Shown: in pieces, positions 1-64,000 of the stretch
Position numbering within the stretch: position 1 is the stretch's first letter
Layout of the letters: the number at the start of each line of letters is the position of its first letter
From: Pseudogymnoascus verrucosus
Taxonomy: Eukaryota
DNA: 64,000 nt
NCBI GenBank assembly: GCA_001662655.1
Contig: KV460221.1
Reading direction: 5' to 3' (one strand)
Notes under the pieces: generated by a model
What the model was told of the DNA's origin: nothing
Database searches by the model: none
The model's input: the letters and a program-made list of their open reading frames with translations, nothing else
Translations under genes and position numbers: made by a program

Positions 1-3000
1 GCCAGCTAAGTACGCATCGCTAGGAAGAACTGTCTCGCCACCTAAAATAAGTGTATTGAGCTTTGAGAGTGCTGCCCGGCTAACAATTCGTGCTACGGAG
101 GGGGTCATGTCTGCGTATGTAATGTTATATTTCTCTAGACAACGAGGTAAATTATTTCCGAGTTCACTTTGCATTGGGATGCAAAGTGTTCCGCCAGCGG
201 TGAGAGTGTGCAATATATTAGACCAGGCTACGTCGAAAGCATACGACGCAAGATCAAGCACGCGGGAAGTATTAGAGCACCCTAAGATCTTTTGTTGATA
301 GGTGATAGCGCTGCAGAAGTTTCTGTGGGTGATAAGAACACCCTTCGGCGTTCCAGTCGTGCCCGAGGTGAGAACGACGTAAAGAATACCCGACGGACTG
401 ACGGGCGGCAAACTAAAGGGCGCTGGGTGTGACTGATTGGCCCCGACGACTACCACCTCTTTAATACCAGCACTGATCTGGATAGCTAGAGATTCATTCA
501 TCCGCGATGATAGAATGACCGCCGAATTTACCTGCGCAGCTATGGCAGACAGTCTTTCCAGTGGCTGTTTAATGTCCATTGCCATACATGCGCCGCCGGC
601 TTTCATAACAGCGAGCGCCGCAACGGGCATGAACATCGATTTCTCGAAGAGAAGCGGGACTATGGTCCCCGATACCCCTTCTTCTGATAGGTGATAGGCT
701 AGGTTCGTCGATAGATCTTCTAGCTCCCTGTAAGTCAGGTTGCCGTCCCACGCGTTAACTGCTAGAGCAGACGGGTTCTCGCGAACTTTTTCCGAGACCA
801 AGTCGTGTATGCACGCCTCTATCGGTTTTGGTACCACCGCATTCCACGTCCATATACGGTTAAGGCTCCACTGATCATCATGAAGCCCCCTGAGCGTCTG
901 GTTGCCTTGGCTACCATCAGATAGCTGAATGATCGTATATTTGAAGCTTTGGGCAATATTCTCTATCTGCTGCTGTCCTATCACGCTCGAATCAAAGTCA
1001 ATACATAAATTGACCCCATCTAACTCCAACTGGAATTCGATAATGATAGAGTAAGTGCTAAAATCTCGACCCTGTGTTTTATTATAGTCACCAACAGGCT
1101 CGTCCAGGAATGGCCTGCCAGGATCACCTTCGCCTTCGCCTTGGTCGGCTGGCTGAATTACAAGGAGAGTCTGAAAGTTAGAACCCAAAGCAGTTTCATC
1201 GTTGAATTGTGCGATATTCTGTAAGCCGGTTTGCTCAAACGCAATCATATCCACTGCCTGACACTGCACCGAGCCAAGTAGTTGGTTTATGGTTGCGTCT
1301 CGGTCCAGTACGACTCTTATTGGGACAGTGGCAATCGTTGGCCCTGCCATAAGCTCGATGCCAGGTACAGGTGCCTGGCGGCCTGTAACAGTCGCACCAA
1401 AAAGTGCCTCATCTCCGCCAGCGCCATTTGCAGCAATCACAGACCATGCGGCTCGGATTAGCGTCGCAGGTGTGAAGTCACTGTGTCCCCAGTCAAGACC
1501 AGGGATTCTCAAACTAATCTGGCGCTCCAATCGCGGATGATGGACTGCTTTTGGAGGAGGAAAGTGCGAGCCTTGTGTACCTGCAAACATTTTTTGCCAG
1601 AAAATCTTCGCAACTGCTTTGTCCTGTTCTAAGATATATTTTATAAACGCCGTCATTGGCTGCAGACCTTGACTGGGTTTATTGAAGTAGGCAAGTTCAG
1701 CCTCTCTCATCAGAAGTGGCATGGAGAATCCATCATACAAGGAGTGATGAATCTCCCATATGAATTGGCTCGGCCTGCCTGCAGCTTTTTCTATTATAGC
1801 GAATTTCGTCAGGGGAGTACCTAGACCTATAGTGGGTCCATTGCTTGTCTGATCCCCCTGAATACTATCGAGCTCAGTGCTAATTGTCCACGATACTCCC
1901 TCGTCTATGACAACCTGGACGACGCCGGTGCCTGGAAGGCTGACAATTCGCGTTCGTAGGATTGCGTTTGCAGCTACAACCCGATCCCAGGCCCCGCAAA
2001 GAGTCTTGGTGTCTATGTCTTGCCCGACTTCAAATACATAATTCGCCACATATGTCCCAGGCTGCTGAGCTGTAAGAGCCAGAAGTCCTTGTTGCAATGG
2101 CGTACAGGGCATGATATCAAGCACCTGAGACGCCTGGATATGGCAAAGCCAGGCAGCATGAGAGCATACTTGTTCTCGATCATCGGATGAACGCAAACCC
2201 AGCAATGAAAAAGGGGTGATCGCAGGTTTGTAAGAGTCAGCATGGCTGAGCTCGGTCCTGTCTTGGGTTGTGCGGACGGATCCGATCGGATCTTGGTGAA
2301 TCTCGACATGGTTTCCATAAATCTCGACCTGCTCCTTGGCATGGACAAAGGTTGGTGGCTCATCTTGTTTGTGCGGCAGACAGCCTCCGTTGTTGTCACG
2401 TTCTAACCCCTGATTTAGTTGTGGTTTCACGGTCAACACCGCATCAGGTCCCTCTTCGATGTAAGTTTCGCCTTTCTTTTTCTCGTGATCATTTGTTGAA
2501 TACCCATTTCTCGTGCTTTCATATGGTGTATACCCGTCTTCTGTGTGGACAAATTCCGTGTGACCATTTTCTGTGTATCCGTTTTCCGTGTGACCGTTTT
2601 GTGTGTATCCGTTTTCCGTGTGACCGTTTTCCGTGTTACCATTTTCTGTGTATTGATTTTCCGTGTAACTTTTTGAGGTGTGTACATTTACCGTGTGTAC
2701 ATTTACTGTGTCTCCATCATCCGTTCCTAAAAAAGAGCCAGAACCGTCAGTAATGAAGATGACATCAGATTAGGTGATGAAGGTTGTGAAAGAAACTGCC
2801 CTTACCAAACTGATGCTTCAGGGTTGCGTCTGACGGTGGAACCACATCGGCAACATGTCTCGGCCGGACCAAATGCGAAATCTTCGCATATTCCGGCGTT
2901 GTCCGCCCAACGTCCGGGGAAAGGAGTACAGAGTCTGCTTGCAATGCGATGATGGAACTTTCTATGTTGTCTCTAAGTCCGCTCAGAGAAGGAATGCAGA

Positions 3001-3757
3001 GACATCCACCGCACGTCAGTACGAGCAAACTATACCACCCTACCCGGCTGGCGTGCGACTCCAAGTCAACGACTCGGGAATTGTGGTTGAGTCCAAGGGT
3101 TTCTTGCTGGTAAGTGATTGTGCTGCTGAACTCTCGGTGGGTGACAACCACTCCAGCACTTCCGTCGGGGCTTAAGAACACGCAGAGGTCGTCCGAGGGA
3201 CTCACTGTCGGTAGTGAGCGAGCTATTATCGTCTCTTCGGAGAGCATCTTCCTATCCACCACCACCACCTCAGCCATTCCGAGCTCCCTTGCCAGCTCCT
3301 CGTTTGCTGATGATGAGAGTATGAAGGAAGGGGAAATCTGGGCTGTGATGGCTCGAAGCCGCTCCCGTGGTTGGCTTATATCCAAGGCGATTGAGGCAGC
3401 CCCGGCCTTCATTAAGGCCACAATGACCACTGGCGTCAGCCATGTTTTCTCAAAACATAAAGCAATATTTGTCCGTGGCTTCACGCCCACGCCGATCAGT
3501 TGGTGAGCCAACTTTGTGGATACCTGGTCGAGTTGTTGGTATGTCAAGTCGCCATCCCATGAGCGGATGGCTGGAGAGGAGGAGAATTCCCAAACAACCC
3601 GCTTGATCAGGCTGTGTACGCATGCTTCAATGGGCTCTGGTACAGCTAAATTTGCAGCCCAGATGTCATCAAAGGCAAGCTTTTTGTGTATCTCCGCCCT
3701 CTTTGGTTTTTGGTCGACTTCCTGCACGCCATTACCATAGAGGGGTTGATATCTCAT
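1..3757 (-). CDS. Non-ribosomal peptide synthetase, 5' part (degenerate A fragment - pentapeptide repeat linker - C domain - A domain; continues beyond window edge)
   Basis: Probable ATG at 3757 (MRYQPLY) and intron 2805-2727 (GTAAGG...CTGAC...TTAG). Exon 2 reads open to base 1. C-domain motifs: PCTPLQQGLL, WDRVVAANAILRTRIV, IHHSLYDG (~1730-1750). A-domain motifs: WDGNLTYRELE, YVVLTSGTTGTPKGV, SYAFDV, LILGGE. Confidence 0.93.
2530..2709 (-). repeat. 15-bp tandem coding repeat (about 12 units), peptide consensus T-E-N-G-[H/Y]
   Basis: Plus-strand units like ccgtgtgaccgtttt. In the NRPS frame it reads TVNVH TVNVH TSKSY TENQY TENGN TENGH TENGY TQNGH TENGY TENGH TEFVH TEDGY. Confidence 0.9.
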
Positions 3758-4397
3758 ACTGCCTACTTCTTTCACAGCAGTTTCTTGTTTCTTGTAAATA
3801 GTTTTATAATGAATAACCAGGAGACATTCGTATAGGGAACACACGGAGAGCCCGGCACCAGCAATGGAAGATTTACCACGATATATCACTTGTTTGGGGT
3901 CTCATGCTTCATGCTATAACTTATGACAAATATAACCTAATAAACGCTCTCAATGACTGCATAGTCCATTTTCATCTGTACAACAGCTCTCTTTACACTG
4001 CTTTATGCGCTCTTGACGTGATCTCTTTACGTGATTGAAGAAACGGGATGCAGCTGGTTGTGGAAATATTGGCGGATCACACGCTTCATACTCACACAGA
4101 TCGAGGCCCTGTTGTACAATATGAACGGACCTCATCTCTCTCGGGAGAAATATTAACATTGTAAAGTAATTGTCCCACATCAAAACATGCCGTGGCTGTC
4201 GAAAAATATGATCTATTGCACATTTAACTACACATCGCCTGAGGCTCGTCTAACGATCCCCTCGGTATATTTTAGTTCGCGTATCATTTGGTTTTTGCAC
4301 GCATTTGATCTAGTTACGATCACCTTCGTTCTACCTGCCGTTGTAGGTTTAACTTGGAAGAGTGGCATGCTTCCCATTCACCATCATGATCTCCATT

Positions 4398-7300
4398 ATG
4401 CCGGCTTCTAGAACGCCTTGTTCAATCGCCGTCGAGGACACTTTCGGCCCAATAGTGGCTGGCCCCTGCCTTGGGGGCTTTGACTTCACGCTCCTCTTCG
4501 AGGAGGCTATCTTGACCATCCTCCCGCTGGGGATTGCTAGTTAGTTGTCGCTGCCAAAAGCAGCTATGACCGTTGTTTGCTGACTTGTCTGTTAGGTATA
4601 TGGGCTCTGCTTCGAATTCGGGTTCTACGCCACCAGACATCAAAGGTTCGGTCATTATGGCTTCTCCCACTAAAAATGGTACGATTCTCTATATTACTTT
4701 GGTTTTCACAATATTGAAGCATGCTTTGCAATGTCTTTGGCTGACAACAAAGAATAGATTTTATTTGCTACATACGTCTTTATCCAAGCTGTGGTATTGG
4801 CAGTGACGACTATAGATGGGATTCCAACGACTCGCCTCACCCTTTGGTGCCATGCGTCAACAATAGTCGTCTATGGAATTTTGTTGTCCGTATCATATCT
4901 AGAGCATACGCGCTCAGTGCGTCCATCGACACTGCTGTCTGTTTATCTCGGAACATCAATCCTACTTGACGCTGCGCGTGTCCGCACACTGTTCTTTATC
5001 TCAGGAAATGAAGTCGTTGCACGCCTCTTCCTCGCCGGGTTTTCTGTCAAGATTCTGATCTTTGTTCTGGAAGTCTCTGAGAAACGTCGCTTTCTCAGGT
5101 CTAAGTGGCAGGATGCATCCCCGGAAGAAACAAGTGGAGCCATCAACAGGGCTCTCTTTATTTGGTTGAATCATTTATTTCTCCAGGGCTTCCGAACACT
5201 ACTGACAGTGGATGTGCTTACCCCACTTGATAGTGACCTACTTGAAGCATCTAAGCCATCGGCACTTGTCAAACGCTGGGAAGAAGGTAAGCCGTCTTCC
5301 ACGTCTTTCAGTTACCTCACCACTTACCTATTTCGACAGTCGACAAATCAAGCGACAACGCTCTTCTGTGGACATTTTTGGCCCATTACAAATGGAGCCT
5401 TGGGGCTGGTATTATTCCACGACTTGCTTACAGTGGCTTTAGCTTCTCACAGCCGTTTCTTGTTCAGCGAGTTCTCGACTTTACTGCAGAAACTAGAGGT
5501 CCTAATTCGCAGAATATCGCCTATGCCCTCGTTGCGGCCTATGCAATCGTATATATTGGGATCTCTGTCAGTCACTACTCTGTGTACCATACATACTAAG
5601 CTAACTCTGGTATTTCTAGTTGTCGTTTTCAGTCTACCAGCACAAGACATACCGACTTCTCACTCTGTTCCGTGGGAGTATTATTGCTCTCGTATTTGAC
5701 AAGACTCTTCGCGTCAACTCGTCAGCCGCCGAAAATGCAGAGGCGATCACATTAATGAGTGCAGACATTGATCGCATTGGATCCAGCATGACTCTGGTCC
5801 ATGAAGTTTATGCATCCTTTATTGACGGCGCCCTTGCAATCTTCCTATTATACAAGCTTCTTGGGGTGGCTGTAGTCCCCCCACTCGTGTGGATAATTGG
5901 TATAACAATGCTTTCTTTTATTATTATCTATTATGTTCTCTATAGCATCTCAATTCACTAATCGGCCCTCAGTTTGTTTATTGATAGGACTTCCCCTTGC
6001 AAAGGCAGCTGGCAATGCTCAAATCCCATGGCTAGAAGCGATAGAAGATCGCCTGGCAGCGACTGCGAAAGTGCTTGGCGCGATGAAGGCTATAAAATTG
6101 ACGGGATTGACGGACATCGTATCATCTCGAGTCGGAAACCTTAGATTGGCTGAGATTCACGCATCTCTCCGGCATCGTGTCTTGGTCATTTTTTCAGCAG
6201 TCGTATGTAAGTATTTCTGAGTATCCAGCAAGAAAATGAACATAATAATCTAGCCATAGGATATTACTAATACCTGGACACTAGCTTTTGCATCTACCGC
6301 TTTGGCTCCAGTGTTGGGTTTTGCCACATACATCCTCCTTGACAAAACGAATGACTCATTGGGATTGACAGAAGGAATCGCGTTTGCCGCACTGAGCGCC
6401 TTCGAATTGCTGGATGGGCCAATGGTAGTCGTTATTGATGGCTTTGAGCACATCCAAACTGTTATCAACTCATTCCGTCGTGTTCAAGAATACCTACTAA
6501 CAGAAGAACGAGCTGATTACAGGACTTCCCTGGAAGACGTACGGCCATCTTCGAGATCAAGGATTTCACGCTATCAAAGATATGATGAGAATATAACCGC
6601 TGAGGGTTCCCCAAGATCTAATTTGGTAGGCCTAGAATTGGAGGTCATTGTTGAAGATGCATCGGCTAGCTACATTGCAGAAGATGACCCTGTTTTGCAG
6701 AACTTGTCATTTGAAATCCCCCGAGGCCAGATCACCATGATATTTGGTCCCGTCGGTTCTGGAAAGTCGACATTGCTCAAGCTGCTGCTTGGAGAAATGC
6801 CATATGCCACGGGCTCAGTTGCAACCGGGTTTACCAGAGCAGCGTACTGCCCTCAATCGCCATGGTCTACCTGGGGCACCGTCCGAAGCAATATAGTGGG
6901 CATGTCGGTGTGGGATGAAAAGTGGTATAACACTGTTGTGTCTGCCTGCGCACTCTTGGAAGATTTTTCGGAGCTGGCAAATGGAGACCAAACTGCAACC
7001 GGTGCACAAGGGTCCGGGCTTAGTGGTGGACAGAAAATGCGATTGGTGAGTATTCATAACTTGTGCAGCAAGCTTCTCAACTAAGAGTGCATAGTCTTTT
7101 GCTCGTGCGCTTTATTCAAAAAATCCTGTTATGATACTGGACGATGTGCTTACAGGACTGGATCGCGCCACTGAGAGGCATATTACAGACGCCGTGTTTG
7201 GACCAAATGGCCTTCTGGAGAAATTAAACTCGACAGTTATTCTAGCCACAAATTCAGGTATCCCTTCCACTTTAACACTAATGTACAACATATTGACTTA

Positions 7301-9511
7301 TGAAAGCACACCATTTGAGCTTTGCCAACCACTTCATATTCCTCGATGACGGCGAAATTGTTCGAAAGGGCCCTGTTGATACCTTGTCAGTGGATGGTGG
7401 AGTTGTCCTCGAAAAAGTTATGAGCCAACCTGCTGCAACAACGCCTCGTCCAGAGCCAGAAATTCCAGATGAGGCTCAAGATGCCCTGAAGGAACTCGAG
7501 CTTCTCAGAGCAGGTCATGACACCGGAGATATTCAGATTTATACGTATTACGCAGACATCGCAGGATGGTGGACTATTGCAGCCTATCTCTTGGGCTGTG
7601 TCACGTTCGTATTCGGCATGACCTTCCCTTGTATGTTGCGAAAGGATTCAGAACAAAGAAGCCAATTTGCTAATACGCCTTAGCTGTCTGGTTGCAATGG
7701 TGGGTTAACGCCAACGCGGACCACCCGAACGAACGTGTTGGGTATTGGCTTGGTGTGTTTGGCGCCCTCGCGGTTGTTACAATTCTTGGTTGCGCTCTAG
7801 CGGATACGTCAGTAATCCATATCTCTCATATTCACATCACTGTGATGCTGACATTATCGGAGGATGTTTAACATGGTAGTACTGCCAAAGACGGGAATAA
7901 GGTTCCATGAGCTCTTGTTGAGTACAACTATGCAGTGCGCGCAGCCCATTTGATTTGTGGGGTTTCTTGAATTGACAATTCATAGGGCCCGAACATCTTT
8001 TCTCACATCAACCGATGCCGGAACCACGCTAAATAGGTTTGTGTGTTGAGTTCTGTTTTTGACATTGGGCTAATATTGAAACGAAAAAGGTTTAGTCAAG
8101 ACCTAGAATTGATCGATAGCGATCTTCCCCAATCCATTGATGAAACCGTTTCTCAATTTTTATCGGTTATCGTTTCTGCAGTCTTCGTATTTATTGGTTC
8201 AGGTTACGTTATAGCAGTTCTCCCGCTCTGCATCGTAGCGCTCGGTTTGATACAGGTTTATTATCTACGAACTTCGAGGCAACTACGGCTGCTAGATATT
8301 GAGGAAAAAGCACCTCTTTTCTCCCAGTTCTTAGAAACCGTGAACGGCGTGGCTTGCATTCGGGCGTACGGGTGGTCTGAGGAATATACGGAGCAGAACT
8401 ACAAAAATCTAAACAGATCGCAGAAGCCATACTATCTGTTGTGGTGCATCCAAAGATGGCTGACTCTGGTTTTGGACCTTTTAAATGCGGGCGTTGCCAC
8501 CCTAGTTGTTGCACTGGCCACCAATCTTGAGGGTGGGTCGACTGGATTCCTGGGGGTTGCGCTCTTCAATATCGTGATCTTCAGCTCGACACTTCAGGGT
8601 CTGGTAACCGCGTGGACTCAGGTTGAGACAGCGCTTGGGGCAATAAACAGAATCCGGTCGTTTATTTTGAATGTCGAGAATGAGAACCAAGAAGACGAGG
8701 TGGGCACCGTGCCGGAAGACTGGCCAGAACGAGGTGGCATTGTGTTCAAGGATATTTCGGCCTCGTACGAGGTCTCGCTTGGACCAGTTTTGAAAGAAAT
8801 CAGCTTCTCAATTCAACCTGGTGAGAAGATAGCTATATGTGGGCGAACAGGAAGGTGAGTGTCTGATATAGTCAACAGTCGAAGAGTTTATACTCAAGAA
8901 GAATTAGCGGCAAGTCGTCTCTCATCTCTACTATACTTCGTATGTTGGAGATTGACTCTGGTTCCATTACCATTGACGATGTCGACATCAGCAAGATTCC
9001 GCGACAAGAAGTGCGAAGCCGGTTGAATACAATATCGCAGGAAACTTTCTTCCTACACGCTAGCGTGCGCGAAAATATCGACCCCCTTGAAACTGCTAGC
9101 GATGAACGTATTATTGAGGTGCTTCGCGCCGTAAGTATGTGGGACTACTTTGAGTCACGCGATGGACTTGATGGCGATGTGGAAGAGGAGAAATTGTCCC
9201 ATGGACAACGACAGCTATTTTGTCTCGCTCGTGCTATTATCAAGCCAGGGCAGATCCTTATTATCGACGAGGCAACAAGCAGCATGGATTCCGAAACAGA
9301 CGAACTCATACAACGGGCACTACGTAACGAGTTTGAGGGTCGCACTATAATTGCTATTGCACACAAGTTGCATACCGTGCTTGACTTCGATCGGATCATG
9401 TTGCTTGAGAAAGGTCGGATTGTTGAAACTGGAAACCCACAGGAGCTTCTCGAAACAGCGACATCAGCTTTCCGCGCCCTTTACGAGAGTCTTGGTGAAG
9501 ATGTGCAATAG
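4398..9511 (+). CDS. ABC transporter, ABCC/MRP type (multi-exon)
   Basis: N-terminal EDTFGP...[12 protein letters not shown] motif typical of fungal ABCC. NBD1 has GPVGSGKS and LSGGQ. TMD2 has [10 protein letters not shown] and [16 protein letters not shown]2 has GRTG/GKSS split by an intron, LSHGQRQL and IIDEATSS. Confidence 0.95.
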
Positions 9512-9661
9512 ACCAAAGCATAAGTAGGGTCAATAGAATTACATGCCTCTTTGCACCCTAAAAATAATAACTATGGCGCATCACTAGTCTTATGTTCCTA
9601 TACTTCCACTATGCCGTCCATTGTGTCTATTTCGTCTGTTCCAAGGGGCCTTTGTTGTTTG

Positions 9662-11430
9662 CTACATTATCAAAGAAGCTGTAAGCATGATAAGGCCCCC
9701 TAGCCCATCCATTCCCGAGCACCACTCCTCCCAATTTGCAGTGCTTCTCAACGGAGCACCCGAGAGCCCATTTGGCAGCGCCTTATCACTACAATATATC
9801 TGACCCTCGTCTATTTTCACAAGCTCACCGCTTGTAGCCAATCCAAAGTCAGTCTCAGTCCAAGAGCCCCTCTCACTTTCCATCTTCCACATATATTCAT
9901 CGCCCGCTTCCCACAGATGTTTCTTCGCCGGCAGTGGTGCCAAAATAAGGTCTTTTTGCAAATTGCATAATTTTGCTGGCTCGAAATATATAAGCGTGTT
10001 CACAACTTGGTATACTACGCACAATCTTCGATTTAGTTAGTAACCATACACTCTGTCCATTATAATAGAGTAGATAGGAGTCCAACCTCCGTCTTGATTC
10101 CTCAAAAAGCCAATCTTCCCATATTATTTCGGAGCCGGCGCCGCGGAGAGCCTGTCGCGTGTCGATTGTAATATCACTATGAGTCAATCGTTTAGATAGT
10201 ACCTACATTATGTCATTACAAAATTTAGGTGGGAAGAAGGAGTGTGATATAAACCTACAGTCACAGTTGAGAGTAGTAAAGAATCAACGTTATTGTGTTC
10301 TGTTTCACCTTCGTCCAACCTTGTGAGAATATAAATGAAAAGGGCTTGCATACCAGCAAGCAGTTCCCATTTATTTAGCTTTAGGCTCTAATATTATTAG
10401 CTCCGTATGGCCCCCCTTTTAGGAGCATGGGAACTCTATTAACGTACCTCTTCACATAGTCGCTCGCATTCCATCTGCACGTTTTTCCAGAATAACTTTC
10501 GACCGCCTCTAACCCCACTACTAATCATGTGCATCAAGCAGATACAGTTGGTAAGTGGCTCCATGTTATCATTCTCGGTTTCGGAAGATATCAGACGCGG
10601 ATGGATAAAGGGCGGAAGGGACCCATGGCGCATCATCATCAGAGGGTAAGATTTCAGGGTGTGGAGGATGAGATTTGCTGTTCTTTGCGCTCCAGTTGAC
10701 ACTTTTGGTCGCCGGATAATCGATCGAATGGTCGTACTTGGCTGTTTTGGGATTGACATATAAGAAGAAAGGGTGGATTGTGGGATGTGGAGGGCTTGAC
10801 TAGATGAAGGTATCCAGTGGTGAACTGAAGGCGACGACCCTGACGGAGGATAATGAATGGTTCCAACATTCAACGGCGGATCCAAAAAGTCGGTGAAATT
10901 CATTTGCGGGTTATCCCAATCAAGATAGTCCCCTCCAATGTCTGCGAGTGCTGGATCTAATATGACAGGAGCGCTGTCGAGAATTATATCGCCATCATTG
11001 CTTGCTTCTTGACTATTTTCGGCACTAGGAGAACCGGCCACCAATGAATGCACCGTCGTCCGTCGTGCAATTGGTTCATTATCGCCATGCCGGATCTTTT
11101 GCCCCGTACTTCTAGGTGTGCTTGCTGGATATTGGCATTGGACGGCTTTGGCTATGCACCTCGAGCACCCAGGCCGTTTAGTATCACAACGTGCCTTCCC
11201 TCGCGCACAGGAAATACAAGATCTGGCCCGCGTAGTAGGAACCGCCGCTCTCCGAGACCGACAGTAATACCCATGTCTCTTTAGCGTAGACGCTGTCAGG
11301 CTGTCAGCACATACAGTTATGGAAACTTGGCGTCACATAGTAATATCCGGTGGAAGTACAACTCACGCTTATCAAAGGGTTTATTGCACTCCCCGCACCT
11401 CAGAACGGATAATGCATTTTCGTCGGACAT
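9662..11430 (-). CDS. Zn2Cys6 transcription factor with an N-terminal C2HC-type zinc finger
   Basis: Manual splice gives MSDENALSVLRCGECNKPFDK/PSTLKRHGYYCRSRR...RSCISCARGKARCDTKRPGCSRCIAKAVQCQYP. Downstream exons carry PPFIHP, WLFEESRRRL and LAPLPAKKHLWEA. Confidence 0.88.
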
Positions 11431-11905
11431 TTCGAATTAGATCAAAGTAAATAAATTATAGGAATTGTGCAGTGGATGCCTATAATTATTGAATTTGCTG
11501 CGGTTGCAATCATTTGTCAGCACCAACGTCACCATTGAGAGTAGTGTCGGGCGGAACATTTTGTAAATGCGAAAACATCCCCCCACACTCTATATCTCGA
11601 TTCGGAACAGTCCGTTGAGCGGACCATTTTGAAAACGCTAGGAATGCTGCAATTTCAAAAATACAGATCCCTCTTCCTCTGGGGGCATTGGATTCGGGCG
11701 TCCAGCATGAGAAGTCTCTTCCAAACTGAACACAGGTATTTGCAATCATGATGATCAATCATGATAGCTTCACAAATTGCACAGTCCTGTCGCTGAGTTG
11801 GAATTGTAAGCTCAACATTATATAAAGATTGGTATTTTCCACCCAAAATCATGTATCTCCTCAAACAATCATATTTTCTCAATAATCCATACATCTTCAA
11901 TCAAC

Positions 11906-12851
11906 ATGGCGGCTCCTTTCCCATCCCCAACCTCAATGTGGCACACAAACACGTACCACACTTTGTCACCTACCCGGCCCGAACTTTCTGCCCAAGGCAA
12001 AAACGTTCTGGTAACAGGAGGTGGTAGTGGCATCGGCGCAGAGACCGCTCGCTACTTCGCCGAAGCAGGCGCGTCTCGAATCGCACTCCTTGGCCGCCGG
12101 GAACAGGCTCTTCTCGACACCAAGGCGTCCATCGAGCACAAGTTTCCAAACGTCGAGGTTTTCGTGGCAGCCACTGACATCACAAATAAGAGCGAAGTGG
12201 ACGAAGCTTTTAAGAAGTTTGTTGGCGACCAAAAAATACACGTTCTAGTTAACAGCGCCGCAATTGTTGGGCCCCGTGAGTCCGTGCAAGAAGCGGATGG
12301 TGACAAGTTTCTGGACGCTGTCCAGGTACACCTCAAAGGAGCATTGTTCATTGCGCAGGCATTCCTTCGACACTCTTCGACGGATGCTGTCGCCATCGAA
12401 ATTAATTCGTCTGCCGCGCTTGTAAATTTCAGTCCTGCCTTCGTTTCATATAGCGTCGCCAAGCTGGCAGTGTTTCGACTTTGGGATTCTCTAGCCTTTG
12501 CAAATCCAGCGTTGAGCGTTTTCCATGTCCAACCAGGCATAGTAGACACTGCTATGAATAGGGAAACTGGAGGTGTTGATGCTGTTGGATTTGAAGATCA
12601 TGGTAAGTAAAATCAGTTCCCAAATGTAATATTATGAGGCTAACTTTGACTTAGTGTCTCTTCCAGGGAGCTTCAACCTTTGGCTCGCAAGCCCCGAAGC
12701 ACGCTTCCTGAAGGGAAAGTTCCTGTGGGCAAACTGGGATGTTGATGAACTGAAGGCCCGAGCCAAAGAGATTCAATCCAGCGCGCAACTTAGTATTGGG
12801 CTGGCTGGGTGGCCGTTTGGGGATCCCAATTGGAAAGCCACTTGGAATTAA
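11906..12851 (+). CDS. Short-chain dehydrogenase/reductase
   Basis: TGGGSGIG Rossmann motif and YSVAK catalytic motif. One intron at ~12603-12654. C-terminal FLKGKFLWANWDVDEL. Confidence 0.93.
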
Positions 12852-12979
12852 TTCTCTAGCTACGTCAGGTATACGTGTAAATACTCTGAATTCAGAAATT
12901 AACTTTGTCAATGAAACATATTGATCGGATTACCTTTTAGATTGATATTGTAAAAAATAAATTATCCACAACACACGTG

Positions 12980-15148
12980 TTAAAAGTGTTCCATCTGCCT
13001 ATCAAACATGTTAGGCCCAACGAGATACTGAGACAGATATGTCCAATCGACATTCTCAAAATCACCGAAAATATCTTCGAAAGGGTTAAACTCGTTGGGG
13101 GTTGTAGTTGGTTCTCCCAGGGCAAATGATACCAACTGTGGTTCGTTAAGGGAAAGCGAGGTTATTCCATTAGTTCCCAAAGAAGGAGCTGTATTTAGCA
13201 GTAGGCAGTTGGCGTGATTGATGTTGGTATAGGACCCCGTAGATGTTGATGTATGAGAAGGCGGCTCAGTCTCAAACTGAGAAAGTATTGATTTTACCGG
13301 AGAGACCACGCATCTTGACTCTTTGCTAACTGCCGATTTTTCCACGCATACAGCGTACGCTTTTCTAAGCATATCAAGTTGAGAATAGATAGAGGGGTAC
13401 TCTTCTACACGTTTTCCCGGATTCTGCTTCTTCCATTTGGACAGAGAGAGACATAGTATCATAACTGCAAGTAAGAAATCATTCATATTGAAGCTGGTCA
13501 GCGCCCAGCTGCTATTAGCGTAGAGTTGGCCTCCCGGCTGGAGTTCTTTATTCACGCCAATCAGGTAGGTGATGATTGTCATGGCCGCATTGACACATGC
13601 TTTCGTGCTATATTCGAAACCAAGTGCCATATGTCTACGATGCAGTATGCATAGAGACTTCTGGTGGAGAAATTCGATGTAAATTCGACTGATAATGAGA
13701 AATGGTGGGTCGGCCAGTGATTGTTCCATTGGCCGAATGCGAAGGCTCTCGGGGATAGTGGAGTACATCTGTCTGATTTCGGCATCCAAATCCAAGATTT
13801 CCTCTTGCGATTGAACCTTCAAAGACAAGGCGTGGCTGCACACTTTAGTGAAGCCGCTTAGTAATTTATCCTTCACAACAAAGTACAAAATTGGTGTGGG
13901 ATCTGTTTGCGGCCTGGACAATGGAAGGAGGGACGTTTCCTCATTGAAATCAGAATCCAGGAGATTTCGAGGGGCTTTAGAATCCCATGAGTCGGCAGGA
14001 ATGCAACTATGCAGACCAAACTGGAAAGAAACCATGAGATCAAACTGTCTGCATGCTGACCAGACTCGGCGGCGCATCTCGCCTTCGAATATTGTAAAAT
14101 TTCCAAAATTATCAGGATCTCGGTGATAGCCCATCATGTAGGCAAGTCTAGAAAGGACGCCCAAAATGATGCAGAGCTCTCGAGAAGGATCAAGGCTGAA
14201 CATATACTTGCACTGCGCATACAAACCCAAGGCCTCCATGACTTGGCTTTGGGGGCGGGTAAACTCGCCAAGTACGAGACACTGTCCAGCAGCGTTGAGG
14301 AAGACAGTGCGGGCGTTAGATTGGCCTTCAAACACAGAAGGCGCAGGGACAGGAAGTTCGTTGATCTTTGCTGACATGCAGCAGAGCGAAAACATTATAG
14401 AGACCCAAAGAGGAGACGCACGCAGAGGGTCTTTCCAGAAGTCTTCGTACTGTCTCTGGAACTGGGGGATATGAATGTAGGGGGCAATAAGCATTTGAGC
14501 TTTGAAGAAGGCCGAGAGGTACCGATCAACCTGGGCCCTAGGAGGCAAGCTTTCGGATAGAATTTGTTGCATTGAATAATCTCTCGGTGAGCCGAATATT
14601 ATTTGTCCTTCTGGAATTCCGAGGTCAACTGGGTCTTCATGGTCCGTATATGTGCTCGGTATTGCGTCCATGGTGGTTTTGAGCTCTTGAATGTTGTCTA
14701 AAATGGTAGACCAATGCGTTGATCCAGAGTACCTGGTCTCAGATGAATCCTGATGCAGATGGCCCTCAGTTCCCAAATTTGGAATAGCATCATCTGTTTG
14801 GGGCCGAGTAATGATGTGAGGGTCTGCTCGCTGAATACCGCAAGATTCCGACTCCATAAGTTGCATCACCAACTTCTCAAGCTGCAGTAATTTCTCCTGA
14901 GGTTCAACCCAAGCACCAGCATTGTTTTGAGGTGTCTCTGGAGGGGAATCATAAGTGCAGGCGTCGTCATCGTTGCGTTTTACGCATTTCTCACATGGCC
15001 GGCCACGGTCACACTTCAATTTCCGAGCGCAACATGGTGCACAGGACAACCTAGGCCGATTGCGTTTGACTCCATTTCTGAGGCTCTTGTGCCGGTGGCC
15101 GTCCCCTTCGGCGCGAAACTGTCCGATATAGGACGAGAAGCCTGCCAT
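12980..15148 (-). CDS. Zn2Cys6 fungal-specific transcription factor (intronless)
   Basis: CAPCCARKLKCDRGRPCEKCVKRNDDDAC zinc cluster and a Fungal_trans-like region (MGYHRDP...EGEMRRRVW). Start chosen at MAGFSS. Confidence 0.93.
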   Translation of the reverse strand: MAGFSSYIGQFRAEGDGHRHKSLRNGVKRNRPRLSCAPCCARKLKCDRGRPCEKCVKRNDDDACTYDSPPETPQNNAGAWVEPQEKLLQLEKLVMQLMESESCGIQRADPHIITRPQTDDAIPNLGTEGHLHQDSSETRYSGSTHWSTILDNIQELKTTMDAIPSTYTDHEDPVDLGIPEGQIIFGSPRDYSMQQILSESLPPRAQVDRYLSAFFKAQMLIAPYIHIPQFQRQYEDFWKDPLRASPLWVSIMFSLCCMSAKINELPVPAPSVFEGQSNARTVFLNAAGQCLVLGEFTRPQSQVMEALGLYAQCKYMFSLDPSRELCIILGVLSRLAYMMGYHRDPDNFGNFTIFEGEMRRRVWSACRQFDLMVSFQFGLHSCIPADSWDSKAPRNLLDSDFNEETSLLPLSRPQTDPTPILYFVVKDKLLSGFTKVCSHALSLKVQSQEEILDLDAEIRQMYSTIPESLRIRPMEQSLADPPFLIISRIYIEFLHQKSLCILHRRHMALGFEYSTKACVNAAMTIITYLIGVNKELQPGGQLYANSSWALTSFNMNDFLLAVMILCLSLSKWKKQNPGKRVEEYPSIYSQLDMLRKAYAVCVEKSAVSKESRCVVSPVKSILSQFETEPPSHTSTSTGSYTNINHANCLLLNTAPSLGTNGITSLSLNEPQLVSFALGEPTTTPNEFNPFEDIFGDFENVDWTYLSQYLVGPNMFDRQMEHF

Positions 15149-15638
15149 TGCCACTTTGAACTGTTTTTGGCATGGAGGATAGATTGTGCTCGGAGTTAAG
15201 CATGGGCCGTTGGTACTAATTACGGAACATTGGTACGTACCTAATTGAGCTAATACCCTTTTGGTAAATCTCTCGGCCGGCCTCATACTACATTGGGATC
15301 GAAACTACAGAAATATGAATAATTGAGGGGATATAGACAATTTCGAGCGTGTTGATGGATTTATTTTGTCATTTTTCTGCAGATGGTTGGTAGGGACAGC
15401 TATGATGATGGGGCTTCCCGCCACTTCTTTTTCTGGTAGTGTTTCTCAGCCGATATCCCCGAGATGATATCATGGACGTAAGGCAGTATCACCTGGAAGA
15501 TATCTAAACAAAGCATTCGATAGACTCGAGACAGCTCTATAAAGATCAACTGTCTGCCGCTGTTTGTGAGGAGTTTGGAGTAAACCAGCAACTGCTCATT
15601 TTCCACATCACACATCAATTAAGCACCTCACCTTCACA

Positions 15639-16484
15639 ATGAGCAACGCCCCAATTATTCTCATCACAGGTGCGAACACGGGCATTGGGTTTGAAGTCAT
15701 TAAGGCCTTGGTAGATTCGCCAAATGCCTATACCATTCTCCTTGGTGGTCGATCCATCCAAAAGGCGAAAGATGCGGTAAAACTTGCCAAGGAGCAGTTT
15801 CCCAATTCCCAGAGCACCTTGTCCGCTATCCAAGTCGACATCGAAGATGACGCCTCAATCTCGAAAGCCTTTGAAGAAGTGTCTACCAAATATGAACGAC
15901 TCGATGTTCTCATTAACAATGCCGGTATGACTTCCAAGAGTCTGCACTTTCGTTGGCACTGACACTTTGCAGGGGCTCTGTTCGATTTCGAAATCCAGTC
16001 TGGCCGTATGACCATGAGAGAGGCCTGGAACAAGTCCTGGAACGTTAACACCACCGGGACCCAAATTATGACACACACTTTTGTCCCCCTGCTACTAAAA
16101 TCCTCCGATCCACGACTCTTGTTCGTCACCAGTGGTACTTCTAGCCTCACCGAGACTGAAAGTAGCGACATGTGGGTAAACAAAGTCCCAGCCAAGGGTT
16201 GGCCTAAGCAAGCAATTTCAATGCCATCTTATCGCAGCAGCAAGACGGGTATGAACATGATGATGCGTGAGTGGGCGAGGGTGCTCACGGAGGATGGGGT
16301 GAAGGTTTGGTGTATTTCTCCAGGGTTCCTTGCGACGGGCCTTGGTGCTGGACCAGCGGCGAATAAAGAGATGGGCGCGGGAGACCCGGCCCTTGGTGGC
16401 AAATTTATTAAGGATGTTGTTGAGGGGAAGCGGGATCAAGATGTGGGGAAGGTTATTCGCTCTGGCAGCAATCAGCCTTGGTAA
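15639..16484 (+). CDS. Short-chain dehydrogenase/reductase
   Basis: ITGANTGIG, LINNAG and YRSSK motifs. One intron at ~15924-15972. Confidence 0.93.
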
Positions 16485-16493
16485 TGACACCTC

Positions 16494-16534
16494 GAGTGTG
16501 CTTTTGAGTGTGTTTTTGAGTGTGCTTTTGAGTG
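16494..16534. repeat. 12-bp tandem repeat (gagtgtgYtttt x3) just after the SDR stop
   Basis: gagtgtgcttttgagtgtgtttttgagtgtgcttttgagtg. Confidence 0.8.
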
Positions 16535-16771
16535 GTGGTGTTTGCCGTAAAGTCTCCATATGAGGAGGTCATTATGGGACAGGTATCGTTAAAAACAACT
16601 GCTAGATAGTAAATTTTCACCACTCAATTATTTTCATGAGATTCTGCAAGATATGTGACCAACATATGCCATTAATATGCCTAAATCCGACATAAATCTC
16701 ACCCAAAGGAATTCGTCAAAGGAGTACGTCGGACTATATGCGATCATTCACAAGCCATCCTCTCTGTAAGC

Positions 16772-19700
16772 TCATATATTCGCGCGAACCACCGAGCTAC
16801 TCACCAGTGACCTGTCTGCCATTCGTTTCCAGACCGATCTATCACTTCTCGTCGGCCAAACGCCGTTTCTGCCCGGTTCCATAATACCCGCAGGATCTAC
16901 AGCGTCCTTGATCGCCGTATTAATCTTCGCCAGAGCATCGTCCTGGACATCCCGTATCGCAGCAATCTGATCCATAAGGGCCCCATACGTCCAGTATTCC
17001 GTCCACCCATTTTTCTCACAATCATCCACCAGCGTAAGGATAAGCTTATGAAGTCTCCGACAGGAGTCAGAATCGTGGCGCTCATATGCGATGTAGACTG
17101 TATAGTGCATGTGGCGCTCATCGATCGTGATTGCGCCTAGGAAATCTAACTCGGCATCCTGTATACGCTTCTTCGTAATTGACAACTGTGCATACGCGAT
17201 CTCTCCGGAAATTTTCGAAGTCAGGCGAAAAAATACTTGAGATCCTTTGGGTACCCATGTCGTCCATTTTTGCTCGGCTATGGGAATCTCTTCGTGTTGG
17301 TTCCAGCGGACACAACACGAAGACTGGTCATGGTGAACCGACTCTGGAAAGTAGAATTTTGCCCCTTCAACTTGACCAAATGCCTCCTTGATTACCTGGC
17401 ACAAAGCATCGCGGACGCCCTTCTCTCCATATATCATGCCGTGCAATATCCAACGATTGGTATTAATGCCGTCTGGTTCTATGCTATTGAGAGGAGCATC
17501 GGATGAGGCATTTGGGGACATTGTATCTAAAGGTATATAGTAAAGGCTAGGGCGTGTCTGTAGGGACATTGTTTGGCGAAGCTTCTGAGTGATATAGACG
17601 ATTTTAGGGAGGTCTCCCTCCTTTGGAAACCCAATCTGGTAAGGCTGGCAATCGGCAGGGTTTGAGGTGAGCTATTACATTTCAGCGTGTGATCTTTACT
17701 ATTATGTTCACAATTACTGAAGAGTTACTTACACAAATAGACTAGGCACGTTAGCAAACTTCATCCATCGTTTGAACATCAGTCATCTAGCTTACCAATT
17801 TCACAGCTATCCCCAAGCCTTTTTCCGAGAGTAGTTTTCCATTAAATACACCGAAACTGGAATCGAGGGGCTTATGCTTGTTAGCGGTTGCTAGAATATA
17901 AAACCATGGAGTTACAAACCTGCGTTTCTTCAAATTCTAGCTGTTCGACTTCAGGCCGCGTGCCAGGATATTGTATTAATCCCGTTTTGAGGAGGTCTCC
18001 ATTGGGAAGTATTATTTCCTTGCCACAATAAAGTGTAGATATGTTACCTTCCACAGCATTTCCCAAGGCCAGTCTTTCCGTATACTTGGGCCAGTCGATC
18101 GTGAATTTCTCGTTAAGCTTATTGTCAACAAGGTATTTGTCAATATCTGCATGTGTGGCTCCAGGCTCCACGACAACATATGCACCAGATTCATTTACCC
18201 CAAGCACCTTGTTCATGTAGCTACCAAAGTCCAGGCCAATGCTACCAGGAACTCGTGGTATAGCGGCTCTATAGTCATCGTCACTCCCGCCGCTAAAAGA
18301 CCAAACTGGGGTTTCAAAGGTGTTGCACAAACGAACAATTTCTTGTGCCTCCGACACCTTCCGGGGCCTAACGATGGCGGAGAGAAGAAGATTATCCCTG
18401 TCAGAAACATTCAGATTAAGAATATCAAGTGCGCCCAGCAGCTTCTTGTGAGTCTCTTCCGCCTCCGTAATTATTTTCACGTTATCAGCACCACATATAT
18501 TTTCTGCTTGAACGATATAATCTTCAAACCTCCTGATACTCGTGCTTGGTGGAAGGACAAGTGGGATTCCTGGATTCGCTGGGCTGGCACTGGCTACCGG
18601 AACCTCCTTTCTTATGGGAATTCCAGTAGCCTGAGTGTGAAGATAAGCCTTTAGCTTTTCGGCGCGGTCCATGTATTCAGCAGCCTTGTTCTGCATTATC
18701 CTCTTGCTCTCAGAGTTCTTCTCAAATCTGATGGCAAGCATGAATAATTCGAGACAGATGTAGTACTGTTTATATGCGTTTTCATAATCCTTTGCATTGT
18801 CAAGGGCAATGGCTTGTTTGACAGCGTCGATAGCTCTCCCGAGGAAGTCCGTGTTGCTTTTAGTTGGATTACCTGTCGTTGGCAGATTACCTCTCGATGG
18901 TTGACTCGTCGAGCCATCCTCCTTGTCCTTGGCCGGCGGGGGGATCCAATTCTCAATGCCACTGTACTGCTCCTCTGTCAAAGGACTCCCCAAAACACTG
19001 CCTCCCCACATTATTCCGCCATCATTCTGGAACGCATTTTCTCCAATGACACTTCCCCCGTAAATAGTTGACCTGCGACCGTCGATTACCGTGCTGGCAC
19101 TGGTAAACACTGCCTCTGCAGCACGGGCCATACTCTGTAGCCCCGAGGCTATATTACTGTTTCCGTTCTCTTCTTGAGAAGGATCAGAGCTCGAAATATT
19201 GTTTCCTTGTAGTGCCGCCTCGGCTCGTTGGCTAATGAGTTTAATCATATCTCCAAGGTTAGCAAGAGACGTATCAAGGCTTTGCAGTGAGGCGTTCCCC
19301 TTGATGTGTAAACATCTAGTTACAGTTAGACTTGGTCGCATATTTAAAGAAGAGCAATAATGAATTAAACTCGTACTTACAAGCTGATCATCTGTAGTCC
19401 ACCTTGCATTGCAATATGATGAGAATTGATGCGATGCTGATATGCGGTGATATCAGACATAGACAATGATAGTTTGACTGCCTTCGTCGGCTTGCTCAAA
19501 ATGCCATGCCCAAAGAAGCCGCCCTTTTTAACATTCGTCAGAGCCTTTTCGAGCATCTCGATCGTTAGTTTACTATTATCCAGGTTCTCTGTGACACTAG
19601 TCCAAAGCGTGGCATCAGGACCAGAATAAGCCATGAGAACCGCGGTATTCTGTTTCCATGTCTTCTCAATTGCACTCAACGTGCCCGAAAACCCCATGAG

Positions 19701-19887
19701 CTCCTGGTGGAGTCCAGAAAAGTTGGTGTCAACATTTCGAACGCTGTCTGTGGTCGTGTATACAGCAGCGGCTACCTAGATGCCAGTGAGCTAATCTGCA
19801 TCGGCGAAATGCGGCAAGAGCCATAGGTACCTTGAGACAAAAGACTGCAAGACTTGCAGAGCTAGCTGCTATTGATACTGGATCCAT
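16772..19887 (-). CDS. Chimeric protein: HeLo-like (fungal STAND N-terminal) domain + MIT domain + degenerate vanillyl-alcohol oxidase (VAO/PCMH) fold
   Basis: Spliced in frame across five GT-AG introns, including a 9-nt microexon (17733-17741). N-terminus MDPVSIAASSASLAVFCLK/VAAAVYTTTDSVRNVD. MIT at ~18640-18858 (SNTDFLGRAIDAVKQAI...EYMDRAEKLKAYL). VAO-like region from PLVLPP to KDAVDPAGIMEPGRNGVWP. Confidence 0.85.
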
Positions 19888-20323
19888 ATTGTTTTATTCC
19901 AAACGCACATATTTCAAAGTGTAACTCTAACAAAATGAAGTGCCGTATACAAATAAATATGAGATAGGAGAGCGACAATAAAGTAGAAGATCGGGGAATG
20001 CCAAGAAAGCTTGTGTGGCTGTGGAAGGATTGGAGCGGGGCTGAGTAAGAGCGAACAGCCTCACTGGAAACCCCACACAGACCCCCACGATTATACCAAA
20101 GTTAATATGTAGATATTCAGCCTCGAGGTTGGTTTAATTTAACACCTAGCTAGTACACCACCTATGGTTGACTTCGATCGAACTGTCCACTGCGACGAGC
20201 CTGCAGAGGATGGCGTACAGTTAAGCCTATGAAGTAGTTTGTATACCTCGGAATAATACGTTAGAACGGGCTCGTAGATGCCATCATTCTTATTATAATG
20301 CTACATTTTGGCCATCCTCACAT

Positions 20324-21489
20324 TCACGTAGCCTTCTCCTCCACCTCCTTCTCTCCCGCGCTTTCCGCCGGCAAATCCCCAAACCTAAACATCCCCCAAC
20401 TAACACTCCCCTCACACAGCGTCCACAACCTAACCCCTCTATCCTCCTTTGCCGCCCCCGCCCCCACAAACACCGGCAACAAATGCTCAAAAGTCGGATG
20501 CGCCTTCCTCGCATCTGGCCTCTTCAGCAACTCCCCCATCTTTGCCTTCCTCTCCGCAGGTTCCGACTCCACGGCTTGCTTTAGCGCCTCATCGAACGTC
20601 AGCGCGTAGTCGCGCGGCTTCAGGGAGCCACGGCTCGCGAAGAAGTCGGGGAGGTTGTGGACGGCTTGGCCGGAGACGATGATCAGCACACCCTCGTCGC
20701 GGAGGGGCGCTAGGGCTTCGCCAAGCGCGTAGTGTGCGTCTCCAGAGTCGGAGTCGAAGAGGGAGAGTTGGACGATGGGGACGGAGACGGGGTTGGTTTC
20801 TGGGTGGAAGAGGATGGAGAATGGGACCCAGACGCCGTGGTCGAGGCCTCTTGTGGCGGGCTTGGCGGAGATGCCTGCGTCGGCGAGGAGACGGAGGGCG
20901 GATTGGGCGAGCTGGGGGGAGCCGGTGTGGGGGTATTTGGCGCGGTAGTAGTGGGAGGGGAAACCGCCGAAGTCGTAGATTAGGGGGGTCGATGGGGCGG
21001 AGTTGATGGAGAGGGTGGTGGCGGTGCCTTCCCAGTGGGCGGAGAGGACTAGGATGGCTTTGAATTTTATGGTGGTAGTTATTTCGCGGCCGAGGGTGGT
21101 GAGCCGGGCGTAAGCCGGGTGAGTGGTGTCGTACTTGATGTTTGGCTGGGTGGCTGTTAGTTGGTGTGAGTGCAGTGGAGGTCTCGGAGTAGGGGGATAT
21201 TAGTTGGTGTTAGATAGTGCGGAGACCGCGCTGGGAACACATCGTGCGGAGACCGCGGCTAAGAACAGATAGTTGGAAATATACTTACGCCCCCATGGCT
21301 CACAAAATATACTGGAGTCCTTGTAGTGGTAGACATATTGCGAGTCTTCAATGCTGATCCAAACTGTTTCACGGATGCGCGGCCTCCAACGGCAGGAGCA
21401 ACAGCCCAAAAGCTTCTAAATAATATGGCAAGCGCCACGGCTGTGACTGCGAAGAAAGCCGATAGAAAATAAGTGCGGCCTAGAAACAT
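20324..21489 (-). CDS. LigB-family extradiol ring-cleavage dioxygenase (DODA-like)
   Basis: PVYFVSHGG/PN, LSAHWE, YDFGGFP..YY, RGLDHGVW, SGQAVHNL and AHPTFEHLLP motifs. Start is 21489 (with a hydrophobic leader) or 21336. Confidence 0.9.
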
Positions 21490-22113
21490 CTGCTAATGTT
21501 GAAATCGCGAGCAAAGCGAGAGTATAAATAAGTTCTTATAGTGGAACTGGGGGGTATAACTTCTTTTATATGAGAAATGAGAAGTAAACCATGACGAGTG
21601 TGTGTGGAGGGGTAAGGCTGACAAAAATAGAGGATCCGGGGACTAGTGAATTGGTCATTATATGGGTCTTGGTTGGTCAGATATAGTGTAAGACAGTCAG
21701 CTAATACAAATAAAGCACTAAACCCCTCGGCTCGGGATATCTTCCACCCCAATAATAGCTTACGGCTTACAACTCCACTGCAATTCCCAGAGAATCGGGA
21801 TGCCGAAGATAGTCCGATTCCGATTGCAACTACGGCATTGTATTTTGTATTTGATTAAGTTTCTATGGGCTGATCTGTTCCTGCACATTGGCCCCGATAT
21901 AAATCCAAGTTTTCTCCCTTACTCCCCTGACCAAACTACCTATTCTTGGGCAACAATGACTTTGTTTCGTCGCATAGCTGTGCTTCGTGGCCAGATGCGG
22001 CGGCGGCAGAGCAGCCATGCGACGGTGAGCATGACAATCGCAAGGCTGACACACAGTGTCTGGTCCCAGGTGTCATGCTGTGGCGTTTTATTTCCCCCCA
22101 TTGTCCCTCCAAG

Positions 22114-23007
22114 TCACTGAGCTGGTTCCTCCTCCAGATCCGGAATCCAAACGTGTAGATAGTCCTCGAAATCATCAATTTCCTTAGGAGCCGCCGAGTG
22201 TTTGAGTCCGCTAATTTCATGTTAGCCTGGCCGCCTTTCCCCCAATAGTAAAGAAGAAACTTACGGGTAGATCTTCAAATCAACCTTCCATCCCAACTCC
22301 GACATCTTTGCGGCAGTCATTCTACCCCACTCGGTCAAAACGAGCGGGTCCTGGTCTCCATGGCCCATGAAAATCTCGGTATCCTTGTTCGCGTTTCCTT
22401 CGGGAACGAGGTCCTTGAACTTGTTCTTCAGGAGCATGTAACCAGACAGCGCGACGATGCCGCCGAGCTTGTGTTCGCAGGTAGCGCCGGAGAGCAGGGA
22501 CATCGCACCGCCCTGGGAGAAGCCGCCGATGATGATGCGCTCGGAGGAGATACCCGAAGCGATTTCGGCGTCGATGAGTCGGTGAATTGTGGTGCGCGAG
22601 CGCATGATGCCAGCCTCGTCCTCCTCGGTGGAGAAGTCGTCAATGGCTTTCTGCAGGTGGTTAGCCAACAGTCAAGCCTCTGAACAAAGACTATCAAGCA
22701 TAAGCCACAAACGAACAGTGTTGCGGGCCCTTACAATATCATACCATCCCGGCATGCGCATGCCACCATTCTATTCAGTTAGCTTTCGTAGACAAGTAGC
22801 CGGGCGAATGGGCAGCCAAGCACTCACAAGTGTGATTGGAATGGATGGGGCGTTGGGGAAGATGAATTTAGTCTCAGTGAACTTTTGGCGGCGGCGCCAG
22901 TTCACAGCCAGATCGATCCAGCCAGCACCCTGATCACCAAGGCCGTGAAGGAAGATGACAGTGGCAGTGTGCCTGTTCATCGCCGGGACGGCGAGTGGAG
23001 CAGACAT
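22114..23007 (-). CDS. APT1: Acyl-protein thioesterase 1 / lysophospholipase
   Basis: HTATVIFLHGLGD, PNAPSIPITL/NGGMRMPGWYDI, GGFSQGG, GHGDQDPLV; last exon GLKHS...IDD, stop at 22114. Confidence 0.93.
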
Positions 23008-23613
23008 CTTTTCGCCGTGTCAAGAGTCAATAGTTCAATACTATGTTGGAGTATAAAAGAGCATGGATAGACACGTTAAATATGTCTTTTGAAAGAAAGT
23101 GAAAGAGGGACGTCGATGGTCGATGGTCGACGAACAACGAGTTGAGAAGATAAGAGTAAATATACGAGATGCCCCTCGTCAATTCCCATTTCCATCGCGG
23201 CCTAAAGGGACGAGGGACAGGAGTGACTTGATTGGCTATTACGGGTTAACTACGGGCCGACTTGTTTGAGCAGCCGACGTAACCATTTTCAGCCCACACA
23301 TTATTTTCATTACTAAGCACGTCATTGGCTTACTAGCCAAGGACGGAACAAATATATTCCGATTAGTCCCACCCGCCTCCGAGATGAGACCTTGTAGGCG
23401 TCGACGACGACTGTGTTACTCTTCCATAGCGACGACGACGAGAACAAAGCAAAGCGATGTTGGATCCACGCTTATAATACTGCCTATTTCTTCTTCCACT
23501 AAACTTCTATGAATATATTATATCCCCCTCTTTCACCCTCCCACTAGAACCAACCAAAACTACCCTCCCCCCGCACAGGAACAACGGAACTGTGTGAACA
23601 AACCAATACAGCC

Positions 23614-24933
23614 ATGGCAGCGACAGCGGGCTCCCGCTCCCCCTCACCAAGCCCGAGCAAACTCCCACCCGTCCCCGTCTCGCCCACCTACTCCTACGCC
23701 TCCACCGCAAACCCCATCTCCGCCTACAACCTCCCCGCGCCCCCACCCCCCCAGCGCCACTACGCAGTCCTCACCAAGAACGACCTCGAGCTCTCGCAGA
23801 CGGCCTACTCCGAGCTCCTCACCACCGCGAAACAATACCGGCACGCGCTTGCCGAGCTCTCCAAATGCGCTTCCCAGTTTGGCAGTGCGCTTGAATCCTG
23901 CGCGCGACTGAAGGAGGCGCGCAGCGAGACACTGCATATCAACGGCGGTAGTCTGGGCAATAGCATCACGGCGCAGGGGACGTGCACGGCGGATAACCTG
24001 ATGGCAGCGAGTGGGATTCACCAGTTGGTCGCGAACCACCAGCAGATCCTGTCGGAAACTGTGTATCGCAGTTTCGAAGTGCCGCTACTGCACGAGCTGG
24101 ACGGGTGGCGGCGGAGCATGGAGGAGGAGGAGCTGGCGTACCAACGGGAGGTGAAGGAGCGTAGCCGGGAGATTCGACGGATGGAGAAAGAGGGGCTGAA
24201 ACTGCATAAGCAGCGTAAGCGCGATGTGGCGCGCTTTCGTGGGCACTTGGTGGATCTGACGACACGGCTGGATGAGTTGACGGCGGTGCATGCGGGGCAT
24301 TCGAGGGCGCTGTTGAGGGATAGTCAGGAGGCGAGCGTGAAGATTGTGGAGGCGAGTTCGTCGTTAGTGAGAGCGGAGGTTGATATTTATGAGTCCCTTG
24401 CGCGGAAGGGATGGTCAGGTGGGGGTCTGGATGAGCTGTTGGATAAGGGTGTTGATCTCTTCGCCAACGACCTTGATGGGAGTCACGGCGATGGAACGAA
24501 GTTATTCAGTATCCTCCCGCAGAAGAGCATTCTCGCCGAGGCAAACGCGGATCGTCCACACCATCGTCGTGGCGACAGCATGCTCGTGGAGGGAGAGCAG
24601 TATCAGAGTCTTACGGGGGCGGTGACAGGGGACCGCGACGAGGCGGCGAGTATATTCTCCCAGCGGACGACGACAGAGGGGCATTTCAATAAGTCGAGAG
24701 GGGTGCGCCCGTTTTCGCCGCCGCCGCCGGTGAGGAGGTTGGGTGCGCAGGAGGAGGGGGCGAGGACGCCGTTGATGGAGGAGGAAGAAGAGGCTCTAGA
24801 AGGTGGGGAGAATCCGATTATAGCCGGTGAAAGTGCAGCTGGGGAGCAAGAAGATGATTCGGCAACGATACGAGAGGAGAGGGGAAGGGAGAGAAGCTGG
24901 AGTGTTACAGATGATGGAGTGTTGTCTGAATAG
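23614..24933 (+). CDS. IVY1: IVY1-like I-BAR/IMD phospholipid-binding protein
   Basis: Intronless 439 aa. SQTAYSELLTTAKQYRHAL...FGSALESCARLK and HQLVANHQQILSETVYRSFEVPLL helical segments recalled from Ivy1 homologues. Confidence 0.75.
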   Translation: MAATAGSRSPSPSPSKLPPVPVSPTYSYASTANPISAYNLPAPPPPQRHYAVLTKNDLELSQTAYSELLTTAKQYRHALAELSKCASQFGSALESCARLKEARSETLHINGGSLGNSITAQGTCTADNLMAASGIHQLVANHQQILSETVYRSFEVPLLHELDGWRRSMEEEELAYQREVKERSREIRRMEKEGLKLHKQRKRDVARFRGHLVDLTTRLDELTAVHAGHSRALLRDSQEASVKIVEASSSLVRAEVDIYESLARKGWSGGGLDELLDKGVDLFANDLDGSHGDGTKLFSILPQKSILAEANADRPHHRRGDSMLVEGEQYQSLTGAVTGDRDEAASIFSQRTTTEGHFNKSRGVRPFSPPPPVRRLGAQEEGARTPLMEEEEEALEGGENPIIAGESAAGEQEDDSATIREERGRERSWSVTDDGVLSE

Positions 24934-25543
24934 TGTACCATTATACCCCTTTGTGGAACTGACGCGACTAATGTTTTGTACGTTTATACTGAGTTTGTCT
25001 GCACAGTCGCTGATTTTTTAAAGTGTGAGGGATGGTGGGAAGATGGTTGGATCATACGTACGTTCTTTGTGTCTATATATGGCTATATTGAGCTAAGCAC
25101 TTATACAATGATCTTTTGGCATTGGATCGCTACTTCCATTTGTTCTCATGAGGCCTCGCCGTGACGACTATCAAAGTTATGCTACAAGTCTCCTCACTAT
25201 GAGTTTCGTTAATAGGGTCTGTGATGCATATGATCTCAAGAGTGAATTTGTTTCAGAGGGTGGCCTATTCCAGATGTCCCCGTTGTGTAGAGTAGGACAT
25301 TGGGACGGACTAGGTGGAGGGTTGCACATCCTGTGATGTGACAGGATGGGTAAGATAATAGATTTGATTGAGCAATGAGCTCCTACCTAATGAGGTTACA
25401 ATCTTATATAGTAGCCTCGTTTGGCCGGATCTCCGCCGCCAGCGATTCATAGCATTGCCGGGCCAGGCTTCCTAGTGGTTCTCATCAGCCTACGCCCACG
25501 CCTGGTGGCTTCCTGAACTGTTGACCAAGATATCCAAGTGATG

Positions 25544-26249
25544 TTACAAACGCCACGTGGGATGCACCTCCACGCAGTCATACACGCAGTCCTCCTCGCA
25601 GTCCGCACAGTTGTCTGTGCAGCTCTTGCAGCTTTTCTTGCAGTCTTCCGTACAGATCTCGGTACAATCCCCGAGACAGCTCTTCTCGCACTTCCTCTCA
25701 CTAAACTGGTCCTGGGAAGTATCAAAAGTCCCTTTAACTAGATCCCCAATTTCCGTGATATGTTTGAGCTCTTCTGGGTGAACTCTAGAGTAAAGAAAGT
25801 CGATGAATGCGTGGGCGTTGGTATTGATGTCGGTTAGCTGCTTGCGTGTGGTTTCGCAGCTGGAGGCATTCTTTATCTTACGTATCCTGTTATGCAGGAG
25901 AGTGGTCATTTGAAAATACAAAAACCCTGCGACATGGCGGTGATCACGGACGGAAATAGTATCTGGCGCAGTCATGTTTCCAGAGACGTTTGTTATCGTT
26001 TTACCGTCCTGAAAAACCTGCACAAGATCCTGTGCTCTATCAACAAAAGGCAGTAATGGATTGATTGACGTTTACGTGGTTTAAATAGGTGGTGGGATAT
26101 TCCTCGATAGCGGACCAGAGCTTGTGGAGGGAGCTTCTGACATTTTCGAGAGAAATCAAGTAGGCGCTGTAGGGTGGTTCAAAGTTCTGTGAATGGATAC
26201 CAGCAAAGAAACTAGTGAGGCAGACGAAGCTGATAACAGAAAACTTCAT
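25544..26249 (-). CDS. Small secreted protein with a Cys-rich (CxxxC-repeat) C-terminal tail
   Basis: Signal peptide MKFSVISFVCLTSFFAGIHS. A probable 46-nt intron (GTAAAC...CACAG) joins the two ORFs in frame. Tail CEKSCLGDCTEICTEDCKKSCKSCTDNCADCEEDCVYDC. Confidence 0.75.
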
Positions 26250-27206
26250 CCTGACGGTTGGTTGAACGGCTTCAATTTGAGCTGTCTGGAACTGGAAAAT
26301 GATTGCTTGTGTTGCTTCTGCGGAGCAGCAAGATACTGGGGCAGAGTGATGGCGTTTTATACAAGCCGTCTTCCGGCCAGGAGGACGTCTACTGCTATTA
26401 GGTGAGACAAGTCTTCCCCTTAGTTGGAGATGTTAAAACTCCTGTCTTGCCCATATCAGGCCCAAATGTCTCTTAAAACCAGTAGTACGGTACCACCTCC
26501 AATAGGGTTTCTCTATCATCCGCAGAAATTAAAGAGTCTTTAAATGCCCAAGCGCAACACTCATCATGTTAGCCTAAACAATTGATTCATTCCAAACCAG
26601 AGAGTTCTAAGTTTGGCCCGCTCCGGTTGGTGTGCATGATCCGGTAACCCAAAAATGTGAAAACCCGCAAGTAATAAATGGGCCACATGAGCATCATCCG
26701 AGGCAAGTTTAATTTTGTGGGTTCCGTTAGTCCTGATTTAATGTGTTATATTGCGCATAAAGGAGCTGGAGTGAACCCCAACTCATTCCCACCTACAGTA
26801 TCGTCTGATGAGGGGTTGTGGTGAGATATATTGCCGTACTCTCTCAGACCCTGCGGGCAGCAATAATGAAGGACAGTGATGGTGGATTGGGTTTTAATCT
26901 GGCCCCCAAGGCTTTTGTAGGGTAAGGTGACAAATACGATCTGGAGAGTGCAGAACATGAACCACATAAAAACAGTTTGCCTCAAAAACCAAAAGGCTCC
27001 TAGCTCCCAAAATGCCTTCTTCCATATATCATAACATCACATAGTCACCCACAGCTTCAAGTAGAGGACAATATGTTATACATCAGCATCTTAATTTGCA
27101 GTATATAAAGGATTAAATCAGTGTATAATACCACCGCCACCATCAAATACATAAGGGGGCTTCACAGCCCTCTTTCCCATCTCCCGAAAAACTAATAACA
27201 TGAATC

Positions 27207-29287
27207 TTAATGGATAACCACAGCCACATGGTCATCCATATACTTGTTAATATCTCCCAACATACAGCTCGCAATGATCGCGACACACCCAAACGCAATA
27301 CTCGCGTAATAAACATACGGATAAGCCTCTGAGTATGCCAACTCGCCCGCGCTGATAATCAACTGCCACTTCGTGACATTGCCGTCAACACCAGGGACAT
27401 GCAGAATATGTTCCGTGAGACTGGCGCCGATGAGCTCGGCGATGGTGGTGATGGACTCCTTGTCGTAGATGCCATTTAGTAAGCAGACTTGAAGGACGTA
27501 GGCCGTGAGCTTGGGGACGAGCTTGGCGTAGAAGACGTTGTAGTAGACGGTGAATCCGATAGCACCGCCGATGACACGGATGGATAGTGTGAGCGCGGCG
27601 ACGGTGGCGATTAGGTCGTCGGGGCAGATAATGGTTGTCATAATCGATGCTGGGACGACGATGCCGCCGATACCGAGACCAGCAACCACAAGAATGCCGT
27701 AGACAGCGGGGAGGTTGTCGCGGGTGGCAGCAGCCATGGCGCCAGTGCCAGCAGTCATCATGATGGATGCACCGATCAAGAGGGCGCGGTTATTGCCACG
27801 GAAGACGGAAAGTAGCCAGAGGACGACGCAGGCGCCGATAAGGATGGAGAAACCGATGGGCAGACCACGGAGTCCGACGCCAACGGGGTCATGGCCGTAG
27901 ACGTTGAAGGCTTGGGTAGGCCAGAAGAGGATGACCGCAAAGAAGTTGGCCCCGGAGATGAAGGTAATGACTAGCGTCATGGCGAGGATTCGCGGGTCCT
28001 TGCCAATGCGGCGAGGGAACATGGGGTAAGGTGCGAATTTGATCTCCCAGATGGCAAAGAGGACGAGCAGGAGAGCGCCGATGAAGAGTGGGACGAGGGT
28101 GTGGACGGACGTCCAGGTGTAGCCGTAACCACCCCAAAGCAGGCCGGCAATAAAGATGATAACGCCGGAGATGGATAGCAAGCCGCCGACATAATCAACC
28201 CGAGCAAGGACTTGGCGGCGAGTGAGGCCGTTGCTATTGACGCGGGGCGGGGGGTGGTAGAAGATTACGACCATGACAAGACCGATAAAAGACCAGAGTC
28301 CGCATAGGAGACCAACCCAGCGCCAGCTGGTGTGTTGGGCGATCAACTGCGACCAAAGAACGGAGGGCGCAAATGGCAGAATGGTGAGAACGAGGATGGC
28401 AACGTATTTTCCACGCTTGGCCGTGGGTGCGAGCTCCGACGTCGCGGCGAGGGCGGTAAGTTCGTTGACGCCTGCGCCGGCACCTGCAATGGCCATGCCG
28501 CCTGTAGTTTGTTAGTTCTAGAGGCTCCGGCCAAAACGTGGCGGTTCAGGGGAACGGGGAATATACCAATGAATGGGTTCATCGTCTTTGCTGTAGAGCA
28601 TACAATCATGCCAATGATAATGAGTACCGACCCGCCGATGGAAACCCAGCGTCTACCGAAGAGATCGGATAGCGCGCCAACGAAGGGGCAGACGGCAGCG
28701 AGAGCGAGCAGATTCGCAAGGACGAACCAGATCCAGCGGTCTGGGCCGCCAATGTCGCCGTAGATGACTGGAGGGATTCCGCCTGTCGAGATAGTTAGTT
28801 ATCGAGGACATATAGCACCAAAGCTGTTAGAGGGGTCTCATATATGGGCTCACCGAAGAGGTAGACTGGGATCTGGGAGCTGGTCCACAAGAACGCCATG
28901 GCAACCAGGGACATGGCCCTATTGAGGGTCATCTAGCACTTGTTAGCTATATATTCTCACTCTTGTTCTCGCGCAACCACCACAATGCAACTGTCTCTGT
29001 CTCTCCCATACAATCGCTCTTCTCACTTTCTCCCGAACAACCCTCTAAGCGCAAAACCCCACGCGCGGACAAGAAGCGGAAAATAAACCTACCGGTGGCT
29101 CATGCTCATGATCCTCATCATCCCCATCCGTCCTAAACCCATTATCCCCAGACTTCCTTCCGTCCTCGAGCTTCCCGTCCTCGAGTTTCCTATTCGGACC
29201 ATCCGACACAACCTCGACATGATGTTCCGCGCTCGCCTTCTCATTCGGCGGCGTCGACGACGCGTGTGAAGCCGCTGTATCGGCCAT
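27207..29287 (-). CDS. MFS efflux transporter, TRI12 (trichothecene efflux pump)-like family
   Basis: Many TM helices; AMAFLWTSSQIPVYLFG, SDLFGRRW, ELTALAATSELAP, FHPPPRVNSNGL-like and C-terminal KYMDDHVAV motifs; multi-exon. Confidence 0.9.
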
Positions 29288-32200
29288 GGTTGGTAGAGTT
29301 GCTCTGGATGTGTGATGAAGGAAGGTGAACACACAGACAAATAAGAAATGCGGGGGGGTGGTGGCTCTATATATTAGGCTGTTTGAGGGCCCTGAGAGAT
29401 CATCAGCGTGGGGGAAGGGAGGGGTTTATAAAGGCGAGACATAGCAAAAGGAAGGTGAGCTAAGCGTGCAGATCCACATGTCATATTAAGTCTTGTTTTC
29501 TTCGGGAAAGGAGGAGCTCTCGTTTGCATGGCTGCGCGTGGTGTGCATGCATTGGTGTGCATGCTAATGGGGCTAGGAGGGGGGTCTAGGGAGACAGGGT
29601 GATAAGTTCCATGCCATGCTACTCTATGCCCATGCCGTCCCGATCGTCTGTGTGTCGTCACTTCCTCCTCTCCGTAGGGATCAAATGGTACAGAAGAAAC
29701 GAGGGGTTACATTTAGGACATCCAATATTTGACATGGTGTGGGACTAGATGGGACTACTAATGAGAGACGCACGAGCTGCGCTAAAACCCCCGCATTTCT
29801 CCGTTTCCCCATCCTTTTGGTCCCGATATTCCAATATTCCCAGATGGCGCGGCCATTCTACTGGGCTATGAGTGGATGGTCGTCTCGTCTCGTGACTGGG
29901 TCTGGCCGTGAAGGAAGGGGGTGGTGGTCCTAGGGGTCGTAATGGGCGTCGTAGTAGTGCTCTAGTGGCGATGATAGCTGGGTTGGTAAAGCGGCAGACG
30001 AGAGTAAAAGAGCGGATTTGGGATAGTGCAGTGAGGTAAATGGCGGGGTTGTCTGGGGAAGCGATTGTTTATGGTCGACATGTCAATTTCATTGACACGA
30101 ATACAGCGACTAAGGCTGGAACTCCTATAGTAGCGCCTATAGGCGTATGTTGTAGTGTGGTCTAGTGTGGTGGCGTGGAGCGGCGTGGCGGTGCACCTCT
30201 TTGGGGGAAGGAACACCCCTCATCGCGATTCCCCTATTAAGAAGGAAGTGGTCGCGAGAACAACGAAAAATAAAGCTGACAAGGTAAGAACGACTAAGAA
30301 ATGTAAATGACGGGTCGCTCCTACCAGTCTTGGCCAATCTCCACCAGCCTCGATCTGGGGTTTGTTGGCGCGTCTAAGGCCAATGCATAATGTATGTATG
30401 TACAGCACTGACTATGTTGTACTAAGTAAGGGCTATACTATACCTCGATGTCTATTCTTTCTCGTATCTCTACAATTCTTTGCCCCTGCATGTTCCCCTT
30501 CACTCCCTTGTAGAGAAAAGAGATGCATACTCCTTGCAATAACATTGCAGTACGAACCATCCCGTCATTCTCCGTCGACTTCCTTTGTGACCATCGTACT
30601 TCACTAGTAGATAGCGCTGTTAGTGCACCAGACAAGCCTCTCCAAGCGCCTAGGCTCTCCCCACCAACTCCCGCCGCACTCCATCTCGCCATCTTAAATT
30701 TGTCGACTGTGTAAAATTATATTAAACAATGGCAACTAATTGGCCATTCACTGCCTCTTACTGCTAATCGATCGAGCGAGAAATCCTTTCGTCACAATCT
30801 CCCTTAACCGGGTGACCTTGCGAACCCCGCACTGCTTCCCCTCATTGTGGCCATTTTAAATCGCGGGAGCCATTTAAGAAGTGGTGGTTTCCTGGGGTCA
30901 ATCCCCGCAAATCGATCAAGCAAAGCCTCGGGGCCGAGGTTCTAGTTCATGTTAGCTTGCGTGGCTGGGACTGGGGGATGGTAGCGGGGTCCGTGGCGTC
31001 GGACTGGGATTTGTGTTTCAAGACGTAACACCTGCCACCTGCGTAGAGTCGCTAGGAAGACGAGGAGGGGGAAGGGCCTAACTGTACAACCCGGCGGAGA
31101 TACTGGGCACCACCACGCACACATACGACGGCGCCATGCGAGTACTGGCGCCATGCACACCGCACACACCGCATACCTCACAAGCGACGCGTGGGGGCAT
31201 GGATGTTCTATGATAGTTCATACGTGGCTGGTGGTTGGTCTAACTCTTATCTAGATCTAGCGTGTCGATCGCTAAACCGAGGTTTGGAGATTAAGAATAG
31301 CTGACACAGACGGCAGTTATCTTGGATCCTTGGATAGTTGATGCGGGATATGTTCTAGGCGGATGAGGGATGATGTGCAGCATTTCCAAGGCTGAGCTGG
31401 GCTGGTACCCAATGTTGGATCTGTTGCTTCATTAACATGGATAGATTTTTACAGTCGGACAGAAGGGAATACAGACCGAGGCTCGAAGATAGGATTCGTA
31501 GGATGAGTTAGTGAGAACGGTATTGGATAGAAATATACTATTCATCACGGCGCAAACACAACTTCCCGCATCGTTCGTTGCGCCATGCAGCAAATTAATC
31601 TCGCTTCTAGGTTGAGGCGCCCAGATCTGTTAAGTGGCGTGTATATCTGTAGCCCTAGACTGACATGAAGTTGATATTCTTGGCTGCGTGGATTTGATAT
31701 TACGACAGGCTGGGTTTATGCCATGGTAGATAGACCGAGGTATTAGGATGGATGAGAAGAATGGGTTGGCGAAGAGAAGAGTATTGTTGGCAGAGCAGGA
31801 GTCTGTTCGCTCGAGACCTCATGAGGCTTTCGATGCCTCTACCGTGCCTTGCCAATATTTGAACGTCATATCCCCCTATCTTCGGGAATTGTAGGAATCA
31901 TAACGCCTTCAACTTGGCAATGCTCCTTCACATCCTTTCCTATTGCCGCGAGAACCCAGTAGACGAGGTTAACGCAAATGAAACCCAAGCAACCAGAGGC
32001 GCGCATTGATTATTTACCAGGTGTACAGGTGTCAGCATTTACTCCAGGGGTTGTCACAATAACGTAATACATGTACGAACACATGCACATATGCACAAAG
32101 GCAGTAACATCCCGTGAATTGCTCTCTCCTATGTTTTCCCTTGCCCAAATATAGAGATAATCTCAATCAACACCAAGCCATCCACCGGCTACAGCCCGCG

Positions 32201-32488
32201 CGTGCCAACCCCTATAGACATCATACCAGCTGAACAGACGCCGCAGCTCAGAAAAATGCGCGTAGCCAACTATCCATCCAGTCCCTCCCCTTTCACACGC
32301 TCAAACAACAGCAATCCAGGTGCTAGTCCCAGTAACGGCAATGCTCGGCAGGTACCCAGACTTCCACTTGCGCATCCCTACTGCTCCCCAACAAACACAG
32401 CGCCATCCGCAAATGCTCGAACTGCAACCAAATAATCCATAACCTATACCCCTAGGCATGTGAGCCTTCCGGTCAGGCATCGTCCAAA

Positions 32489-33123
32489 CTATGAGATAGC
32501 ATGCGTGCGCGTCCACTCCCTCGCCGTCGCGATGGCGGCAGGCTCATCCTCCTTCCAGCGCTTGGCGACATCGGGGGCGAGAGGGTCATCGGGGTTGGGG
32601 GCACCGAGGAGGGCCTGGATGGAGAGGAGGATGGTGCGGATTTGGAGAGCTGGAGACCAGTTGCCTTTGGGGGTGAGTTAGTATTTTGGTATGTGGAGGG
32701 GTAGATGCGGGGTAGGCTGGTGGGGGATGATAAACTGACTCTTCAGCACGTCAAGGCAGATGCGGCCGAGCTTGTCGATGTTGGGGTGGTAGATCTTGGT
32801 GAGGAAACGGATCTTGGGGGGCGTCATTGGGTAATCATCTGGGAGGAAGAGTTCGAGGTTGAAGACGCCACCTGGAATGTGTCAGTATGGTGGAAGCCGG
32901 ACAAACCGCAGCAAGGCTCTACATACCCTCATAAGGCGATTGTGAAGGGCCGTGGATCTTAACATCGAAATAACGCAGGTTGTCGTCGTGAGGGATGGCG
33001 CTGATTCCCGGGACACTGTATAGGACGTCAGGCTGTGGAGTCTGACATGCGCGGGGTGATGGCTTACGGTTCTGCCATCAGCCGTTCGGTCTCCTTGATG
33101 ATCCGCTTTGGTAACGCGGCCAT
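32489..33123 (-). CDS. UBC13: Ubiquitin-conjugating enzyme E2 Ubc13/UBE2N
   Basis: [35 protein letters not shown]...[59 protein letters not shown]; three introns. Confidence 0.96.
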
Positions 33124-33747
33124 CTTTGCGGTTTTCTGTGATATTCCACTCCTGGAAGTCGTTTCAAGAGGTGATAGGAGGGTTCAGTGAGGTTTCCGTG
33201 TCTCACTGCGCGCACCCTATCAGCGGGTGAGGTGGAGGGGTAGTGGGGGGTGGTCGATCGCGTGAGTGTCGACAGAGGATGCGGAGAGGAAGCTGTAACA
33301 GGTGAGTTTGAGAAGAATCATATAGAGAAGCGCTTTTCCTACAGATAGAATATTATTTCAAAGAAAATTGTGGCTGTGACGTATATGTAAGCCTTGAGGT
33401 CTTTGTTAAATTATGCGGGACAGCGGTCAACCCCGTCGCCGATATGGCAATATCCCTCGTCAATCTGGCGCTAGTCTACTTAGGGGACGTGCTTGGGAGC
33501 TCGATCATGGGGGATGGTTCACGACGTCAATCGGCGACGCTTTTATATCCCAGGACACAATTTCGAAGGCGATCAAAAGATATACTGCGATTAAAGTGAT
33601 CTATCGCCATACATGACAGATTCTGCCCTTTAATAACTACGACGCGGCGCCAGGCAATGCGCTTTGGAGCACCCGCGACCGCAGTTGGGGAGTGGCCTGC
33701 ATCGTGAGCTTCCGCCCTATGGCTGGGACGCATGACGGCGCGGAGTG

Positions 33748-36700
33748 ATGGAGAAAATTCGCGAAGAGAAGGGCATTAAGTCGGCGTTCGATAGCAGTAC
33801 GTTCGATGCCAATGTCTCTATCCACGTCCAAAAGGCCGCCACGGACATTGGGTCCGCGACCATCTCGCCTTCCGGACGGGATGTAGCTATTGCTTCGTGA
33901 GTGTCCTCCGCCCAGGTATACGGGCCATATTCTGACTTGCATTACAGTAAAACCGGCCTTGACATAATCGACCTCGACTCACCGCTGAATCCCCCCCGAC
34001 ACCTCCGACATGGCACATCATGGAACATCGCCGACGTACAGTGGTCGCCTTTCGCCGCCCGCGACTACTGGGTCGCCTGCACCGCGAACCAGAAGGCACT
34101 GGTATGGAACCTCGCCATGCAAGAAGATACGCGGCAGGGAGCCATCGAACATACACTACACGCGCACACGCGCGCAATCACCGACATCAACTTCTCAGCC
34201 CACCACCCCGATATCCTAGCGACATGCGCGGTGGACGGATACGTCAATGCGTGGGATCTGCGGAGGCCGCGACGGCCAGCGTTGACATTTGTGGATTGGG
34301 ACGCGGGCGCGACGCAGGTGAAGTGGAATCGACAAGAGGGGCATATTCTGGCGTCATCCCATGACCGATGGCTGCGGATTTGGGACGACAGGAAAGGTGC
34401 ATACCCTGTGAAGTCGATTGAGGCGCATAGCTCGAAAATCTACGGTTTGGACTGGAACCGAGTTTCCGCGACGCAGATTGTTACGTGTTCGCTGGACAAG
34501 AGTATTAAGTTCTGGGACACTTCTGCGGAAGAGCCTATCCCGGAGCGAGTCATTCGAACTTCGTTTCCGGTGTGGCGTGCTAGACATACGCCTTTCGGTT
34601 GGGGACTCCTTGCGATGCCACAGAATGCCCCGGGAAACCTGTATTTGTATGACCGACGAAAGGAGGGCGTGGAATCGGATACGATGGCCCCTGCGGCGGC
34701 AGTATTTAATCACGGCGAGCGCCAGGTGAAGGAGTTCCTATGGAGATCACGCGGCAGTATTAACGAGGATGGAATGGACAACCGCGAATTTCAGCTAGTG
34801 TCCTGGGGAGACGATAAGGAGTTGAAACTACAACGTGTGGCTAATTCTCTGCTGGAAAAGGTCGGATATGTCAAGGGGAGCCAGATGACGAAGAAGCTCA
34901 ATGTTACTCGCAAGGGCGCCATTTACAAAACGTTTAGAAACGTGGAGCGAGCGGAGATGGAGAAGAAGTCTGCCACGATCAAGGCGCCTCGCCTGTTAAG
35001 CAGCAGCCACGACAAAGAGAATTCATATAGCGTTCTCAGCGACGAGATTAAGAAGATGTCTCCGACGAAGAGGTTTCGGAGTAGGATGGGCATTAATGGA
35101 TCGACAATGAGAGGAAAGCCCATGAATTCCGAACGGCGGAGCCAGATCAACTGGATGAGCGGTATCAAGTTCACCGCCAATGGCGGTGGCGATGATGAGG
35201 ATGGGCAGGGTAAGATCCCTGCGCGGCGGCTGTCCGTCATCAGCCCCAATTTTGATATGGAAGGTGATTGGGACACGCCGGAATCACTACATGACGAGAT
35301 CATCCGTGTGCACCAGCAGTACAGTAAGGTCACGTTCAACGATGTTAATATGGACACTCGCTCTGTTACGGCGTCGATGAATGGTCCGTGGGGCAAGGAT
35401 GGGGAGTCGGTCTTCATTAAGGCTACAATAAAGTTTCCAGACCAGTATCCCGGGCCTAAAATACCCACGTTCACTATTGGCAAGTCGTCTCTCATATCTG
35501 ATGAGACCAACGAGCGAATCTCGCAAGAGGTACAGCAGATTGCTACCGGATTTGTTGGGCGTCACCGTGGTTGTTTAGAGGCCGCTCTCTGCTACTTGCT
35601 TGGGGAAGTCAATCTCGAAGAGAGCACACAATGGCTCAAGGGAGCTGACGATGTTGATAATCTTGACGACGGCATCGCAGACGTGAGCTCTAGCGACGAA
35701 GATGATGATGACATACCGGCAACCAATTCAGCGATGATGTCTCAAGAATTGGATCCAACCTCAACAGAGGGGATTCTTGTTGCAAGTAGGCGTCATGCTA
35801 ATGTACCGCTCCCGAGACTTTCAGGCGCTCGGTTCTCCAATAATGGCAGGCTCATATGCTTCTTCCCACCGAAGGAAGAGAGGTTCAAGTCGCTTCTTGG
35901 CTCGGTTGCCTTAGACAAATCGAGAGTCAAGGACGGACCTTCCTTCAATACATTTTCGCGCCTTGCTACAGAGTCGCTTCCACCGAGAAGCAAGTTCGCA
36001 TCGCTCAATGAGGAGGAAGATTTCGAGTCCGATTCGTCGCAAGGCTCTGGAAGCGAATCCTCGAGCGATTCCGACTCTTCACAGTTCCAAGTCAGTGTCG
36101 CATTCGATTTCTGGCGAAAGATCCATGGCACGAGTTATCGGAAGGGGCTGTCTACAAATCGATCCAATAAGTCGAGTGGGGCTGGGACTGGAACTGGTAC
36201 TGGTACCGGAACCCTGAGTAAAGGGCGGCTTTCTAAGCCTAAAAATACGATTGCGATGTACGATGTATCCGATTATTTACCGGGGAAGCTTGAGCTGGCT
36301 CAGGAATACGCCGTATTTGGCGAAGGGACGGATGTTTGCAACCACAACGCGATGATTGCGATGAAGTATGGGCACCAGGAGCGTGCAGATCTATGGACAT
36401 ATGCCGGGATGTTGCTACAGCACGAGGTCCCTCTCGAGATTCTTGATCAGTCGCATCGGAAGGAGCCAATCCTTGTTATTGCACGAGATATGATCAGGCA
36501 CTGTAGGCGTGACAGCCAATACGACAGCGGCATCGATATGCCCTTCGACTCGAAGAACCTTGCCATATCAGGGAGAGTCAAGTGGGGATACAGCCCTCTC
36601 GCCAAAAACCTGATTGATGACCTCTTTGACCATTTCGAGAAACTGGTTGACATACAGATGCTAGCGATGCTATCTTGCGTCTTCAGCGAACCATCTGCTG

Positions 36701-38286
36701 TTGACCCACTGCCAAACACAGACATACGTCTTACGCAGCCACAGACTCCACTGTCAATGAAGACGCCGGCGTTTTCTTTGGATTACTTCCCGTCTGATAT
36801 TGCCGTGTGGAGCGCGTATCAAAAGACCCCATATAGCTCGATACCTTCTACACCAAGGGCAGCTCTCACTCCATTTTATGGCTCCCTCGGGTCATCAAAT
36901 GGGCCGTGGGGCAGTGATCCTGCGTCTGCCTCATTCTCTTGTGGCGAAACCCCCCCACTTAGGTCTACAGGGGGCAGCTTGGAGAGGCTGAATGAAAAGT
37001 TACGCCTACAGTCCCAAAGCTTGTCAACATCCCCTGATGATAGGCGGCTACTGCAGCGTGCCAATTCTGGCCTTGCAGCCAGCTTCGCTTCGAATTTGAA
37101 GAACCCTTTCTACAACACAGGTTCTTCATCGCCTCCGAATCGCAAGCGCCCCAGTCCAGTAGAGAGCATGATCAGCACTCTGACACCTAGCGCCGTGACA
37201 TGGGGTAACACGACATACCTCGAGAGCGTTCGAGAGAAGTCGCCTTATGCCAAGTCGGCGTATTCCGATGACGACAGTACAACGGTGAATGAAACCCTCG
37301 TGCCAGTAACTGGTATCAGCGTCACAATGCATAACCAGAGCGCCTTCGATGACGAGGGTTGCATGTCAACTCCACTGCTTGAGTTCGAGCACACCGCGGT
37401 GTTTAAAAGCTACCGCATGCTGTATGCCGAGATGCTCTTCGCTTGGTCTCTTCCTTTCACTAGGTTAGAAATCCTCAAATTCGACTCTCTACCAGAATAC
37501 TTCACTCCTGGTCCCCCATCGCCACCATTCTCAAAACCGAATGCCGCATCGATCCATTCGGTGGACCATGATATGCCGCCCTCACCGATACTCCTCGGCA
37601 AACAGGACAACCACCAGCCTGTCTCGGACCGCGGTCTCTCCATAACCGCATACTGCCTCAAGCACGAGCATCGCCTCGAACCTCTCACTTCCCCAGCCTC
37701 TACTCTAGGCGGCGCAGTCGGTCGCTGCGAGCGCTGCAAAATGACAAAGCGGCAACTTAAATGCGTCATCTGCATCGAGCCCATCACCGGCGACTATGCC
37801 GCCTGCCTATCCTGCGGCTGCGCATCACACCAAATCTGTCTCGACGCGTACCTCTCCTCATGGGACGACGAGGAGGCTACAAAAGACGACATGACCTGCG
37901 CCGGGGGTTGCGACTGCAACTGCACCCGCCGCGCCGGAATGGGCGTCGTAGAGAGCTGGGAGGTGATGATGGGCGCGCTGGAGAAGATGCGCAAGAAGGA
38001 AGCGAAGCGGGCTAAGGGGCGGGAGGCGAAGGTGCCGCCGCGGCGACTGACGGAGGAGTGGGATGAGGGGAGCGATTGGGAGGGCGCGAGGGAGAGTAGG
38101 GCGGAGGTGCCACCGGCGAAGACGCCGTTGAGGGGGACGATGGGGCAGGCGATGGGGCAGGCGCAGTTGAATTACTCGACGCTGAGTCGGAGGTTGGGGC
38201 AGGTGAGGGCGGGGGATGGGTGGATGGGGGTTGGGAGTGGGTTGAGGAAGAAGGGGAGTGCGAGTAGTACTGAGAGGGGTGGGTAG
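33748..38286 (+). CDS. MTC5: WDR59/Sea3/Mtc5 (SEACAT/GATOR2 subunit): WD40 + RWD + C-terminal Zn/RING
   Basis: First exon MEKIREEKGIKSAFDSSTFD...ISPSGRDVAIAS, then WD40 repeats, FPVWRARHTPFG, RWD-like FPDQYP, DIQMLAMLSCVF and a terminal Cys/His cluster. Confidence 0.9.
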
Positions 38287-38807
38287 GGGGTATGATATGT
38301 GTGGAAGGCGTATGGATTGAATGCATGGGTTGGCGTTGCGATGGATTGGGGGTAGCTGTATAGTACGATAATGCTTTATATAATGTAAGATGCCGTGATC
38401 TTTAGATTCTCAGGCTTAGAATAAATATTCTCACATCTCGTTATTTGTTAATTTAGTTTATAACAATGAATTATTAAATCTATAGAAATAAAAACAAAAT
38501 ATTCTCACCACTCACGTATATTAATTAGTGCAGTCATATCTCCATAACTATACAAAGAACCCCTGGACACCTCAACCCATAAGCATAATAAGTCTATTAA
38601 TGAGGGCATCGCTCCTTCCATCTCTGAAACCATGACCATTGCTCCGTCCGTACAGCAAAAGGGACCAAAATATCGACCTAAAACAGACTAGCCCCAAAAT
38701 TAACTTAGCGAGAAACGCTAAGATTAGCTCCGACCCCACAACCACAAATTCGGGATTTTCTTAATGATATTGATAATTTCAAATATGCCTCCTCAGCTCA
38801 ACAATCA

Positions 38808-38880
38808 GCTCTCGTAGCTCAGTTGGTAGAGCGCGGCACTAGTAATGCCGAGGTCTACGGTTCAACTCCGTACGGGAGCA
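38808..38880 (+). tRNA. tRNA-Thr (AGT)
   Basis: Acceptor GCTCTCG/CGGGAGC+A, D arm TAGCTCAGTTGGTAGAGC, anticodon arm CGGCA-CTAGTAA-TGCCG, T loop GGTTCAACTCC; 73 nt. Confidence 0.95.
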
Positions 38881-38887
38881 AGTCTTT

Positions 38888-38972
38888 GGCCGGGTGGTGT
38901 AGTTGGTTATCACGTTTCGTTAACATTTCTGATGTACCGAAAAGGTCCTGGGATCGAACCCCAGCCTGGTCA
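38888..38972 (+). tRNA. tRNA-Val (AAC) with an 11-nt intron (38926-38936)
   Basis: Acceptor GGCCGGG/CCTGGTC+A, anticodon arm TTTCG-TTAACA[TTTCTGATGTA]C-CGAAA, T arm CTGGG-ATCGAAC-CCCAG, followed by TTCTTTT. Confidence 0.9.
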
Positions 38973-39350
38973 ATTCTTTTGCTGTTCTCGGCGTTGGATG
39001 TGATGTTGTTGTCGGCCGATGTTGACGGTATGGTATTTTGGACGTTTTTTTTGATGTTAGGGTTCAGTATGTGTGGTGGGGGCCAGTGGGGGAAAGTGAT
39101 TCGCCGGCCGGCCGTTGTCCCCGATCGTTAGTGGTGCTTGAAGTAGCCAAGGGATTTGATTTGTGACTGTATGATGCAGTATTGTGCATACAGCTGTGTT
39201 CCCCGCAATCGGTGGACGGATGACCCGGGACATATATAAGATACGGTTTACCTGGACAAACATACATCTTGACCGGATGGTATCCTTATCTGCTCCCGAA
39301 GAATCCTACTGTTGCTATACTCCCTGAGACCCCCACCATTGCTAGAAACC

Positions 39351-40170
39351 ATGTCCTTCAACGCCTCCTCCATCGTCGCCAGCACAAAGCTGAGCGCTCT
39401 CCTCGAGAAACTCCACGCCCTCTCCTCAGCTCAGGAGAACTCGTACTCACAATCCTTCTTCTACCTCACCCGTCTAGGACGCTACCTTCTCTTCGGCGAA
39501 AGCTGGTCCGCCGGCGCCGACGACCACATGCGCGATAAATTCGTCGCCCTCGAGCCTGACAAGTGCCAGTTCGTGTACCTGCTCGCGCGGAGCATGGGCG
39601 CGCTCAATATCGTCGAGGCGGGGACGAGTTTTGGTGTGTCGACGATGTATCTGGCGCTGGCGGTGGGGCAGAATGTTGCGCAGGCTAGCGCGGGTGGAGG
39701 GGTTGCGACGAAGGGGAAGGTGATTGCGACGGAGAAGGAGTCGACGAAGGCCGAGAGGGCGAAGGAGTATTGGAAGGAGGCTGGGGAGGAGGTGGAGCCG
39801 TGGATTGAGCTCCGGGAGGGTGATTTGCTTGAGACTTTGAAGGTTGAGGAGGGAATGCCGGAGAAGATTGATTTGTTGTTGCTTGATAGTAGGCTACCGC
39901 TTCACTTAACGTCGTTACGGTATTTTATCATATTACTAACACTTGCAAATAGTATGGACGCCAATGGCCCTCCCAACCCTTAAGATCATCCAACCACGAC
40001 TGAGACGCGGAGCTGTTGTCATTGCGGACAACGTTGTGATGTCCAAGATTCTGTACAAGGAATTTCTCACTTATATTCGAAGTCCTGAGAATGGGTTCAA
40101 AACTATGACGGTGCCTTACAGTGGCGGCTTGGAAGTGTCTGTGTATTTGCCAGATGACCAATCTGAGTAA
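39351..40170 (+). CDS. SAM-dependent O-methyltransferase (class I)
   Basis: DKFVALEPDKC, VEAGTSFGVST, EGDLLETL, IDLLLLD/IWTPMALP and GAVVIADN motifs; one intron. Confidence 0.9.
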
Positions 40171-40507
40171 ATCGAGGCGGTGCATGCCTCCCAACGACAA
40201 TTTTATTTCCTAGTTAGCAACAACTATGTAACTGCAGAACAGATACTCCTTCATGAACCTTGATGTCGGATGTTTTATTGTGGTCCTATATTGTCAGCCT
40301 TGTGATCTACGCCGTTATGACTTCACAACCACACAGCCTTGCAGGCTTGGTATGAGCCTCAGGATTTCACAACCACAATTGGAAGGTATTGTATTCAAAA
40401 GGGCGCTGTGTGTTTGTAAGCTGTTTCTATAGCATAAATGAAGCCCAAGATCTCTATCTTTGTGTCAGTATCAATCAATATACTCAGTTGGCCTACAATT
40501 CACAAGC

Positions 40508-41090
40508 ATGTCTACACCATCTAAAGTCGCCGGCGGCTGTCTCTGCGGCGCCGTCAGATATGAAGTCAACTTCAAGCCTGACCACGACTTTAAAAGCAAT
40601 GTAAACCCCCCTCCACCCACCTATCACCCCCTCTAACACCCCCTCTAACACCCCCCAGGCCTTCATCTGCCTCTGCACCCAATGCCGCAAGCAATCCGGC
40701 GCCCTCGCCATGCACTTCTTCAACGTGACCCTCCCCTCCTTCACGTGGATCTCTCCCACCCCCTCCGCCCTCACCAACTACGAGATCATCCCCGGCAACC
40801 ACCGGCACTTCTGCCGCACGTGCGGCTCTTTCATCGCATGGCAGGGTGACAGTAATCTCTCGCCTGACGGGGAGGCGCAGCTGGAGGTCTGCGCGGGGAC
40901 ACTGGATGAGGAGTTTTTGGTTGGGAGGAAGGATGGGGATGGGGAGGTGGTGGGGGGGACGGGGTTTGGAGAGGTGTTGTGTCATCCCGAGGGAAATATT
41001 GGGTGGGCGCAGAATGAGGTTGGGAAGGTGACGGCGGGGTTGTGTGGGACGAGGTATAAGTATGGGACTGATGCTGGGATTAAGTGTTAG
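40508..41090 (+). CDS. GFA/Mss4-like (CENP-V) zinc-binding protein
   Basis: GGCLCGAVRY ... CLCTQCRKQSG ... RHFCRTCGS; one C-rich intron. Confidence 0.9.
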
Positions 41091-41435
41091 TATTAGGTTG
41101 GGGATGGTATTGGGGACGGCATTGGGAATGGCAGATTTATGCGTAGTGAAGGCTGAAATATGAAGCTTTGTCGATGAAGTTTTTTTATGTTGTTTGATCT
41201 GTATGCTGTTTGATCAAAAGAGTTCCCCACCTTTGGCTCCTTATCGTCGATCTCCAGCCGAGCGCATTGTGGGGGTTTGTTTCAGGGACACGGGCCTAAT
41301 CAACCCCGCGGTCAGCCTTGTCTTGTCGTTCAAAAATCGCCGACCCAGCCTGATGATATATTTCCAAATTTTGTCCAGCGGATAGCATCTAGAGATTGAA
41401 TGCATAATTTGGAGTCTCCCTGTGTTTTCTAAGCA

Positions 41436-43025
41436 ATGAAGTTACAACTTGTAGTCCCCTTGAAGCCCGGCGATGGCAGAAATAAAGGCGACAAGGGCGT
41501 CGAAGAGCTTAACGGCCAGCTGTGGCATGTATCAGAACCGCTCGATATCAAAGATGCTCGCAGCGTCAAGTTTCATTGCATTTCGTATGTATGGGGACAA
41601 GGCCGCGAGAGGCCGGGCAGCTTCTTCGACAATGAGATAAGTATCTCGGACAAGACCCGGCCAGCTCTAATAGCCGCCATTAGAGCTATCAAGGCAGCGG
41701 GTTTTGAAGCAGATGGCCCAATTGAAGAGGCGTTTTGGATTGATGCCCTCTGTGTGCCATATGCGGATGGTCCGGATCGATATGGAACTCTTGAAAGGTC
41801 AGTTTTTACCGATATCCGCTGCGAAAAGATGGATATACTGATCTTCCGAAGTATGGGGCACATCTACAGCGCCGCGGAATCGGTTATAATTATTATCCAA
41901 GATCCCGCCTGGAAGATCATCCTAGAAGCATCCTCGGGATCAACTCCTGATGCTCTTTCATACGATGATATGCAAGCGCTAGAGGGAGACAAATGGATCA
42001 CCAGCGTCTGGACATACCAAGAGCTCGTCAATGCTCGTAGCATCCATTTTGCGCCAATATACCCAGAAGGCTATGACTCCATCGTAAAAGGCGAAAGGTT
42101 CTTCAACTGCACAGGATATTCCTTAGACCAGTGGAAAAAGCGTAATGACAAGACAACTAGCGAATCACTTATCGAGTTTCCAACCCTCAACACGTTTGAG
42201 GATACTTTGGCGGATTTGGCAACCTCCGGGTACCTCGGCCGCTCAGTGTTCCAGGTCTTAGCAAATATGGCTTGCCGCACATACGACCCGTTTTTCCCAG
42301 CGAATAGGTTGCTGGCCTCTCTTGGCGCATTAACTCAAGAAGTGTCTTGGGGACCTCCAACTATGTCGTTGTCCGATCTATCTGAGAAAGTCATGGCCAC
42401 TTGTGAGGCGGACAATGACTACTCATTCATATACACAACCGACGAAAGAGACGAGACTCCCGGCTTGCAATGGCGCCCCGACCCGAAGCAAATCCAAACC
42501 GATCTGTCAAAACCAGTACACTTGATCCCACTTCTAAGCTGGAGCAGCTGGGGAGAACCATTCGGCGCGACTCAGACCGGGCACAAGGATGATGCAGGAT
42601 TCTGGCTTGATAATATGATTCGACTGCAGCCATCGGATGCTCCAGGCGAAGAAGTTGGGCGGTTCCTAGAAAACTGGCTGTACCGACCAAAGGATCTGAC
42701 CCAACCCGGGGCGGCTAGCAAGGGATTCTTCAAGCATACCGAGAGTGAGAAGCTCAGTTTTGACGAAGCAATGTTGAAGGCTTTGAAGCAGATGCGTTTT
42801 AGTGGTACTCAGGCACCCGTGATCTGCGAAGATGGCTTTTTCTTTTCATTAAAGCCCCTGGATGAGCGCCAAGACGTGGAGTTATTTGCTGCATCGAGCA
42901 TCAGATGGTTATTTGGCTCTCCTGGCTTAGTGAGGTGGAAAGAGGGAGACAAGACGAAATATTCGACGGGTGTCTTTACAGGGGTCGTGAGACATGATCA
43001 AGCTAAGGCGATACTGATAGTATGA
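41436..43025 (+). CDS. Heterokaryon incompatibility (HET) domain protein
   Basis: HET motifs CISYVWG, FWIDALCVP, MGHIYSAA and WITSVWTYQEL; probable stop-free 54-nt intron at ~41798-41851. Confidence 0.88.
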   Translation: MKLQLVVPLKPGDGRNKGDKGVEELNGQLWHVSEPLDIKDARSVKFHCISYVWGQGRERPGSFFDNEISISDKTRPALIAAIRAIKAAGFEADGPIEEAFWIDALCVPYADGPDRYGTLERSVFTDIRCEKMDILIFRSMGHIYSAAESVIIIIQDPAWKIILEASSGSTPDALSYDDMQALEGDKWITSVWTYQELVNARSIHFAPIYPEGYDSIVKGERFFNCTGYSLDQWKKRNDKTTSESLIEFPTLNTFEDTLADLATSGYLGRSVFQVLANMACRTYDPFFPANRLLASLGALTQEVSWGPPTMSLSDLSEKVMATCEADNDYSFIYTTDERDETPGLQWRPDPKQIQTDLSKPVHLIPLLSWSSWGEPFGATQTGHKDDAGFWLDNMIRLQPSDAPGEEVGRFLENWLYRPKDLTQPGAASKGFFKHTESEKLSFDEAMLKALKQMRFSGTQAPVICEDGFFFSLKPLDERQDVELFAASSIRWLFGSPGLVRWKEGDKTKYSTGVFTGVVRHDQAKAILIV

Positions 43026-43702
43026 ACCGAGTAGTGGTGTATAGAGAAGCATATCTTGTCAAATATTTTGCTCTAACAGCTGGTTTAGTATTAAGCTATC
43101 GCGGTGGGGTCAATGGCGCATCGGAAACTAAGTTCGGTGCGGCCCGCGGACTGCACTTGCCATAGGGTGGAGGACCACACTATTGAGACCCCTAGAATTG
43201 CAACTCGGGCATTACATTTCACTTCGGAGTTGTGAATACGACCATGATACATTTTAAGGCTACCTAATACGCTTCGCGGCTCTGCAAAATATAAACTAGA
43301 TGTGGCCTGCGCGGTAGCATGGATCCGGCGAACCAGCATACTTATGTGGTCCGTGGCGCGCTTTTCGCCAGCTTCCAAGGAGACTACCACCACGTAAGGG
43401 TACAAAGTCTAGATACTAAGCCAAACAGCTACTATCTTATCATGAATATCAAAGAATTGCCAGTCATGTCATTATTATTCTTGCCTAGTTGTACGTTACA
43501 GCGGTGCCTTGATTTTGGCATATCGAATGTTGATGTCATGATCATATTTTGATAACTCCGATGATCAGCTCAAAGATGACCTACCTTACTGGGAAAACTC
43601 CCAAATTTACTTCACTCAATAATATTTCAGCGTCCAATAAAATTGAATTCGAACCTGATTAAGTCGCGTCGGTAACAAGGAAACCATAAAGAAGCAGCGA
43701 AG

Positions 43703-44539
43703 ATGTCAGCACACGGAGGTAGCGGCGGCCAATTTGAGCCTGTCAAAGAAAAGCAAGCCCAGCCTCTCCCCGGGTTATTATATCTGAAATATTACTGGTA
43801 AAATAGACGGAGAGTGAGGCTAACGGAAGTATTCAGATCAGAGAGAGCTATGAAGCCGACAAGCGAATCGACTGCTCTCGAGGGCAGTGAGGGCTTTGTC
43901 GAATATGTCGGGTCTGGAAAGCTGAAGGACAAGAAAGTTCTCATTACCGGCGGAGAGTACGTTTGTTCATCCCTGGACTGAAACTCTATAATGACCATCA
44001 AACTGATGGGTCAATTTAGTTCCGGAATCGGTAGAGCAGTGGCTATCATATTTGGTCGCGAAGGTTCGCGTATTTTGTTACGGCGAACATCCTGCAGATG
44101 TTCGCCGTAACAAAATTCGCGCTTCCGCATATGAAAAAGGGATCCGCGTGCGTAATATGATTCCCTTAAACCATCCGTCCTGGCACTGACGCGCATATAT
44201 AGCATCATTAACACCACTTCGACTGTCGCATTCCGCGGAACCCCAGACATGGTCGATTACGCCGCCACGAAAGGTGCTATTGTCTCATTCACAAAAGCGC
44301 TCGCAAAGCACCTCATGCCCAAAGGCATTAGGGTTAATGCTGTAGCACCTGGACCTGTACATACACCGTTGCAGCCCGCATCACGGCCTGCGGAGCAGAT
44401 GGAAGGCTTTGGTAAGAAGTCTGGTATTGGCAGGCCAGGGTAGCCGAGCGAAATTGCGCCCAGTTTCGTGTTCTTGGGCGCGAAGGATAGTGAGCTTTTC
44501 TATGGCCAGGTTCTGCATGCGTATCCTATCGGAGACTGA
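43703..44539 (+). pseudogene. SDR (YdaD/general-stress oxidoreductase-like) pseudogene with internal deletion, frameshift and nonsense codon
   Basis: YVGSGKLKDKKVLITGGD/SGIGRAVAIIFGREG jumps, out of frame, to NILQMFAVTKFALPHM. Then DYAATKGAIVSFT, GIRVNAVAPGP and GRPG*PSE (TAG at 44441). Confidence 0.85.
44067..44121. repeat. 25-bp inverted repeat (1 mismatch) with 5-nt loop
   Basis: cgcgtattttgttacggcgaacatc-ctgca-gatgttcgccgtaacaaaattcgcg. Confidence 0.95.
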
Positions 44540-44873
44540 AGCATTGGTGGCGGAAGGGACATAAGGAGCATCATGTTGCGGTAGTTTTGAGATATGTTTG
44601 CCAAAGATGTATGCGCAGACATCTAAATAAATAGTTGATATGAGCTATCATCTGAGCCTGACTAAGAAAGGATTTATCACGGCTAAAGTTCGTGAAATAT
44701 ACTGTAAGAGTCGCGACGGGATTGTGTGATCGTGGCTGGTTCTGACGACATGACCCTTGTCTGCATGTGCTACAACCCAACATATCGACAGCCACAGAAG
44801 AAACGCCAACCTCCTCATCTTTATGATCTCACAAAAAAACATTTGGCCATCACCATATGCAATTATATGCAAC

Positions 44874-46024
44874 ATGGCGTCCATCAAAGTAAACCTCAAT
44901 TCTCCGGTGCCATATGTGAAACCAAATGAGACTTATCGGGGAAGTCATCCGCCGCGGCAACGGCTTCAGGTCCAACTCCGAATCGCGTCGGAGCCGGGAC
45001 AATCGAGGCTAATTAAAGCTCTGTCGAACGAGTTCATAAATTACATGGCGGATGAGAAGAATTCAGAGCCTTTCAGTGTTGCTTGGATTTCGAGTAACTC
45101 CGCTGCCTCGTTCGATCACTTGGCTTCGAGGAGCACCGAAGTCGCAATTACGCATCACGTGGCTGCGGAGGGTATAGCTATCAAACAAGGCGTCGTGGAG
45201 AAATCAGTACCTGCTTGGAGGGACCATTGGTTGCTTGTTGGTATGTTTATCATCATCCGTTGTCTGTTGGTGGTCGTAAAATATCCGAGTATGAGATTCC
45301 ATTCGGATAGTATTCTCACATAATGCAGGACCAAAGTCTGACCCGGCGGATCTATCTTCCAATAAGTCAGCATCAGTGCAAGACCAGTTCGCTCAAATAT
45401 TCCTCGCCGCTGCTGAGACAGCAGGGTCTGCTAAGCCTGTGAGGTTCTTGTCACGATTCGACAAGTCAGCAGCCAATGTCAGAGAGTCCAGCCTCTGGGC
45501 CGCCATAGGCCAGGTTCCTTGGGCTCATCCACATGCGAGTTGGTATCACCAGTACCAAGATTCTCCGCTTGGAGCTCTGGAAGCTGCGAGCACGCTGAGT
45601 CAATATACGCTAACGGAGCGTGGAACGTGGTTTGCGTTGAATGACGCGGCTAGAGACAAGTTGGAAATATTTGTGAGTTGCTCAACTTTACGTTTTTTAT
45701 TGGAGTGTTACCCTGGTCTCCTGGCTGCTATATTTTTCATATTAAAGGTGCAAGTAGCTGACCAAATCCCAGAGCGGAGGTGTTGGCACCGAGGATGAGC
45801 TCTTGTTGAACCCAGCACATGCGCTCGTTGGACGCCATGCCCAGAATAAAGAGATGGCAAATGAGTTTATTGCGTGGCTTATTAGCTACAGTGGTGGCCA
45901 GAGAGTTATTCGTGAGGCCGAAGCCGGGATAGAAAGGGGTCAACCAAAATCTCCCATGGCACGTTTTGCTGCGCCAATCACTCCACCTGCTACACCGCCA
46001 CAGCTTAAATGGAAGTATTTTTGA
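44874..46024 (+). CDS. Periplasmic-binding-protein-fold protein, TupA (tungstate-binding)-like
   Basis: WRDHWLLV/GPKSDPA, RFLSRFDKSAANVRE, YTLTERGTW, LLNPAHAL and ANEFIAWL motifs match the TupA-like pattern (GP.NDPA, SRGD.SGT, YTL.DRGT); two introns. Confidence 0.75.
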
Positions 46025-47540
46025 TAGCTATTTGTTGATAAAGAGCTAAAAATGTAAATATTTACGTACTGCTGTTATAAATGAACAATAAACAACATCC
46101 TGGTCTGTTTATTTGGCACCTGTATCTCATATGGTGCCATTTTTGAGCCAGCAGTAACCCTACTTCAGACCTGGCTGATTACTCACTTTACAGAGAATCG
46201 CAACCCCACAAGGGCCAAGAGTTTATTAGACATACCGGCCCGCCTCGCCAGCCCGTCCATGCACGTATATTTTTAATTTAGACGTCAAGAGATATCATAA
46301 TAGGAGCAACTTTAAACTCAATCTCTACATACAGAGCTAATTATCAAAGAATTAACTAGACGGTTTCAATAGCCTTGAACCTTTTACTTCATAATACCCT
46401 ATACCACAAAGGAAGACGTAGGTATTCCTATTGCAAGGTCTTTGGTACCACCAGCTTCGCCCCTGCTGCCAAATCCCTTGTTTTGTTTCCCGCAGCATGG
46501 GCAAGTTCTGTTAAGCCTCGCCAAGACCCAAGGGATTGACGCCCCGAGACCCCGCTCAGTAAGTAAATAGTCGCTTCTTATACTCCCCAGTTCCCCATTC
46601 TCATTGGCAGCACTGGTTATGACGCAGAGAAACGTATGCAAAGGAAAGACTTCAGAAAGTGATTACTATGTTCGCAATAACATCGTTGCAGGTGTATCGG
46701 TCCTGACTGAAACTTCATTAATATATTTGGGATTATAGTGTCCCTTTTTATACCATTATAGCCTCCTAGGTGTGCCAGAAGGAAGATATCAGCTGACAAG
46801 TTGCAAACGATGAATTGTAGAATAATGTCTGCCAAAATAACCCCAAGGTACCACTCGCGCCTATCTAAATATCAGATCAGTTGTTGTCGGACCGCGCCAC
46901 CATCGCCATTAACTTGGACAAAGCTGTCATAGGCATCACTGCCAATAGCACAAACCAAAGTTCCACAATTGCCACCTCCACATTGCCCCACAAACAATAC
47001 AATGTGGGGAAGTGGGAACAGCCTCATAGCGTGGAAAGTGGGGAAGCGAAGGGGAAACGAAGCGTGTTTGAGCTTCTAGAGCGCCGGCAAAATATAATTG
47101 TGTTTTAAACAGATCGTCTGGTCCCTATAATTTTCTGCCATAAAGTCCTGTTTCAGCCTGAGAACTAATTGAATTAACCACATTGAGAGCTATTTCCGCA
47201 TCCATACCGGAGCATTTCCCGCCGAATTTAGGCTCGCGGATAAGCTACTATAAGTGCCGCCGATCTAGCTGTATTGCAATATATAATTGCCTCTAACGCA
47301 AGGGCCGTGACAAGAATTTAATATATCTACTACGGCAGCGTGGGCGCTCTTTCCAAATCAACCAAATAGGAACAGAGAAGAAATGATCATGTGTACAAAT
47401 GTACAAGCATTTCGGCACCTCCAGCCGGTGGGGATGGGGAAGCTGGGGTAGCAAATCCAAGTTTATAAATACCCCGACATGCCCATTCTCTAAAAGTCTG
47501 CTTTTGTGCACAGTAGTCAAATTGACGGCATTAATTCACA

Positions 47541-48615
47541 ATGTTGTTCCGCCAAGTCGCTCTTGTCGCCTCGGCGATTCTCCCCCTGTCTTTTGCTCAA
47601 GTCTCCAACGACTTCGAGAGCGGATGGGATCAATCTGCATGGCCCATCTATGCGCCTGACTGTAACCAGGTATGCTCATCTCGCCATGTGCCCTTATATT
47701 TATTCTCGCAAAAATTGCTCTGTAGTATGCTAATTCGACAAATAGGGTGGTACAGTCGCTCTTGATAGCACCACTGCCCACAGCGGAAAAAACTCCATGA
47801 AGGTTACTAGTCCAGGTGGCTACTGTGGACATATTTTCTTTGGCACGACGAAAGTCCCTACTGGTGATCTCTACGTCAAGGTTTGGCTGTAAGTTATTAT
47901 GGTGGCATTCTCAATGCTCAGTAGGCAAACGTTAAAGGCAATTCTAACTTTATTCTCTTCCAGCAAAGCCACTAAAGCCCTTACCGCCAGCCACGTTTCC
48001 TTCATTACTATGTCTGACTCCTCCCAAGCTGCGGGCAAGCACCTTCGTATTGGCGGGCAAAATAGTATCCTGATGTACAACCGCGAGACAGACGATGCTA
48101 CTCTTCCCGACCTGTCCCCCCAAGGCACTGCGACTTCCAAGGCTCTTACCGCAGGCACCTGGGAATGCTTTGAATACCACATAGGTACCGACGGCAGCAT
48201 CGAGACCTGGTTGAATAGCCAAGCCATTGCTGGGCTTACTACTGCCAACAACCCCAACGCTAATGGCTGGGGTACCAGCAGCAGACCTAAGATTACAGCT
48301 GTCTATTTCGGCTGGGAGTCGTATGGTGGCGACACCAACACCTTCTGGTACGACGATATTGCAATCGGCTCTACTCGTGTTGGATGCGGTGGTTCATCCC
48401 CGACGTCTGTTCCAGCTTCGTCAGCACCAGGCTCGACAATGGTTACGAGTGTGAAGCCGACTTCGACCTCAAGCGCTCCTAGCGCGACCACAACGGCCGC
48501 GGCGACGGTGCCGCTGTATGGACAGTGCGGTGGAAATGGTTGGACTGGCGGAACCGTTTGCCTGAGCGGTACCTGCAAGTCGAATGGGGAGTGGTATAGC
48601 CAATGTGTGCCGTAA
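47541..48615 (+). CDS. cip1: Cellulose-induced protein Cip1 with C-terminal CBM1
   Basis: Signal peptide; [43 protein letters not shown] and [10 protein letters not shown] as recalled from Trichoderma Cip1; S/T linker; CBM1 [15 protein letters not shown]...YSQC. Confidence 0.93.
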
Positions 48616-48794
48616 AGGGGCAGCTAAGAGGTGAATGTTTGGATTGATGTACATAGTTGTGCAGTGGTGGATAGAATATCGGGATCTGTATATACTTTAT
48701 TTCGTGCAAATATTTGATTGGGCGGGATCTTGCTCTTTGTTTTTGATTGGGAGTGTCGATTCACGTTGCCGTGTCATGCTATGAGATGGTAACT

Positions 48795-51700
48795 TAACCC
48801 CCATGCTCGAAGCCACCCCATGATGGTACCATTCTACTAGCATCCTTTCCCTCAGCTGTGGGGATATACTCCCTGAGAAGCAACTGCCTAACAGCTTTAC
48901 GTCCACGCTTAGTTGCCCAAAACAGTGCTGTATTATTCATCTTTCACCTCAACATCAGCGCCCTTCTCAAGCAGCAGCTGTACAATGGCCCCATTTCCTA
49001 GCTGAGCTGCGTAAACTAGTGTCGTATGTCCTTTTGGACCCTTCACCTCAACATTTGCTGCCTCCTCTAGTAGCAACTGCATCACAGTGGCTGCGTCTTT
49101 TTTAATTGCTAAAAGTAGTGCAGTCAATCCTTGCCAATTCTTCCTATTACCATTTTCAAGCATTAGCTATACGATGGCCTCCCAACCCTCTGACGCTGCC
49201 CTAACCATCACCGTTGGTATTATGTTCAGGTCCTTCCGGTTATCAACCCCCCTTTTAGGTAAAAGCTGTGTAATTGCCGTGTACCCATTGTGAGCTGCTA
49301 GTAACAGCGCTACAGTTTCGATTCGATCTGTTGCGTCGACGGTAGCCCCTTTCTTTAGCAGCAGTCGCAGCTGCACTAAACATCTATAAGACTGCGTCAC
49401 GACCTTGATCTTTCATAGCAAACCATTTTTCTAGAAGTAGGCGAACGACTGCCTTGTTCCCATTGCGAGCTGCCACAAAAAGTAGTGGATTTCCATATTT
49501 ATCCGTTACCTCGATATTAGCTCCATTCTGTAGAAGAAGTTGCACCATAGACACATATCCCTTAGATCCTGCGAAAAGCAAAGGAGTGTATCCGTATAGA
49601 CTAGTTGCCTCCATGTCGGCGCCATTCTCTACTAGAAGCTGCACAATAGCCTCTAGCCCACTCTCAGCAGCCCATAGTAGTGCCGTCATTCCATTGTGAC
49701 CTTTTGCGTCGATGTTAGCTCCCTTATTCAGTAGCAGCCGCAAAATAGACTCGTATCCAGCCTGGACCGCCCATAATAGTGCTGTCCTTCCATTTACATC
49801 CTTTGCCTCGGTGTCTGCGCCTCTCTCCAGCAAAAGCTCCACAGTCGCCATGTGTCCGTTCCTAGCCGCCTCATGAAGTGCCGCCTTTCCTTGAATTCCA
49901 CCCTCGTTTATACTATTCCCTTGTTTTAACATTTTGTCGATAAGACTTGTTAATCCAAATTCAGCTGCAATCGTAATTCCAGGAATTTCCGTACGAATCA
50001 TGTCGCTCCAGAATACGCTGTGCAAATGGGCAGACACCCACCAGGTCTGAATGGAACTAGACAGCGTAGATAGGTTTTCGGGAAACTCCAGTAACCTAAT
50101 GAGAGTCGCATTAGACAGTAAAGATTTATTATTGAGAAACTGTATTGCCCGTTCTTCGACTGTGTCATCTAGCTCACCGCAAACATGATTTGCCCAGTTG
50201 CATGAGGCATACCCAAGAAGCCTAAACTTTGCTTGTCGCTTTCTCAAATCAGAGTTCGTCTCGCAGGGGCCATTTTTGAACGATTCTAACGAGAGGTATC
50301 GAATACAAGCACATAATATGTCAGCCTGAGCGGTTGGGAATATTCTGCTCCGGTGTCTTTCGAAATAATCCTGAGTAGTATAGTGGACAAGACGAATGAC
50401 TCCACTGTCTTGATCAATTACAGCACTCCCTCCACAGACAGTGATCAGTTCAGCTTCATCGGGAAGTCCTTCCTCGTCAAGCGTCGTATCGTCGGAGTCG
50501 AAGTTCATAACAGCAATTGCATGTTGAATCTCCTCGACCTTTAGCGGCCGGACAGCATGAGTAATCCACGAGAGGACTCTCATCGCTAGCTTCGACTCAT
50601 CTTCAGGCTGTCTTTGAATTCTTTCTAAAGCGTCATCGTACGTCTTCTCTAATTTATCGGGCAGAACATCCAAGGCTTTCCGAAGACTTTTGATGTCCGT
50701 CTTCGTCTTTAGTGATTCAAGGTGCAATTCGGCGAGTAGGAACCTGGCCAAGTAAGTAGCTGGCTTGTACTGACACTTGGGGAAGATACATACATTCCCT
50801 TTGCTTTCATAACTAGCTTGTCAACAATAGTATCCTGAAGATCTCTAGCTTTCTTACAGAACTTGACCAGTTTAGGTACTTGCAAGATCTGTGCCTGTAC
50901 AGTGCAACATCTGCATCGCTAGCTCGGATTTCAAGGTGGGATGCATCAGCGAATGCTTCTTGGATATCGCCAAGGTGTCGAGAAGAACATAGCAAACGAA
51001 GATTTGTTGGCAACTGTTGCAATTTCTCAATAAACTTGCCCCTCGTTTTTGGGTTACACTCGTCCAAGGCGTCAACTACAATGTAGACATGCGAAAATTT
51101 GCTAATAAGTGACAGAAGTGCCCTTGAAAGTTCATCCTCGCTTGGCCGTATGTTCCTTGCGTTGTACTGGGTATAAAGCACTCGGACTTCGTCGGGGATG
51201 GCACCATAGCATTGCACCAGCTGCTGAACAAGACTACCCATGAGATTCGAAAGAGTCTGAATATCATGCTCTTTGTAGTTGCAATATGTAAAGGCCAATC
51301 CAACATCTCGTGAGCTTTGCCGTATTTGGAGTTTATTGATAATGGAAGATCTGGCAACAGTCAGCGCAATATGAGGACCTTGAAAGGTAATAATACGCAA
51401 GGACGGTTTTCCCTGCCCCAGCTATGATCAAGTTAGTTTTTGGTCTTCTCGAAACTGAGTGTATATTTACGTTGGCCTGAGCACCACAATATTCTGTCCC
51501 TCCCAGCCAGCCACGCTTCGAATTCGAGAGTTTCAAAAAGCCATTCTCCAGTACCAATCTGTCGCCGCCGTAGAATATCATTCTGTGCTACAAAGAAGTT
51601 CAAAGGCGACAGCCAGTTCACGATAGCTATACTCTCCTGATCTGTACAGTAATTTTTTAATGTGAGACCTTGACAGCAATAGGGACGAAATACCATCGTG

Positions 51701-52265
51701 ACGAGAAAGAATGAACGTTGATAAACTGTCAACTTGAGTAGACACGTATTCTAATTGTTCCGTAGAGCTTTCTGTGGACTGCCTATATTTAGTGAGTCCT
51801 GTAGTCCCTTAATATTTAATTATCTGCTGATTATGCTTACAGTTGTAGCACATCTAACGCAAAGCTTAGATTTTCACGCATTTCAGAGACAATCCCATTT
51901 AGTTTTAGTAGTGTGCTCTCTCGAAATGGATAAAGAAGACGCCGTCCATGTCCATGGACCTTGGACCATATATTAGGCCCGCTAATCTCCTGGACTTTAA
52001 TCAACTGGCTCTGTAACTCAGCAATGCTAGTTACGCAGCTGTCAATTCCGCTTTGAACCCCGGATCCAGCCTGCGACGCTATCCCGTTGTTTTTGACGAC
52101 AGCATTCACCGCATTTAACCTTTCTTCGAGGCTCCGTATTGACTGGCACATCCGTGCAACATCTTTGGGGGCGTCCTTCCAAGATCCGTAGTACTCTACA
52201 AGTCCTTGGCAAACCTGAATCCCAAGAGAAATGGCACCAACCGCAGTTCCAGCGAGCTCCGCCAT
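48795..52265 (-). pseudogene. Fungal NLR-like HeLo-like/NACHT/ankyrin gene, disrupted
   Basis: N-terminal helical domain MAELAGTAVGAISLGIQVC; NACHT motifs GTGEW, GQP/GAGKTVL and VVDALDEC; FLLAELHLESL; many ankyrin repeats. Frameshift near 50900, further frame breaks near 49385 and 48935, in-frame TAG at 49167. Confidence 0.85.
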
Positions 52266-52628
52266 GACGCGAGGTTACGGGTGGAATATAGCTTATAACC
52301 CGTACTTTTCTAGAAATGTGAGTATCGCGTAAGTAGGTGCGGGTGCCGGGAGTGTCGCTATACACGATTGTGTTGTTACTTCACCGAGGAACATGCGGGG
52401 ATTCATCTGCCACAAGGCAACATTTCGGCAAATGCCGCCTCTTGGATGAAGGATTTCAGCCAATTAACCGTTTATAGCCACCTCGCCTGAATCGACATGA
52501 AACTTAAATAGTATTGAAATATATGTGTCCATTTATAACGTAATTAAAGTTCGGATATTTTTGAGAAATCTGGGTCTAATGGTAGGTGTCTGTAGCCACG
52601 AAGAAAACGGATTATAAAGCCAAATACT

Positions 52629-53799
52629 TTAAACCCGAGCATTGGCATCCGAATAACCATCGAGTTCTAAAAATGGGTGATATTCCTGCTCCTCACGGAA
52701 AAACATGCCCAATGTGAGAAGAGCTAGCCATGGTCGACCAGCCTTTTGGACCTTCGCTTCCAGTTCAGTCTTGCCATTCCGTGCCAAGTAGATGTGACGG
52801 TTTATGGGAAGATAGCGGCCTGGATTCCATACATTCCATATGACGGAGTTGATAAGCATGAGGGATGCCTCAAAGACATAGAAGTACCACTCATACCGCA
52901 GAATAGGACTCAGGGCCATAAGCGATTCGGCGTCTCCAACTCGCACTGTGGTGTTGCCGAAGTGTTCCACCAGACGGTAGATGCAGCGTATAAAGATCAA
53001 CGCCATGCTTACATACAGCGTAGCCAACGGAGTTGAGATAGCCCGAGCGTGTATATTGGCTTTAACGCACCGACGATGAAAGATGGCTGCGAGAACGAAG
53101 AAGATGACGATAACAACAAGCTGGATAGCAAGTGCGGCTATCGTTATTTGGCTTCCCAGCTCCTGGGAGTTGTGATTTGGTGATCTGTTGGTCGACAAGG
53201 CCACCCCCAAAGAGTTCAAGGTTTCCACAACTATCATTAGGCCGCCAAAAGTGGATAGAACTCTGCCGGGAGGAAGAGGTGCAAGATATGGCACGTAGTA
53301 GAGTATTCGACCGAGGACGTGGTAGTTGGCAAGTTCGAGAAGCGGGCTATGAGACACAGGATCAGTCCATGCTCCACGGTACTTTCTATGTGGGACACGC
53401 TACTCACGGGCATATATATATGAACACCTGGCTGAGGATGAATGTAATGAGGGTGACAAAGCTTCCAGTGTAGACATAATCAAAGGCTCCGTATTCCCGC
53501 AAAGTATACCCTGCAAAAAACAGCACTGCACAGAGCGGGTGCAGCCCAATCATCTTGAAGCATTTATAACGACTGATCATGACTGTTAGGTTCTATTTTG
53601 GCGTTCAGGGGTCATAATACACTTACTGGCACTGCCAGGTATGACCGACTGCCGAGACAGCAAATGCAACAGCGAAGAAGACCGGCGCTACCTTATTAGG
53701 AGCGTAGACGTAAAGGCTTCCCTCAACTAGAGCGTGTTAATAAAGCAGCGATGTTTCGAGTGGGAGTTTCAAAATGTTACCGGGCTTTCCGTCTTCCAT
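52629..53799 (-). CDS. RTA1-like 7-TM protein (lipid-translocating exporter family)
   Basis: MEDGKP/VEGSLYVYAPNKVAP, PLLELANYHVLGRILYYVPY, IRCIYRLVE and EWYFYVFEA motifs. Confidence 0.9.
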
Positions 53800-54449
53800 C
53801 TTGAGGACTACGCCGAGAAAAATTGAGGAAATATCGACATAAATGGTAAGGAAACGATTTGGTAAGGACTGACTTCAATACCAGGATCGAGAGAATGTGA
53901 GAAATAATTGGTAGTTGAAACGACGAAAAGGATACTGGAAGGAACGATGAAAGGGATTGACTTGAGTGGAATTGTACTTCCTTATAACTGCTGCAATCTA
54001 ATTCCACGCCGGATTCACCTACTAATCAACAGCCAGTAGCTCATTACCTCCACGGCGCTGCGGACACGCGTATTGCGACGACTTAGCATTGTATGGAGTA
54101 TAATTTATGGGTTTGTTGGAGCCAAGTCTTTTTATTTACAGATTAGTCTCCAGGCCAGAACAGGTTTAAAGTGGAAGAATCCCGAACACGCGTGTTAGGT
54201 AAGCAACCTAAGACAGTAGCGGGGTGGACCCCTGCCGCTGATTTCTTGGCAAGTTGGCTTCATTGCGAAAGCATATCGCCTTTGGACTCAGATGGGGATG
54301 GCCAATCTAACCCATAAGCCCGGGGATTGAGCGGATCATTGAGTGATTTAAATTGTATATTTTGTTCAACCCACACGAACACGTGTGTTCGGCAATTTCT
54401 ATCATCTAACCACCAAAGCCCGACGCCTTCCCCCCCCAAATTCTGTGAT

Positions 54450-55854
54450 ATGCTTCGTCGTAGCCACAAAAAGTCATGGGGAGGCTGTCTCCAATGGTGA
54501 GTTCCAACGAGGAGGCTGAAGTGGCTCTCGCACCCTCTGCATTGCCACGAACTTCCCCCTAATTTTAGCCTCTGCTAACCTTGATTAAATAGCAAGCGAC
54601 GGCATGTCAAGGTAATTACCCCAAATGGGTTGCCCGCTCTAGTGGCTAATATCTGTTTTCTCAAACCATTAGTGCGATGAAAGCCGCCCCAGTTGCGTTC
54701 TATGTTCCATGTCAGGCCGGGATTGTAGCTTTTCATCTCAGTCCCAGCCGTCTCTTGACAGACTCTCTGCATCCAGTGGTTCGCCTCATGAACCGATAAT
54801 ACGCATACACAACAATCGCAGCCAAAGTGGTATCGCCATACCTGATATCACCCCCTTTACCGCCTCCTCTATTTCCAATTCCGGCTCCCCGGAAGGGCTA
54901 AGTGCCAATAATCACCATGACCCAACCCTTGACGAAACCGTCAACCCCATGCATATGGAACTTCTCATGCACTTGCTCCTCGAAAAGGAAATGTTCAGTC
55001 TTGGTATAAAAGTCGGTGACTACTCGTCCAATATCACCATCGCTCTCAAGTTAGGCCTCAAATCACCATATCTTTTGCATCAGCTACTCGCCTTCTCCGC
55101 CCGCCATCTGGCGTTCCTACATCCCTATCGGTCAGCCTCTTACCTCCACCAGGCCGTCACCTTGCAAACCTGCGCCGTCTCGCTCTTCAACGCCGCCTGG
55201 ACCGATTTTGACCAATCAAACTGCGTCGAGGTGCTCCTCTTCTCGTCGATCTTAGGGCACCATCTCCTCACTGACACTCTCGCAAAACGGGATGAGGGTG
55301 GGCTGGTGCCGTTTATAACACACTATATCCAGTGCGTCGAGGTTCACAGGGGAATCTACACTATTGCTCGCACCGTGTGGCCATCGCTAATGGACTCGGA
55401 GCTTGGGCCAATCCTTTCACTGACCGCGGAGTTTACCTCGAGGCTGCCCAAGGGTAGCCACTGCCAACAAATCAGGGAGCTTGTGGACTGCTCCGACGGG
55501 TTGGGAAAAGAGGCCAAGACGGCATGTCAAATAGCGATCGATTACCTTCAAGTCGGGTTTGATGCGGTGGTAGCGGATGAAGAGACACATGGAGTCCGAC
55601 ATCAGATGATATTCTCCTGGACGCTACTGGTGCCGCCGGAGCTCACAGACTTGTTTGCCGCTAAGCAGCCGGAAGCATTGGTCTTACTGGCGTATTATGC
55701 GGTTTTGTTGCATCATGGAAGAAATATGTGGCAGGTTGGAGACTCAGGGGCGTACATATTAGGCATTGTTGTGGAGTATCTCGGCCCCGAGTGGGATCGT
55801 TGGCTTAAATACCCACATGAGATGGTAGCAAGCGGACTTGAGGATCCCACCTAA
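54450..55854 (+). CDS. Zn2Cys6 transcription factor (Upc2/sterol-uptake-control-like C-terminus)
   Basis: Spliced MLRRSHKKSWGGCLQC/KRRHVK/CDESRPSCVLCSMSGRDC; PYLLHQLLAFSARHLA; PEALVLLAYYAVLLH. Divergent from the RTA1 gene. Confidence 0.9.
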
Positions 55855-55996
55855 TCATATATCAAGCCATGCTGTGTTTGAACATATATTCATGAACCCA
55901 GCGTCTTCTATTGATATGGAATAGACGTGGGATGACCCGCTGCCCGAAAGTTTAACCACAAGAACGCCCCCCATAATAATTGCAATGTCATAACTG

Positions 55997-57224
55997 CTAC
56001 CTTTCGCCGCCCATAATTCTCAAAACCCTCTCCATTGACTTAATATCTCTGTCAATCTTTTCTCGCATGGCTCGTAAGCCCCGCAGTTTGATCTTCAAAT
56101 CCTCCCGACAAGTTGGCATTACATCAGTTATTTTGATATCTTGACTTGCTCCTTCAGCTTCGATTTCGTATGGAGGACTCGGGGTTGACTCTTCGCTTTC
56201 AGACAACTCCTCCGAATTTATACTTAATGCCCGAGGGGAATTTGAGGAACGAATGCCATGAACTCGCTTTTGGTGCTCCCCGAGGTTGTGTCGTCTGTGG
56301 AATCCTTTCTTGCTACGGTCGCAGGATCGTATTGGGCATGTGAAGTTTTGGGAGCTGTGCACTTCGCGCTTATGGCGTTCAAGGCCGCTTTTGTTGCTGA
56401 AGTTTTTGCGATTGCAGGGTTTGTGATTGCAGACGTATGGCCTATTGCGTTTTTCCAGCTGAGGTCCAGGAGAACCATTGAATGTGCCATTTGGAGTTTC
56501 GTTTTCGTCTGGAAGCCTCTGTTCAATGTCTTGGGCAGACTCGTTCATGATTGAACTTATCCAATCTCTGCGTGGCTCGGCCAAAACATTCAAAGAAAGG
56601 TCCCAACGTCTGTATGGAATTATCAGTAACTGTCTTGTATATAATATTGAAGAGTAAATAGAAACCCTCACGGATCAAGTGGGCCAGACTCGGGGGGATT
56701 TCGCCATTCGGGTCGGAAATATTGGTTTTCAGCATCAGGAAATCCAGGGCGGGCTAAATTAAGATGAGCAAATGATTCCGTGTTTGACGCTGACTGTTTA
56801 CATGAAGGTAGCAGTGCGTTATTAGAGGCACTTGGTTGTATTTCTATTGTTAAAGTGGTTAGTTAGGGACAGGTGGTATAACGAAAGGCTCAATAGCATA
56901 CCTGTTGGAAAGACGGAATTATCTGAGGAAACTCCAGACCAGTCTAATGGAAAACTAATGGAGCCCAACGGAATCTCAAAAGAGCCTGTAGTATGCGAGT
57001 TAGAATGAAATATAAGTGAAGCACCAAAGTGCGTCGCATGGGCGAAATAGGAGTGTGATGCTACATCTCCAAAAGATGCGTCCGCTCCGGGCGATGGTGA
57101 TCTTACAATAAGGGTTGGAGCTGGGTGAATATAGTACAGATTGGTAAAATTCGGTGACTGAGGAAGGGTCGTTTGGGTAAAGGTTATCCCTTGGACTAAA
57201 TACGTCAACATAATTGCCTTCCAT
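55997..57224 (-). CDS. C2H2 zinc finger protein (5' exon structure uncertain)
   Basis: Two fingers, CNHKPC...HKREVH and CPIRSC...HQKRVH, plus a C-terminal coiled coil. Upstream exons were inferred from splice-like signals. Confidence 0.7.
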
Positions 57225-58316
57225 CCTGACTTTGCTCGGTGAGATTTACCATTTTTTTTATTTCGGGCATAACAAACTTATGACCAAATTTGACAGCATA
57301 ACAGTGTCTGGAAAGCGGAACCAGAATCGGGCCAGAGGCTTTTCTTATATGTTTTGTTCCACCCCCAAGTAGTTTGGCCAACCCCGTACTTGTCTCGACC
57401 CCTGTGCCGAAACCACAGCCCAAGGCACAGCCTCGTCTTCTCGTGGCACCATTTATCCTTTCTAAAAGAATGAATCTCAAAGCGGTTGCCTATAGATGTT
57501 TCATGCCATTCCCGCCGCAATTATCATCCGCCAATCAGTTACGAAGGTCATTGTTTGATGGTGGCAAATAAGGCAAAGCTGCGCAAAACTGGACAGCCAA
57601 ATTCTACTATAACGTGCAAGGCACATCGTACAAGGTGCGGGGCACAGGGCGCAGGGTGCAAGGCTCAGTGAATAGGGTGCGAGGAGCGACGTGCAGCGCT
57701 ATCACTGGTCCGGTTCCGAAGGCTAGATGCAAAGCAGCCAGTTCTTCGGGTGTACAGCATCATATTGGGCATTTCGCAAGGCAGGAAGGCCTTGTTTGTC
57801 ACTAGAAATTTCAACCTCACGAGTGTGCCAGTTCTTGTGACGCGTCCTATCCTCTGGACCTGGGAACCTGCGTCCGGTTCTGACCCATCATGGTGCACTT
57901 TTGTCGCAAGGCTAGGAGGAACCTATCGGAAGTAAAAGCGCGATGTGGACAGTCACTTCGTTAAGTGGCACGTCTTAAATGCGAAAGCTGCCATTGGCGG
58001 TAGGTCACATTGAGAGAGAGACACAAGTTGCTATGCCTTTGGTGATCTAGCACGGTGCGGTAATTTTGGCGCTCTGGCCGACATGAACAGGTCCTCGGTA
58101 TACACACTGTTGTATGCTATTGCAAGTACATGCACATTTACAATTTCCGTGCTATTGTATGAACGTCTACTAAATAATGAGATTATATTTTAGCTAACGA
58201 CGCAATTATAATACGCAAGGAATAAATAGTACGGGCAAATCTTCCACAGCCTTCCATCCACTCCGAAAATTGCTACAACGTATCTACTCGTCGTAAATGC
58301 ACCCAATCTCGAAAAA

Positions 58317-59653
58317 CTAGTTTGAGATGGCATCAAGCTGCTCTACCGCAGGCCGCAGCGCCCATAGATCCCCTCCGGGTGGCGTTTGCAACTTGCTAAG
58401 CGCCTTCAAAGCCTTCAAGTTCCCAGCATCGGCTGCAGCATGCACAATATCACTCGCTGCGTAAGCGTAAAACTCAAGCTCGGGGTATTGCCACGCGGCT
58501 GCCCCGCCTGTAGCACCTGGAAGGATAAAATCAACAGCACCCTGGATGCTCTGACCCTGGGGCCCCTTGTACTTCCACAGATCAATGCCGATTTTCTTGC
58601 CAATATCAGCTATCCGCGTGTATGCAACGAGATCAAACGTAGAGTAATGCCAGCTGCGAGTCCGGATGAGTTCCAAAGGCTGCGAGCCGTTAGGGCTGAT
58701 ATAGGCGTCGATACGACCCTGCATATTGAGCACTTCTTGCTTTGCGAGTGTTTTATTCCCAACAAAAACGGCGATGCCTGCCTTCTGCATGGATGCAAAG
58801 GTGCCATGGTTATTCTTAGCTGCACTCTCCTCGATACCAAATGGGCTGTTCGCGAGCCAGTCGAGGAACTCAATATTCCATTGCTTGAAGCCACTCGCGT
58901 CGGTTTTGGACCATCCTGGTGCACCCAAGGCTAGTATGGCAGCAGCATCTAACACAGCTGTGTATTGCTGAGAGAAATCAATGATCCCAATAGCTCGTCC
59001 GGTATTCTTGCATGGGATGATCTGTGCATGGTTGAGATTGGGATTCATGCGCGTCGCAGGCGTTAAGAACCAGGTGCGAAGAATATCGGCAGCATGCAAG
59101 GCATATTTTTCTTTCCCAGTATAGTACCAGGCGAGACTGAGAATATAAGACGATTGGAACATGTCGCCCCGGTCCCCATGATCCGTGTAGTTGTCAACGT
59201 CTGGATTGCGTACTCCATCCTTTTGGATGTAAGGACAGCCATCCGCAGTATTAGGGTTCGGCCACCAGTATGGTGCTTGACTAGCGTAGTCATGCTTGTC
59301 GCCCCCAGGCGGTTCAATTGTCTTACTTGTGACGGAAAATGGGCCTTTCGTGAGCCAGCCATCAGCTTGTGCAGTTAAGTGATTTAACGCAGTCTTCAGG
59401 TTGGGTGAACCAAGCTTAAGCTGAAGTTTGGCTTCAAACAGTCTAAAGCTATCCAGTACAGCAGTATTTGGTCGTAATCCCAATCCCAAGGGATGATCAA
59501 GCGAGGTTGGTGGGATAGCGGATGCCTCTACAAGAGGAGAGATCAGAACGCTGGCAAGGATAGCCCGGGTCCACGAGAGACTATATCGACAGTATCAGTT
59601 GAAGTAGACCACAGGGATAGATAGCTAGACACTTACCTTTCTATTTTCACCAT
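58317..59653 (-). CDS. Secreted alginate-lyase-family polysaccharide lyase (PL38-like)
   Basis: Signal-like N-terminus across one intron; PPGGDKHDYASQAPYWWP, PYIQKDGVRNP, RMNPNLNHAQ, NNHGT and QPLELIRTRSWHYS motifs. Confidence 0.88.
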
Positions 59654-60705
59654 TGTTTTTATTGAAAAATAAGTGTTGGAATTGAGAGAAATATTCAATG
59701 AAGCTGCTCACGGACAGATTTTAAATTAATTCAACATGCAGCTCAATTTATATATGTCAAGAAGCATATCTATAGACACCTGCAGATATTGACACATTGA
59801 GACTCAAGCTTCAACAGTTTAGCGTTGAATATGACATGCGGGGTGATCCAAATCTGGGGAAGCTGCCTCAACAAGCTAGCTCTGGAGAAGCTTAATCCCC
59901 CTCATGATCTGCAACGGCGATATGAGGCAATATTATCCACCAATAGACGGCATGGAGTATGAGATAGATGCCGTTTAGAACTCGCCGAATTCCGAGATCC
60001 CGTGTTATGGTTTGTACTCGGCAACGTGATGGTGAACCTCCACATAGACTTCCCTGCGCTAGCAGCTATTTTCTATCACCGGGGAATCGAAACGCCGGGG
60101 AATTGTTTCTGGCGCGCGGGATATCTGCTAGCAGCAGATGCCGATTTCAGAACTCATCAGTCCCTGATAACGGAAGGCCTCAGCGGAGAGCAACAGAGAT
60201 CCGTAATTGGTGGAAAGATCAACTGGTCTTCGGCGGTTCTGTATAGAACGATTGGGAATTTTCCGTATTCCGAGCGAGCATGAGACTCCAGCTGTCATCG
60301 AAGCCGCATCATATTCCATTGTGGTGTCAATGTCGCGGTTTGGCAGGGACCTGACACGTGACCCGATATAAAATCCATGAAGAAATGGGCCAAACAATCA
60401 TCTCAGCCCGCGCCAGTGATACGATTTCAGTAATTAAATCAATATTTGCGCGTGTCATACAGCCCGGATTAATTTGCTAAGCAGCAAGTTCAGGTCGTCC
60501 CCGCTTGTGGCCGCTCCTTCCTGCTGACAAATTAAGAGTCGCGCCTTCCCACTCATTGCCAAATCGTGGTTCCCCACAGCCAATCAGGTGACTTGCGACG
60601 TCGAACGACAAATTCGAGAATCCCAAGAACACAACTTCATAACTTCACAGCCCATATCATTGTCTCATGGTAATCTCGGGCGCCTAATATTACCCGTGCT
60701 AAAGA

Positions 60706-61410
60706 ATGGCAACGAGGTTGGAGGCCACTGCCGTGGCACCCGCGACTGCTGTTGCGGCCGCAATCAATGACGGCAAGACGCATCTTCTCCTGGCAGCAAG
60801 TGGCTCCGTAGCAACAGTGAAGCTGCCATCCATAATCAATGCGCTAAAAGACTATCCAAACCTATCAATCCGCATCATCCTCACCAAAGCCGCCGCCCAC
60901 TTCCTCGGCGGCCAGTCCTCTGAGCAGCCCACAATAGCCGCGCTAGCTGCGCTCCCAAATGTCGATGCCGTTCACCAAGATGAGGATGAATGGGTGGCAC
61001 CTTGGACGAGAGGTGCCGAAATACTACATATCGAGTTACGGCGCTGGGCACACCTCCTCGTCATCGCCCCAATGTCGGCGAATCTACTTGCCAAGATCAC
61101 GGGGGGGCTTTGTGACGACCTCCTGACGAATACCATCCGTGCCTGGGATGTGGCATCATCGGATCAAAAAGCAGCTTCTATCCTTGTTGCGCCGGCAATG
61201 AACGATAGAATGTTTACTCATCCCTTGACAGCGACACAGCTTTCAATCTTGGAAGGCTGGCCGTGGTTTGAGATTCTACCGGCGCAGGTGAAGCTGCTCG
61301 CCTGTGGCGATCTGGGACAGGGTGGCATGTGTGATTGGAACGAAATTGTTCGTGTGATTGAGACACGACTGGCGGCGACTGACATAAGTCAAGCAAAAGG
61401 GGAAACATGA
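60706..61410 (+). CDS. HFCD flavoprotein, phosphopantothenoylcysteine decarboxylase (Hal3/Cab3-like)
   Basis: LLAASGSVATVK, LHIELRRWA, APMSANLLAKI..GLCDDLLT, PAMN and LACGDLGQGGM motifs; intronless. Confidence 0.92.
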   Translation: MATRLEATAVAPATAVAAAINDGKTHLLLAASGSVATVKLPSIINALKDYPNLSIRIILTKAAAHFLGGQSSEQPTIAALAALPNVDAVHQDEDEWVAPWTRGAEILHIELRRWAHLLVIAPMSANLLAKITGGLCDDLLTNTIRAWDVASSDQKAASILVAPAMNDRMFTHPLTATQLSILEGWPWFEILPAQVKLLACGDLGQGGMCDWNEIVRVIETRLAATDISQAKGET

Positions 61411-63006
61411 TCAAATGAGAAGGTCAAGGTGCTTTCCAATATTCATTCATAACGGCGTTACGTAGATATTTGTACTATACGCTCTAAATTGTCGTGAATA
61501 AATTGCACATCTGGTTGTCCAACGTCGTTGTGCGAGGAACAGACCAGTCCTTGATACCGACCCATGCCGACCAACCCCGTAGTCCCAAATGGAGCCTCTC
61601 AATCCTCTCTTTTCTACCTCCCTTGTAACGGTCTTTGTTCTGCGTCGAGACTTCACGGCGGCGAGGTCAATTAGCCGAGGAGGCTGTCTAGGAGTAAGCA
61701 GAAAGGGGGTGTCAACCGAAATCCCTTCCACAGCATCACGAGTTGATATCCCGACAATAGTTGCCAACAAATCTCTCATCTAGCGGCCTTCTAGTTCTGC
61801 ACTACGAGACTTCGTACAGTTATCAGATCATTACTGACACTAAGGTCTCATGATTCGCACGGAGCTTTTCTAGCTCAGCTCATAACTGCGGGGTTGGTTG
61901 ACAGTTGCGGGTGCGGGGAAGTCAATGCGGGGGATTGGCACTGATCATCTCCACCCCCAACTAACTGGACACGTGTGTGCGTGGTGCGCATGGCTCTGGA
62001 AACCACCTTCTCATTTGCGAAATCCTCCGAGGAACCTTAAACTGCGGTGCTCGTATGTCGTATACGTCGCCCGCATCCAATTTCCACCGTGTTGCGCCAT
62101 GTTACAGAGCCACGCCAACTTACCACGCCTTCATCATGAAGATGGAGTGAGATACCTGTATATCGCAATGGAGTGCCAATCCAATATTTCTGCGCCCGCA
62201 CCCACACCGTTGTCGTACTCATCGGGTTCGACATGCCACATAGTGAACATACAGGGAACAGAGTGGAAGCTCCTCAACAGGGACCGGGTAACTATTGGAG
62301 TACGATTATCAAGATTGTCCGTGCACTTATTTTCCGGCCGGCCTTTGTTCACTCATTTGGACGGGAACCCTGCAAGTGGCGATGCTCGTTGGAGGGCTAG
62401 AATATAATACCGTCATTTATACCCCACTGATATGCCGTTAAAAGGTCCGAAAGGCGCCTCAGCCAACCAATGTGCGTCGCCGTTGGCTAGTCCAAAATGC
62501 CGCCGTTAGACCAGCTGCTAACTATGGAGGTTGGCATGACTGTTTTTTGGGGATTCCTCCGCTTCTCCGATAGAATAGAGGGGTTCGGGGTTTGGAGCAT
62601 GCCACGCAACGGCTGTATTTTGCCTTGCGCAAGTACTCCCAGCAATGCCGAGTTGGGTGAGCTGTGATCAACGGACAAACTCACTTGATGAGAGTAGCGA
62701 TATGGAGCAAATTCTAGGTTGATCAGATCCTTAAATTGTTACTGAACCTCGTTGTAAAAGGGCTTTGAATTAATCCTATCCATAACGGCGCATAGGCCTT
62801 TTGGTGTCGACGTCCTGCATCCAACGTGTAGTGCAACCCACAGCCTAGAGAGCCCACAAGACCTTGACGGCTTCCGCAGTCAAGTACAATGCCCTGTCCT
62901 ATGATTCTCCGAGACACTTTTTCTACAAGAACTGAACCCACACCATGAGTAAAGTTATAAGCCAGGTCTGTCAGCCTGAGATATTAAGACAGAGAGTTCC
63001 ATTCCA

Positions 63007-63978
63007 TCAGCCGAGCGTTTGTAGCATACACCACATAAGTAGCGCAGAGATAGCTGTAGGAACCATAGACGGCAATGTCGAAGCTGCAGATGGTGAGTTG
63101 GCCTTGATCGCATCCGCTTCGACTTTGTCGTCATCTTCCCGTTTGCATTTAGTGATATCTGTGAGGACTTTCGGGCATGTCACCCGTTTATACTCGACAC
63201 TGTAATTCCACCGTTAGATTTCGCGGGACTGTCTAAACAGGCTGAAATAAGCACTCACTTTGGCCCCTCGGCATCGTTGAACCAGTCGAACCGCCACTGA
63301 CAGCCAGGCTTTAGTGCCGCGGGAAGGTTGTCGCAGTCAGCGCGATTTAATAAGCCCACATTTTTCGTACCAAACACAGAATCTGAGACGCTATATTCAA
63401 TACCGCATGCGCCAGCGTAGCTCGTGTTCCCGCCAGGTATCTGGTTTATGGTATTAGTAAGGTCGTAACTCACTCAATTTGGGGGAGAACGAGCAACATA
63501 CACCGAGAGTAAAGACATTCGCATTCGGGGAGTCGTAATTCGTGTTGGAGGCTTGCACAATCATCGACTTGCCCTTGACTGCCCCGCTGGTAAAGTTCAA
63601 TTGGTAGCAACTGCAGCACCAGCTGGACTCATCGCCGCCAACGAGGAAAGTGCCCACGAAACCGTAGGAGAACGTGTCATTGACGGCCCAAGGCGCGTTC
63701 GTCGGACATCCGAAAGCATGACCGCCATTGCAGCCTGTCCCTTGGGAATTATCTAGCAGCGGATTCTGATTGATATCGCATGACTGGACTGGAGACTTGT
63801 CGACGAAGCCTGCTTTGTCGGCCCAGCCGCAGGACGGTTTGCAGCAGTCCCAATACCGCGATGTTATCGCCGTGGAAGGTCCAAATAAATTCGACGTCGC
63901 TGCATCAGCACAGGAGAAAATGAGAGCAAAGAGGAAGACGGCGAAGGTGTGGCTTAGTGACCTTGATAGATTCGTCAT
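63007..63978 (-). CDS. GH45 endoglucanase-like protein with a GPI-like C-terminal tail
   Basis: Signal peptide; TSRYWDCCKPSC, WCCSCYQL, GKSMIVQ, GCQWRFDWF and VTCPKVLTDITKC motifs; tail SPSAASTLPSMVPTAISALLMWCMLQTLG*; two introns. Confidence 0.9.
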
Positions 63979-64000
63979 GGCTAGGAGTGTGGGCATTCTG

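Follow-up and report, generated by a model that had tools for sequence, protein, structure and literature searches.

MIT domains bring kinases, proteases and, in MITD1, a PLD-like pseudoenzyme to ESCRT-III (excerpts of PMC9477494). In the MIT domain of yeast Vps4, the substitutions I18D and L64D abolish binding of MIM2 and MIM1, respectively (excerpts of PMC3987140). The flavoenzyme vanillyl-alcohol oxidase (VAO) assembles as a homo-octamer of dimers with active-site residues Tyr108, Asp170, His422, Tyr503 and Arg504, of which His422 provides the covalent link to FAD, and with a 'cap path' at residues 390-401 (PMC5646868). PF17111 (PigL_N) is a HeLo-like family related to the executioner domain of MLKL (excerpts of PMC9815663 and PMC7705454), and integrated decoys, such as copies of the CHK-2 kinase, have been proposed for fungal NLRs (excerpts of PMC12258605).

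The window analyzed here, a stretch of 64,000 nucleotides from contig KV460221.1 of the cold-soil fungus Pseudogymnoascus verrucosus, carries a gene that joins a helical N-terminal region, an MIT domain and a VAO-type oxidase part. The gene is a real, single and intact three-part fusion (Table 1). As rebuilt from the window, it runs on the minus strand from 19887 to 16772 as one 943-aa frame of six exons (CDS of 2832 nt) whose lone stop is the terminal one, and its five introns (55, 65, 49, 54 and 61 nt) all have GT..AG ends. This model bears out the initial annotation, which had read one frame over five canonical introns including a 9-nt microexon; counterparts of the microexon are present in two of the six NCBI ortholog models, as CIC in P0003 and AIC in P0004. 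Exon 3 is an uninterrupted open frame of 1396 nt that runs from the end of the N-region through the entire MIT into the oxidase, of which it encodes the first half, and because both the MIT and FAD_binding_4 lie within it, the MIT-oxidase junction requires no splicing. Moreover, an 11,493-nt contig from another organism and another study spans positions 16732-19939 colinearly, and the gene recurs in six independent assemblies of Pseudogymnoascus. Thus, the junctions are no assembly chimera, a concern that had been raised at the outset. The four runs aligned to the gene consist of contigs and display no splice joints.

Table 1. Features of the three-part fusion gene, in positions of the whole window
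Feature	Position	Strand	Remarks
Whole gene	16772..19887	-	943 codons + stop; model, ortholog tblastn, sequence
Exon 1, 19 aa	19831..19887	-	hydrophobic first helix MDPVSIAASSASLAVFCLK; identical in P0001-P0003
Exon 2, core of N-terminal helical region	19381..19775	-	100% identity with P0002
N-terminal region, aa 1-290	18898..19887 (introns included)	-	distant PigL_N/HeLo-like candidate; ends with conserved SASTVIDGRRSTIYGGSVIG...WIPPP
Exon 3, N-region tail + MIT + linker + VAO FAD-binding domain	17920..19315	-	single open frame
MIT domain, aa 304-380	18628..18858	-	Pfam match 18649-18843; duplicate of Vps4 from residue 2 to about 76
15-aa linker unit HTQATGIPIRKEVPV	18595..18639	-	single in window; tandem double in relatives (P0002, P0003, P0005)
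VAO-homologous part	16826..18564	-	span takes in introns and exons 4-5; matches VAO residues 9-559
Degenerate FAD-binding loop WSFSGGSDDDYRAAIP	18256..18303	-	VAO 98-113 is WPISIGRNSGYGGAAP
Codon at VAO Asp170 position, Lys	18085..18087	-	followed by YTERL in place of LGGGS
Exon 4, 25 aa	17796..17870	-	tblastn of orthologs, rebuilt model
Microexon, 9 nt (SIC)	17733..17741	-	aligned with VAO GIW; in P0003 and P0004 models
Exon 6, VAO cap domain + C-terminal part	16772..17671	-	Pfam, VAO alignment, model
Patch of greatest variability, aa 741-780 (~VAO 374-412)	17264..17383	-	48-58% to P0002, head 100%
Codon at VAO His422 position, Gln	17237..17239	-	VAO alignment
Codon at VAO Arg504 position, Trp	16991..16993	-	Tyr503 retained

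Our preferred reading, to which we assign a probability of about 0.4 as a whole, is that of a lineage-restricted accessory gene made of three borrowed modules, in which the MIT would dock the fusion protein to ESCRT-III, the head would act at the membrane and the dead oxidase would serve as a scaffold, in a setting of defence or cell death. The modules would be a head of ~290 aa, all-helical in its model, with a hydrophobic first helix and distant kin among the PigL_N/HeLo-like domains, which in other proteins work at membranes; a duplicated Vps4 MIT from which the ATPase is absent; and a complete fungal VAO fold that has lost its cofactor site. Like other MIT cofactors, the MIT is predicted to bind the C-terminal tails of ESCRT-III polymers at endosomal or wounded membranes. 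The dead oxidase may form a dimeric or oligomeric scaffold, given that VAO itself oligomerizes, the fast-changing surface of its cap may recognize something, and membrane action by the head would follow at the docking site, as part of a non-self response or of regulated cell death and not of metabolism. We infer ESCRT-III binding, oligomerization, membrane action and biological role.

The Vps4-type MIT that the initial annotation placed at 18640-18858 is clearly recognizable. Window exons match PF04212 with E 1.2e-18 and 67.4 bits (cut-off 30) over profile positions 1-65/66, and the domain is 54-70% identical to Pezizomycotina Vps4 MITs, begins at Vps4 residue 2 and scores 65 bits against yeast Vps4 MIT structures. 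Of the Vps4-invariant columns, 38/44 are retained. The equivalent of I18 is also retained, and that of L64 is M, as in 21/21 Pezizomycotina Vps4 rows. At the position of yeast Vps4 R57, where Pezizomycotina invariably have R, the Pseudogymnoascus-type MITs have Q, a change that could alter binding. The fusion protein further differs from fungal Vps4 in that the MIT is internal and not N-terminal, and in that no Pfam match to an AAA ATPase or Vps4_C follows it in the window exons or in the six orthologs, in line with the earlier remark that the AAA domain is absent. A W>F replacement at one invariant column is common to all eight family MITs examined, which fits a single origin. A tree with Pezizomycotina Vps4 MITs of other species (83 columns) places the window MIT on a long branch (0.52) and does not join the two family groups, but it is poorly resolved (no resolution at 22 of its 37 inner branches) and still compatible with a single origin. 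The protein contained no internal MIM1- or MIM2-like motif, neither a MIM-like motif nor an ESCRT gene was present nearby, and none of the three parts occurs a second time in the window.

Over its last 550 aa the protein is colinear with residues 9-559/560 of Penicillium simplicissimum VAO (PDB 1VAO and mutants), with E 1.3e-38 and 2.6e-61 for window exons and 1e-139 for ortholog P0004. Window exons also match FAD_binding_4 (E 9.6e-13, 48.5 bits versus a cut-off of 26.4) and FAD-oxidase_C (E 1.1e-4, 22.4 bits versus 21.2). The colinearity with VAO proposed earlier therefore extends over a full-length homologue, preceded by ~395 extra N-terminal residues. Two of the five active-site residues, Tyr108 and Tyr503, are retained in the window, whereas D170 is replaced by K, H422 by Q and R504 by W; His422 is retained in orthologs P0004 and P0006, and Arg504 in P0006. 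The FAD loop SIGRNSGYGG of VAO reads SGGSDDDYRA in the window, with three acidic residues, and loop changes are common to 12/12 family members. Residues that are nearly constant among 28 VAO-like representatives are lost from the 12 family rows: K/R104 (26/28 versus 0/12), N105 (27/28 versus 1/12), G109 (27/28 versus 0/12) and, in the replaced GGGS motif, GS174-175 (23/28 versus 0/12). A deletion of 8 aa (VAO 187-194) lies about 11 aligned residues beyond the motif at the Asp170 position, with a gap there in 11/12 family rows. The distant relative P0010 has the same loop losses, indicating that the loss is old and that the fold has nonetheless been retained. Collectively, these changes predict a homologue of VAO that is not an active member: a non-oxidase, unable to bind FAD covalently and most likely flavin-free, consistent with the dead flavoenzyme of the initial annotation.

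The closest ESM Atlas matches of the head score 0.94 and 0.91 (191 and 171 shared features), and all belong to PigL_N clusters. PF17111 itself is matched at 20.1-21.5 bits in orthologs P0001-P0004 (profile positions 1-67) and at 21.2 bits in P0012 (positions 35-205), below the cut-off of 27.2, and P0005, P0006 and window exon 2 by itself gave no match. An AlphaFold2 model of the head from a 5-row alignment is all-helical with a mean pLDDT of 47.6, too low to judge the fold, and a word-index search with the head returned only the six orthologs among 7944 candidates (proteins of 523-1666 aa). The region resembles HELLP/HELLF-type executioners and the HeLo-like heads of fungal NLRs in lying at the N-terminus, in a hydrophobic first helix and in ~200-290 aa of putative helices, in addition to the weak PF17111 matches and PigL_N look-alikes; it differs in its sub-threshold score and in showing no amyloid motif, NOD domain or NLR partner beside it. 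The HeLo-like N-terminus proposed at first thus agrees with the language-model look-alikes and falls short by the profile scores in four of six orthologs and P0012, and distant kinship with PigL_N/HeLo-like domains is only a lead. No NACHT or NB-ARC domain was matched in Pfam (E up to 0.1) in the window exons or the six orthologs. Without this nucleotide-binding (NOD) domain the fusion protein is no NLR, and the NLR-like membership suggested by the initial annotation reduces to analogy.

A non-lethal cofactor of ESCRT-III, with the head as plain helical scaffold or membrane binder in a protein that structures or regulates endosomal sorting, is an unlikely alternative, for which MITD1 provides the precedent of an MIT with a pseudoenzyme (excerpts of PMC9477494). 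In our PDB comparison MITD1 (4a5x, 2ymb) appeared as a weak MIT match. By analogy, a protein with an MIT joined to a dead enzyme fold may dimerize and may sit at membranes, but the likeness is one of layout only, since the PLD-like MIT_C is absent after the MIT and the domain there is VAO-type. The dead fold of MITD1 is PLD-type, whereas that of the fusion protein is VAO/PCMH-type, and the fusion family is fungal, of narrow range and has an extra HeLo-like candidate head. A cofactor role is also consistent with the sub-threshold PF17111 membership and with the fact that most PigL_N proteins are without tested function. However, a trafficking factor would not usually show so restricted and patchy a distribution, with apparent decay in some species. 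Moreover, HeLo-like heads typically begin with a hydrophobic helix such as the one here, and non-self genes abound in the neighbourhood.

We consider it improbable that the protein is a bait-and-kill guard, in which the MIT would be an integrated Vps4 decoy for ESCRT-III-tail mimics of a virus or other antagonist, and the oligomeric dead oxidase would gather heads and trigger death. The closeness of the MIT to Vps4, including its start at residue 2, suits a decoy, and a viral protein that recruits VPS4A by mimicking a MIM has been described (PMC11218997). With integrated-decoy NLRs, namely plant NLR-IDs and the CHK-2-derived kinase NLRs of Sordariales, the protein shares a duplicated housekeeping piece fused to a presumed death-signalling protein (excerpts of PMC12258605 and PMC4246468), although their nucleotide-binding switch is absent and the decoy role is putative. 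One metagenome scan yielded no orthologous DNA, only a paralogous family (L001, L002). At locus L001, a head 42% identical to that of the window is followed by other non-catalytic housekeeping pieces, a TPR, a Bud6 N-domain and a formin GBD+FH3 without FH2. The locus may comprise more than one gene, however, a decoy has no known activator here, and a plain targeting domain predicts the same conservation.

The three-part architecture, which the initial annotation had suggested seeking in other genomes, occurs in six or more Pseudogymnoascus assemblies and in one further relative, 37% identical. Pfam was scanned in 34 of the 150 listed representatives, namely those with at least two matched stretches or odd offsets; the other 116 have one matched stretch each, mainly inside the MIT or oxidase part of the query. 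Conservation is uneven along the protein, with the head 99-100% conserved at a cap identity as low as 78%. Against P0002, identity is 100% in the head, 97% in the MIT, 87% in the FAD domain and 78% in the cap, and across orthologs the head is 83-100% identical where the oxidase cap is 53-78%. The stretch that holds the most variable patch is also indel-rich in active VAO relatives, so the patch may simply be weakly constrained. Several gene models are altered: ortholog P0006 lacks most of the MIT, P0005 lacks 16 aa of the MIT and some oxidase, and P0009 and P0157 lack the head. Judged by these models, in which annotation errors are possible, the gene looks dispensable.

These data bear on whether the fusion is an evolutionary accident, a chimeric gene without function of its own that is drifting to a pseudogene, which likewise has little probability in our view. 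It would account for the fast change of the oxidase (247/1908 nt differ between window and the relative's contig in this part, against 39/1345 nt upstream), for the truncated or altered models in several species and for a 1-nt indel at the 3' end, where a one-base difference at 16801 gives the window the ending ...SLVSSSVVRANI before its stop and relatives ...SLVE. Yet 943 codons and five introns are intact, and P0010, at 37-47% identity, retains the order of N-region, MIT and VAO in open frames. In the oxidase part of the relative, most of the listed indels cancel or come in threes and one pair does not, with five more beyond those listed. Head and MIT, by their identities, are under evident constraint.

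Still less probable is a fungal sense-and-kill device without a NOD. In such a device the hypervariable, cofactor-free flavoenzyme shell would replace the NLR switch as the module for recognition and oligomerization, and the Vps4-derived MIT would either bait pathogen proteins that hijack ESCRT or park a HeLo-like pore former on ESCRT-III and so block membrane repair at the site of damage. If this holds, the head and Bud6/formin fragments of L001 would point to a wider class of HeLo-like heads plus borrowed housekeeping bait. Finally, an active, endosome-tethered flavin oxidase with non-covalent FAD that works with the neighbouring LigB dioxygenase in aromatic or secondary metabolism is very hard to sustain, for although a gene for a LigB-type ring-cleavage dioxygenase is the immediate upstream neighbour on the same strand (20324-21199), the pairing recurs in other species as fused gene models (P0006, P0009, P0157), both active-site tyrosines persist and some active VAO relatives are without Asp170 (excerpts of PMC9293466), the FAD-binding loops are replaced throughout the family, with acidic residues in that of the window, R504 and H422 are gone, and the 8-aa deletion lies beside the flavin site.

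In the literature searched, neither MIT nor a dead VAO was found as a partner of HeLo-like heads: PMC9815663 contains no PF04212, Vps4 or FAD, and among the domain names that came up in PMC12258605 there was no MIT and no FAD. The combination of HeLo-like-candidate head, MIT and dead VAO is undescribed in that literature, as the initial annotation had it, although NCBI lists the orthologs as hypothetical proteins for which MIT and FAD_binding_4 are precomputed. Their range is narrow and fungal.

Under our preferred reading of an ESCRT-III-docked fusion, a HeLo-like head tied to an ESCRT-III docking domain would offer a direct handle on whether attack and repair are linked in fungi. In animals, ESCRT-III reportedly repairs membranes punctured by MLKL (Gong et al. 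2017). The protein would also exemplify a whole flavoenzyme fold retained over tens of percent divergence after loss of the cofactor site, a pseudoenzyme reused as scaffold or sensor. A drifting chimera, by comparison, would be a small curiosity of Pseudogymnoascus accessory genomes.

The window also contains a HET-domain gene and a NACHT-like/ankyrin NLR, a setting in keeping with the preferred reading. Within the fusion gene, the doubling of the linker unit in relatives is visible as an alignment joint that goes back 45 in three runs of their contigs.

The minus-strand gene opens with an ATG at 19887, and its six exons join into a 2832-nt frame with one terminal stop, encoding 943 amino acids. 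All five introns (55, 65, 49, 54 and 61 nt) are GT..AG. The 9-nt exon preserves the reading frame, encodes SIC opposite VAO residues GIW in the alignment, and also appears in two orthologs' NCBI models (CIC in P0003, AIC in P0004). The single frame across five canonical introns described in the initial annotation, microexon included, was thus confirmed in every detail. Exon 3 is one open frame of 1396 nt that holds the end of the N-region, the entire MIT domain, the linker as well as the first half of the oxidase part; the MIT-oxidase junction, the most surprising one, is therefore independent of splicing. At the C-terminus, orthologs end in ...SLVE whereas the window protein runs nine residues further, to ...SLVSSSVVRANI, because of a one-base difference: three related assemblies have an extra base after 16801. 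Either the indel is real or the window's assembly has a sequencing error here.

Positions of the gene's exons, of two segments within it and of neighboring features in the window
Feature	Position	Strand	Remark
Exon 1	19887-19831	-	rebuilt gene model
Exon 2	19775-19381	-	rebuilt gene model
Exon 3	19315-17920	-	rebuilt gene model
Exon 4	17870-17796	-	rebuilt gene model
Exon 5	17741-17733	-	rebuilt gene model; 9-nt microexon (SIC)
Exon 6	17671-16772	-	rebuilt gene model
Conserved N-region block	~18937-19101		aa 223-277
45-nt linker unit coding HTQATGIPIRKEVPV	18595-18639	-	just past MIT; contig comparison, ortholog proteins
LigB-type extradiol dioxygenase	20324-21199	-	436 nt upstream, same strand
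Short-chain dehydrogenase			downstream of gene
NRPS condensation and adenylation pieces	1-3901	-	
ABC transporter	6260-9511	+	
TRI12-type efflux pump	27207-28511	-	
1461-aa ORF	33901-38286	+	WD40 repeats near start
HET-domain ORF	41433-43025	+	
NACHT-like (NPHP3_N)/WHD/ankyrin NLR	49384-51421	-	

At the protein level, the gene best matches hypothetical proteins of 846-1185 aa from six Pseudogymnoascus isolates, 73-94% identical over exon 3. Precomputed MIT and FAD_binding_4 domains are present on five of the six; in the remaining one, P0006, the domains are LigB, FAD_binding_4 and FAD-oxidase_C. An 11,493-nt contig from another organism and another study is colinear over window positions 16732-19939, its sole rearrangement being a tandem duplication of the 45-nt linker unit. 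Together with the six isolates' proteins, this contig shows that the junctions are not the assembly artifact against which the initial annotation had cautioned. These sequences mark the source organism as a Pseudogymnoascus-type fungus (Leotiomycetes, Thelebolales). The linker unit is single in the window and a tandem double in three related sequence sets and in P0002, P0003 and P0005; its copy number is a linker length polymorphism. Exon 3 was also scored against 1.84 billion representatives, yielding 1192 matches (E ≤ 1e-3); of the top 150, P0001, P0008, P0009 and P0010 alone matched both MIT and oxidase. Within the 34 exon-3 relatives chosen for a Pfam scan, P0010 (37% identical, ends cut by contig ends) shows the same succession of head, MIT and degenerate oxidase, and the metagenome protein P0012 has head and MIT and then ends, possibly at an intron. 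The P0009 cluster, whose members include Pseudogymnoascus sp. VKM F-4517, F-4515, 23342-1-I1 and P. australis, is missing the head and MIT helix 1; in both models scanned (P0009 and P0157), the upstream LigB gene leads into a truncated MIT plus oxidase, and there is no head. P0006 lacks most of MIT, and P0005 parts of MIT and of the oxidase. Missing pieces in these four models are either deletions or annotation errors.

The window MIT matches Pfam at 1.2e-18 over profile positions 1-65 of 66, and among solved structures it is closest to yeast Vps4 MIT domains (65 bits). Of 120 proteins listed for a 106-aa query, the first 10 are family members with MIT and FAD_binding_4; apart from a handful of MIT-only fragments, the other 110 combine MIT with AAA, the Vps4 type, and are 54-70% identical. 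Pfam detected neither AAA nor Vps4_C after MIT in the window exons and six orthologs, bearing out the original description of a Vps4-type MIT that no AAA domain follows. In the alignment the window MIT opens ..KSNTDFLGRAID and Pezizomycotina Vps4 opens MSNTDFLGRAID; the copy therefore begins at Vps4 residue 2, and it extends to the end of helix 3. It retains 38 of 44 columns invariant in 21 Pezizomycotina Vps4 rows, with six changes (L>I, K>R, W>F, I>M, R>Q, H>Y). W>F is common to all eight family MITs examined, as would fit a single capture event. In yeast Vps4, I18D and L64D disturb binding of the ESCRT-III motifs MIM2 and MIM1 (PMC3987140). I18 is retained in the window, and the L64 position is M both there and in 21/21 aligned Pezizomycotina Vps4 rows. 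The MIT tree unites ten Pseudogymnoascus-type MITs in one clade within Vps4 MITs (SH-aLRT 100, long stem of 0.52) and places P0010 and P0012 apart from it, at a resolution limited by 83 columns.

The C-terminal part proved colinear with Penicillium simplicissimum VAO, as initially proposed: window exons align with residues 9-231 (1.3e-38) and 270-559 (2.6e-61), and ortholog P0004 with residues 8-559 (1e-139). Because fungal VAO matches much better than bacterial eugenol oxidases, this part probably derives from a fungal VAO gene. Residues that matter in VAO's active site are Tyr108, Asp170, His422, Tyr503 and Arg504; His422 forms the covalent flavin link, and Asp170 is required for flavin incorporation and acts as a base (PMC5646868). 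In the window these five read Y, K, Q, Y and W. VAO loop 101-110, which we take to contact the FAD phosphates, changes from SIGRNSGYGG to SGGSDDDYRA, LGGGS at 171-175 to YTERL, and eight residues (187-194) are deleted. In a comparison of 28 VAO-like representatives, each at least 480 aa, with 12 family rows, K/R104 occurred in 26/28 versus 0/12, N105 in 27/28 versus 1/12, G109 in 27/28 versus 0/12 and GS174-175 in 23/28 versus 0/12. R504 occurred in at least 26/28 versus one of six family rows reaching the position, and H422 in 19/27 versus 2/6. Loop losses are common to distant P0010, and thus the cofactor site was lost before the family diversified, with the fold kept since. The K, Q and W at three of five active-site positions, along with FAD-loop residues (K/R104, G109, GS174-175) found in no family row, sustain the earlier view of a dead enzyme. 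On residue evidence a pseudo-oxidase is well supported, and it is predicted to carry no flavin.

For the head, the profile in question is PF17111 (PigL_N, formerly Helo_like_N), the HeLo-like family, which aligns with the MLKL executioner domain (PMC9815663). Window exon 2 alone gave no Pfam match; four of six full-length orthologs score 20.1-21.5 bits against PF17111, and P0012 scores 21.2 bits (profile positions 35-205), with every value under the 27.2 cut-off. ESM Atlas, a source of leads and not tests, scored P0002 residues 1-295 at 0.94 (191 shared features) and P0012 residues 1-255 at 0.91 (171); the neighbor clusters are stand-alone proteins of ~280-290 aa, with PF17111 in 94-100% of members. 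An AlphaFold2 model from five sequences has six long helices, but its mean pLDDT of 47.6 makes it unusable, and a word-index search found no head relatives beyond orthologs. The hydrophobic start MDPVSIAASSASLAVFCLKVAAAVY presumably fits the habit of the HeLo-like family. The HeLo-like head suggested in the initial annotation is therefore probable but unproven, favored by PigL_N neighbors and held back by sub-threshold scores. The block SASTVIDGRRSTIYGGSVIG...PLTEEQYSGIENWIPPP, outside the helical part, is the best conserved N-region stretch in every lineage, including metagenome locus L001.

Parts of the protein differ in divergence. Identity of the window to P0002 is 100% in the head, 97% in MIT, 87% in the FAD domain and 78% in the cap, with just 48-58% at aa 741-780; to P0004 the values are 84, 87, 70 and 54%, and to P0001 99, 90, 95 and 99%, with just 70% in the linker past MIT. 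A related organism's contig differs at 39/1345 nt over head and MIT and at 247/1908 nt, plus 25 gaps, over the oxidase part. The most variable patch, approximately VAO 374-412, contains residues 390-401, which belong to the 'cap path' leading to the active site (PMC5646868); this stretch is indel-rich in active VAO relatives as well. The pattern could reflect recombination among old alleles, a recognition surface under diversifying selection, or weak constraint. In its likeness to relatives the gene is also a mosaic, with a 5' half nearest P0002 and a 3' half nearest P0001 (cap 99% versus 78%), against which P0001's MIT and linker stand out.

What the protein retains is an MIT core of Vps4 grade, a VAO shell that is full but cofactor-less, and a highly conserved helical head. 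MIT domains bring a range of cofactors to ESCRT-III tails, the pseudoenzyme MITD1 among them (PMC9477494), VAO forms an octamer built of dimers (PMC5646868), and HeLo-like domains, which are related to MLKL, are executioners that act on membranes (PMC9815663, PMC7705454). Our tentative model, with a probability of roughly 0.4, is that MIT would dock the protein onto ESCRT-III-coated membranes, the dead oxidase would oligomerize it and present a variable surface, and the head would act on the membrane. A non-lethal ESCRT cofactor, for which MITD1 would be a precedent, is unlikely. A guard in which MIT serves as a Vps4 decoy is slightly more doubtful, and the same holds for a drifting chimera, with a divergent cap next to a conserved head and MIT. 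An active tethered oxidase, set against the cofactor-site losses, is very improbable. Nor is the protein an NLR, because Pfam detected no nucleotide-binding domain in the window exons and six orthologs; the NLR-like sensor initially envisaged is an analogy. Literature searches joining 'vanillyl' with 'MIT domain', or 'MIT domain' with 'Pseudogymnoascus', returned nothing, and 'MIT domain' was absent from the best-matching literature on HeLo, NLR and fungal. PF04212, Vps4 and FAD are likewise absent from the main text of PMC9815663, which surveys the effector domains of fungal NLRs; supplements to these papers could list the architecture. The claim that no such architecture had been described therefore stands for the main texts searched, but the orthologs are public, nameless, as hypothetical proteins; the nearest known kinds are MIT cofactors of ESCRT-III and HeLo-like-headed fungal proteins.

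One metagenome scan yielded two loci, L001 and L002, with a head 42% identical and an intron at the same position as in this gene. In L001 (10013-13487, plus strand), TPR repeats and an Aip3p/Bud6 N-terminal domain (4.8e-35) come after the head on that strand, succeeded by formin GBD (2.8e-34) and FH3 (9.6e-22), with no FH1 or FH2 within the next 2 kb. Between these two blocks one can place a GT..AG intron that preserves the frame; its donor is weak, and L001 as one gene is therefore only a candidate. L001 may encode a second protein of head plus borrowed housekeeping fragments, and should it prove to be one gene, the same head with non-catalytic pieces of housekeeping machines would be a recurring theme.

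The gene is flanked by LigB and short-chain dehydrogenase genes. LigB is fused to the gene in several NCBI models of other Pseudogymnoascus isolates (P0006, P0009, P0157), and the pairing may mark the old home of the oxidase gene. Further off are the NRPS pieces, ABC transporter, Zn2Cys6 regulators and TRI12-type pump, and the left end of the window may hold a secondary-metabolite cluster. With its HET, NLR and WD40 ORFs, the region is rich in non-self-recognition-type genes.
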